Assembly (NCBI GenBank): GCA_001643675.2
Contig: LSRY02000003.1
Coordinates: forward strand, 1,612,001-1,676,000
Direction of reading: 5' to 3'
DNA length: 64,000 bases
Source: Monocercomonoides exilis PA203
Taxonomy: Eukaryota > Protista > Preaxostyla
Part shown: one piece after another, positions 1 to 64,000 of the stretch
Layout of the letters: every line of letters starts with the position of its first letter
Position numbering within the stretch: position 1 is the first letter of the stretch
Program-made: the position numbers and the translations under genes
Notes under the pieces: model-generated
Databases searched by the model: none
Told to the model about the DNA's origin: nothing
Seen by the model: the letters and a program-made list of their open reading frames with translations, nothing else

Positions 1-7
1 CGAAGAT

Positions 8-1324
8 TTGGACGAAGAAGAGTTAGCAGCTCTTCTGGAGCCATCAACAGAGTCAACTGATGACAAGAACGACTCAGATGCCGTTATATCAGAAAGTGGC
101 GATGAAGAAGATGAATACTACGAGGATTCAATCAACAAAGGTGAAGAAGAAGAAGATGAAGAAGAAGCATACGATGATAAACGCCATCCAAATTCTGATG
201 AAACAAGCGATGATGATGAAGAATTTTATGAAGGGAAATATTCTCGCCGAAGGAAAAAAGTGAATGCCGCAGCGAGAAAGCACGCCCAGCAACTGGAAGA
301 AATGAAGAAGAAGATTGAGCAAATGAATGCGAAGTACGAGCCGCAGCTTTCTGGAAGCAGCACAGCGGAGCAAATGGTGAAGAGGAGAGGGGCATCGGAT
401 AAGCCAGCGCAGACGCCGAAAGCCAAAAGCAGTCGTGTTGTGCTGGTTGATGAAAGAGAAAGATTGCTTCCAGTGTTTGGACAACAGAAAATCGCCAATA
501 GGAAAACTGCGAAGAAATCTTTTGGAAAAACATTCAATCATGCTGCTGTTGAAAGCGGAGAATTCGAAAGCTATTTCGATGAGGAAGGGAAACGAACTCA
601 GAAGGGAAAGAACGAAGCAAAGAAAAGTTTTCGAATGAAATATCACAACACTCGGCATTCCTCACACGAATACGGAGCAAGTCAAATTCAACAACTGCAA
701 CTGCAGCAAATGAAGGACAAAGAAGATGACAGCAAGACACAAACAGAAAGTGAGAGTTCAAAAGACAAGGCAATTGAAAGTTTTAAAAGTAAAGAAATAA
801 GCAGCAGCTTGGCTCCGCAGGCGAAACTTGTTGATTCTGAAGAGAATGAAATGCATTCCCTTCAAGAGACACTCAAACTTCTTCGCAAACGCTCGGCTCG
901 GAACCACAGAAGAATAAATGGAACGCTTATGCCTCGTAAAATACACCACCATCGCCAATCAGAAACGGAGACTGAAAACGAAGAATCGGTTAAATTGGAG
1001 AGTTCAACAATGAAAAGAGAGGACGGAGAAGAAAATCTAAGCAAAATGGAAAAGAACGAAAAAGAAGGCAGAAAGGATATTTTCTCACATCCTCTTACTT
1101 ATGCAACAAATATTGCTTCTGAGCAACTTCACTGCTCAGAAAAAATAAGAAGTGCGTTTTTTTCTGAACATCAAATATTATTATCAAAGCTTTTTGTTTT
1201 TATATTATTTGTTTATTTTTTTGGATATTTTTTAGACACAGAACTTCTGTCTTCAAAAGAGTTGTCGCTGCTGGAATCTGTTGTTTATGTACTTTATGGG
1301 AAAACTATTTCGGAGGCAGGCTGA
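8..1324 (+). CDS. 3' part of an acidic/Lys-rich protein gene that begins upstream of the window; probable 84-nt intron at 1152-1235
   Basis: The frame is open from the window edge to TGA at 1322-1324. The T-rich stretch 1152-1235 starts GTGCGT and ends TTTAG, and its removal keeps the frame (IRN-TELL). No family is confidently recognised. Confidence 0.65.
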   Translation: MDEEELAALLEPSTESTDDKNDSDAVISESGDEEDEYYEDSINKGEEEEDEEEAYDDKRHPNSDETSDDDEEFYEGKYSRRRKKVNAAARKHAQQLEEMKKKIEQMNAKYEPQLSGSSTAEQMVKRRGASDKPAQTPKAKSSRVVLVDERERLLPVFGQQKIANRKTAKKSFGKTFNHAAVESGEFESYFDEEGKRTQKGKNEAKKSFRMKYHNTRHSSHEYGASQIQQLQLQQMKDKEDDSKTQTESESSKDKAIESFKSKEISSSLAPQAKLVDSEENEMHSLQETLKLLRKRSARNHRRINGTLMPRKIHHHRQSETETENEESVKLESSTMKREDGEENLSKMEKNEKEGRKDIFSHPLTYATNIASEQLHCSEKIRSAFFSEHQILLSKLFVFILFVYFFGYFLDTELLSSKELSLLESVVYVLYGKTISEAG

Positions 1325-1529
1325 ATAATCTTTGATAACCTTACATAAAGTAATTTTAAAACTGTTTTCAGACTTTCAAGTTTTTTATAAATAATAATAT
1401 TTGAAATATAAAATTCTCCTTTTTTTTAAAAAAATTAATCTCTTTCTTTTTTCATTATCGCTCATAAAAATTCATCATTTCAAAGAAAAAACAAAACAAA
1501 AAACACAAAAAAACAAAACGTAATGATTT

Positions 1530-3508
1530 TCAGGAAATCCCATCTGTGGTGTTCAGACAAGCCTCGCCCTCATCAACACCTCCTTGTGTGTGGCCCATCT
1601 CAACCTCATCCCCCTCGCTGGTTGTCCACTCCTCACTGCCCAACACCACTCAGCTGCCTCCATCTCCTCCTCCACTTGCACCATCTTCCCACCTTCCCTC
1701 AACAACAACCACCACCACCACCACTGCCCCCTCTTCCTCTCTGCCCATGCCTCCATCGCCCTCACAAACTTCTCCCTCACCACCCACCAACCAGCCATCT
1801 TCTCCTTCCCCCTCTTCTCCACCCCAAACAATCTCCTCCCAGATCCCCACTCCCCAATCCCTGCCACCTTCTCCATCTCTCACTCCTCATTCTCCTCATT
1901 CATCCCCCTCATCCAGCCTTTCCTTTTTTCTCCTTCTTCCCTCTCTTCCCCTTCCCCTTCTCCATCTCCATCCCTTTCACCTTCTCCTTCATCTTTCTCA
2001 TCCTCATCCTCATCCTCTTCTTTTTCTTTCCCTTCCCCTTCCTCTTCCCCTTCGATTTCCTCTTCCCCATCCCCTCTCCATATCCATCACCAATCCCATC
2101 CCCACCTCCAAATCCACCTCAATCTCCATCTCTCAAACACCCTCTTCTCCAACATCTCTTCTCCTCAATCCCCTCTTTCTCTTCCATCCCTTCCTTCACA
2201 CTCACTCAATTCATTCATCTCAACCACTTCTTCCTCTTCCTCTTCTTCCTCTTCCACCAACATCAACATCAATTTAATCCCCTCCTTCTCTCTTCATTCA
2301 TCCCTCTCCATCCACTCATCTATCTTCCTCCACGCTCACAACTCCATCGATGGAACCATCCTTCCCAACCTCAACTGCCCATCCACTTCTCTTTCTGCTT
2401 TCAATGCTTCTTTTCTTCACCAAACACGCTCTTCACCAAATGCTGCTGTTGAATATATTGGAACAGAATCTCAAAGAAAATCACCTGGGAGGTTGACTTC
2501 ATTCGATCAAAACAGTCATCGCTTTGAATGGTGCGAATGGAAAGATTCAAATGGTGGTGGTGATCATGGAGGTGCACTTAAAGTTGTTTGCACAAATGCA
2601 AATCTCACAATCACTTCTTGTTCATTCAACAATTGTTCAACAAATGATCATGGTGGAGCAATACGTTGTGACAGATTGTTGAAAATTGACATCGCAAAAT
2701 CAAATTTCACCAGTTGTTCTGCTTTACATGGAGGAGCAACTTGCATAGCTTATCCACAATCCAATTCTGTTTGGACATTCTCAGAAAACAGAGTGGAAAG
2801 TTGTTCAATAACTGATTGGTGTGGAACTGGTTGGTATTTTGCTCTAAATAATAATCAGTTAAATTTTCAATTTCTGTTTTCAAACTGCAAATGCATTTCA
2901 AATTCTGGTGGAAATGCTGCTGGCTCTTTAACATTTCATTCGCCTCCAACAAATAAGCCAAATCAATTTTTGGTTAATGATTGCCAATTCATAATCAATA
3001 AATTAACTGCTTCTTCGACATATGGAGGTGCTGCAATTTATTTTCATTCGACTTACTCTTGGATGAGCGGAAATAAATTCATCACATTCTGTTTTTTCGA
3101 TGGCAACGCTGCCAAAAATGGCAGAGGAAACGATGTGTTCTTTTACGGAAGTGATATTACCCAATCCCCATTCCAGCAATGTGGCTCAACGACCCCATCA
3201 AAAGAGTCTGGAACGCAGGAACTGCTGATGATGTAGAGTACAACAGATGGCTTCCTCTCATAACAACTTTCAAAATCGTGTCAAATAATGGAACAAACAC
3301 CGATCTCTGCGGAATCACACAGCTCAGTCCATGCAAAACAATAGAATTCGCTCTTGTTCGCATGACAGATACCCAAGACGCCTCTCTCACCCTCCTCACC
3401 TCAACATTTGTTCCCACTCAAACTCTCTCCTTCAGCGCAGCTGATGCAAAAATCATTTCAAATGATGAACTTTCTCATAATTTCCTTAATTATTTCTTCA
3501 AATTCTGA
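1530..3508 (+). pseudogene. Copy A: Cys-rich GGA-repeat (predicted beta-helix, Pmp/pectin-lyase-like) surface-protein fragment with a Ser/Pro/His-rich linker
   Basis: It mirrors A' but lacks the leader, with in-frame stops just upstream of ~1530. Motifs include GGAL, GGAI, GGAT, FxNC and FFDGNxAxNGRGNDVFF. A 1-nt deletion in an A run near 3210 splits ORFs 1584-3236 and 3179-3508 and may be a sequencing error. Confidence 0.75.
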
Positions 3509-3509
3509 T

Positions 3510-4030
3510 AATTTTTCATTTCACTTCATATTCATGATCTGCCATCTTCTTTTCAACATGAGTGTATATCATCACTTATCTTTCATAGAGCCCAAAATCA
3601 CACAGATTATATTATTTCTTCGACATTTTCTATTTAATTTTTCTTTTCATCAAATGAAAATAAAACTCGTTGCTTAAATGAATGTTTTCAATTATTCTTC
3701 TCTTCAAAATGCATTTCTTCAAGCATATCAACAAGCTCTTCAAAACCTTCAATTTCTTTTGCCATTCCCATTTCTCCTTTTTCATCCGCTGCAGACGCAC
3801 TTATTTCATAGAATTATCCTTCAATTATTTGCTTTCAAATAAACTATGCTCTCCTCGTTTAATCATCCTCTCATTCCATTGAAGGCAAATGACGTTGTGA
3901 AATTTGTCGAAGGTCATCCTCATAATCATTCGTCCCAAACATCCTATCCTGTCCTGTTCTTTATGTTTTCGGTGAATTCTTTCAGCTTCCAAATGAAAAA
4001 AGTCAGAGGCAATCTCTATTTTTTGTTGCA
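3510..4030 (+). repeat. Dispersed 3'-flank block (degenerate, non-coding or decayed coding); related copies near 9330-10030, 12930-13480, 16900-17300, 25060-25460, 28890-29440 and 37810-38340
   Basis: Shared words such as AAAACTCGTTGCTTAAAT, TTCATAGAATTATCC, GACGTTGTGAAAT and TTCAGCTTCCAAAT recur, with variants, downstream of A, C, E and their mirrors. Confidence 0.7.
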
Positions 4031-6420
4031 TGCCTGATGCTCGGCTATTCCGGATCAATATTACCCATTTCATTGCCGTGTTATGTCCGGCTGAAATTCT
4101 GTGAAAGTGTGAATATTTCTTTTGCGTTTCCTATTTGAGCAGATTTTAATGCTTCTTGATGAATTTGATGAAGTTGAATGAAATGATAAATTCAACATTA
4201 TTTTTGATGTTCATCGAAGAAGGCGTTGAAGAAGAAAAGGAGGATCACAATTGTTGAAATGAAGATAGAAGCTGTGTGAATGTTCGAACGTATGAGGAAG
4301 AACAAAGTCAAAGAAGAAGAAGAAGAAGAAATGGTTGAGTGAAGAAGATTTTGTGTGTTTTTGGCTATGCGATTCATAACAGGCGTGCTTGTCGCTGAAT
4401 AAGCAAGTGAATTGTGAGAAGGCGAATTTTGTGTATGTAAACAGAAAAATGAGGAAGATGGTTGATTGAATGAAGGAGGATTATCAGAAGAAGAAGAAGA
4501 TGAAAAAGATGAAGAAGAAGATGCAGTTGAGAAATGCGAAAACAGTTGAACAATATTTATGATGTTGAGAATAATTTGTATGAAATCGTTGATTGGCTGA
4601 AGCATCTTATTCGATGTGTAAACTTCACATTGGTTTGAAAAATTCAGTCATAAAACTTTTGACGAACAGATTGTGGAAATCAATCTTGCTGTATTTCTTC
4701 AAAGTTTATTGACTTTCTTTTTGTAATTTCCACTCCTTTCCCCTCAAAAATAGAAAATATTAATATCTCTCAATTTCTTTTCCTTTCCATTTTTCCTCTT
4801 GCATTCAGCTCACAAAATCATCAGAAAATATCAATCCCCTCCTTATCTTCTGAATTCTCAGTTTCTTCCATAAAATCATTTCCTTTCATAAAAAATACCC
4901 TTCTTTCAAGCCTTTCAGCATTTCTCAATTTCCCTCCTCTCACCGAATTTTACCCTCTTTTATTTCTTTTCAAATTCCATATCTCCAATCAACAATAATC
5001 ACCTTCTTCATCATCACCAGTTACTTCTCTATATGTTTTCTATATTATCTTCTCCGAATTTCCACTTGCTCTTCCCCATCCCTCTGTCTCCAAATTTCTT
5101 CCTTTCAAAAGCCCCTCTTGAAATATAAACATTCCATAAAATACTCAACTCCCACCCCCTGCCAAAAAAAATATTCTTCCATCTCTTCTCTGCCCCATAT
5201 CCCTCATGTGCAAGGTGTTGACAAGATAAACATCAAATACTTCTTTTGGTGGTTGAGAATATTATTAAAGGAGATGATCATGGCCGAAAAAAAAAACCCC
5301 TTTGGACATCCGCCACAATGTGTACGGGCTGAGAAGACCCTCCAGTGAGATACACGATGTATTTTGTGAAGAAGGATGCAATGCTGCAATTTGACCATTC
5401 TGAGACTGAAATAAAGAGATTTATTTTTTGAATGATGATGGCTGTGGAAATGAGGCTGTTTGGCAAACACAATCGAAGAGCAGTTTGTTCTTTATTTGTT
5501 TTATTTATATGAATATTTGCCTTTTGAATGTTTTTGTGTTGTTTTCAGGGCAGGAGGTGGAAATGAATGAAAATGAACGAAAGCGGGATATCTCATTGTG
5601 CAGGGTGGCTATGGAGTTGGGAGAGCGAATTCATATGGAAAGTTCCCAGGATGAAGGGATTGGGGAGGGAATTGGAGATGATATTTTCAGACAAAAAACA
5701 AGGACATTTTTCAATGATGAGGGTGGAATTGAGCTGAATGCATAAATCTCACATTTTTCAGAAGAGCAAGAAATAGATGCATTTGATGGAGAAACAACTG
5801 ATGGAAAGGATGATTTGCGAATCAGATGATGAAACACTTGAAAAAGGAAGGAATAATGAAATTGAATTGAAGAAAACAGTTGCCAATTAAATATAAAACA
5901 GAAAATTGCCTTTTAAAATGTTTGGAAGGTTTGCTGATATATTTTTTGAATTTATTATTATTTTTTTAAAAGAATGCTGAAAGAATGAGGGATTGGATGG
6001 CTTTGAATTAGGAAAGCAAGGAAGAAAAATGAAATGAAGATTGATGAAATGCGAGATATTTCGAAGATGTCTGGCATTAACCTTTGGCGAAGAATTATTT
6101 TTGAGGAAAGAAGATTTTTTTGAGAAAGAGGGGATGTTAAAGAAGAAGAGACGGAATGAAAAAGGGATTTACATAGCTTTCCAATTTTTTGTTGGCGAGG
6201 GGGATGATAGAGCTGAATGTTTGATGGATTTGGAGGATCTTATATGCAGGAAAAGATACAAAAACGGAAGAAGAAAGAAGGAAAAGATTAATTCTGCGAA
6301 AATTTTTGTTTTTATTTATTAGCATTCGCCTTCACATTTTTCAGCAGCCGATCATCTTGTGCAATTCCTGCATCATCATCTTCTTCTTCCAATGTATAGA
6401 TGTCATTTCATATCGCACAA

Positions 6421-6590
6421 TTTCTTCTTCTTCTTCTTCTTCTTCTTCTTCTTCTTCTTCTTCTTCTTCTTCTTCTTCTTCTTCTTCTTCTTCTTCTTCT
6501 TCTTCTTCTTCTTCTTCTTCTTCTTTTTCTTCTCCTTCTTCTCCTTCTCCTTCTCCTTCTTCTTCTTCTTCTTCTTCTTCTTTTTCTTCA
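6421..6590. repeat. (TTC)n microsatellite with a (TTCTCC)n variant tail
   Basis: Direct reading. No equivalent long tract is present at the mirror position (~35400-35500). Confidence 0.95.
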
Positions 6591-7099
6591 TTCACGCCAT
6601 TTGATTGAATTTCTTCATATTTTGCGTCTTCACAAGAGATTGTTAGAGAAATGAAGAAAGATATTTTTGAAGAAATGAAACAGGAACAGAAACGAGAAGA
6701 AAATAGAAAAGAAAATAGAAAAGAAAATAAATAGAATGATGAGAATGAAGATAGTTAGGAGAGTTTAGAGAGCATGATGAATGGAAATATGATTGAGAGA
6801 ATTGAAGAGATTTTTTTTTTTGAATGAAAAGAAGAAGATATTTGGAAATGTAGTTTGAGAAGGAAATTTGATTTGAGAAGAGAAGAAACAGGAATTTACA
6901 CAAAGAAATGTATTTGGATAAACAGAGGATAAATTTGAATGAAGAAATAACAAATAGGGGTAAATGACGAAATGCAGAAGAAATCAAAAGTTTTGAATAA
7001 ATGAGTCAAAGAAGGAATGAGAGGAGAGGAGATGATAGAGAAAGAAAAAATAAGAGATGGAAGCAGGAAAAGCATTTCATTGGAGAATTTGGAACGAAA

Positions 7100-8075
7100 A
7101 GCTAGAATCGGTCATTTTTTCTCAGCGTTTTCAGCTTGTCCATTATTATACACTCTTTCAGCTGGGGTTGTTGAGCCACAATTCTCAAACGGAGATTGAG
7201 TGATGGAACTGCCACTGAAGAACACATCATTTCCTCTGCCATTTGTGGCAGTGTTTCCATCGAAGAAACAGAATGTGATGAATTTAAACCCGCTCATCCA
7301 ATCATATGTTCTGGTGCAACACAACGCAGCACCACCATATGAAGTTGGATTTTCGACTTTGTTGTTTATGAATTGGCAATCATTAACCAAAAATTGATTT
7401 GGTTTGTTGCTTGGAGGGAAATTGAATGTGAGAGAACCAGCAGAATCACCACCAGAATTTGAGATGCACTTGCATTTGGTGAACAAGAATTGACCGTTTG
7501 AAGAAAAATCTTCAATATAGAAATACCATCCTGTTCCAATAGTGCCTGTTATTGAACAATTTTCCACTCTGTTTTCTGAGAATGAATATACGGAAGATGA
7601 TTGCCGACCATCAATATCAATTGCTCCTCCATTAGGAGCAGAACAGTTTGAAAAGTTGGATTTTGCAATATTCTCATTTTGCAAACAGTAACTGTATAAC
7701 GCTCCACCATAATATCCATCAGTTGAACAATTGATAAATGAGCAAGAAGTTATTGTGAGGTTTGCATTTGTACAAGAAACATAAAGTGCACCACCCCAAT
7801 CACTACCACCATTTGAATCATTCCATTCGCACCATTCAAAGCGATGGCTGTTCAATTCAGTAAAGGACAATCGACTTAATTCCTTTCTTTGAGACTCAGA
7901 TCCAATATATTCAACAGGATCATTTGATGAAGAACGAGTTTGGTGAAGAAAAGAGGCATTGAAGGCAGAGAGGGAAGTGGATGGGCTGTTGAGGGAAGGG
8001 AGGATGGCGCCATCGATGGGGTTGTGGGTGTGGAGGAAGATGGTTGAGTGGATGGAGAGGGAGGAATTGGAGTAT
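7100..8075 (-). pseudogene. Copy B of the GGA-repeat family, truncated at both ends
   Basis: ORF 7112-7870 extends upstream in frame through HTHNPIDG to a stop near 8085. The ATG at 8130 is out of frame. Homology ends after RVYNNG. Confidence 0.75.
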
Positions 8076-8499
8076 TTTGTTTTTCAGAAGAACACACAAA
8101 AATAAAAGAGAGAGAAAATAGAAATTTCATCGAAACACTCTGTTTTCATTTGTTATCATTCTCATAAGCAAATTTCAACCTTTAATCAATTTATTCTATT
8201 AGTTCATCATCGTCTTCTTCTTCTTTTTCTTCTTCTTTTTCTTCTTCTTCTTTCCCTAACTGTTTCATTCCTTCAGCCCATCGTCATCGTCTTCCCATGG
8301 ATTCAAAAATAAACCAATGAGAACATTCTCATTCGGAAAAATACAATCCAAAAGCTTCTGTTTCTCCAGAAGACACATTCAACACACAACACTCCTTCTC
8401 CTTTGCATTCTTCTTATCCTCTTTCTTCTTCATCTTCTTCGACTCTTTTATATTCTTCCTCTTCTTCTTCGTCTTCGTTGTCTTCTTCTTCGTCAACAT

Positions 8500-8630
8500 T
8501 TTCGCCTTCTTCATCTTCTTCACCTTCTTCACCTTCACCTTCTCTTACTCCTTCTTCTTCTTATTCACCTTCTTCACCTTCTTCACCTTCTTCACCTTCT
8601 TCACCTTCTTCTGCTTCTGCTTCTGCTTCT
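8500..8630. repeat. 9-nt tandem repeat (TTCACCTTC)n and low-complexity tract
   Basis: Direct reading. It would encode EEGEEG-type acidic sequence on the minus strand. Confidence 0.8.
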
Positions 8631-10439
8631 TTTTCCTCCTCATTCATCTACTTGAAAATATTTCTCCTCTGGAAGCTATAGAAAAGATTTCTCTTTCCAT
8701 TTTTTTCATTTTCAAGCAGTTTTCAATTTATATTCGATGAATTATTCTTTTTCATAATTTTATTCTGTTTCACTTCTTTATTTTCCTCCTCATTTCCTTT
8801 ATCTTCTTCTTCTTTGCATTCTTCAACTTCTTCTGCGCCTTGTCCTTTCCCACAAACTGTGCCATCTTCAACTTCTTCTTCTGCTTCTTTTTCTGATTCA
8901 TCTTTTCTATATTCATCCCGCTGGTGTTGAATCAGGCTATCGACCATCAAATGCCTTTAAGCTGTACAATCAGCAGAGAAGCAACGTAAAATTGAACGAA
9001 AAATAGCTTCATTCACATTTCTTCCTCTCAATGACCATTCACCAAATGCGCCTTCATTTCATTTTTCATTCGCAATATAGGATATGAAAAGCCATCTGTA
9101 CAAAATCTGTCTTTTCATTCAAATCGATTTCTTCCTCAACGCCTTTTCCGATCAGCGCATAAAAAATATTAATATTTCTATTTCATTCAAATTCTCCTCG
9201 AATTCTGCGTCGAATGTTTTCTTTCCTTTTTATTGAAAAGCATAAAAAGTTATATTCATTCTATCATAGAATGACAGCAGAAATTGTATTACGACGGAGG
9301 TGATTCTCCACAAAGCAAAGAAAAGTCTGCGCGTTATCAACAACTGAATCAATTCTGGCTTTTTCATTTGGAAGCTGAAGCATTTGAAGTGAAAAGGAAA
9401 AGTATTCAAGCTATTTTTGTTTGGAATGACTGGGTTCCAAAAATAGCCTCCGACAGATTTTGCAGCTACGAAATCACAACAAATAGTTAGAAATGAAACA
9501 ATGAGATAAAGCGATTTTTCCTAAAAACCATATTTGAAGGAAAGTCATATGAGATTCTGGTACTAATCGGATGCAAGCAAGTTGAAATAAGAAAATTGAG
9601 GAAAATATAATAATTGAAAAACCTTCGAATATGATTGAAGAAATGCATGTTGAAGAGAAGAAATCGACGATTTTTTAAAGCAACAGCAGAATTTGCATTT
9701 GATGAAGAAAAGAAAATAGATGAAGAAATTTCAAAGAAATATTTTTATTTGAGATGATATAAAGGATTTAGAAAAAAAATAAACTTCTAATGAAAAGAAG
9801 ATGAAAGCTCAAGAATTTTTCAATGATATGGAAAATATTCAAAATTAGTAAATGGAAGAGATGTTAAGATGAGGCAAGAAAAGAAGGGAAACAAACATGC
9901 AATAAGAAAAGGAGGATGCCTTTCCCTCCATTTTCAGTGAATGAAGGAGACACAGACGAAAAGATAATAATATTGAAGCAATTCTTGTTTGGGGAGGGCG
10001 AATGACAACAGAGATGACCTTCGAGAGATTTCTCCATCGCAACGTGTGTTCTCCTAACATGTGAGTGAATTTCTTGTGAATGTCTCCGACTGAGCGAATT
10101 CTCTCTTGTTTTTCTTCATTTTCGGCTTCTGCTTCTGCTTCTGAAACTTCATCTGCATTTTGCTGATCACTTCTTCAATGTGATATCCATGATGGCCTTC
10201 TTTGAATGCTTCAGGATGCGCAGAAAAGACGAGCAGCAGGAGACATCTTAACAATCACAGAAATTGAAAGAGCCAGTTGTCTCTTCACATTCCAATTTTT
10301 CAGCACATTCTCATTCAATTCTTGCACATCAACCAAAAATCGGGAGGAAATATCAGATGAGATGAAAGTTGACCACGACGAAGGCGAAGACGATCATAAT
10401 GATAACGAGGAAGAAGAAAAAGATGATAAAGAAGAAGAG

Positions 10440-11396
10440 GAAATAAAAGAAGAAAGAGATGATAAGGGCTTGGGGAAAGACATACACAACAAAGCATTCC
10501 AATACCCTCAAAAGCCAAAGGAACATACAAAAGCAGTTAAAGAATATGACTGGGGATGAATTATGTGACGCATTTGGTTAGACTGAAAAGTTGCCTGGGT
10601 CATTTTGTGAGGAAGAAATTCTGCCTCTTCTACCGCCTTTGGGAGAACAGAGGGAAGAAGGAGGGGAAGGGAAGAGAGGAGCAGCAAAGTATCGTTTTCT
10701 TGGTTGGAACAATGACATTCGGAATTGCATGAAAAGAGGGAATATGATGAATGAGCATCATCCTTCACCATCATCCGCTTCAAATTCATTGAATGTTAGG
10801 AGTCACCCTCATTTTGAGCTTCCAAGCAGCAATGCTTCTGTCACGATGCAACAGGAAGAATGCAAACAGATTCCTCTATCATCGTCGTCTTCTTCTTCTT
10901 CTTCATATTCCTCTTCACATATCATATGTCAATCTGAATTCGAGTGATTGTGATTGTGATTGCAATTGTTTCTATCTGGTTACACACACAGTTTGAGAGT
11001 GTCTACCACACGCAGATGCTGTCGAAGATCCCCCTTTTGGAGCACTTGTGAAGGCTCTGATTGCTCTTGTGTGCAGATGCCTTCTCCGCCTCCGCACTCT
11101 TCAGATGCACTGCCTCTTCCTCCTCTTCCTCTTCCTCCTCTTCGTCTTCTTCGCTTTTATTTTCCTCAGCATTTTCATCACCATCATGAATATCGTCACT
11201 TTCTCCTCCATCAACATCATCTTCTTCCTTCTCATCGTCATCTTCAATCACAGTCTGTTTCATGTCTCCATTCGAATGATTATCTTCGTTTGACTCAGCC
11301 ACACGCAAATGTTTGCTGTTTGATGAGCAATGATAGTTTTTTGGGAGAGTTGAGAAATGAAAAAGAAAATGGATCAAATGGAGATGAGAAAGAAAT
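10440..11396. repeat. Intermediate stratum of the inverted duplication (mirror of ~30973-31930), moderately diverged
   Basis: ORFs 10960+/30959- and 11003-/30994+ are clear homologues with scattered substitutions. Confidence 0.85.
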
Positions 11397-13479
11397 GAGC
11401 AGAGAAATAGCAGAAGAACAATAGAAATATGAAGAAGGAAAAGAAGAAGAAGAAGAATATTCAGAGAGAAGAAGAATATTCAGAGAAGAGGAAGGAGAAG
11501 GAGAAAATTGGATTGATGATTGATGATTGGACTGTGAAGGAGGAAAGGGAAAAACAGAAACGGAAAGGGTGATTGCATTTCTCCGATGGGTTCTATTTCT
11601 CCGAAATCTTCATCTTCTTCCTTCTTCCTTCTTCCTCGTCTGATTTATCACCAATTTCAACATCAAAAGAAGCAAGATTATCTTCAATGCCTTCTTTTCT
11701 TCTTTCTTTCTTTCTTCTTCTTCTTCTTCTGTTTCATGTTCTTCTTCACTGCTTTCTGCATCCTCATCCAATTCATCCTTTCAAACAATCCAGTCTTCCT
11801 CTGCCTTTGGGCTATATTACACCTATTTCTCCCCTCCTTCTTCTAATTCGTGTTCTTCACCTTCTTCTTCACCTTCTTCACCTTCTTCTTCTTCTTCTCC
11901 TTCTCCTTCTCCTTCTCCTTCTTTTTCTTTTTCTTCATCTTCGTCTTTGTCTTTGTCTAAATCACTCATTCATCACCATCAACCTCAAAGCAAACAAAAC
12001 AGTCTTCTTCTGCATGGTATACTTCCCCTTCCTCCAATTTTTTCTTTATCTTCTTTTTCTTCTGCTGCTTCTTCATCTTCTTCTTGTTCTTCCTCTTTGC
12101 AATTATCTTCATTTGATGTCTTTTGCATTTTTTCAGATCCAACAGACAAACATCATAATTTTTTGTTTTTGGAGAGAAAGGCAATGAAACCACACAAAGT
12201 TTGCAAATGAACTGAGAATATCAATCTAATTGACAAATTAATGCTAATTGGCCAATATTATATGTGATTGGGGTTTTTTATCACTTCCTAAGTCAACTTA
12301 TCAAATGTGACATTTAACCAACTGACAGCATCAAACAAGTCGTTTTCATCATCTTCTTCAGAAATGTTATTTGACTGATTATTCGTCTTTCAATAATTTC
12401 TTCTTCTTCTTTTTCTTCAAATTCTTCAACTTCTTCTACATTTTATTCTTTCCCACCAGTTGTTCCATCTTCACCATTTTCTTCTTCTTCAGCTCCTTCT
12501 CCAACTTTTTCAATGCCATTTTCACTAACTTTGCATTGGATCGGAACATCGACCATCTGATACATTTAAGCTGTTCAATTGGAAGCACAAGAAAATTTCA
12601 CCGGAAATTGCTTCATTTCCTTTCCTTCTCAATGGTCGATTTTTAATTGCGACCTCATTTAATTTTTCAATCACGATTCTCGTGATGAAAAGCCATTTAT
12701 TCAAATTCGTTTTGTTTCGTTTCGTTTCTTCTTCTTCAACGTCTTTTTCAACGAGCAATAAAAATTGTGATGTTATTTTTGTTTCAATAAACAACCCTCG
12801 AATTCAACGCCTGGCCTCATCATCGATGTCAATTTGGTAACGCAAAAAGAAATATCTATTTTATCACAGAATATCAGCTGAAGTTATATGATAATAGAAG
12901 AGATACTTTATTTTACACGAAAAGCTGATAAGACGAAGCGAAATAAAAAAAGGAGGATGCTTTTCCCCTTTTTTCAGTGAATGAAGGAGACACAGATGAA
13001 AAAGAAAAAGAATTGGAGAAATCCTTTTATGAAATGGATAGGTTCCAAAATGGCCTTCGGCAGATTTCACAACGTCATGCTCCTTCAATATATCGCAGAA
13101 GATGAAACAAAGAGAGAAAGCGGTTGTTTTAGGAAGATCAATAATCGAAGGATAATTCTATGAAGAAGGGGTATCTTCAGCTGAAAAAAAGATGAAGTGA
13201 AAATGGCAAAAGAAATTGAAAGTTTTGAAGAGATTACTGATATTATCGAAAGATATCTTTTTGAAGAGAAGAATAATAGAAAACATTTATTTAAGCAACG
13301 AGTTTTATTTCTTTTGATGGAGAAGAAAAATTAGAAGAGGAAATTTCAAAGAAATATGTTTTACGCGATCCGATGTGAGACTTCTCAAAAGAAAAGTGAT
13401 GATACGTTCTCTTGTTGAAAAGAAGATGAAAATTCATGAATGCAAAGTGAAATGAAAAGCCATCAGAATTAGAAGAAAT

Positions 13480-14679
13480 TTATATGAGAATTAGAAAAAT
13501 AATATCGCATACAGTGAATTTTGTATCGACCGCGCAGAATGTGAGAGTGTTTGTGGGAGCGAAAGTGGAGATGAGAAGAGAGAGGGAGGCATCGCTGAAG
13601 GGAGCAATGCATCCGAGAGCATACTCCACTGTGGCGCATGGGCTTTGCTGTGCTTTGCCACAGGCATCAACATCACTTCCATTGCTGGCAACGATTTTGT
13701 TCTGGTTGATGATTGGAAGCCAGTCATTGTACACACCGCTATCTGCAGTTCCTGCATTCCACACTCTTTTCGATAGGGTTGTTGATCCACAATTCTCGAA
13801 TGGGGATTGGGTAATATCACTTCCGTAAAAGAACACATCATTCCCTCTTCCATTAGTTGCAGTGTTTCCATCGAAGAAGCAGAATGTGATGAATTTTACT
13901 CCATTCATCCATGAAAAAGGAGGATAAAAACACATTGCAGCACCTCCATATGTCGAAGAAGCAGTTAATTTGTTATTAATGAACTGGCACTCATTGATTG
14001 AAAACTGACTTGGCTTGCTGCTGGGTGGGGGTTGAAATGTTAAAGAACCTGTTGAATCGCCACCAGAATTTGAAATGCACTTGCATTTGGAAAACAGGAA
14101 TTGACAAGCTGAGGCCATATCATACACATGAAAATACCAGCCAGTTCCACACCAGTATGTTATTGAACAATTTTCAACTCTGTTTTCTGAGAATGTCCAA
14201 ACAGAATTGGATTGAGGATACCCCACATAAACAGCCCCTCCGTGTCTCGCCTGGCAGTTCAAAAAGTTGGATTTTGAAAAATTGACTTTTAACAAATATA
14301 TGCAGTATAATGCGCCTCCTTCACCATTTCCTGTGCAGTAGCAATTGTTAAATGAGCAAGAAGTGATTGTGAGATTTGCATTTGTACAAGAAACACAAAG
14401 TGCACCTCCTGCAGAAGATCCACCAGTTGAATCATTCCATTCGCACCATTCAAAGATATAGCTATTCAAATCAGTAAATGGCAATCTACTTAATTCCTTT
14501 TTTTGAGTTTCGGATCCGTTATATTTTACAACATCATTTGATGAAGAGCGTGTTTGGTGGAGAAAAGAGGTGTTGAAGGCAGAGAGAAAAGTGAATGGAC
14601 TGTTGAGGTTGGGGAGAATGGTTCCATCGATGGGGTTGTGGGTGTGGATGAAAATGGTTGAGATGAATGCGAAAAACAT
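13480..14679 (-). CDS. Copy C of the GGA-repeat family (399 aa, short hydrophobic N-terminus, 3'-truncated relative to copy E)
   Basis: Intact ORF from ATG 14679 (MFFAFISTIFIHTHNPIDG) with all family motifs. It diverges from E after AVDT. Expression is unknown. Confidence 0.7.
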   Translation of the reverse strand: MFFAFISTIFIHTHNPIDGTILPNLNSPFTFLSAFNTSFLHQTRSSSNDVVKYNGSETQKKELSRLPFTDLNSYIFEWCEWNDSTGGSSAGGALCVSCTNANLTITSCSFNNCYCTGNGEGGALYCIYLLKVNFSKSNFLNCQARHGGAVYVGYPQSNSVWTFSENRVENCSITYWCGTGWYFHVYDMASACQFLFSKCKCISNSGGDSTGSLTFQPPPSSKPSQFSINECQFINNKLTASSTYGGAAMCFYPPFSWMNGVKFITFCFFDGNTATNGRGNDVFFYGSDITQSPFENCGSTTLSKRVWNAGTADSGVYNDWLPIINQNKIVASNGSDVDACGKAQQSPCATVEYALGCIAPFSDASLSLLISTFAPTNTLTFCAVDTKFTVCDIIFLILI

Positions 14680-14948
14680 TTGGAGTGTTTTGTTTGCAAG
14701 AAGAAGAACGCAAAAATGAAAGAGGAGGAATGAAAAATAGTGTTTTCTCTGAAGCTCTCTGGTTTATTTGTTATCATTTGCCTTCATCATTTCCAGCGTG
14801 AACATTTTCATCGATTCATTGCATGTTCTTCAAACTTATCAAAAACATATCATCCAACTTCTTCATCATCCACTTCATCAGATAAATTTCTTCATGATCT
14901 GTTTCATCATCAGAGATCACGAAAGAAATGATGAAGAAACTAAGAAAT

Positions 14949-16316
14949 TTATTTATAAATGAAATATTCAGAAATAAGAATTAGATGAAAAAGTATGAAA
15001 GAAGAGCCGAAGTTGAGAGTAATTGAAGGGACTGCATTGAGAGGGGATTCGGAAAGGAAATGGAATTGAGAAGATGGAAGAGATTTTTTGGAAGAAAGAG
15101 GAGAATCTGGATGGAAGTTGAATTTGCGAAGAGAAGGAAACAGCAATAAACGCAAAGAAAAGCATTTGGATAAACAGAGGATAAATTTGTATAAAGAAAC
15201 AACAACAAGCAAGTCAGGGTGATGCAATTCAGAAGAAATTAAAAATATGATTAACGAGAGAAAAGAAGGAATATGAGAAGCGGGGGAAAAAAATAATTGG
15301 AAAAGAGAAGATAGTGAGAAAAGCTTTTTGTTAGAAGAATTAGTTAAGAAAAGATGAGAAAGCCAGCCATTGTACTCGGTATTATCAGCTGTTCCTTGAT
15401 TCCACACTCTTTTTGATGGGGTCGTTGAGCCACATTGCTGGAATGGAGATTGGGTGATGGCATTACCACTGAAGAACGCGTCATTCCCTCTGCCATTTGT
15501 GGCGGAGTTGCCATCGAAGAAACAGAATGTGATGAATTTCATTCCATTCATCCAAGAATAAGTTGAATGAAAATAAATTGCGGCACCTCCATAAGATTTA
15601 GAAGCAGTCAGATTGTTATTGATGAAATGACACTCAACGATTGAAAATAGAATTGGCTTTGCAGAAGGAGGATTTTGAAATGTTAAAGAACCTGTGGAAT
15701 CACCACCCGAATTTGAGATGCACTTGCATTTTAAAAACTGAAATTGAACAGTTGTTGGATTATAATCGAGTCCAAAAAACCAACCAGTTCCGCACCAGTT
15801 TGTGATTGAACAACTTTCCACTCTGTTTTCTGAGAATGAATAAACAGAATTTGATTGTGGCCAGCCAACGTAAGCAGCTCCTCCATGAGCCGCAGTACAA
15901 CTTGTGAAATTGGATTTTGCGAAATTGACATTTTGCAAATATCTGCAAAATAATGCTCCACCATGATCACCAGTTGAACAATTGTTGAATGAACAAGAAG
16001 TGATTGTGAGATTTGCATTTGTGCATTCAACATAAAGTGCACCCCCATGGCCAGTTCCACCATTTGAATTCTCCCATATGCACCACTCGAAGCGATGACT
16101 GTTTTGATCGAATGAAGTCAGTCTTCCAAGTTTCACTCTTTGAGTTTCAGTTCCAACATGTACAACAGCAGCATTTGGTGAAGAGCGTGTTTGGTGGAGG
16201 AAAGAGGCATTGAAGGCAGAGAGAGAAGTGGCAGGGCTGTTGAGGTTGGGGAGGATGGCACCATCGATGGGGTTGTGGGCATGGATGAAGATGGATGAGT
16301 GGAATGCGAAAAACAT
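14949..16316 (-). CDS. Copy D of the GGA-repeat family; homology ends near 15360 and the frame then reads into flanking sequence
   Basis: In-frame ATG at 16316 (MFFAFHSSIFIHAHNPIDG) and family motifs up to YNGWL. Confidence 0.65.
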   Translation of the reverse strand: MFFAFHSSIFIHAHNPIDGAILPNLNSPATSLSAFNASFLHQTRSSPNAAVVHVGTETQRVKLGRLTSFDQNSHRFEWCIWENSNGGTGHGGALYVECTNANLTITSCSFNNCSTGDHGGALFCRYLQNVNFAKSNFTSCTAAHGGAAYVGWPQSNSVYSFSENRVESCSITNWCGTGWFFGLDYNPTTVQFQFLKCKCISNSGGDSTGSLTFQNPPSAKPILFSIVECHFINNNLTASKSYGGAAIYFHSTYSWMNGMKFITFCFFDGNSATNGRGNDAFFSGNAITQSPFQQCGSTTPSKRVWNQGTADNTEYNGWLSHLFLTNSSNKKLFSLSSLFQLFFSPASHIPSFLSLIIFLISSELHHPDLLVVVSLYKFILCLSKCFSLRLLLFPSLRKFNFHPDSPLSSKKSLPSSQFHFLSESPLNAVPSITLNFGSSFILFHLILISEYFIYK

Positions 16317-16719
16317 TTGGAGGATATTGTTTGCCGGAAGAACACGCAAAAATAAAAGAAGAAAACCATAAAAAATGATTTCAGCGAGACTCTCGGATTT
16401 TTTTGTGTGTGTGTGTTAACATTTGCCTTCACAATTCTCAGCAGCTAATCATTTCTTACAATTCATTCATTATCACCTTCTTCTTCATCTTCTTCACCTT
16501 CTTCTTTGTTTCTTGATCTCATTTCGAATTGAAACAGAGCATCGACCTTCAAATGCCTTTATGTCATTCAATTTGGCAGAGCCGCCATGTGATCCAAAAA
16601 TTATTACATTCATATTTCTTCCTCTCAACGACCGTTCACCAAATGCGCCTTCATTTCATTTTTCATTCATTATTCTGATGAGAAAAAAGCCATCTGGACG
16701 ATTCATTTCATTCAAATTG

Positions 16720-16750
<31 letters not shown>

Positions 16751-17307
16751 CGATTAGAAACAAAAAATGTTTTTGCATTCGTTTCATTCAACTTTCATCA
16801 AATTCAGGGATAAGCCTCGTCTTTTATTTTCTTTTCGGAAGCACAAAAGGATTATTCATTCTATTACAAAATGTAGCCAAATTTAAATAGCAATAGAGGT
16901 GATTTCGAGTCGAAAAAAGCTGATCAGTCGGAGCGAAATCAAAAAAGGAGGACGATTTTGCCTTTTTTATTTGGAAGCTGAAAGAGGCGCAGATAAAAAA
17001 GAAAGAGTATTAGAGCAATTCTTTTATGAAATGAATGAGCTCAAAAATAGCGTTCGGCAGGTTACACAACGTCACACGCCTTCAATATGTCGGAGAAGAT
17101 GAAACGATGAAGGAAACATATTTATTTGAAAAGGCAAATTTAATGGATAATTCTATGAAAGAAGAGAATAAATGCTCGACAAGCAATGTTGATTTCATCA
17201 AATGCACATATGAGATGTTTTCTTCTATTTTGTGTGCCTTCTCTTCAAATATCTTCGACTTTGCCTTCATTTGTACATAAATTCACAATTTGTCTGCTCA
17301 TTCAATA

Positions 17308-19550
17308 TTATTTACCAACTTTCTTCACCTTCTTCAGAAAGCCCATTGCATTGCGTGTGCTCTTGCAGGGCATCTTTGATAGCCAACAACGCATTGCTTT
17401 GATGCCAAGTATGTTTTCCATATGTTCGTCATAAGCTGAATGCCCGTTGAGAAATATAAACAAATCGATATTCCAATCGCCAAATGCTTCTGTTCTGTCA
17501 TGTCCAACAGCCGAATTGTCTTTCTGAGTGATGCTTGTCATGAAAGTGAACAAGGGTTCCTTTACAGAAGCGACAAGGGATTCGCACACAAAATACATAT
17601 CTCTTCCGACGCTGGCCTTGTTGGCAGAAAACACGATATTGGTGATGGAAAAGGTTGTGGATGACACTTCTGAATCATCCTTGTACTCGATCATGAGAGC
17701 ACCGCCTTTTCCTCCAGAACTTGTATCCTCGCTCACAGAGCAGCTGGAGAAGGTGGAGTTCCTCGCAGAAAATGTGTTGGCAGTGGAAGATGAGGCGAAT
17801 GAGATGCACCCGCCATTGGTGGCAGTTTGTTGGCTCAACTGTTCTGAGTTGATACTGGTGATGGTGCAGTTGGCGAGGGAGAGGGAGAGGGCAGGGGAGG
17901 TGGCAGAGGAGAGGACACAGCTGGTGGGGGTGGCTGTGGAGGTGATGTGGGTGATGTTGGAGGAGTTGAGGGTGAGGGGATTTGTGAGTGAGGTGAGGTG
18001 GAAGATGCTCTGGCTGTTGAGGGTGAGACTGGTGATTGCTGTGTGGTTGAGGGCGATGGAGCCAGCAGTGAGGAAGAAGAGGGGTGTTTTTATTGTTATG
18101 GAGGTTGTTCCGGTGATGGTGGTTGTGTTGAGGTTGAGGGAAGGGGAGTTACCGGAGAGGTGGAAGAGGATGGGGGTGATTTGGTTTGAGGAGTTGTGGG
18201 CGATGGCAAGGGCAGAGACTGTGAGGGAGCCCTGTGTCTGTTGGAAGAGGGCAGACGAGGCAGATGGATCTGGTGAAGAAGATGTTGATGATGATGAAAA
18301 TGATGAAAATGATGAAAGAGATGATGTTGATTGTGATGAGTGTGAATGTGAGTTTTGTGGTTGGGGAATGCCACTGGAGGCGATGATGGTGGCAGTTGTG
18401 CCATTTCCAGTGATTATGGTATCAACCGCGCTGAAGGTGAGTGTTTGAGTTGGAACAAATGTTGAACTGAGGAGGGTGAGGGAGGCGTCGTGGAGGAGGG
18501 AAACGAAGCCAGTGAGGGCATACTCGATGGTGGCACATGGGGTCTGTTGGGGTCTACCACAGACGTCGACATCAGTTCCATTGCTGGCAACGATTTTGTT
18601 CTGAGCAATGAGGGGGAGCCAGCCATTGAACACGGTATTATCAGCTGTTCCTTGATTCCAGACTCTTTTTGTTGAAGTTGTTGATCCACAATTCTCAAAC
18701 GGAGATTGGGTGATATCACTTCCGTAAAAGAACACATCATTTCCTCTGCCATTTGTGGCAGTGTTTCCATCGAAGAAGCAGAATGTGATGAATTTAAACC
18801 CGCTCATCCAGGAATAAGTTGCTGTGCAACACAGCGCAGCGCCACCATAGGAAGTTGATGAACTTGTCAATTTGTTGTTTATGAATTGGCAATCATTAAC
18901 CAAAAATTGATTTGGTTTGGTTCCTGGAGGAGCATTGAATGTTAAAGAACCAGCAGCATCACCACCAGAATTTGAGATGCACTTGCATTTGGAAAACAGG
19001 AATTGAGCACTTGTTGGTGTACTTCCCATGTTAAAATACCAACCAGTTCCACACCAATTTGTTATTGAACAACTTTCCGCTCTGTTTTCTGAGAATGCCC
19101 AAGCAGAATTTGGTTGAGGGCTCCATATTGATACTGCTCCTCCATGAGCAGCTGAACAATTTGTAATATTGGATTTTGTGATATCAATTTTTAACAAACT
19201 GTTACAAAATAATGCTCCGCCTTCTCCACTTCCTGTGGTTGTACATTTGTGAAATGAGCAAGAAGTGATTGTGAGATTTGCATTTGTGCAAACAACTTTA
19301 AGTGCACCTCCATGATCACCACCACCATTTGAATCTTTCCATTCGCACCATTCAAAGCGATGACTGTTTTGATCGAATGAAGTCAACCTCCCAGGTGATT
19401 TTCTTTGAGATTCTGTTCCAATATGCTTTACAGGATCATTTGATGAAGAACGTGTTTGGTGGAGAAAAGAGGTGTTGAAGGCAGAGAGAGAAGTGAATGG
19501 ACTGTTGAGATTTGGGAGAATGGTTCCATCGATGGGGTTGTGAGTTGTGT
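17308..19550 (-). pseudogene. Copy E of the GGA-repeat family; the copy extending furthest 3', with no in-frame ATG start
   Basis: The 692-aa ORF extends upstream to HNPIDG (~19540), preceded by an in-frame TAA. It adds a Ser/Thr-rich region and further repeats (GGCISF, GGKGGALMI, FSANKASVGRDMYFVC). No transmembrane anchor is seen. Confidence 0.75.
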
Positions 19551-20650
19551 GAATGAGAAAATCAATATGAAAAGAGCAAAGTTATTCTGAAACAACGATT
19601 GTGAAAATGAAGATAGGAGTTCAATCCTGATTGGAAAAAACAATTTTTGTTTTGAATTAATTTTTTCGTTTTTCGAGTTTTCTTTTTCGAGAGCCGTTTC
19701 TGAATGAATGAGCAATGCAATAGGAGAAAAAGAAAAGGATGCTTATATGATGTTATGCTTTGCTTAAAGTTCTTTTGCATTTGTTTGTGTTTGGAACGAC
19801 GAAATTATTCATAGCCTGGTAAGTGTCGTTTTTTGTTTTCTATCACTCAGAAAGTTATTTCGTCATTTGTGTTTATCACAATGAAAACAATTTAAGATTT
19901 GTGAAATGAGCATTCGATTCTCAAGTTTCTTCTTAATATTCCTTTGTTGACTTTGTTTTTAGTTTGAGAGCATTGTTTGAATGAAAAACCAAAAAGATTT
20001 CGATTGTAGGAAAAAAAATTTTTTTTATTAAAAATAATCCTTGAGCAACATTAACTGGAAAAGAAAATAATACTTTTTGAATCAAGTTTGTTTTTGCAAT
20101 GAAAGGATTTTTTTTTTATAATCAAAGACAGAAAGTTGTTCAATTTAACTGCAATGAATAACTATTTCAAAACTTTGACATGATGTCATACAAACATTTT
20201 AAATAAATTGAAATTGGCAATGCTTTTGTCAATAATATCGAAAAGGAATTGAACGAAAATAACTTTGAACAGTTTGAGATGTTCAGTTGATATCGCTAAT
20301 AATTTCTTCAATTTTTGCTCGATTCTTCTTGTGGCTGCAGATGATTGCGATTAGAGACGAAGTCACTGGTGCAGAAAAACTGTAAACCAAAAATTTGAAA
20401 CAGCAACTTCGAAATGATATTTTTTTTGTGTTTGATAATCTTCATTAAAAAACAAGCTTTCTTTTTGCAAAAATGTTTTTCGTTGTTGTAGTGTATTATT
20501 CAGTCCTATTCATGAAGATAATTCAGGAGAAAAAAATGAAAATTCAAAAAGTTTAACCAAAGTTTGTTTTCATTGAAAAATCAATCATTGAAACAAACAA
20601 TAAAAACAAACAAATTGAATAAATAAATAAAATACAGGAAACCTTCAAAA

Positions 20651-20720
20651 TAAAGAAAAGAAAAAGAAAAAGAAAAGAAAAGAAAGAAAAGAAAAGAAAA
20701 GAAAAGAAAAACAAAGAAAA
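20651..20720. repeat. (GAAAA)n microsatellite, mirrored as (TTTTC)n at ~21635-21715
   Basis: Direct reading. Confidence 0.9.
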
Positions 20721-21164
20721 TGATTATTAACTATTCCTAAAAATATTTTTTAATAATGTAATTATTTTTGATAATATATTTTTCTTTCAAAATTCTCGGT
20801 TCATAAATTTCCTTGAATATTAATAAATGAACACAAAAAAAGTGAAATGGTATGTTTAAGACATCGTCGTTTTTAATTCTGATTAAACATTTGTTTTTGA
20901 AACAGTTGCGATAGTTTTTGCATTTGAATTCAAAATCTCTTCCCAATGGCAAACAATCATTGAAAAATCAATATAGTTAGTGTTAATAATGGTGGACACT
21001 TTCAATAACTGTGGACAGTTGTATTATTTCAACAACTGTTGGTCGTTGCTTTTTGACAATTAACCCATTTATTCCCTCAACGAATATGAACTTATAAGAC
21101 AAACAGAAATGAAACAATTTGCTCTGCAGAATTTTGAAAAAAACATTTTTAATTTACGGAGAAA

Positions 21165-21188
21165 TTTTGAGAATTCAATTTCTTTGGG
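21165..21188. other. 24-nt non-palindromic spacer at the palindrome centre (TTTTGAGAATTCAATTTCTTTGGG)
   Basis: Flanked by ...AATTTACGGAGAAA (ends 21164) and its reverse complement TTTCTCCGTAAATT... (starts 21189). Confidence 0.97.
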
Positions 21189-22809
21189 TTTCTCCGTAAA
21201 TTAAAAATGTTTTTTTCAAAATTCTGCAGAGCAAATTGTTTCATTTCTGTTTGTCTTATAAGTTCATATTCGTTGAGGGAATAAATGGGTTAATTGTCAA
21301 AAAGCAACGACCAACAGTTGTTGAAATAATACAACTGTCCACAGTTATTGAAAGTGTCCACCATTATTAACACTAACTATATTGATTTTTCAATGATTGT
21401 TTGCCATTGGGAAGAGATTTTGAATTCAAATGCAAAAACTATCGCAACTGTTTCAAAAACAAATGTTTAATCAGAATTAAAAACGACGATGTCTTAAACA
21501 TACCATTTCACTTTTTTTGTGTTCATTTATTAATATTCAAGGGAAATTTATGAACCGAGAATTTTGAAAGAAAAAATATATTATCAAAAATAATTACATT
21601 ATTAAAAAATATTTTTAGGAATAGTTAATAATCATTTTCTTTTCTTTGTTTTTCTTTTCTTTTCTTTTCTTTTCTTTTCTTTTCTTTTCTTTTTCTTTTT
21701 CTTTTTCTTTTATTTTTGAAGGTTTCCTGTATTTTATTTATTTATTCAATTTGTTTGTTTTTATTGTTTGTTTCAATGATTGATTTTTCAATGAAAACAA
21801 ACTTTGGTTAAACTTTTTGAATTTTCATTTTTTTCTCCTGAATTATCTTCATGAATAGGACTGAATAATACACTACAACAACGAAAAACATTTTTGCAAA
21901 AAGAAAGCTTGTTTTTTTAATGAAGATTATCAAACACAAAAAAAATATCATTTCGAAGTTGCTGTTTCAAATTTTTTGGTTTACAGTTTTTCTGCACCAG
22001 TGACTTCGTCTCTAATCGCAATCATCTGCAGCCACAAGAAGAATCGAGCAAAAATTGAAGAAATTATTAGCGATATCAACTGAACATCTCAAACTGTTCA
22101 AAGTTATTTTCGTTCAATTCCTTTTCGATATTATTGACAAAAGCATTGCCAATTTCAATTTATTTAAAATGTTTGTATGACATCATGTCAAAGTTTTGAA
22201 ATAGTTATTCATTGCAGTTAAATTGAACAACTTTCTGTCTTTGATTATAAAAAAAAAATCCTTTCATTGCAAAAACAAACTTGATTCAAAAAGTATTATT
22301 TTCTTTTCCAGTTAATGTTGCTCAAGGATTATTTTTAATAAAAAAAATTTTTTTTCCTACAATCGAAATCTTTTTGGTTTTTCATTCAAACAATGCTCTC
22401 AAACTAAAAACAAAGTCAACAAAGGAATATTAAGAAGAAACTTGAGAATCGAATGCTCATTTCACAAATCTTAAATTGTTTTCATTGTGATAAACACAAA
22501 TGACGAAATAACTTTCTGAGTGATAGAAAACAAAAAACGACACTTACCAGGCTATGAATAATTTCGTCGTTCCAAACACAAACAAATGCAAAAGAACTTT
22601 AAGCAAAGCATAACATCATATAAGCATCCTTTTCTTTTTCTCCTATTGCATTGCTCATTCATTCAGAAACGGCTCTCGAAAAAGAAAACTCGAAAAACGA
22701 AAAATTAATTCAAAACAAAAATTGTTTTTCCAATCAGGATTGAACTCCTATCTTCATTTTCACAATCGTTGTTTCAGAATAACTTTGCTCTTTTCATATT
22801 GATTTTCTC

Positions 22810-25055
22810 ATTCACACAACTCACAACCCCATCGATGGAACCATTCTCCCAAATCTCAACAGTCCATTCACTTCTCTCTCTGCCTTCAACACCTCTTTTC
22901 TCCACCAAACACGTTCTTCATCAAATGATCCTGTAAAGCATATTGGAACAGAATCTCAAAGAAAATCACCTGGGAGGTTGACTTCATTCGATCAAAACAG
23001 TCATCGCTTTGAATGGTGCGAATGGAAAGATTCAAATGGTGGTGGTGATCATGGAGGTGCACTTAAAGTTGTTTGCACAAATGCAAATCTCACAATCACT
23101 TCTTGCTCATTTCACAAATGTACAACCACAGGAAGTGGAGAAGGCGGAGCATTATTTTGTAACAGTTTGTTAAAAATTGATATCACAAAATCCAATATTA
23201 CAAATTGTTCAGCTGCTCATGGAGGAGCAGTATCAATATGGAGCCCTCAACCAAATTCTGCTTGGGCATTCTCAGAAAACAGAGCGGAAAGTTGTTCAAT
23301 AACAAATTGGTGTGGAACTGGTTGGTATTTTAACATGGGAAGTACACCAACAAGTGCTCAATTCCTGTTTTCCAAATGCAAGTGCATCTCAAATTCTGGT
23401 GGTGATGCTGCTGGTTCTTTAACATTCAATGCTCCTCCAGGAACCAAACCAAATCAATTTTTGGTTAATGATTGCCAATTCATAAACAACAAATTGACAA
23501 GTTCATCAACTTCCTATGGTGGCGCTGCGCTGTGTTGCACAGCAACTTATTCCTGGATGAGCGGGTTTAAATTCATCACATTCTGCTTCTTCGATGGAAA
23601 CACTGCCACAAATGGCAGAGGAAATGATGTGTTCTTTTACGGAAGTGATATCACCCAATCTCCGTTTGAGAATTGTGGATCAACAACTTCAACAAAAAGA
23701 GTCTGGAATCAAGGAACAGCTGATAATACCGTGTTCAATGGCTGGCTCCCCCTCATTGCTCAGAACAAAATCGTTGCCAGCAATGGAACTGATGTCGACG
23801 TCTGTGGTAGACCCCAACAGACCCCATGTGCCACCATCGAGTATGCCCTCACTGGCTTCGTTTCCTCCTCCACGACGCCTCCCTCACCCTCCTCAGTTCA
23901 ACATTTGTTCCAACTCAAACACTCACCTTCAGCGCGGTTGATACCATAATCACTGGAAATGGCACAACTGCCACCATCATCGCCTCCAGTGGCATTCCCC
24001 AACCACAAAACTCACATTCACACTCATCACAATCAACATCATCTCTTTCATCATTTTCATCATTTTCATCATCATCAACATCTTCTTCACCAGATCCATC
24101 TGCCTCGTCTGCCCTCTTCCAACAGACACAGGGCTCCCTCACAGTCTCTGCCCTTGCCATCGCCCACAACTCCTCAAACCAAATCACCCCCATCCTCTTC
24201 CACCTCTCCGGTAACTCCCCTTCCCTCAACCTCAACACAACCACCATCACCGGAACAACCTCCATAACAATAAAAACACCCCTCTTCTTCCTCACTGCTG
24301 GCTCCATCGCCCTCAACCACACAGCAATCACCAGTCTCACCCTCAACAGCCAGAGCATCTTCCACCTCACCTCACTCACAAATCCCCTCACCCTCAACTC
24401 CTCCAACATCACCCACATCACCTCCACAGCCACCCCCACCAGCTGTGTCCTCTCCTCTGCCACCTCCCCTGCCCTCTCCCTCTCCCTCGCCAACTGCACC
24501 ATCACCAGTATCAACTCAGAACAGTTGAGCCAACAAACTGCCACCAATGGCGGGTGCATCTCATTCGCCTCATCTTCCACTGCCAACACATTTTCTGCGA
24601 GGAACTCCACCTTCTCCAGCTGCTCTGTGAGCGAGGATACAAGTTCTGGAGGAAAAGGCGGTGCTCTCATGATCGAGTACAAGGATGATTCAGAAGTGTC
24701 ATCCACAACCTTTTCCATCACCAATATCGTGTTTTCTGCCAACAAGGCCAGCGTCGGAAGAGATATGTATTTTGTGTGCGAATCCCTTGTCGCTTCTGTA
24801 AAGGAACCCTTGTTCACTTTCATGACAAGCATCACTCAGAAAGACAATTCGGCTGTTGGACATGACAGAACAGAAGCATTTGGCGATTGGAATATCGATT
24901 TGTTTATATTTCTCAACGGGCATTCAGCTTATGACGAACATATGGAAAACATACTTGGCATCAAAGCAATGCGTTGTTGGCTATCAAAGATGCCCTGCAA
25001 GAGCACACGCAATGCAATGGGCTTTCTGAAGAAGGTGAAGAAAGTTGGTAAATAA
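22810..25055 (+). pseudogene. Copy E' (mirror of E), with a 1-nt deletion in a C run near 23864
   Basis: ORFs 22978-23949 and 23826-25055 together reproduce the 692-aa ORF of copy E. Confidence 0.75.
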
Positions 25056-25613
25056 TATTGAATGAGCAGACAAATTGTGAATTTATGTACAAATGAAGGC
25101 AAAGTCGAAGATATTTGAAGAGAAGGCACACAAAATAGAAGAAAACATCTCATATGTGCATTTGATGAAATCAACATTGCTTGTCGAGCATTTATTCTCT
25201 TCTTTCATAGAATTATCCATTAAATTTGCCTTTTCAAATAAATATGTTTCCCTCATCGTTTCATCTTCTCCGACATATTGAAGGCGTGTGACGTTGTGTA
25301 ACCTGCCGAACGCTATTTTTGAGCTCATTCATTTCATAAAAGAATTGCTCTAATACTCTTTCTTTTTTATCTGCGCCTCTTTCAGCTTCCAAATAAAAAA
25401 AGGCAAAATCGTCCTCCTTTTTTGATTTCGCTCCGACTGATCAGCTTTTTTCGACTCGAAATCACCTCTATTGCTATTTAAATTTGGCTACATTTTGTAA
25501 TAGAATGAATAATCCTTTTGTGCTTCCGAAAAGAAAATAAAAGACGAGGCTTATCCCTGAATTTGATGAAAGTTGAATGAAACGAATGCAAAAACATTTT
25601 TTGTTTCTAATCG

Positions 25614-25644
<31 letters not shown>

Positions 25645-26050
25645 CAATTTGAATGAAATGAATCGTCCAGATGGCTTTTTTCTCATCAGAATAATGAATG
25701 AAAAATGAAATGAAGGCGCATTTGGTGAACGGTCGTTGAGAGGAAGAAATATGAATGTAATAATTTTTGGATCACATGGCGGCTCTGCCAAATTGAATGA
25801 CATAAAGGCATTTGAAGGTCGATGCTCTGTTTCAATTCGAAATGAGATCAAGAAACAAAGAAGAAGGTGAAGAAGATGAAGAAGAAGGTGATAATGAATG
25901 AATTGTAAGAAATGATTAGCTGCTGAGAATTGTGAAGGCAAATGTTAACACACACACACAAAAAAAAAATCCGAGAGTCTCGCTGAAATCATTTTTTATG
26001 GTTTTCTTCTTTTATTTTTGCGTGTTCTTCCGGCAAACAATATCCTCCAA

Positions 26051-27116
26051 ATGTTTTTCGCATTCCACTCATCCATCTTCATCCATGCCCACAACCCCAT
26101 CGATGGTGCCATCCTCCCCAACCTCAACAGCCCTGCCACTTCTCTCTCTGCCTTCAATGCCTCTTTCCTCCACCAAACACGCTCTTCACCAAATGCTGCT
26201 GTTGTACATGTTGGAACTGAAACTCAAAGAGTGAAACTTGGAAGACTGACTTCATTCGATCAAAACAGTCATCGCTTCGAGTGGTGCATATGGGAGAATT
26301 CAAATGGTGGAACTGGCCATGGGGGTGCACTTTATGTTGAATGCACAAATGCAAATCTCACAATCACTTCTTGTTCATTCAACAATTGTTCAACTGGTGA
26401 TCATGGTGGAGCATTATTTTGCAGATATTTGCAAAATGTCAATTTCGCAAAATCCAATTTCACAAGTTGTACTGCGGCTCATGGAGGAGCTGCTTACGTT
26501 GGCTGGCCACAATCAAATTCTGTTTATTCATTCTCAGAAAACAGAGTGGAAAGTTGTTCAATCACAAACTGGTGCGGAACTGGTTGGTTTTTTGGACTCG
26601 ATTATAATCCAACAACTGTTCAATTTCAGTTTTTAAAATGCAAGTGCATCTCAAATTCGGGTGGTGATTCCACAGGTTCTTTAACATTTCAAAATCCTCC
26701 TTCTGCAAAAGCCAATTCTATTTTCAATCGTTGAGTGTCATTTCATCAATAACAATCTGACTGCTTCTAAATCTTATGGAGGTGCCGCAATTTATTTTCA
26801 TTCAACTTATTCTTGGATGAATGGAATGAAATTCATCACATTCTGTTTCTTCGATGGCAACTCCGCCACAAATGGCAGAGGGAATGACGCGTTCTTCAGT
26901 GGTAATGCCATCACCCAATCTCCATTCCAGCAATGTGGCTCAACGACCCCATCAAAAAGAGTGTGGAATCAAGGAACAGCTGATAATACCGAGTACAATG
27001 GCTGGCTTTCTCATCTTTTCTTAACTAATTCTTCTAACAAAAAGCTTTTCTCACTATCTTCTCTTTTCCAATTATTTTTTTCCCCGCTTCTCATATTCCT
27101 TCTTTTCTCTCGTTAA
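26051..27116 (+). pseudogene. Copy D' (mirror of D), with a 1-nt insertion in an A run near 26707-26710
   Basis: ORFs 26018-26734 and 26817-27116 match D. The sequence is GCAAAAGCC here versus GCAAAGCC in D. Confidence 0.75.
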
Positions 27117-27686
27117 TCATATTTTTAATTTCTTCTGAATTGCATCACCCTGACTTGCTTGTTGTTGTTTCTTTATACAAATTTATCCTCTGTTTATCCA
27201 AATGCTTTTCTTTGCGTTTATTGCTGTTTCCTTCTCTTCGCAAATTCAACTTCCATCCAGATTCTCCTCTTTCTTCCAAAAATCTCTTCCATCTTCTCAA
27301 TTCCATTTCCTTTCCGAATCCCCTCTCAATGCAGTCCCTTCAATTACTCTCAACTTCGGCTCTTCTTTCATACTTTTTCATCTAATTCTTATTTCTGAAT
27401 ATTTCATTTATAAATAAATTTCTTAGTTTCTTCATCATTTCTTTCGTGATCTCTGATGATGAAACAGATCATGAAGAAATTTATCTGATGAAGTGGATGA
27501 TGAAGAAGTTGGATGATATGTTTTTGATAAGTTTGAAGAACATGCAATGAATCGATGAAAATGTTCACGCTGGAAATGATGAAGGCAAATGATAACAAAT
27601 AAACCAGAGAGCTTCAGAGAAAACACTATTTTTCATTCCTCCTCTTTCATTTTTGCGTTCTTCTTCTTGCAAACAAAACACTCCAA

Positions 27687-28889
27687 ATGTTTTTCGCATT
27701 CATCTCAACCATTTTCATCCACACCCACAACCCCATCGATGGAACCATTCTCCCCAACCTCAACAGTCCATTCACTTTTCTCTCTGCCTTCAACACCTCT
27801 TTTCTCCACCAAACACGCTCTTCATCAAATGATGTTGTAAAATATAACGGATCCGAAACTCAAAAAAAGGAATTAAGTAGATTGCCATTTACTGATTTGA
27901 ATAGCTATATCTTTGAATGGTGCGAATGGAATGATTCAACTGGTGGATCTTCTGCAGGAGGTGCACTTTGTGTTTCTTGTACAAATGCAAATCTCACAAT
28001 CACTTCTTGCTCATTTAACAATTGCTACTGCACAGGAAATGGTGAAGGAGGCGCATTATACTGCATATATTTGTTAAAAGTCAATTTTTCAAAATCCAAC
28101 TTTTTGAACTGCCAGGCGAGACACGGAGGGGCTGTTTATGTGGGGTATCCTCAATCCAATTCTGTTTGGACATTCTCAGAAAACAGAGTTGAAAATTGTT
28201 CAATAACATACTGGTGTGGAACTGGCTGGTATTTTCATGTGTATGATATGGCCTCAGCTTGTCAATTCCTGTTTTCCAAATGCAAGTGCATCGCAAATTC
28301 TGGTGGTGATGCAGCTGGCTCTCTCACATTCAACTGGCCTCCACAAAATAAACCAACTCAGTTTTCAATCAATGAGTGCCAATTCATCAATAATAAATTG
28401 ACAAATTCATCATCTTTATGGGGAGGAGCTGGGCTTTGCTGCACAAATACTTTCACATGGATGAATGAAATTAGATTCATTTCTTTCTGTTTCTTCGATG
28501 GAAATACAGCAACAAATGGAAGAGGAAACGATGTGTTCTTCAGTGGAAGCAGTATCACTCAATCTCCATTCCAGCAATGCGGTTCAACAACCACAACAAA
28601 AAGAGTGTGGAATGCAGGAACTGCAGATAGCGGTGTGTACAATGACTGGCTTCCAATCATCAACCAGAACAAAATCGTTGCCAGCAATGGAAGTGATGTT
28701 GATGCCTGTGGCAAAGCACAGCAAAGCCCATGCGCCACAGTGGAGTATGCTCTCGGATGCATTGCTCCCTTCAGCGATGCCTCCCTCTCTCTTCTCATCT
28801 CCACTTTCGCTCCCACAAACACTCTCACATTCTGCGCGGTCGATACAAAATTCACTGTATGCGATATTATTTTTCTAATTCTCATATAA
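27687..28889 (+). CDS. Copy C' (400 aa): matches C except for an internal ~100-aa segment
   Basis: Intact ORF whose N- and C-terminal parts match C residue for residue. Confidence 0.7.
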   Translation: MFFAFISTIFIHTHNPIDGTILPNLNSPFTFLSAFNTSFLHQTRSSSNDVVKYNGSETQKKELSRLPFTDLNSYIFEWCEWNDSTGGSSAGGALCVSCTNANLTITSCSFNNCYCTGNGEGGALYCIYLLKVNFSKSNFLNCQARHGGAVYVGYPQSNSVWTFSENRVENCSITYWCGTGWYFHVYDMASACQFLFSKCKCIANSGGDAAGSLTFNWPPQNKPTQFSINECQFINNKLTNSSSLWGGAGLCCTNTFTWMNEIRFISFCFFDGNTATNGRGNDVFFSGSSITQSPFQQCGSTTTTKRVWNAGTADSGVYNDWLPIINQNKIVASNGSDVDACGKAQQSPCATVEYALGCIAPFSDASLSLLISTFAPTNTLTFCAVDTKFTVCDIIFLILI

Positions 28890-31789
28890 ATTTCTTCTAA
28901 TTCTGATGGCTTTTCATTTCACTTTGCATTCATGAATTTTCATCTTCTTTTCAACAAGAGAACGTATCATCACTTTTCTTTTGAGAAGTCTCACATCGGA
29001 TCGCGTAAAACATATTTCTTTGAAATTTCCTCTTCTAATTTTTCTTCTCCATCAAAAGAAATAAAACTCGTTGCTTAAATAAATGTTTTCTATTATTCTT
29101 CTCTTCAAAAAGATATCTTTCGATAATATCAGTAATCTCTTCAAAACTTTCAATTTCTTTTGCCATTTTCACTTCATCTTTTTTTCAGCTGAAGATACCC
29201 CTTCTTCATAGAATTATCCTTCGATTATTGATCTTCCTAAAACAACCGCTTTCTCTCTTTGTTTCATCTTCTGCGATATATTGAAGGAGCATGACGTTGT
29301 GAAATCTGCCGAAGGCCATTTTGGAACCTATCCATTTCATAAAAGGATTTCTCCAATTCTTTTTCTTTTTCATCTGTGTCTCCTTCATTCACTGAAAAAA
29401 GGGGAAAAGCATCCTCCTTTTTTTATTTCGCTTCGTCTTATCAGCTTTTCGTGTAAAATAAAGTATCTCTTCTATTATCATATAACTTCAGCTGATATTC
29501 TGTGATAAAATAGATATTTCTTTTTGCGTTACCAAATTGACATCGATGATGAGGCCAGGCGTTGAATTCGAGGGTTGTTTATTGAAACAAAAATAACATC
29601 ACAATTTTTATTGCTCGTTGAAAAAGACGTTGAAGAAGAAGAAACGAAACGAAACAAAACGAATTTGAATAAATGGCTTTTCATCACGAGAATCGTGATT
29701 GAAAAATTAAATGAGGTCGCAATTAAAAATCGACCATTGAGAAGGAAAGGAAATGAAGCAATTTCCGGTGAAATTTTCTTGTGCTTCCAATTGAACAGCT
29801 TAAATGTATCAGATGGTCGATGTTCCGATCCAATGCAAAGTTAGTGAAAATGGCATTGAAAAAGTTGGAGAAGGAGCTGAAGAAGAAGAAAATGGTGAAG
29901 ATGGAACAACTGGTGGGAAAGAATAAAATGTAGAAGAAGTTGAAGAATTTGAAGAAAAAGAAGAAGAAGAAATTATTGAAAGACGAATAATCAGTCAAAT
30001 AACATTTCTGAAGAAGATGATGAAAACGACTTGTTTGATGCTGTCAGTTGGTTAAATGTCACATTTGATAAGTTGACTTAGGAAGTGATAAAAAACCCCA
30101 ATCACATATAATATTGGCCAATTAGCATTAATTTGTCAATTAGATTGATATTCTCAGTTCATTTGCAAACTTTGTGTGGTTTCATTGCCTTTCTCTCCAA
30201 AAACAAAAAATTATGATGTTTGTCTGTTGGATCTGAAAAAATGCAAAAGACATCAAATGAAGATAATTGCAAAGAGGAAGAACAAGAAGAAGATGAAGAA
30301 GCAGCAGAAGAAAAAGAAGATAAAGAAAAAATTGGAGGAAGGGGAAGTATACCATGCAGAAGAAGACTGTTTTGTTTGCTTTGAGGTTGATGGTGATGAA
30401 TGAGTGATTTAGACAAAGACAAAGACGAAGATGAAGAAAAAGAAAAAGAAGGAGAAGGAGAAGGAGAAGGAGAAGAAGAAGAAGAAGGTGAAGAAGGTGA
30501 AGAAGAAGGTGAAGAACACGAATTAGAAGAAGGAGGGGAGAAATAGGTGTAATATAGCCCAAAGGCAGAGGAAGACTGGATTGTTTGAAAGGATGAATTG
30601 GATGAGGATGCAGAAAGCAGTGAAGAAGAACATGAAACAGAAGAAGAAGAAGAAGAAAGAAAGAAAGAAGAAAAGAAGGCATTGAAGATAATCTTGCTTC
30701 TTTTGATGTTGAAATTGGTGATAAATCAGACGAGGAAGAAGGAAGAAGGAAGAAGATGAAGATTTCGGAGAAATAGAACCCATCGGAGAAATGCAATCAC
30801 CCTTTCCGTTTCTGTTTTTCCCTTTCCTCCTTCACAGTCCAATCATCAATCATCAATCCAATTTTCTCCTTCTCCTTCCTCTTCTCTGAATATTCTTCTT
30901 CTCTCTGAATATTCTTCTTCTTCTTCTTTTCCTTCTTCATATTTCTATTGTTCTTCTGCTATTTCTCTGCTCCTTTTTCTTTCTCATCTCCATTTGATCC
31001 ATTTTCTTTTTCATTTCTCAACTCTCCCAAAAAACTATCATTGCTCATCAAACAGCAAACATTTGCGTGTGGCTGAGTCAAACGAAGATAATCATCCGAA
31101 TGGAGACATGAAACAGACTGTGATTGAAGATGACGATGCGAAGGAAGAAGATGATGTTGATGGAGGAGAAAATGACGATATTCATAATGGTGATGAAGAT
31201 GCTGAGGAAAATTAAAGCGAAGAAGATGAAGAGGAGGAAGAGGAAGAGGAAGAGGCAGTGCATTTGAAGAGTGTGGAGGCGGAGAAGGCATCTGCACATA
31301 TGAGCAACCAGAGCCTTCACAAGTGCTCCAAAAGGGGGATCTTCGACAGCATCTGCGTGTGGTAGACACTCTCAAACTGTGTGTGTAATCAGATAGAAAC
31401 AATTGCAATCACAATCACAACTACTCGAATTCGAGATCATATATGATATGTGAAGAAAAATATGAAGAAGAAGAAGAAGATGATGATGATGATAGAGGAA
31501 TTTGTTTGCATTCTTCCTGTTGCATCGAAACAGAAGCACTGTTGCTTGGATGCTCAAAATGAGGCTGACTCCCAACATTCAATGCATTTGAAGCAGATGA
31601 TGGTGAAGGATGATGCTCATTCATCATATTCCCACTTTTCAAACAATTCCGAATAAAATTGTTCCAACCAGAAGAAAATGCTTTGCTGCTCCTCTCTTTC
31701 TTTCCCCTCCTTCTTCTCTCTGTTCTCCCAAAGGTGGCAGAAGAGGCAGAGTTTCTTCACAAAATGACCCAGGCAACTTTTCAGTCTAA

Positions 31790-33225
31790 CCAAATGCGTC
31801 ACATAATTCATCCCCAGTCATATTCTTTAACTGCTCTTGATGAATACGAATCTTTGGCTTTTGAGGATACGGGAATGCTTTTCTGTGTGTGTCTTTCCTC
31901 AAGCCCTTATTATCTGTTTCTTCTTCTTCTTCCTCCTCCAAATCAATCAAATCACCTTCTTTGTCTTGTTTCTCATTCATCCCCAATCCATTCGCAGACA
32001 TTTCCACCTGTTCCACATCCTTTCCCACTTCCTCTGCACTTCCATCTGAAGCTAAACCCAAAGACCCGTCTGCTGCTTCTTCTTCTGCTGCTCTTGAAAT
32101 CTCCTGTTGGATGCCATCAGATGGAGAAGAACTGCACACTTCAGGTTTCATTGGATGCTGCTTGCTTGCACCCACCTCAGCATCAGCCTTCACAAATCTC
32201 AACCCACTCAGCCCAAGCGCCTCCACAACCAGCGGCGCCATCGCTTCTTCCAGCTTCCCCTGGTTCTCTTTGATTCTCTCCACAAACTCTCTGTGCGCTG
32301 TCGGATACCCACCTTTCACTTCATTCACATCACCTTCCTCTCTCCCTCCATCTTCTTCTCCCTTTTCTTCTCCCTTTTCTTCTCCCTCTTTGCCTCCCCT
32401 TTCTCCTTCCTCTCTTCTTCCCGCTCCTCCAGCACATCCAGCGCAATCTCCTCAGGCAACAGAACCACATTCTCCATCCTCAGCCCCGCCACATCCAACC
32501 CTTTCTCCACATTCTCCCCTTCTTCTCACACTGCAACCCCTCGCCCCATCATTTCATCACTTCCTCGTCCAGCTTCACCACCACACGCCTCGACTGTTGC
32601 GATCGCCATATCTTCAGCGATGTGTCAAACAGATCGTAGATCGACGGGAAAGCATTCACGTCTGGCGCTGCAAAGATCCGCTTGATCCCCGACTTCGTGC
32701 CCACAGACACTGCATGCGACGGAAGCGGAACCACCAGCGAAACCAAAAGCATCGCTGAAAGCGCCACATCGTACGCACACACAACACCCCCATATAGCAC
32801 CGCCCTCCGCGCCACAACAAATCATTTGAAGCGCCTGTTGCTCCCTCAGTTACGAATTCTTTTGATTTTCATACACCCCAGCCGCCTATCGATATCGTCC
32901 ATCGCTCCTGCCGAAGTGTATGATGTTGCCACCGCAGATGCATCCGAAGGGTCAATCGCAGGCGCTGATGATGGCTGCTCATTCTCTGAAGATTTCTTCT
33001 CTTCGCTTCTCCGCCTCCGGAATGGCGAAGTTGATCGGCGTGCTGCTCCTGTTGAAGAAGACAAAGGCGCTGAGCGAAGAGACGACTGCTGCGCTGCCCT
33101 GGAAACAAGAAGCTTTTTGAAATAGGCTTTCGTGTCGTACAACAGCTCCTCTTATGACACAATCACCACATCCACATTCGGATCAGAAAGATCAACCAGC
33201 TGTGAAAGATCACCATTCTCGATCG
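31790..33225 (-). pseudogene. IQCH (IQ motif-containing H)-like gene fragment with stops and frameshifts
   Basis: Minus-strand fragments occur in the order LVDLSDPNVDVVIVS*EELLYDTKAYFKKLL, IKRIRN, VGTKSGIKRIFAAPDVNAFPSIYDLF and YPTAHREFVERIKENQGKLEEA. They resemble, from memory, conserved IQCH blocks (LCDxxDxNVxVIY, STKSGSKRIFxxAxV). There is an in-frame TAA at 33152-33154. Confidence 0.6.
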
Positions 33226-33840
33226 ATGTGAAAAGATAAAACAAGCTTTCTTAAAAAGTTGTGTTGAAATGAGAAGATGAAAAAGTTATGCTAATTATGA
33301 ATGAATAATCGTTCTGGTCTTGCATCAATTAAATTAAATGAGGAATATGAGAAAAGATTAATTCAGAAATGGAAAATGCTGCAGTTGCTTTCATCTGCTC
33401 ATTCCGTTGGATTAAGGCAAAAATTCCACAGAAGCCATGAGGCATCAGACAGATTCCGCAAAATGTTTGATATGCCTTCCTCAAAAACTGAAGTCAATTT
33501 CGCTCTAACTCCAGACGATAAATATCTTCTCTGGCTTTGTGTGAGTTTTCTTGCCTGCCTTCATTTCCCTTTCTCACATAAAACACATTTTCATCTTCAT
33601 AACAAAAACTTCTTGCTCAAACAATAATCTTCGTTTCTTCTTCATTTTTCTCTTTATCTCTCACACTGATGCAGAATGCGAAGAAACACAATTTGATGAA
33701 GTAAATTTTGATGATGAAGCAGAAGAAATTGTATAATATGTTGTTGATATGTTTGATTAAGGAGAAGAAGAAGGGAATTTAATGAGACAATAAATTGCTA
33801 AATTGTGAGGGCAAATGATAATAAATAAAAACAGAACAAT

Positions 33841-34878
33841 TTGATTTTTCGATTATTTCTGGTTTTCTTCTTCTATTTTTGCGTTCTTCTTCTTGCAAAC
33901 AAAACACTCCAAATATTTTTCGCATTCATCTCAATCATCTTCCTCCACACCCACAACCCCATCGATGGTGCCATCCTCCCTTCCCTCAACAGCCCATCCA
34001 CTTCCCTCTCTGCCTTCAATGCCTCTTTTCTTCACCAAACTCGTTCTTCATCAAATGATCCTGTTGAATATATTGGATCTGAGTCTCAAAGAAAGGAATT
34101 AAAAAGATTGTCCTTCACTGCTTTGAATAGCTATCGCTTTGAGTGGTGCGAATGGAATGATTCAAGCAGTGGATCAAGTGACTGGGGTGGAGCACTGCAT
34201 GTTTCTTGCACGAATGCAAATCTCTCAATCAGCTCTTGTTCATTCAACAATTGTTCAACAGATGGATATTATGGTGGAGCGTTATACAGTTACTGTTTGC
34301 AAAATGAGAATATTGCAAAATCCAATTTTACAAACTGTTCTGCTCCTAATGGAGGAGCAATTGATATTGATGGTCGGCAATCATCTTCCGTTTATTCATT
34401 TTCTGATAACAGAGTGGAAAATTGTTCAATAACAGGCACTATTGGAACAGGATGGTATTTCTATATTGAAGATTTTTCTTCAAACGGTCAATTCTTGTTC
34501 ACCAAATGCAAGTGCATCTCAAATTCTGGTGGTGATTCTGCTGGTTCTCTCACATTCAATGCTCCTCCAAGCAACAAACCGAGTCAATTTTTGGTTTATG
34601 ATTGCCAGTTTATCAAAAATGAATTGACTGCCTCTACTAATTATGGGGGTGCTGCTCTATGTTGCACAAACACCTTCACTTGGATGAGTGGAAATAAATT
34701 CATCACATTCTGCTTCTTCGATGGAAACACAGCAACAAATGGCAGAGGAAACGATGTGTTTTTCAGTGGTAATGCCATAACTCAATCTCCATTTGTGAAT
34801 TGTGGCCCAACATCCCCAGCTGAAAGAGTGTATAATAATGGACAAACTGAAAACGCTGAAAAAAATGACCGATTCTAG
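33841..34878 (+). pseudogene. Copy B' (diverged mirror of B); open frame but only a TTG start
   Basis: 345-codon frame with a hydrophobic N-terminal stretch and all family motifs. The nearest upstream ATG (~33815) is out of frame. Confidence 0.7.
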
Positions 34879-37800
34879 CTTTTCTTTCCAAATTCTCCAA
34901 TGAAATGCTTTTCCTGCTTCCATCTCTCATTTTTGCTTTCTCTATCACCTCCTCTCATCTCTTTCCTTCTTTTCTCTCTTTTTTCATAACTTTTGATTTC
35001 TCTTGTAATTCATCGATTTGTCTTCTTTGTTGTTCTGCTTTTCAATTTTTTCCTCTTCTCAAGCATCTTCCTTTTCTTATCCAAATAATCTCTTTTGTGC
35101 TGTTCAACCTTCCTTCTCTTCTCAAATTTTATTTCCAACTCATATTTGAAATTCATTCATCTTCTTCCTTTCATTCAAAAAACCCTCTTTCATTTTCTCT
35201 ATTCTATTTCCTTTCCAGTTCTCCTCTCAAAACACGCTCTTCGTTCTCTTTCTCTTTCTCTTTCTCCTCTTCTTTCATTCTTCTTTTTCTCATTTTAATT
35301 TGTGAATATTTCCTTCGGATGTATAATTTCTCTGTTTACTTCTTCATTTATCTCTTGATCTCTGATGCCAAAGCAGAATGTGAAGAAATTCAATCAGATG
35401 ATGTGAATGATGATAATGAAGAAGAAGCTGTGTGAAATGTTGTTGATATATTTGAAGAAGAAGATGATGATGAACGGATTGAATGTGATTATTAATTGTT
35501 GAAAATTGAGAAGATGAGTGTCAATTTACATCAACAGAGAAATTCATTGAATTTCTCTTCTTCTGTGTCTTCTTCTGCAAAGGAGAAATCTCTGAATACT
35601 TTTTCACTTTCAGCTCAATTCTCTTTCTCTCTCCATCTAAAAATAATAAGCATGCGTCAATCTATTTTTCATTCCATCTCTTTCAATTTTTCGCTTCCCT
35701 TTTTTCACAATAAATCATCTTTCCTCAAAAATAATTATTTGTCAAAGCCCAATACCAAGCATCTTCGAAAAATCCTCATTTCATCTGTCCTTCTTTATTT
35801 TTCTTTCCCACTTTTCTTCTTCAAAGCCATCTAATCCCGAGCTCTTTCAACTTCCTGAATAAAAAAAATTATAATCACTTGAAAAAAAATATATCAGCAA
35901 ACCTTCTAAACATTTTTATAAGCAATTTTCTACTTTATATTGAATTGGCAACTGTTTTCTTCAATTCAATTTCATTATTTCTTCCTTTTTCAAGTGTTTC
36001 ATCATCTGATTCGCAAATCATCCTTTCCATCAGTTGTTTCTCTATCAAATGCATCTATTTCTTGTTCTTCTGAAAAATGTGAAATTTACGTTTTCTGCTC
36101 AAATTCCATTCTCATCATTGAAAAATATCCTTGTTTTTCCTCTGAAAATATCATCTCCAATTCCCTCCCCAATCCCTTCACCCTGGGCACTTTCCATATG
36201 AACTTGCTGGTTCAGCTCGATAGTCACCCTGCACAACGAGATATCCCGCTTTCATTCATTTTCATTCTTTTCCGCCTCCTGCCCTGAAAACAACACAAAA
36301 ACATTCAACAGATAAATGTTCATATAAAGAAAAATAAATAAAGACCAAACTGCCATTCGACTGTTTTTCGCCAAACAGCCTCATTTCCACAGCCATCATC
36401 ATTCAAAAATTCAATCTCTTCATTTCAGTCTCAGAATGGTTGAATACAGCATTGCATCCTTCTCCACAAAATATATTGTATATCTCACTGGTGGGTCTTT
36501 TCAGCCTGTACACATTGTGGTGGATGTGCAGAGGTGTTTTTTCTGTTTTTGGCATGATCATCTCCTTTAATAATATTCTCAACGATACAAAAGAAGAATA
36601 ACTCGTTTATCTCATCAACACCAGGCACATGAGGGATATGGTGCATACAAGTGATGGAAGAATATTTTTTGTGGCAGGGGGTGGGAGTTGAGTGGTTTTT
36701 TTGAATGTTTATATTTCAAGAGGAGTTTTTGAATGAAAGAAATTCTGAGACAAAAAGGTGGAGAAGAGTCGGTGGAAATTTGTAGAGAAAAATGTAGAAA
36801 ATATGTAGAGAAGTGGTTGAGGACGATGAAGGAGGGCTTATTGTTGATTGGAGATATGGATTTTGAAAAGAAAGAAAAGAGGGCAAAAGTGTGCAAGAAG
36901 AAGAATATTCTGAAGTGTTCAAATGGAAGAGGGGAAACTTTTTTGAGAGGAGAAGGTTTTATGGAAGAGACTGTGAAAGATGAAGAAAAGGAGGGGATTG
37001 ATATTTTCTGATGATTTTGTGAGCTGAATGGAAGAGGGGAATGGAAAGGAAAATAAATAGAGGGATATTAATATTTTCTATTTTTGAGGGGAAAGGAGTG
37101 GAAATTACAAAAAGAAAGTCAATAAACTTTGAAGAAATACAGCAAGATTGATTTCCACAATCTGTTCGTCAAAAGTTTTATGACTGAATTTTTCAAACCA
37201 ATGTGAAGTTTACACATCGAATAAGATGCTTCAGCCAATCAACGATTTCATACAAATTATTCTCAACATCATAAATGTCGTTCGACTGTTTTCGCATTTC
37301 TCAACTGCATCTTCTTCGTCTTCTTCTTCTTCGTCGTCTTCTGATAATTCTCCTTCATTCAATCAATCATCTTCCTCATTTCTCGGTTTACAAACACAAA
37401 ATTCGCCTTCTCACACTTCACCTGTTTATTCAGCGACAAGCACGCCTGTTATGAATCGCATGGCCAAAAACACACAAAATCTTATTCGCTCAAAATTTGC
37501 TTCTTCTTCTTTAACTTCAATTTCTTCTTCTTCTTCTTTGACCTCGTTCTTCCTCATACGTTCGCACATTCACACAGCATCTATCTTCCTTTCAACAATC
37601 GTGATCCTTCTTTTCTTCTTCAACGCCTTCTTCGATGAACGAATTAAAAATGATATGCTTTTTTCATTTCATTCAACTTCATCAAATTCATCAAGAAGCA
37701 TTAAAATCTGCTCAAATAGGAAACGCAAAAGAAATATTCATTCTGACATAGAATTTCAGCCGGACATAACACGGCAATGAAATGGGTAATATTGATCCAG

Positions 37801-40312
37801 AATAGCCGAGCATCAGGCATGCAACAGAAAATAGAGATTGCCTCTGACTTTTTTCATTTGGAAGTTGAAAGAATTCACCGAAAACATAAAGAACAGGGCA
37901 GGATAGGATGTTTGGGGCGAACGATTATGTGGATGATCTTCGATTGATTTCACAACGTCATGTGCCTTCAATGGAATGAGAGAATGATTAAATGAGGAGA
38001 ACAAAATTTATTAGAAAACAAATAATCGAAGGAAAATTCTATATAAAAAATGTGACGAATATCAGGTTGACATCTAAATAGGAAAGGTGAGGAAATTATA
38101 ATTTGTGGAAAACCTTCGAATATGCTTGAAGAAATTATTTTTGAAGAAAGGAAAAGGGAAGATTCCATTTAGCAACGAGCTTTATTTTCATTTGATGGAG
38201 AAGAAAAATTAGATGAAGAAATTTTGAAGAAATATTTATATTTGAGCCAATAACAGACTTCTCGAAACACAAGTGATGATATGTTCTCGTGTTGAAAAGA
38301 AGATGAAACCTCAAGGAGTTTTCGATAACATGGAAAATGAATCAAAATTTGAAGAAGAAATAATTGAGGAAATTATGAGAAAGTTCATCATTTGAAATGA
38401 TTTTTGCATCAGCTGCGCTGAAAGTGAGTGTTTGAGTTGGAACAAATGTTGAGGTGAGGAGGGTGAGAGAGGCGTCTTGGGTATCTGTCATGCGAACAAG
38501 AGCAAATTCAATTGTTTTGCATGGATTGAGCTGTGTGATTTCGCAGAGATCTGTGTTTGTCCCATTATTTGACACGATTTTGAATGTTGTTATGAGAGGG
38601 AGCCAACTGTTGAACTCAACATTATCTGCTTCTCCTGCATTCCACACTCTTTTTGATTCTGTTGTTGAACCGCACTGATTGAATGGGGATTGGGTGATGC
38701 TTCTGCCATTGAAGAACACATCGTTTCCTCTTCCATTTTCTGCTGTATTTCCATCGAAGAAGCAGAAAGTGATGAATTTCATTCCATTCATCCAAGTGAA
38801 GGTTGCATCCAAATAAATACCAGCTCCGCCGCGTGTAGATGAAGTTGACGTCAATTCATTATTTACAAATTGGCACTCATTGATTGAAAACTGACTTGGT
38901 TTATTGGTTGGAGGATAATTAAATGTTAATGATCCCGCAGCATCACCACCAGAATTTGAAATGCATTTGCAGTTTGAAAACAGAAATTGAAAATTTAACT
39001 GATTATTATTTAGTCCAAAATACCAACCGGTTCCACACCAATCTGTTATTGAACAACTTTCCACTCTGTTATCTGAGAATGTCCAAACAGAATTGGATTG
39101 AGGATAAGCTATGCAAGTTGCTCCTCCATAAGCAGCGGAACAACTGGTGAAATTTGATTTTGCGATGTCAATTTTCAGCAATCTATCACAACGTATTGCT
39201 CCGCCATGATCATTTGTTGAACAATTGTTGAATGAACAAGAAGTGATTGTGAGATTTGCATTAGTGCAATTAACTTTCAGTGCTCCACCCCAATCGCTTC
39301 CACCATTTGAATCGTTCCATTCACACCACTCAAAACGATGACTGTTCTGATCGAATGAAGTCAGTCTTCCAGGTTTCGCTCTTTGAGATTCAGTTCCAAC
39401 ATGTACAACAGCAGCATTTGGTGAAGAGCGTGTTTGGTGGAGAAAAGAGGTGTTGAAGGTTGAGAGAGAAGTGGATGGGCTGTTGAGGTCGGGGAGAATG
39501 GCACCATCGATGGGGTTGTGGGTGTGGATGAAGATAGATGAGTGGATGGAGAGGGATGAATGAAGAGAGAAGGAGGGGATTAAATTGATGTTGATGTTGG
39601 TGGAAGAGGAAGAAGAGGAAGAGGAAGAAGTGGTTGAGATGAATGGGTTGAGTGAGTGGGAGGGAAGAGATGGAAGTGATAGAGTGGATTGGGGAGAGGA
39701 GATGTTGGAGAAGAGGGTGTTTGAGAGATGGAGATTGAGGTGGATTTGGAGGTGGGGATGGGATTGGTGATGGATATGGAGAGGGGAAGGGGAAGAGAAA
39801 GAGGAAATGGAAGGGGAAAGGGAAGGAGAAGGAGAAGAAAAAGAAGAGGATGAGGATGAGGATGAGGAAGATGAAAGAGAAGGGGAAGGGGAAGGGGAAG
39901 AGAGGGAAGAAGGAGAAAAAAGGAATGGCTGGATGATGGAGATGAAGGAGGAGAAAGAGGAGTGGGAGATGGAGAAGGAGGCAGGGATTGGGGAGTGGGG
40001 ATCTGGGAGGAGATTGTTTGGGGTGGAGAAGAGGGGGAATGAGAAGATGGCTGGTTGGCGGGTGGTGAGGGAGAAGTTTGTGAGGGCGAGGGAGGCATGG
40101 GCAGAGAGGAAGAGGGGGCATTGGTTGTGGTGGTGGTTGTTGGTGAGGGAAAGTGGGTGGATGGTGCAAGTGGAGGAGGAGATGGAGGCAGCGGAGTGGT
40201 GCTGGGCAGTGAGGAGTGGACAACCAGCGAGGGGGATGAGGTTGAGATGGGTCACACACAAGGAGGTGTTGATGAGGGCGAGGCTTGTCTGAGCACCACA
40301 GATGTGATTTCC
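33940..40312. repeat. Outer right arm of the inverted duplication (mirror of ~1530-8040)
   Basis: See the outer left arm. Homology ends at GGAAATCACATCTGTGG (minus strand, ~40312), which matches ~1533. Confidence 0.9.
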
Positions 40313-40438
40313 CGATGCATGTTCCACCTTGTCTGTGTGAGCGCCTCTGATGATGCTGTTTGCGATGTTCTCTCCATGAACGAGATTTATGGTGAGGAAT
40401 GCAGCGAGTATTTGAGCTAATACTGTGATCCTAATCAT
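38342..40438 (-). CDS. Copy A' (698 aa): the only family member with a full leader, comprising a signal-peptide-like N-terminus, a Ser/Pro/His linker and the GGA-repeat domain
   Basis: ATG at 40438 gives MIRITVLAQILAAFLTINLVHG-ENIANS, and the frame is uninterrupted. It ends at the same point as A and C, so it is probably 3'-truncated. Confidence 0.75.
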   Translation of the reverse strand: MIRITVLAQILAAFLTINLVHGENIANSIIRGAHTDKVEHASGNHICGAQTSLALINTSLCVTHLNLIPLAGCPLLTAQHHSAASISSSTCTIHPLSLTNNHHHNQCPLFLSAHASLALTNFSLTTRQPAIFSFPLFSTPNNLLPDPHSPIPASFSISHSSFSSFISIIQPFLFSPSSLSSPSPSPSLSSSSSSSSSSSFSSPSPSLSPSISSFSSPSPLHIHHQSHPHLQIHLNLHLSNTLFSNISSPQSTLSLPSLPSHSLNPFISTTSSSSSSSSSTNININLIPSFSLHSSLSIHSSIFIHTHNPIDGAILPDLNSPSTSLSTFNTSFLHQTRSSPNAAVVHVGTESQRAKPGRLTSFDQNSHRFEWCEWNDSNGGSDWGGALKVNCTNANLTITSCSFNNCSTNDHGGAIRCDRLLKIDIAKSNFTSCSAAYGGATCIAYPQSNSVWTFSDNRVESCSITDWCGTGWYFGLNNNQLNFQFLFSNCKCISNSGGDAAGSLTFNYPPTNKPSQFSINECQFVNNELTSTSSTRGGAGIYLDATFTWMNGMKFITFCFFDGNTAENGRGNDVFFNGRSITQSPFNQCGSTTESKRVWNAGEADNVEFNSWLPLITTFKIVSNNGTNTDLCEITQLNPCKTIEFALVRMTDTQDASLTLLTSTFVPTQTLTFSAADAKIISNDELSHNFLNYFFFKF

Positions 40439-41186
40439 TTTCAAACTGTGATGCAATTTGATTGGAATGAATATGAATGAAGCCTTAATTGGTGGAGAGG
40501 GGAGAAATGCAATGTGAAGGGAAAATAGAAGAGGAAATCTTGTGAATCGTTGATAATTATATGAAATTATCTTCTTTTGTGTGAATGGGCAACAATTTGT
40601 ATTTCTGTTGCTTTCGTTTCTCTCGTGTGCGCTCAATTTTTTATTTGGAAATTAAATAGATTTTTTTTGAAACTATTATTTTTTTATCCAAAATGAATAA
40701 TTTGTAAACGATTAAATAAATTTTTCTTACGAAATAATTATTTTTATCTGACAAGTAATAATAGTTTCAAACCTTACTAAATTATTTCTCTATCTCATGA
40801 AATTTAGTGAAAATTGATATTATCTATTCTTTCCTTTTTTCAGCTGTGTTGGAATGAACTTTGTGTTTTAATTCAATTTTTAAAAAATTATATTAATTTC
40901 AAGATAATTACATTTTATCTCGATTAGTTTTTCTTATTGAATTTGCGTAAAACAATTATTTCATTTGTGACAAAATTTTTTGTTTTTTGAATTTTGTTCC
41001 ACACTGTTCTTTCAAAGATTTTTTTCGATTTATTATTTTTTATATTAAATTTTGCACAAAAATGTCAGAATGATAATCATACGATTGAAGAAAAAGTTTG
41101 GAATAAATCATTGAATTTTTCAAAAATGAAAAAATTCTGTCCCATTTGCAATAATGATAATTTTGTTTGTTAATTTATCATCTAGA

Positions 41187-41187
<1 letters not shown>

Positions 41188-41222
<35 letters not shown>
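41188..41222. repeat. Poly-T run of ~35 nt
   Basis: Direct reading. Confidence 0.9.
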
Positions 41223-41223
<1 letters not shown>

Positions 41224-41663
41224 TGAAATTTTGTAATTCAAAATTGAACCCAATAATCTCTTCTTCCGGATTGAGAAATGTTAAAAACAGATGGTAGATC
41301 CTTTTTGATGTCATCCTTTTGTTCGAGTTTTTCAGAAAAATTTATCTTTCAAAAAGATTTTTTGAAGAATATGTTTCTTTGATTGAAATGTTACAAACAG
41401 AATAAAAAAATTATTAATGATCATTTTTTCCAAAAAACGCTGATTGTTGGCAGATCATCTAGTTTATTCACATTCAAAAAGGAATGCTGTGTTATAAAAT
41501 TAATAACGAAAAGTTCCGTGAAAATAAAAACAATAAACTTAATTATCCGTGAAATAGTTGCACTCACAGAAATCATAAAATCGAATTTTATTATTGGATG
41601 CATCGTAATCTGTTGTGGAGGATGTCCAATCATATTTTTTTTAACAATTTTCTGATTCAAGTT

Positions 41664-41927
41664 TCAAATATCTGAATCTCTGGAGATGTGATTGTTGAAT
41701 GTAGTTTCAAGGCTTTGTGTAATACTTCGTTTGAAAGCTAGAAAAAAACTTTTTTCTCGAAGATGCGTTGCATGAACATTGTTTGATTCAAAGTGGAAAA
41801 TAACTTTCTTGATTTTAGCACACACGCATTTATCCAGTGGCTGCACGATATGCAAGTTGTGCGAAAAAAGAAGCTCAATATGGATTATTCTTTTTGAAAA
41901 GTCGCAAATGTTTATTATCCAGGTCAA
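41664..41927 (-). mobile_element. Decayed DDE_1 (pogo/Tigger/Fot1-like) transposase, C-terminal catalytic fragment
   Basis: IELLFSHNLHIVQPLDKCVCAKIKK resembles the LPxxxSHxxQPLDxxxFxxxK motif. Confidence 0.6.
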
Positions 41928-42529
41928 ATAAAAATGAACAGCATTTGGTCAGTTTTTGCAAAAAAATCCATCAAATCCCACCACAATACATTTAATCTCA
42001 TATACAAAATTTTTGCATAAGGGTGATAATTTTTGATATCATATTTTTTTCGTTCAAAATTTTCGGTTCAAAAATTGCCGTTGAGTATTTGGAAATGACA
42101 ACAAAAATGTGAAAAGGAATATAAAATACAAACGCATCATTTTGTGGTAAAAACAATTTTTTTTATAAAGTTGAGATAAATTTAACAATTTGAATTCAAA
42201 ATCTCTTCCAAATGACAAACAACCTTAGAAAAATCTACATACCGAAAAAAGATGTGATTTCAAAAATTATCTCCTATATATAACTGTGAAAGAGCAAAGT
42301 TCATAGAACTTTGACATAATGCTATAATGCATTTTCTTTTGAAAATTCGTTAACTCTGGGAAGGAAGAAATGTTACAGACAAGCTAATGAAAAAGTTCTC
42401 ATTTGCAAGAAGCATCAATTATCTTTTCGAATCCATTGTGTCAAGAAGTTTTTTGGTGCTTTCCACTTGAAAGAACAGTTTCGATAATTTATATGTGTGA
42501 TTATTTGTGAAAACTTCCATCAGTTTAAT

Positions 42530-42944
42530 TACACCAAAAATTTTTCAAAATGAGAATATTTTCATTCATAAAAATAAAAATTGCATTCAAAATAATAATT
42601 TTGCAAACAAAATGAGAACTTTTGCGTTCAAAATGGAAAATTTGCAAACGAATTAATAATTTTTTCGAACGTAACAATAAATTTTGCATTCGAAATAATA
42701 ATTGTTCAAATCCAAACAAAATCTTGTTCACTCTCTCATGAAATTTTGTGAAAATCATTTTTCAACACTTGAATCTGAAATAATTTAGTGTTGTTTATAT
42801 ATTCATGTGCGTGAAAAAATTTTTTGAAATATTTTATTTAATCCTGTAATTTTTTATAATTACTAATAATTTATTTTCCTGTGAAAACAAAAGATTTTTT
42901 CATTTCGAATGCAAAAGTTCTCATTTTGAATAATTTTTGGTGTA
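42530..42944. mobile_element. ~415-bp non-autonomous TIR element (MITE/foldback-like) with TA at both ends and internal ~21-nt subrepeats
   Basis: The left end TACACCAAAAATTTTTCAAAATGAGAATATTTTCATTC and the reverse complement of the right end TACACCAAAAATTATTCAAAATGAGAACTTTTGCATTC match at 34/38. Degenerate TGCA..CAAAAT units lie at 42581-42725. Confidence 0.75.
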
Positions 42945-43202
42945 TCGAATAAAACAAAAATTTCAAATAATCATCAAATTTCTGTTCTTTCTCACGAAAC
43001 TTTACCATAATAAAAATAATAATAATTTCAAGTTTTCACTTTCATCACACTATAATTTGGTAAGTGGGAACAGAAATATGATCGAAATATGAAAATTTTG
43101 TTTTATTTGAAATTTAACAAAAGGAACTTTTCAAAAAAATTTAGATAAATACAATAAAAGAATTAATTTAATTAAATTCAGTAATTAAACATTTGCGATT
43201 TT

Positions 43203-43695
43203 TCAAAAAGAATAACCCATTTCGATCTGGTTTTCTTTGTTCAGTTCCTTTATATTTTTGTTCGTGTGCGTCGCTGCACCATCAATATGCAAGCACACCG
43301 TACAGTTTGATAGTTTTATTAATTTTATTCTTCTATCAATTGAATCAACAACTTCAAATTTGAATAGTCTAAAAAATAATTCAGAATTGATTCCTTTCTT
43401 TATTGAAGCTAAAAAAAAAAAGAAAGAAAAAAAGTTATCGGAATTGGCCTTCGCATATTCCTGAGGGAGAAATGTGGAATGACTGATCACAGAAGTCTTG
43501 CAATGTTCTCTGTCTGCAGAAATTTGTGACGGCAAGGATATGGATAAAGGAAGTGGTGCTTCTTGAGAGATTGGGCTGAGATAACCAGGTGGAGAAATAA
43601 TCTTCGTTGATTCGGTTGTGTTTTTCTTTTTCAGTTTCATCAAAATTTAATGTTAATTGCGGAATATATTTTTTCTTCTTTGACAATTTTTTCAA
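43203..43695 (-). mobile_element. Decayed DDE_1 (pogo-like) transposase, N-terminal/central catalytic fragment
   Basis: The motifs LNFDET, ISAD, GINSELF and CLHIDGAATH occur in order across a frameshift and match the NxDET...ISAxG...LxxDGxxSH pattern. Confidence 0.65.
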
Positions 43696-45025
43696 CTCAA
43701 AATATTTTCCTTGCTATGTTTAATACTCGATTTTACTGTTGATCTGTTTCGTTGGATAAATTTAAAAAGATTCTCAAATTTTCGAAATAAAAGAATAACG
43801 GAATCATTTGAAAACTTCGTTTTTTTTGTTTTTTATATCTTTCAAAGAATAAAAAATGGTTGACGATTTTTTATTAAAAACAATTTAATAATTGTCACAA
43901 ACAACTCCATACAGAATGAATAAACGACTTTCGAGTTTTTCTTTTTCTGAAAATATTTGAATTCTTTTTTTCAAATAAAACCCTATTCTGAAACTTCTTT
44001 CAAATTCTCCACAAAAACACTTTGATTCCATCATTTTAATTTTCTGCTTTTGCGTTCACAGCTTTGTGGAATGCAATCTTTGGTATTAATCAAACGATAA
44101 ATTTTTCAGATAGATTGAAGCCATTTTTCTTAAATCAAAATTCCAAATTTCATTGTTGGATGCTATATATGTATTTCGAATTGGAAAGAAAAAAGGTATA
44201 TAACCAACAATGGAATTTTTTAGGAAATTTTTTCAAATTGAAACATAAAAGGAATGACTATGAAAAAAATCACTCTAATCGTCAACTTTTTCACAGATTC
44301 AAAAAAAGAGAAAGAAAATTCTTTGGCTTGTTTCGAATAAAAGTTTTTCTTCAAAAAGGAACATCCATTTAGGTTTTTTGGAAATTGAAACATGGAATAG
44401 TTTTTATTTTCGATGATTTCTGAATATCAAAAATTTTTGGAAGGAACAAAAAAATCAAATTCAAAAATTTCTCTTGGAATAATATTTCAAATTTATTAAC
44501 AATAATTATTCAATAAATTGTGAATAATTTTAGTTTGCTTATTTTTCTATCTTTCTGTATTTTATTTAGTAATTTCATGATTTAAAAATTCAAACAATGT
44601 TTTTGCAATAATTGTTGCACATAAGAAAGGAACATTGTTGTTTTCACTCTGAAAAATATCTTCATTTCAAAAGATACTTTTATAATACAAATTAAATAGC
44701 TTGATGAATTCTATTCCATGCAGCATTTTCCTTTTTTTCTCAATCTGAGTATTTTCCTGTAATTTTTGTGAGAGTGTGGAGGACTAAAAAAGATATGATT
44801 ACAGAAAAAGTTTGTTACAAATCTAAGTTTTTTTCATGCATGAAAGAATTTGTCCCATATTCGAAGAATAAAATTCTAAACTATTATTATTTAATGTAAC
44901 ACACAGAATATATAAATAAATAATAATAATAATAATAAACAAAAAACGATAATACAATTTTAACAAAATTTTTTCCAAAAAATATTGACTTTTTCTATAA
45001 AAGTGAATGCGATAAAATGCTCAGC

Positions 45026-48000
45026 TTAATCGATGTAACAATCTTCATTATTTTCAGTAACTTTTCTTGTTGCAAATTTTTGATTTAACAAAGGCTCATT
45101 AAATCCTTTTTCTTTATCAATATTATGATTCTGAATTCTATTTAGCTCAATCTTTATTTCCCTTTCAGTGTCTGAGGCTTCTGTCCAAAAAGAGTGAAAT
45201 ACTGTTATGATCGGGAGGTGCTGAGTTGGAAACAGAGAGAAAAGAGACGATGGATGTTCAAGAATCTCTGCAAGAACTGGAGAAGCTGTGCTAAGTTGAA
45301 AGATCGATGAGGATAACAATGAAGAAAAATGCGAACTGTTGCAACAAGAAGAGCATGAAGAGCATGATTGTACAGGCTTCGATGATGAAGAGTTCAATTC
45401 ATTTGTGGTTGATGAAGCTGAACTTAAACTGGAAACAGAATTGAAAAACTGAGATTTATTAGGGCTGACTGCTGAACCAGCTATTGATTGAAATTGAGAA
45501 TAGGAAGTTTGCTTTGTATCAGTGGATCGTGCTCCAAATGCTTTTGAACCACAATCAACATCATTCAAGCATGTTCCATCACATTCATCGAGTTTCAAGC
45601 GAATTGTTTCAACAGCAATTGGATGCAATTCTGAAGTCGATAGGATGTAATCCGACGCGCACGAAACAGGAACATATGAATCTTTCACCAAAGAGAGTTT
45701 ATTTTCAGTGGGTTTTGATTGCTCAATCAGAGAAGAGCTACAATTTTGTGTTTTTTGAGAAGACTGGGAATCAGTTTTCGAACCTAATTTTTTTTCTTTT
45801 TCAGAAAGAAGTGCTTTTGCATTTGACCATTTAAAAGTTGTATGAAGAGGTGGGCAAGAAGACACATAAGCCCACGAGTCCACAAACAGAATTGGAGATC
45901 GCAGCAGAACAACTGGTTGCATTGGGCAAAAATATTTTTGTTGAGAAGAGCGCCTTGAACAAAATTTCAACTGAGATTGAGAAGAAGGATCAGTTGCCGA
46001 AGAAAAGCTGGAAATTATGGGAGATTGCTTTTCCAAAATTGATGAAACTGTCTGAATTTTTCTTTTGACTTGAGCTGCTTGTGTTTTTGAGTTGACAAGA
46101 AACATTGATTTTTCACTCTTCACAGTTTTCTGCTGCTCTCTAATTGTTTTCAGAATTGAGTTTGAATGCACCACTGGAACAGTTCTTTCTGTTGTCAAAT
46201 ATCCAAATCTGCAAAAGTATCGCTCAATCCAATTAGAAATAAGCGATTTGATGAAATTTCGAATATTTTTTCTGTTACTTTGAGAATTTGAAGAATTTTT
46301 GGATGAAAAGATATTCTCAAAACACTCCTTACGATGGATTGTGTTTATCGAATGAAGCAACAGTTTGATGAATCTGTAGACAGAAAAAAAGAAAAAGCTT
46401 CCTTTTTGCTTCAATTGCTTCTGCATCTGCTTCACTTTTTCAAGTCTCATCAGATGCTTTATCACTGAATATAGATCGTTTTTATTGAAATAATAATTCA
46501 AGTATTCCTTCCACCCTCCATTTGAAGGCAATTTCAGTTTCATTTCTCTCTGAACATTTTCTGCAAACATTTCAAAATAATCGCAAATATTCCAACATCC
46601 TGTCACATCATCCCAGTAGTTTTCATCTTCAGGGTTCCACAACCATCCAGAGCCGCTCGTTCGACTTCCAGCAAAATATCTCTGTTTCAATTGTAAGTTA
46701 TAAACTTTCCTAACAAAGTCATGATCAACCTTTTTATTCTTAATGGATGAAGAGCTGTCCAATGAGCGAGGAATGGTAGATACGACACGAGATACTGAAA
46801 AATCATTGCGCATATTTGACTCTGATTGAGATTTTAATGAAGAGCTGGCTTTTTCTATTGCTTGTAGGCTCACATTTGGAGAAGAATTGTTAACAAAGTT
46901 ATTTTGTGAAAAATATTTTTTCAAAAACACTCTGAAATGCTTGTCTGAAAGAAATCTGCTGTAAATTGATCTGATCTGAGATTCATCTTCAACTTTCATC
47001 AGTTCGTAAAATGCTGAAAGATCATTCTCTTTTGACTTAGCCTTAACTGATGAAGAAAACTGAGGCCTTCGCGAAAATCGATTCTTTTTGGAATTATCAG
47101 CAGAATTAGAACCAGAAGGTGAAGGAGATGAAGAAGATTCATCAAGAAACGTTGATATTCCTCCACTTGAATCGAAAGAAAACTCATCACAATCAATTTG
47201 CATCATATTTATACAGCCAGATGCATCACAGGAATCATTTTGCTTCGATGTCTGCTTTTCGCTTTTTCTCCGATTTCTCTTCCTCTTATTCTTCTCATCC
47301 TTTTGTTCCTTCTTTTCTTTTCTTCTACGCACAATGTTTTTCGCTCTAGCTAATCTTTCAGTGTCTGCAAATCTCGAAGATGTCCAAGCGCCGAATTTGT
47401 TCAGTTTAACTCTACGTTCATTTTCAATTCTCTCTCTTTCCCTCAAAACTCGTTCAATCATTTTTTCTCTTCCGCTGAATGAGAAGCTTTGGCCTGATAC
47501 AATGAAATTGCGGCTGGAAGGCTCAGAAGAAGTAACTGAAGAAAGCAACTTCTTACGATTTGCTACTTTTTGCAGCCAAGAAGGAACGGAAGAAGATGGC
47601 AAAAGAGCGTTATTATTGTTGTTTTCTTCATCAGAATCATTTTTGGAGTCAGAGATGTTGCCATCTTTAGCTTCAGTAGCGGCAGAAGGGGGAGAAGGAA
47701 GTTTGGCTGTTGATGCAATATAAGCAGTGAGTGTATTAAACAAATCGATGTTAACAACTAATCGAGCTACACTCATCTTTCTGAAATCGGATGGCTCAGA
47801 ACACGAAGTTTCAGAGGAAGACGGAGAAGAATCTGAATATTCAGAAGAAGAAAGCAAAGAAGAAGATGAAAATGTCGATTCATTTTCAACTGTCTTTAAA
47901 GGAGATGCATCAGACTTTGAATAATTATTCATTTGTCTTGCTGAAACCATTTTTCTTTTTGTAACATTAAGAATTTTTGAGTCTCCAAAAGATGCATCTT

Positions 48001-50753
48001 CTTTTTCCTCATTCTTATCTTCGTCCATTTTCTGTTTTTTCGATTTTTGTAGTCGTCTCATAGAAGATCGTCGATTCCGGCTTCTCCTTTGATGCTCTTT
48101 CTTTTTCTCTTTGTTACAAGCATCCAGGAACGCACTCTGAGCCTTTAAAAGCAATTCCTCAAGAGAGGATTGAAGATTAAGTGAATTAGTGGAAGCAGAT
48201 GAATTGGCTACAAGAGGTGCAGAACTATTCAAAGAAGAGCGTGATGAAGACAATGGAATAACCTGATCGTTTGATGAATGATTGCATTTAGTACTGGAAA
48301 GTGGTTTTATCCACATATGAGGAAATTCAACTGTTGAAAAGTATGTGCACTTGGTACTTTGTGAAAGAGATGGAGTAAAAGAAAGAGAAGATGTATTTGA
48401 AGAACTCATTGATGATGAAGTCAGAGTTGAAGAAGGAGAAAACGATGAATTCGATGAGAAAGAAGAAGAAAGGAAAGACGAACCAAGCCGCGGAGATTGA
48501 ATAATCGATGAACAATTAGAGGAAGTCACAGAATTCTGAAACGTTGGAGATTGAACAGAAAATGAGGAGCTGGAATTCTTTGGAATAACACAACGAGAAA
48601 TTACAGGAGACGAATCTGACTTTGCCAGAAAACTTGCGAAAGAAGATGAATTGCAAATTCTGTTCTGTGCACAGTTTTCTTCTCCTTGCTCTTTTTCTAC
48701 TTCCTTTTTGCCTGTTGATTTATTTCGCTTGCTTTTTGTTATTAACATTTCCTTTTTCTCTTGCTCAGCTCTTTGCTCTTCAATAATTATGTTCATTCCC
48801 TTTGAAGCTGAGTTTACAAGTTTTGAATGCTCTTCATCCACAACCCACAAATTATTTAGCATCCGCCTCATCTTCTTCCTCCTTCTCACTCGATAGTTCA
48901 CCAACGGCTTTCTTGTTGTGAATGAAATCATTCCCAATGCAGCACAAGAAGAATCATCGGTCTCTTCAGATGAAAAAGTCGGAGTGCTTATCGATGAACT
49001 AGAATCTGTTTCGCTTTCTTGCTTGGCCGATAGTTGCGACAAAAGTGTTGCTGAAGGAGAGATAACTGAAAGCGAACTTTCATCGGAAAATGATACAACA
49101 GAATCTTTTGAAGGTTGTACAATATTTGAAACCGGAGAACTGATGTTGAAATTCAATTTTTCTGTATTTTCAGTCAACTTTAATTGTGATGCTTCACCTG
49201 AATTTTCATCAACAACTTTTTTATCGCCTTCTTGTTCGGCTTTCGTATTTGCTAATTTACTTTTCTCATCTTTATAAAATTTCAGCAAAATCTTTCTTTC
49301 GTTTTTCTGCTGTCTCCAAGCGCTTTTCTGCCTCCTTCTCTCTTTCCTCCACTCCCTTCTGCTTCTTTCTCTGTCCACCCATTTCTCTCCCACGCCAACC
49401 TCAATTCCGCTTGTCTGTGCTTTCCAGCGTATCTCCGAAGAAACACGTGAAATGTTCTGTCTGCGCTCTTTCACATATTCCACATCAAATCTTTTGTTTG
49501 TGAGCTTTGACGATATAAACAGAGGAAGCGATACAGGTGGAAGAGGTGGAAGAAGAGTTCTGGAATTCTGAGATAAAGATAGCAGAAGGAAAAACGGATT
49601 GGATGCGAATTGTGCTCGAGGAATAAAAGAAGAAGAAGAAGAAAGAGACAAAGATGACAATGAAGAAGAATATAAAGGATGAAGTTGCGATTGATCAAAA
49701 TCATGTGGAATGAATGCATTATTATTAATCCTGTTGCTCTTTCGTCTTTGCATTAATCTGACTCTTCTGTCTGTTCGACTGTTCATCAAGCACAATGAAG
49801 CACAATCGCCCTGACTGCATATGGCAAATGAATTCCTAAGAGCCAACCTTTGCTGTTCTTGTTCCATTGTCTTTCCAGTTCTTTCATTATTTTCATCATC
49901 TATTTCCATATAACTTGAATCATCATCCAAATCGATATCAGCACCGTCATCATCATTATCACTCTTATTTTTGTATGACAAATTCATTTCGCTCATCAGG
50001 CGCATCCACCACACAAGTGAATACGGATCAGAAAGAGACGAAGGAAAGCGTCTGTGAAGAGGTTGAAACATGTGCGGAACAAGCGGCAACTGTGAAGCCT
50101 TTGCAATTCGATTGAAGTCCCAAGGAGAAGAAGAGGTGGAAGACTGTGATAAATCAAGCAATGAATAAGAACAAGGAGACTTTGATGTCTCAGCCAACGA
50201 AGGTGATAAAGGCGAAGATGAATTAGTTTGAGAAGAGGGATGCATAAATGAATAACTTGAAGCCCCAAGCAGTCGAGAAATACGAAACTTTGGTGAAGAA
50301 AATGAAGTTTGACGGAAAATTGGGTGAACTTGTTGAATTTCAAATGAACATGAAGAAGTTTTGTCTATCTGTTCTTCATTCTTTTTCGTTTGAATTTTAT
50401 CTTTCATTTTTGAATCAGAATCAGACTCATTCTCTGAATCATGCCTTTTGCTGTTCTCTTTTTCATTGCGTTTTCTTTTTTCAATCTTTTCCTTCAGATT
50501 TTTGCTCAAAGAAAATTGAGTAAGTTCTATTTCTTTCCTTTTCAGCTTTTCCATCAAAACAGTTCTGGCAACTGCTTCCTTTTGCCTCATTTGTCTGAAA
50601 TACGTTGGATTCTTCTGCTTTAATTCTGCCCTCCGCTGCTTCATAGCTGTTGACACAACAAACATCAGCTCATTTTCTTCTTCGCGAAGAAAAGACATTC
50701 CGTCTGCTTCTTCAAAACGGCGGCTTCGAAGTAATTTTGGATAATTGTTTGAA

Positions 50754-50784
<31 letters not shown>

Positions 50785-53700
50785 AAGAAGAAGAAGAAGA
50801 AGAAGAAGAAGAAGAAGAAGAAGAAGAAGAAGAAGAAGAAGAAGATGATGATGATGATGATGATGGGGCGAGAGAATCCAAATGTGGCAGAGTTGAAGTT
50901 ATCGCAGAGTCATTTTCTTGTCTCAGTCTTCTTTCTCTTCTCCACAACGCACGAGCACATCCAATCCTCTTCGGGAGCACTTCTTTTCTCTTCATCTTTT
51001 CTGTCGTGTCTGCCATCTCCACATTCTCATTTGCCATCGACGGAGCAGTCAGTGCTCGTGTAACAACACCACTATCACACAAAGATGGGTGTGTTTGTGT
51101 CTCCACTCCCTGAAGAAGGAAGCGTAGAGCGGGGTCTTCGAGCGAAGGAGCAGACAGATCTCCGCATAGAATGATTGGATGGATGCGCTGGGCAATCGGC
51201 TGTGTGGAGGCAGAGTTGAGTACACGAGCGCCTTGTATCTTTTGAGGAAATTGTCTCTCTGTCTCGTTTATTGTCACTTCTCTGTTGATACCCCGTGTGA
51301 GCTGCATAAGCTGCATGAGGCGAATGGAGCTGGCTGCTGAAGGAGAGATTGAAGAAGGAGAAAACGAAGAGGATGTTGACGAATATGGCTGTTGCTGTGT
51401 TTGAGAAACAGATTGGTTTGGCAGGTCAAACAAAAGAGCATTTACAACGAATATCTTTTTTGAGGAGACGAAATGTCGTGTTGATGAAACAGCCTGCGAT
51501 TGTTGAGAAAGAATTACTGTTTGTGTCCGAGTGAGTGGAAGACGCCTTCTGAACATCACACGAGACGATGAAGAGGAAGAGTGAATTGGGCAAATATACT
51601 TTTGATGATGTCTGCCTGTTGAATCTTTGTGATGATGATGATGACGATGGTGATGGCGATGATGATGACGTCTTTGAATATCATCATGAGGAAAGTGTAA
51701 AGGCGAAGATTGCATTTCTACCAATTGACCATCTTCTTCTTTTTTCGTTTCATAGTCTTGTCTATCTTCTTTTGTTCTCTCTGTTAATTCATCACTTTCT
51801 TTCTCCTTCTCTTCTTCCTCCTCTTCATCAACACTGTAACTTTCAGACTCAAACCCTTCCTCGTTCTCCTTTGCAGCAGCCTCTCTCATCTCATTCCACG
51901 CATCCTGGTCTGCATCTTCATACACAAGCCACTCTTTTATCAGTTCACCCAGCCACATTTCTCTTCGCAGGCGCTGCGGTTTCGGTGACAGCATTGAAGC
52001 AGCTTTCTTTTTCTTTGCGACAGCTTGCTGTTGAGAGGGAACAGGATACACAGGAAACGAATGCCTTGAACTGGAACGCGGAAGCAACGCATCTGAAATC
52101 AATGGCCTCTTTTGAACAACAGCAGATTCATTCACATTTTCAATAGGAAGATTTCCTGTTTGCTCTTTTGGTGAAACCTCTTTTCTGTTTGTTTCTGTCT
52201 TTTGTGCTTGTTCTTTCACCTGGTTGACTGCATCCAAAGGATCAAAGGCGATTTGAACAGACGAAGAAAGGTGCAATTTGTTTGGAGTCGAAGGACTTTT
52301 CCCTCCTTCCAGGGCAAGCGGTCGAATAGCAGGAGGAGTAGAAGCAGAAGAAGCAGAGGTTAAAACAGGAGATGAAGACGAGGATGATGACGAAGAAGAC
52401 GAAGAAGAAGAAGTTTGCTGAGTTGCGGATTTTTCATTTTCCTTCGTTCGAATAGGAATGGACTGAGGTTGAATAGCGGGAGAAGAAGCACCCGAACTTG
52501 GTGAAGAGGTTGAAAGAGCTGGTGATTCTGAGTCGATTTTGTGATCCTTTTTGAGATGAGCATCCAAAGTCTTCAGGGCCAACAGAAGAAACTGAGTTCT
52601 TTCTTCTGTTGTGAGAAACGAAGATGGATGAAGCGAAGAGACAAAACTTGAGGGAGAGTGGAATAAAAGAGAATGAGATGAAGATAACAATGGTGAAAGT
52701 GAAGACGAAGAAGTTACCGCATGCAGTGAAAGTGGAGAAAGTGAGCCAGGAGAAGCAGGATTAGAAGTAGATTGATTAACAGCTTGAGAAAAGAGGGAAG
52801 GAGATAAAGATGTTCTGAAAGAAGGAGAAGATTGCTGCTGGGCGTTCATAAACAAGGACGAATTGACAAGTGATGAAGTACAGTAAGAAATAGGATGAAG
52901 AGAAAAATTTATATTTGCAGAAAAATCAGCAGCTGAATTAAAAGGCGCAACCAAATTGAGTGCAGAATATTTCTTCATCAAAGCCATCGCAGTTGAATTC
53001 TGCGACGTGAAGAAAGATGCCAACTTTGAGAACGAAAGCGAAGAAAATAGCTTCGACAGCGCATCTCTTCTTCCAGGCACGCTGCTCTGATTGAATGTTC
53101 TGATCCCTTTCTCCTTCTGAAACAGCAGCGGTGATCCTTTCCCTGCTCCTTTCCTTCCCTTTCTGTGTGTAGCTTCTGCTTCCTCTTTGTACGGCCACCA
53201 TCCCCTCCACTTCATCCCCCTTCCTCTTCTCAACTCTGCCCGGCTCTGCCTCAGCCCACTCTTCAGCGCACTCATCAGATCCAACCGCGTTCTTGTCTGC
53301 CTCGCGTCGACTGCTGCATACACAGGCACTTTTCGCATCTTCCACACAAATTGCCCATTTTCCTCGCTTTTGATGCGAACATAACGGCAGGGCACATCCA
53401 GTTCATCGCTCAAATCTTCCAGGTCAGAATTCGCTAAATCATTCAGCATGCAGTCCAATTTCCGCTCTCTTGTCAAAATTGGCGTTTGACTTTCTTTCGC
53501 CTCTTGCTGCGCCTCGCTTGCCATTTTGTTCTCCTTCTGGTTGGTTGGCGTGCCTGTCTCAAGGTGTGGTTGTAGTATTCCTTGGATGCTGCTAAACAGA
53601 TTCTTGTCTTTTTCTTCAATCTTCTTCGCCATTTTCTCCATTTTTCTGCGCTCCCGCTCTTCTTTCTTCTTCCGCCTCTTCTCTTTCTCTTCTTTCTCCT

Positions 53701-56700
53701 TCTTCTTCTTCTGTATCTCCTGCAGTTTCATCAGCCGAAGCAGTTTTTCTCTCTGATCATCTGATTCCAATGAATTAAACGTGATTTTCGCCTCTTCATC
53801 GTCCACTTTCCCTTTCTCATTCTGAAACTCATCTTGCATCACTCTTGTCACTTCTTTGTTCAAATCTTTCATCCCCATCACACCCAACGTCGCCCCTCCT
53901 CCTCCTCCAATTCCTCCTCCTCCAACAGCAGGTGACAGCGGAGTTGTAGGTGCACCAACAGCCCCTCTCCCCATCTCCATCTCTTGGCTGTACACAATCA
54001 ACGCCCTCCCTCCGACTCCTCTCCATCCGCCGTCCATTCGCTTTCCTCTCGTAAAGTGTATCGTTCCAAAGGCGCCTCTTCCTGAAGTATATTGCTTAGG
54101 CTGTGGAGAATGTGATGGTTTTGGAGAGGTATTTGCTGTTGTGTTCTGTTGCTGCTGTTTTTGTTGTGATTGCGATGAAAGTGGCTCTGGTTTTGGCTCA
54201 TCATTGTAAGTTTCGACTTTTTTGCCGTTTTGAATTGATTCTTTCGAGTTTGCATTCTTTTCTGCTTCTGTTTGATAGTCTTTCTTTTGAAGTCTTTCAA
54301 CATTTTCATGAGCTTCATTGTTTTCATTTCCTTTCTTTTTCATCCAAGCACTTTGTTTTGTTTCAGTATCATTTGCATCATCATCATATGCTCCTTCCTT
54401 TTCACTCACATCGCTCTCCAAACTATCAGTTGATTCGTCATCTGACAAAATCCCCCCCACATTCACCACATTCTCATAGCTCATCAGCTTCAGAATACTC
54501 TCGTCGTCTGCGTTTTCCTCTTCATACAGCCAGCCATCCCCTGAGCTTATGCCCCACCAATCGTCGTCGTCAAACTCTTCTTCTCTTCTTCGGAACGCTG
54601 TCAGAATCTCCCGCAGCTTTTTCTCTCGAACGTCGTCTTCTTCGTCTTCGTCTATTCCCGTCAAGTTGCAAACTTTTGCTTTCTTCTTATTCTTCTGATT
54701 TTTATTTTTGGATTTTGATAAATGTTTTATTTTCTTTCCTTTTGAAACAACTGATTTGGGATTATTCATTGAATCCTCCAAAATCACTTCTTCGTTTTCA
54801 TCGTTGTTTGAATCATCATCATCTTCTTCTTCTTCTTCTTTCGTGTTATCTTCATCTCCTTCAACTTCTTCCTTGTTTCCATTTCCATTTCCAGAATTCG
54901 TTGCTTCTTTCTCTTCTTTCCCGTCTTTGTAACCATCTCCCTCACTTTTTGCATCATTCCCACTCATTCCTGGTCTTTTTATAGATTCATCAATCGGAGT
55001 TGGATAAAGTAGCAGGTTTGGTCTGACCATCAAAAGCACCTCATTCACAACAGAATCTCGTTGAAGCTCAAGCGCCTGGTAATACCTTCGCATCAGCCTC
55101 TGTTTCTCTCTCTGTTTGTGTCTCTTCTCTCTTCGCTCTTCTTCATCACTGATGATGGAGCTGTCGGAAAGGCATTCACTTTCTTCATTATTCTTGGTTT
55201 CCTTCAAAGAATCTCTTCTAATCAACGATAAACTCTCGTTTTCTTCTGCTTTCACTTTATTATCATTTTCTTCATCATTGTTATTTTCATCATTTTCAGG
55301 TTTCAATGCCTTCCTCATCTTTATCAGTTCTCTTATTCTTCTTTCCTCTCTTCTCTCGTTCCTTGCTTCTCTCTCTCTTTCCTTCGCTCTCTCTCTTTCT
55401 CTCTTCCTCTTCTCCAGATTCTCTGCATACCGCTCCACCATCCGAAACTCTGCAAACAGCGGCAGTGCTTCAAATACATCGGGAGGGAGAACAAAATATT
55501 GTCTTTTCCTTCTTCTTCCGAACAGCTGCCTCATCCTCCTCATCTGCTGCTCTTCGCTTGTCAGAAATCTGTTTCTAGAAGAGCGAAGCAACGAGGAAGA
55601 AGAAGAAGAGGAGGAAGAAGAGGAAGAGGAAGAAGAACGTGAAGCGCCTGAAGCAGCAGCCACTTGCGCACAGCGGTTGAGGTAGCGTCGGCGGAGGAGA
55701 GGATGCATCGCTCTTATGCGGCGAGCCATAGCAATTTCAGAACGATGAGGTGGTTTTGGATGGAGAGAGAGGTCAGTTACTGCCGGAGAAGATGAAGATG
55801 AGGAAGATGAAGACGAAGGAGAGGGTGAAGGAGATGATTGAGGAAGAGAAAGAAAAGATTCATTGGGCAATGAAGAAGGAGATGTGCCTGTTCCTGTGCC
55901 AATACCCGCAATTGAATGTGTCAAAAAGGTTTGTGTTGAATTTTGATTGCTTTTTCTCTGTCTTTGTCTTCGAGGCACATAAGATGGATTCTGAAGAGTT
56001 GCTTCTTGTGGCGGAAGGATCACAGGAAGAGGCAGACGCGGCGCATGTTTTCTTTTGAAGTCTTCGATGATTTCGTCGATTTCTGCTTTTTCGGCTCTTT
56101 CTTGTGAAGAATTCACTTCTGACTGTTCGGATGAAGAGGAAGATGAAGATGAATCGTTTTCTATTTTTTCTTTCTTGTAGAATTTGACTGCTGCTGTTTT
56201 TGATGACGATGTAGAAGAAGAAGAAGAAGAAGAAGAAGAAGAACATGATGAAGAACATGAAGTACAAGAGTATTCACCACAAGTTGAACAAGCAGATTCT
56301 GTTTCAGTTGTACCTTCTTTGCTATCGTCTCCATTTTCATTCGTTTCTTCTCTTTCTTCTCTCATATTCTTCTTCTCAGAAGAACACTGACGATGATGAT
56401 GATGATGATTTCTGCATTGATGTCGATGATTATGCTTATTTCCATGAATATGTCTATGTTTGTGTCTGTTCTGTTTCATCTGTCTGTATCTGCCACACAA
56501 ACATTCACCCACCGGAAACACGTCTTCTTCTGTCAAATCGTCTGTCATCGGAACAATCTGCAGCCAAATGCCAAATGCTCGTGTGTTTGCTGATTGGAGC
56601 TGAGAAGTGGTGGATGCTATGGATTGATGCAAGAGTAGCTTCAGAACAGAATTTGGAGAAGAAGAAGAAGAAGAAGAATCGAAAGAAGAGGAAGAAGAAG

Positions 56701-59700
56701 AGGAGCTTGAAAGGGATTCTGAATTGGAAGAGAAAGAAGAAGAAGGAATAATTGAAGAGTTTGATTCATTTTGAAGGTATTTTTCGACTTCTGTTTTTGT
56801 TTTCAGCAGTTCAAGCGCTCGTGTAAGTTGTCGACACACGGGAAATAAAGAGCTTTTATATGAACAAGGTGAGTACATCACAAATGCTTGCAGTTTATTC
56901 AGCACTTTCATTGAACAAGTTTTGATCAAGTTCGAAATATTTCCTTCGGATTTACAAACAGAAAGGTTCTCAAATATGTTTGTATTTCTCACAAATCTCG
57001 GCAGGTTCGCCATTGACTCGACAAACGCTGATTTGGCATTAAACGAATAGCAAGCTTGAGCCAACCTCACTAGCTTCTGAATGGATGCTCCTCTTTCACA
57101 CAGCCAGAGTGGATCTCCAAAGCCCTCTCTAATAGCTCCAGCCACAAAGTCCCTTCTGATCGCATCTGACTGAAAAACGGACAATTCTCTGCTCGAAATG
57201 AGGCTGTTTGCAAGCGAGCCGAATCTTCTTCGCAGAATGCAATCGCCGTTGTTCAGCACTTGCTCAAAGAGGAAATCGTCAATGAGATTGGTTGCATAGC
57301 CAGGAAAGCCAAATGTGTTGATGGTGTTTGTGGATGAGTAGTTTTCGAGTGTCAATGGATTGACTCCACATTCATCAACTGCCTCGTCTGTGTCAAGATG
57401 CTCCACCCAATCGCCTAACAGTCTAAAACCAGGAAATTTCTCTCGTTTCTCTTTCTCTTTTCCTTTCCCTCTTTCTCTCTCTTTCAGTTTCTCCTTCCAC
57501 TTCTCCTTCTCTCTCTCCCTCATCGCTGTTATTCCTGTTATTCCTCTCACAGCATTTCCTCTTTTTCCCTTTCCATCTTTCCCATCATTCCCATTCTCAT
57601 ACATTCCAGTGAAAATTGCCAGCATCCTCTGCTCTTTGTTCGACATCTGTTTGTTTCTCTGCCCCCATCTCAGTCTGTTCTGTCTCAATTGAAGTTTTCT
57701 TGTGCGAATGTTAGAAAATTCGTTGTCTTCGTCAAAGAGAGGCGGAGGAGGAGGAGGAAAATCGGGTGAAGATGAATGAGAAAGAAGCTGTTGAGTGAGA
57801 AAAGAATGAGGAAGGGAAGGGAAGTGAGAAAGAGAAGCGAGAGAAGGGAAAGAAGGAGAAAGGGAAGAAAGGGAAGAGGTTAAAGAAGAGGTGGAGATGG
57901 AAGGAGTTGATAGAGAAAGAATAACAGAAGAGAAAGAAGAAGGTTTGAGGGATGTTTTGAAGTTATGTTGTGGCTGTTGATTAAGATGTTGATGATGATG
58001 ATGACGAGAATGAGAACGTGAAGAAGAAGAAGAAGAATATGATGTATTTAATGTGTAAATGTCTGTTGGATAAAGATGATGAACAGAGGCAGAAGAAGGC
58101 GAAAAGAGTTGAGTGGCGAAATGGAAATGGAAAGAAGAGGAAAGCGGAGAAAGAGGAGAATATTGAAGAGCCAATGAAGAAGGAACAAGGGAAGATCTGT
58201 TGGTTGAGAGGAGACGGTGAATGAAAGGGGAATTGAATAAAAGAGAAGGACATGAAGGAGGAAGGGGATGCGATGGGGAATGAGGAAGAGGAAGAGGAAA
58301 AGAAGGAAAGGAAGAAGAGGAAGAAGAAGAAGGAAAGGAAGAAGAAGAAAAGAAAGAGTTAAAGAGGAAGAATTGTTTGTGAGATGGAATGGTGCTGATG
58401 ACGTGATGTGGTACAGACAATTGAAGTAATGGACGTGAAGGAGAAGACGAAGACGAAGAAGAAGAAGAGAAATTTGACGAAAATGAAGAAGAAGCAGAAG
58501 AAAAAGAAGAAGAAGAAGAAGGTTTCTTCTGATCTGAAGGCAAACCAGAAATAAATGAAGACTTGGATTTTGTGTCTGAAGTGAATGAAGATGTGATTTT
58601 TGACTTTTTTGAACTTAAAATTGAAGGCGATGATGAAGAAGAAGAAGATGTTAAAGAAGAAGATGAAGATGAAGAAGAAGAAGATGATGATGAAATTTGT
58701 GTTGGTAACAAATTCTTACCAGAAGAATTTTTATTAATATTATTATTATTCTTATTTGTCAACAATTTTTCATTTTTCTCTATTTTTTGAATGTTTTTCT
58801 TTTCCTTTGTTGCATTTCCATCATCATCATCATCTCCATCAAGTTTTGAGTGTTCTGGAAAAAGATCGAAAATGACTGGATTTGCAGCCAATTCGACGCG
58901 ATTTCTGCGGAAAAAGATGCAATTTCCAGTTTTTCTATACGCAAAATCAGGAGAAGATGAAAAAAGAGAAGAAGAAGAAGAAGAAGAAGAAGAAGAAGAA
59001 GAAGAAGAAGAAGAAGAATTATATAATGAAGAAGAAGATAATGATGATGGAGCAAAAGAAGAATAACGAGGGGTTTCTTTAATAAGAGGAAAAGGATGAG
59101 TGTTAGGGAAGAACAGAGGAGGAGGAAAAGAAGAAGAAGAGGAAGAACAAGAAGTTTGACGAGGATATAAAATAGTTGTGGAAACAGCTCCAAAAAGAGA
59201 GGAAGAAGAGGAAGAGGAAGAGGAAGAAGAAGAAGAAGAAGAAACAGATTTCAGATGAGAAGGATGGGTTGAAGAAGAAGAAGATGATGATGATGATGAT
59301 GAAGATAATGAAGAAGAAGAGGAAGAAGATGGAATTAAAGAAGAATTCAAAGGAGTTGGCATAATAGCAGAAGATGATTGTGATCGAGGACTAGTTAATG
59401 TTGATGACGAATTGTTCATTTGAGAAGAACATTCAACTTTATTTTTTGGCGTTTTGCTGTTTTTTCTCTTATCTTCGCTTGTTTTGCTTGTTTTGCTTCG
59501 AAGTCTCCAAAAAAGGTTTTTCTTCTCTTTTTCTTCCACTTCTTGTTTCTTCTTTACTCCTTTTCCTCTTTCTTCTCTTTCTTTTCCTTCTCTTTCTCCT
59601 TTTTCATCAAAATCTTCACTGTAATTTTCTTCTTCTTCTTCTTCTTCATTCAATTTCGTGTCTTCGTTGAAGAAGTCGTTCATTTCTCTGTTTGTGTTCA

Positions 59701-62700
59701 TTTTAATCAGTCTTTCAATTGTCTTCTTTGTATCTTCACTCATTTCATAGCTCATTTCATCAAATGGATCATCTTCAGCTATTTCTTCTTCGTCTTCTCC
59801 TTCTCCTTCTTCTTTTTCATCTTCTCTTTCAACTTTTATTTCTTCTTCTTCCTCCTCTCCTTCACAAACATCATTTTCTTCTTCTTCTTTTTCATTATCG
59901 CGTTCACTTCTAATTCCATTTCTGTATTCAACATTGTTTTTATATTCATTCTTCTTCTCTCCCCCCTTCTCTTTCTCTTTCTCTCCCCCCTTCTTTTTCC
60001 CTCTTTCCGGCTGCTTCAACAGCACAAACACGCCATCGTATTCGCAAAAGAGTGTCCGAGCAAGCGTCTTCACAGCAGCCGCTGGAATGCACTGCAAACA
60101 CACAACATCTGGCAATCGAGATAGAATTATCGATGATAACAGTGCCACACGAAGAGAATACGGAGGCGTTTTGATGGGAAAGGGAGAAGGAAAGGGAGAA
60201 GAAAAGGAAGAGAGAGAAGAAGAAGTAGAAGAAGAAGGATAATAAAATGATAAGTTGTTTTGTGTTTGTGGAAGGTTTTCTGATTGAATGGAACTGTTTC
60301 GAGAGAGAAAAAAAGAAGAAAGTGTTTCGTAGGAAAGAGGAGCATTGAAAGTTTTGGTGAAAGAAGAGGAAAATAATTGAGTGTTTTGAGGAGAAAATTG
60401 AGAGGAAGATAAAGAAGAGGATGAAGGCGAGGAAATGATTGAAGCAGAACGAGAAGGAGAAGAAGAAGAAGACGAAGACGAAGACGAAGAAGAAGGAGGA
60501 GGAGAAGAAGAAGCAGGTGAAGGAGTCGAAAATGAAGGCGAAGATGGAGAAGAACGAGGAGAAGATGGACTTTGCGAGCGAATGACTCGAATTGCAGTGT
60601 TTGGCGCGTGTGCAGCTGAAGCAACAGGCGAAGATGAACCAGAGCCGACGCCTTGCCAGTCGTTTATAGACTTTCTGTGTTTGTTCTTGTTCACAAAATC
60701 AGCAGGAGTTAGTTTTTTCTCTCTTTGTGTCAGCATTTGAGGAGCCCAAAGAGGAGGAGGAGGAGGCTGAGAAGCAGCGGGCGGAATCTCGCAGTTCCAG
60801 GACATGACCGAAAAGTGGTCTGAAACGTGGAGCGGGTAGTCAGCATCGAGCGGAACAACTTTGTCTTCCACGAGGAAGAAAGGATGGCGCATGTGTGTCT
60901 GCTTGTTATTCCCATGTGTGTGAATGTGAGAGTGGATGTGAGTGTTAGTGTGATTGAAATCACTGTGCTGCTCTTCTGCTGTTGATGCTGACGACAAATG
61001 AGAAGGATTCTGATGGATGTGAGTGTGTTTGTGTGGCACAGACAAATAAGCAGACTGTTTTGAGAGGTTTGAGTGCTCGTAGATATTCGAGTCTGACTGC
61101 GTTCTTGTCTTTTTGTGGCTGAGCTGCATTTCTGTGGCTGTTGGAGGAAAGCTTGTGGTTGACTGCGACTGAGAAAGAGGAGAAGCACTTTGTGTGTGCA
61201 AGCGATGATTGGAAGGGGAAAAAGAAAGAGAATGCGGATGAAGATGGTTATGAAGAGGTGAATGGATGGACTTGTCGTTCAAAGGCATTGAAGAAGCAAC
61301 ATTGTTCGGAGAAGACAGCAAATGCGCTCTTTCATCTTGCGCAACAGACAGATTGCCTGTCGACTTGAGTGTATTCTGCTCTTCCACACCGCCTTCTCTG
61401 GAGCAAGGCACGTTGCAGAGAACGTGGTGGTGCGTGTGCCGGGGGTAGTATGACGAGAGAGGGGCTGTGTATGCCAGAAAGGACGACAGATGCTGCGCCT
61501 GCGGGAATTGCAGCAGCGAGGCGTCTGTGTGGATGGACAGCTTGTTCATGTGGCTTGTGCCTGTTGTTGAGAAGTTGCTTGATGAATTGGAAGAAGAATT
61601 TGAAGAAGGGGAAGAAGAAGAAGAAGTAATGAAAGAAGAAGTGTCATTGCTGCTCTGCGTTGGCAAAGGGAGCATTTCATCTACATCTTTTTCGAATCCC
61701 ATCTGCTTTATTTTCTCTCGCATTCGCAGAATCTTTCTCAGCTCCTGTTTTTGCTGCCTTTCTATTTCTTTCTGTTCCAGTTCTTTTATTCTTGCCCTTT
61801 TGCGCTCTTCTTCTGCTCGCTCTTCTTCTTTTGCTTTTGTAACGAGGCGAAAAAGCTCAGGCGGAAGCAGTGCACCGAGCCAGCCTTCTTCCAATGACAG
61901 TATCACACCACTGCTTTCACCGCGATACAGCAGAGGACCATGGTCTATAAACAATGACGGAAACAACTCCTCCGAACTTGTTTCATTCGGCACAGCGTGT
62001 TCAGCATTCTTTTTGCGCCTTAAAAAATGTATAAGGGAGTTTGACTTTTTCAGTGAATTGTTTCTTGCTTCTGAATGTATCTCACGTCTTTTTGCTTTGA
62101 GTAATGATTTTCCTGGATTTTCCTGAATTTCTTCGAGTGTCTGCTTTGAAAATATCAGCATTCCAATTGACGGATACCTTTCGATTTTCATATCCACATG
62201 TGGAGGAGAAGGAACATAATCCTCAAAAAAGATAAAAAAGACGATGAATTGATTTTCGTCAGAACAATATACAGTCAGCACAACTTCGAGAAAAAATAAT
62301 CAATGGCATCGCAAACTTGACTATCCAAAATTAATCTATCAAAATGATCCAGTTCATTTTTTGAAAGGTTCTTACGAAAAATGGCTTTTTCTTCTGAAAA
62401 ATAAAGTCTGTTTTGTTTTGCGAGCAACTCTTCGTCAACTCTTGGCAGATCTTGAATAAAATATATCTGCTGGTAAATTTCTATTCCTAATTTGGCTCCA
62501 ACGTCATTTCGAGTTGGAGTATAACAACTAGTAATATAAAAACATAATAACATTAAAGAACAAATGTTAAAACCTTCCTTGAGAAATGCGAATCCAGTCC
62601 TCGTTATATCGCTTAACGCTCCAAACAATGAATAAATTAGATGAAACAGAAAACCTTTCTAGTGGTTTTGGGATTGATATTTCAACACCTTCAATTGGAT

Positions 62701-62767
62701 TGTGCGGGAGCGAAAATTTTAATTGATGAAATGCTGTAGAAATTTCCTTTGAAGCATTAGATCCCAT
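45026..62767 (-). CDS. Giant (~5866 aa) CCR4/PDE12/nocturnin-like EEP-superfamily protein with massive low-complexity insertions; exons 62767-62574, 62527-62317 and 62221-45026
   Basis: There is a 17.2-kb stop-free frame. Introns 62573-62528 (46 nt, GTTTT..CTAG) and 62316-62222 (95 nt, GTTTG..TGAG) join three ORFs in frame, since 194+211 nt = 135 codons. EEP motifs occur in order: FSVMSWN, PDVVCLQC, GNCIFFRRNR, IFVVNALL, PIILCGDLS, SDYILST, PTQHLPI. Extra in-frame introns cannot be excluded. Confidence 0.8.
50754..50862. repeat. (GAA)n then (GAT)n microsatellite encoding a ~36-residue poly-Ser run in the giant CDS
   Basis: Direct reading. It is one of many such tracts between 50 and 62 kb. 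Confidence 0.95.
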
Positions 62768-64000
62768 GTAACACTTCTAAAAGTCCAATTACAGTCAATT
62801 GCTCCTGAATACTCAATCGCAAAATGTTAATTCAAATGAAAATGGGAAAATAAAATATTCAAAATATTTTTTGTGACGAATTCAAAAAATATGTTTTTTT
62901 CATAGCCATTCAAACTGATTCAAAATATTATTTCAGAAATGAATTTTCGGTTCGACTGAGACAACGAAGATTTATTATCCATCAATAATGATGATTTCGA
63001 TTATCTTATTCATTCAATCACTGTAATTTGCATCATTTATTGTCCAATAATTGTATAACTTATCTTTCAAAATCATTCAAATTCAGCATTTTTTTCATAA
63101 AAATAACTTTGAATGAATTGGTTTTTGGCTGAGTGACAAAAAGTGATGAAGATTTATATTCAGTCAACATTTGAAAAAAGGATAAGAAATTGAATCTCTG
63201 TTTAAAATATTTGTCAAATTACATCAAAATATCCACTTTATTTTGAAAAATTTGATCAAGTTTGAAATCAAAATTTTTGTATGAGAAATATGTTGAATTT
63301 CAAATCTATCATAATATGATAGATGGAAAATGTTATTTGCATCAATTCATTTGATGAAAATTTAAATCGATGATTTATTAATATGGATCTATTGATGTTT
63401 ATAAATGATATTAAAATTTTTTTGAAAAGTGACATCAGATCATTATGAAAAAAAAATTTTATTCGAATGAAGAATGATACGCCATTTATTATTCGAAATT
63501 GGTCAACTAATTATTCAAAATTGTTAAACTTTTTATTCGAAATTAATAAACTTCTCACTCAAAATTAATAAAATTCAGTATTTTAAAAAAAATTTTTTTT
63601 GATATAATATGATCACTGGCTAAGTGTCAGAAAGTGATGAAAATGTTTTGTTTTTTCATTATTCTTAAAAAGGATGAAAACTTATACCACAATTTTTATT
63701 ATTAGTGAATAAATATTGAATTTTTTTGATTTTTCAGAAAAAATTCATCACCATGGAAATCGGACAATATTTAAATTATTTCTCCTCACTTTGTTAAATA
63801 GTGAATAATTCAATCATGAAATGTTATTTGAATCAGTTTTCAAACTGAATAAAATATTTTTCACATCGAAGTAAATTTATGAATGCACTTTCAGAATTCT
63901 TCATTTGTTTTTATTGATCTTCTTTGCATATTTAAATATGGGGGAAAATTCGAACTTTCAAGCTTTTTTTGTACAAAGCACAAAAAAATAGTTTCACTCA

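What the first reader, a model, noticed from the sequence alone, without database searches (positions are those of the whole stretch)
11397..30972. ~19.6-kb near-perfect palindrome with only a 24-nt spacer
Seen: two ~9.8-kb arms meet at 21164/21189. Established: long palindromes with tiny spacers are usually unstable and arise by fold-back priming at short inverted repeats, as in the Tetrahymena rDNA palindrome and breakage-fusion-bridge amplicons. They are also a known long-read artefact. The internal replaced segment and the diverged outer strata argue against a simple copy of one molecule. Head-to-head misjoining of two alleles or paralogous loci remains possible.
Basis: partly seen in the sequence, partly recalled or inferred. 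Interest (0 to 1): 0.78.

Follow-up and report, generated by a model that had tools for sequence, protein, structure and literature searches.

The report
Transposon-centred palindrome of surface-protein genes
A 19.6-kb near-perfect mirror repeat in a gut protist's genome is most likely real DNA, likely made when copying folded back at a small mobile-element hairpin inside an older mirrored cluster of predicted surface-protein genes; it is a new example of a known kind of rearrangement.

Summary
The palindrome is there as described: arms 11397-21164 and 21189-30972, 24-nt spacer. The arms differ by 1 substitution, 12 homopolymer indels, a microsatellite length and one replaced 307-bp patch. The genome is Monocercomonoides exilis or very close (monoploid, so allele misjoining is unlikely). 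In run X2 an exact contig runs arm-spacer-arm, distal arm contigs sit at about twice single-locus depth, and depth falls steadily toward the centre, as hairpin loss predicts. The centre is a ~400-bp copy of a dispersed terminal-repeat element. The palindrome is the core of an older ~39-kb inverted duplication (82-94%) with five mirrored beta-helix protein genes per side. The replaced patch is the part of the gene that is also most diverged in both older mirror pairs. Best reading: fold-back copying at the element, rejoining through the old inverted homology. Head-to-head misjoining of two paralogous loci is not excluded (about 20%), because no raw or centre-spanning long reads were available and X2 may be from the source sample. 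The scan noted a similar element-primed palindrome on other DNA (e1-9965645). New member of a known kind.

The parts
11397..21164 (+). Left arm of the recent palindrome
21165..21188 (.). 24-nt non-palindromic spacer with EcoRI site
   Evidence: exact X2 contig 21135-21217, depth 35.2
21189..30972 (-). Right arm of the recent palindrome
   Evidence: exact X2 contigs, lowest at depth 205-211
20974..21379 (.). Central non-coding element (~400 bp, 191-bp arms plus spacer); its outer ~60 bp are the terminus of a dispersed high-copy repeat, MITE-like
   Evidence: many unrelated loose ends before 20970-20974 in 4 of 4 runs and summed depth 1.0-1.4e5 in X2; paralogous site without it at 42006-42241
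13771..14074 (-). Left version of the replaced patch, in gene copy g3
   Evidence: best other match in window 81%
28292..28598 (+). Right version of the replaced patch, in gene copy g3'; in frame, bounded by conserved blocks
   Evidence: best other match in window 80%
10434..11396 (+). Old homology directly outside the left arm (mirror 30973-31938, ~92%); likely re-joining zone
30973..31938 (-). Old homology directly outside the right arm
   Evidence: exact X1 contig 31853-31941 at depth 31.4
1530..8160 (+). Left outer blocks of the older inverted duplication, with gene copies g1 (1527-3236 +) and g2 (7112-8083 -)
33814..40315 (-). Right outer blocks of the older inverted duplication, with g2' (33829-34878 +) and g1' (38342-40651 -, the only copy with a signal-peptide-like start by eye)
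13480..19581 (-). Gene copies g3, g4, g5 (predicted beta-helix, Pmp-like family), 5'-truncated or spliced
22783..28889 (+). Mirror gene copies g5', g4', g3'; frameshift at 26707 is a consensus error, the one at 23863 was not tested
42006..42241 (+). Paralogue of the element's flank (20742-20975, 75%) that continues without the element

Best explanation
This is most likely a real chromosomal palindrome in an oxymonad, likely made when DNA near a small terminal-repeat element folded back on a short inverted repeat, copied 9.8 kb of one arm, and then rejoined the chromosome through an older inverted copy of the same gene cluster. Shown: the geometry, the older ~39-kb mirror, the dispersed element terminus at the centre, an exact arm-spacer-arm contig, about two-copy depth of distal arm contigs, and mosaic gene copies. 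Inferred: a break or fork stall near the hairpin, intramolecular fold-back priming, loss of whatever lay between the old arms, re-annealing in the 92% zone at 11396/30973, and later replacement of the 307-bp patch in g3 or g3' by conversion from a paralogue elsewhere in the genome (or survival of the old arm's patch). No function is claimed for the palindrome; it doubles three copies of a large, recombining family of predicted beta-helix surface proteins.
For: Exact 83-nt X2 contig 21135-21217 (30 left arm, 24 spacer, 29 right arm), depth 35.2. Seven exact X2 arm contigs are listed: the lowest three at 211.2, 204.7, 206.4, the others 273-632; one outside the arm at 78.2; X1 arm pieces 67-131 versus 31.4 and 48.4 outside. 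26 hand-picked single-locus X2 depths: mean 97.7, SD 13.2. Exact X2 contigs fall toward the centre: 143.1, 114, 76.8, 35.2; a toy hairpin-loss model fits best with one palindrome (rms log error 0.063), and depletion of palindromes in sequencing libraries is reported (PMC4057610 passages). The unbranched contig 20919-20996 crosses the element edge, so every locus with this exact flank carries the element. Seven positions where most family contigs differ from the window are complementary across both arms. At 4 of 12 indel sites contigs show one form only (20813/21541, 25960, 26707, 27277), so the true arms are closer than assembled. Other element copies show arm, variant spacer, arm (X2 record 16, X1 record 8). 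Five gene copies are mirrored per side, and mirror pairs are each other's closest copies. The patch region is also the most diverged part of g1/g1' (0.895 to 0.759, p=3e-7) and g2/g2' (0.938 to 0.822, p=2e-7), while 25 non-mirror pairs show no drop (0.757 v 0.756). Monoploid species.
Against: Only contigs were available, no raw reads and no read spanning both arms. X1-X4 are one sample and one study and may be the source of the window. The junction contig has 30 and 29 letters in the arms, under the tool's 31-letter bridging rule for each arm edge. No exact junction contig was listed for X1 (table cut), and X3 and X4 had no depth over 21139-21235. A model of two loci that each carry only a 40-bp inverted repeat fits the four depths nearly as well (0.088), with 4 points and 3 free settings. 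The single-locus baseline was hand-picked; single-contig X2 rows at 49, 165, 173, 198, 223 and 254 were left out. No contig joining either version of the patch to its flanks, or crossing 30972/30973, was listed. No donor for the patch was found (best 81% DNA in window; 79-81% protein over the whole patch among 19 stored relatives). Long palindromes with tiny spacers are expected to be unstable.
Confidence: 0.6

Rival explanations
1. Assembly misjoin: two separate paralogous loci share a near-identical 9.8-kb block ending in the same element copy, and fold-back chimeric long reads joined them head to head.
For: Explains two-copy depth, homopolymer-only differences, the patch and the diverged flanks equally. 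The two-locus, 40-bp-repeat model fits the depth gradient nearly as well. Fold-backs are ~0.55-0.6% of ONT genomic reads (PMC12870357 passages). The family is dispersed over many contigs.
Against: Needs rare chimeras turning at one base to win over normal reads at both loci, and ~85% loss of fragments from a short AT-rich hairpin, while another copy's centre contig has depth 49. The version with a full 191-bp palindromic element at two loci fits badly (0.25).
Confidence: 0.2
2. Real palindrome, but an old inverted duplication whose inner arms were homogenised gradually by arm-to-arm gene conversion, as in mammalian sex-chromosome palindromes, with the spacer shrunk by deletion and the divergent patch left unconverted.
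For: The old mirror shares the same centre and gene order. The patch identity (0.73) is close to that of the same region in the old mirror pairs (0.76, 0.82). Identity steps down 100, 97, 92, 91, 85% just outside the arm.
Against: One substitution in 9.4 kb with a sharp outer edge at 11397/30972 looks like one copying event. The arms are perfect right up to a 24-nt loop inside an element whose other copies have imperfect centres.
Confidence: 0.17
3. Simple read fold-back artefact of one single-copy locus.
For: Core arm differences look like independent consensus errors on one sequence.
Against: Distal arm contigs are at about twice single-locus depth in X2 and X1, the junction is exact in X2, and both sides continue into different but homologous sequence.
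Confidence: 0.03

Closest known systems
Tetrahymena thermophila rDNA palindrome (42-bp M-repeats, 28-bp spacer, ~21 kb; PMC5182062 passages)
   Same: Similar size and spacer; long arms around a short non-palindromic loop; a short inverted repeat is the likely seed.
   Different: Here interstitial, no telomere arrays or rRNA, no sign of programmed breakage; seed is a dispersed element; arms end in an older inverted duplication.
ODIRA / hairpin-primed inverted amplicons of yeast SUL1 (PMC10766183 passages) and TRP/INV of Aspergillus flavus (10.1101/2025.01.14.632981 abstract)
   Same: Inversion junction at a pre-existing short interrupted inverted repeat in AT-rich DNA; re-entry into the chromosome by homology.
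   Different: One junction and about two copies, not an inverted triplication with two junctions.
Mammalian X/Y palindromes with arm-to-arm conversion (PMC8327919 passages)
   Same: Arms over 8 kb at up to 99.99% identity carrying gene-family copies.
   Different: Human X spacers run from 77 bp to 358 kb; this one is 24 nt, in a monoploid protist, with old diverged mirror blocks outside.
Palindromic MITEs / fold-back elements, Tc1-mariner-like by the TA next to the end (family label recalled, from no call)
   Same: Short, non-coding, dispersed terminus with many flanks; paralogous site without the element.
   Different: Target duplication and transposase not shown; full-length family structure not seen.

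Membership tests
Short-inverted-repeat-primed fold-back palindrome | Long near-identical arms around a short non-palindromic spacer | tested here: met
Short-inverted-repeat-primed fold-back palindrome | Junction and two arm copies exist in the DNA | tested here: met
   Exact X2 junction contig and ~2x arm depth; contigs only, same sample possible, two-locus reading not excluded
Short-inverted-repeat-primed fold-back palindrome | Short inverted repeat existed at the centre before the event | tested here: inconclusive
   Other element copies show arm-spacer-arm with 7 differences (X2 record 16, X1 record 8); the ancestral state of this locus was not seen
Tetrahymena-type rDNA palindrome | Programmed break, extrachromosomal, telomere-capped, rRNA cargo | tested here: not met
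   No Rfam hit in the window, no tandem TTAGGG, flanks continue as chromosome
ODIRA inverted triplication | Three copies with two inverted junctions | tested here: not met
   One junction in the window; lowest arm contigs ~2x
Arm-to-arm converted palindromes (mammalian X/Y type) | Arms over 8 kb and over 99% identical | tested here: met
Arm-to-arm converted palindromes (mammalian X/Y type) | Ongoing conversion between arms seen across individuals or species | not testable with these tools
   No second strain or genome available
MITE (non-autonomous DNA transposon) | Dispersed terminus with many different flanks, short and non-coding | tested here: met
   Loose ends at 20970-20974 with ~0.5 agreement in 4 of 4 runs; no frame of 95 aa or more between 19743 and 21200
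MITE (non-autonomous DNA transposon) | Target-site duplication | tested here: inconclusive
   TA precedes the end and the paralogous site stops aligning at TA, but TA on the far side follows from the symmetry
MITE (non-autonomous DNA transposon) | Autonomous partner with transposase and the same ends | not testable with these tools
   No genome held; no transposase family in 60 window frames; terminus not in viral or metagenome contigs
Long-read fold-back artefact | Single-copy depth and junction absent from other data | tested here: not met
Right-handed beta-helix, Chlamydia Pmp-like proteins | Beta-helix fold or Pfam match | tested here: inconclusive
   No Pfam hit; Atlas neighbours at 0.95 carry Chlam_PMP, Beta_helix, DUF1565; model is strand-rich, pLDDT 70, pTM 0.70; Foldseek has no hit at E<=0.001, weak hits mostly beta-helices

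The most novel reading that the evidence does not exclude
The element-centred hairpin is a self-renewing recombination hub: it repeatedly breaks and re-copies one arm onto the other, surviving with a 24-nt loop, while a defined ~300-bp 3' cassette of the surface-protein genes is swapped in from dispersed paralogues. That would be a palindrome-housed, cassette-based diversification system for surface proteins in an oxymonad.
Probability: 0.15. Interest if true: 0.72.

Novelty: new member of a known kind. Interest (0 to 1): 0.42.

Why it matters
If real, it is a natural, apparently fixed 19.6-kb palindrome with a spacer shorter than any of the 26 human X palindromes (77 bp minimum, PMC8327919), sitting in a chromosome of a monoploid protist. 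It records how a small mobile element can seed fold-back copying and how an older inverted duplication can close the event without a dicentric chromosome. It also shows recurrent exchange of one part of a large unannotated surface-protein family. I found no description in print: 'palindrom' and 'inverted' occur 0 times in the main text of PMC8767320, and the 6 papers listed for oxymonad + palindrom do not concern this by title or abstract start; subscription papers and supplements were not seen. If it is a misjoin, it flags a failure mode of long-read assembly at hairpin elements.

Tried and rejected
Whole-genome search: no genome held, so family size, patch donor and other palindromes could not be counted. 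Rfam: 0 hits in 64 kb. Pfam: no passing hit in 8 + 52 frames, only sub-threshold low-complexity matches. Element terminus in metagenome and viral contigs: 0 and 0. X3 and X4 gave no cover of the junction, which proves nothing. Allele misjoin rejected on reported monoploidy. Joined chromosome ends rejected: no telomere arrays. A series of discrete strata was considered and is not supported; outer identity is patchy. Pilon-type patch replacement was considered; it is not excluded, but the same region is replaced in both old mirror pairs. The longest-run permutation test is inflated by conserved blocks, so only the extreme cases (g1/g5, 77 polymorphic columns, 169 bp exact) are relied on. Earlier notes on this genome: none. 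Tanaka et al. 2002 was not held; only its title was seen.

Full report
Observation. The palindrome is present as described. Self-BLAST gives one inverted match over 10437-31938 at 98.2%. The arms meet at 21164/21189 around a 24-nt spacer. In 9,394 core columns, leaving out the replaced patch and a GAAAA tract, there is 1 substitution and 12 indel sites, all in homopolymers. The patch is 13771-14074 versus 28292-28598, about 73% identical. Outside the core the mirror goes on: 10434-11396/30973-31938 at about 92%, then a non-mirrored gap, then 6571-8160/33814-35427 at 81.7% and 1530-6430/35418-40315 at 84.7%. Windowed identity there is patchy, so I read one recent and one old layer.

Organism and cargo. 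All 11 and all 19 protein relatives found are Monocercomonoides exilis proteins, at 68-82% and 51-82% identity, on many different contigs. The window holds ten copies of this family in mirror order, g1(+) g2(-) g3(-) g4(-) g5(-) | g5' g4' g3' g2' g1', and mirror pairs are each other's closest copies. Pfam finds nothing. Atlas neighbours carry Chlam_PMP, Beta_helix and DUF1565 at 0.95, and the model is strand-rich with pLDDT 70; Foldseek gives only weak, mostly beta-helix hits. Predicted beta-helix surface proteins is therefore a lead, not a result. The species is reported monoploid (PMC6759080 passages), and 35% of its assembly is unclassified repeat, with multi-copy parts poorly polished (PMC8767320 passages and section 13).

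Is it physically real? Eight runs hold the left arm; four DNA runs come from one sample and study, four RNA runs from a second study. All are contigs, and the DNA runs may be the window's own source. In X2 an exact 83-nt contig covers 21135-21217: 30 letters of left arm, the spacer, 29 of right arm, depth 35.2. This is the shape a hairpin loop takes in a 31-mer graph, though each arm side is under the tool's 31-letter bridging rule. Of 8 X2 pieces listed on the right arm and flank, 7 lie in the arm (211.2, 204.7, 206.4, 273.1, 313.4, 477.2, 632.1) and 1 outside (78.2); X1 gives 67-131 in the arm and 31.4 and 48.4 outside (8,842 further pieces not shown). I take the higher values as shared with paralogues. 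Twenty-six single-locus-looking X2 depths average 97.7, SD 13.2 (hand-picked, with single-contig rows at 49, 165, 173, 198, 223 and 254 left out). So the arms are about two copies. At 4 of the 12 indel sites contigs show a single form, so those differences are consensus errors, including the frameshift at 26707.

Toward the centre, exact X2 contigs fall: 143.1 (20919-20996), 114 (20992-21079), 76.8 (21050-21132), 35.2 (spacer). A toy model in which fragments are lost by stem length fits one palindrome best (rms log error 0.063), two loci with a 191-bp palindromic element poorly (0.25), and two loci with only a 40-bp inverted repeat nearly as well (0.088). Four points cannot settle this. Under-representation of palindromes in sequencing libraries is stated in PMC4057610 (passages), and ONT genomic fold-back reads run at about 0.55-0.6% (PMC12870357 passages). 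Against: X1 listed no exact junction contig, X3 and X4 do not cover it, and no listed contig ties either patch version or the outer edge to its flanks. I put physical reality near 0.77.

The centre is a dispersed element. Summed X2 depth reaches 1.0-1.4e5 at 20977-21012, and all four runs show many unrelated AT-rich loose ends just before 20970-20974; summed depth is no copy number, but it suggests on the order of a thousand termini. A paralogue of the flank at 42006-42241 aligns up to the TA at 20974-20975 and continues without the element. At seven positions most family contigs differ from the window, and the window letters are complementary across both arms. Two other copies show arm, variant spacer, arm with 7 differences each, so a short imperfect inverted repeat is native to the family. 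Target duplication and transposase are not shown.

The replaced patch. It is in frame and bounded by conserved blocks, at about residues 196-298 of the modelled domain. No donor is in the window (at most 81%) or among stored relatives. The same region is the most diverged part of both old mirror pairs (g1/g1' 0.895 to 0.759; g2/g2' 0.938 to 0.822; p about 3e-7 and 2e-7), while 25 non-mirror pairs show no drop. Copies are mosaic elsewhere too, for example a 169-bp exact run between g1 and g5. This points to segmental conversion among paralogues; survival of the old arm's patch is the alternative.

Mechanism. Most likely, a break or fork stall near the element let a 3' end fold back on the short inverted repeat, synthesis copied 9.8 kb of one arm, and the new strand re-annealed to the older inverted copy at 11396/30973, which restored a linear chromosome and removed the old spacer. 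Every step in this sentence is inferred. It works like the Tetrahymena rDNA palindrome (42-bp repeats, 28-bp spacer; PMC5182062 passages) and like ODIRA junctions (PMC10766183 passages; Aspergillus abstract), but it is a member of neither: no programmed break, no rRNA, no triplication. It resembles mammalian X palindromes in arm size and identity, with a shorter spacer than their 77-bp minimum (PMC8327919 passages). Searches were seen as search listings only.

Verdict. Observation confirmed; interpretation partly supported and extended. New member of a known kind; interest 0.42. Supplements of the genome papers were not examined and may list this repeat.

Noticed in passing
window 45026-62299 (-): Single 5,757-codon open frame, rich in S, E and K runs; no Pfam hit in the 5,000 residues scanned.
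   Followed up: partly
window 40700-45000: AT-rich (24-27% GC) region upstream of g1' with several degenerate inverted and direct repeats, e.g. 42945-43110, 41866-41914/43186-43234, 42530-42567/42907-42944.
   Followed up: no
window 31976-33203: Non-mirrored right gap has summed X2 depth of about 5,000, so it is probably another dispersed repeat; no Pfam hit in its frames.
   Followed up: partly
window 8161-10433: Non-mirrored left gap is 65-74% similar to intergenic stretches inside the arms (12397-13361, 16473-17063, 38076-38349), so the repeat unit is gene plus spacer.
   Followed up: no
g1 (2335-3229) and g5 (18640-19544): 169-bp exact run between non-mirror paralogues, a recent conversion tract.
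   Followed up: partly
protein P0007: One family relative is annotated as fused to a HARBI1-type nuclease (PF13359, PF01609), which hints that the family is spread with or next to transposons.
   Followed up: no
window 6422-6589: 56-copy TTC tract between the two left outer blocks, much shorter at the mirror position.
   Followed up: no
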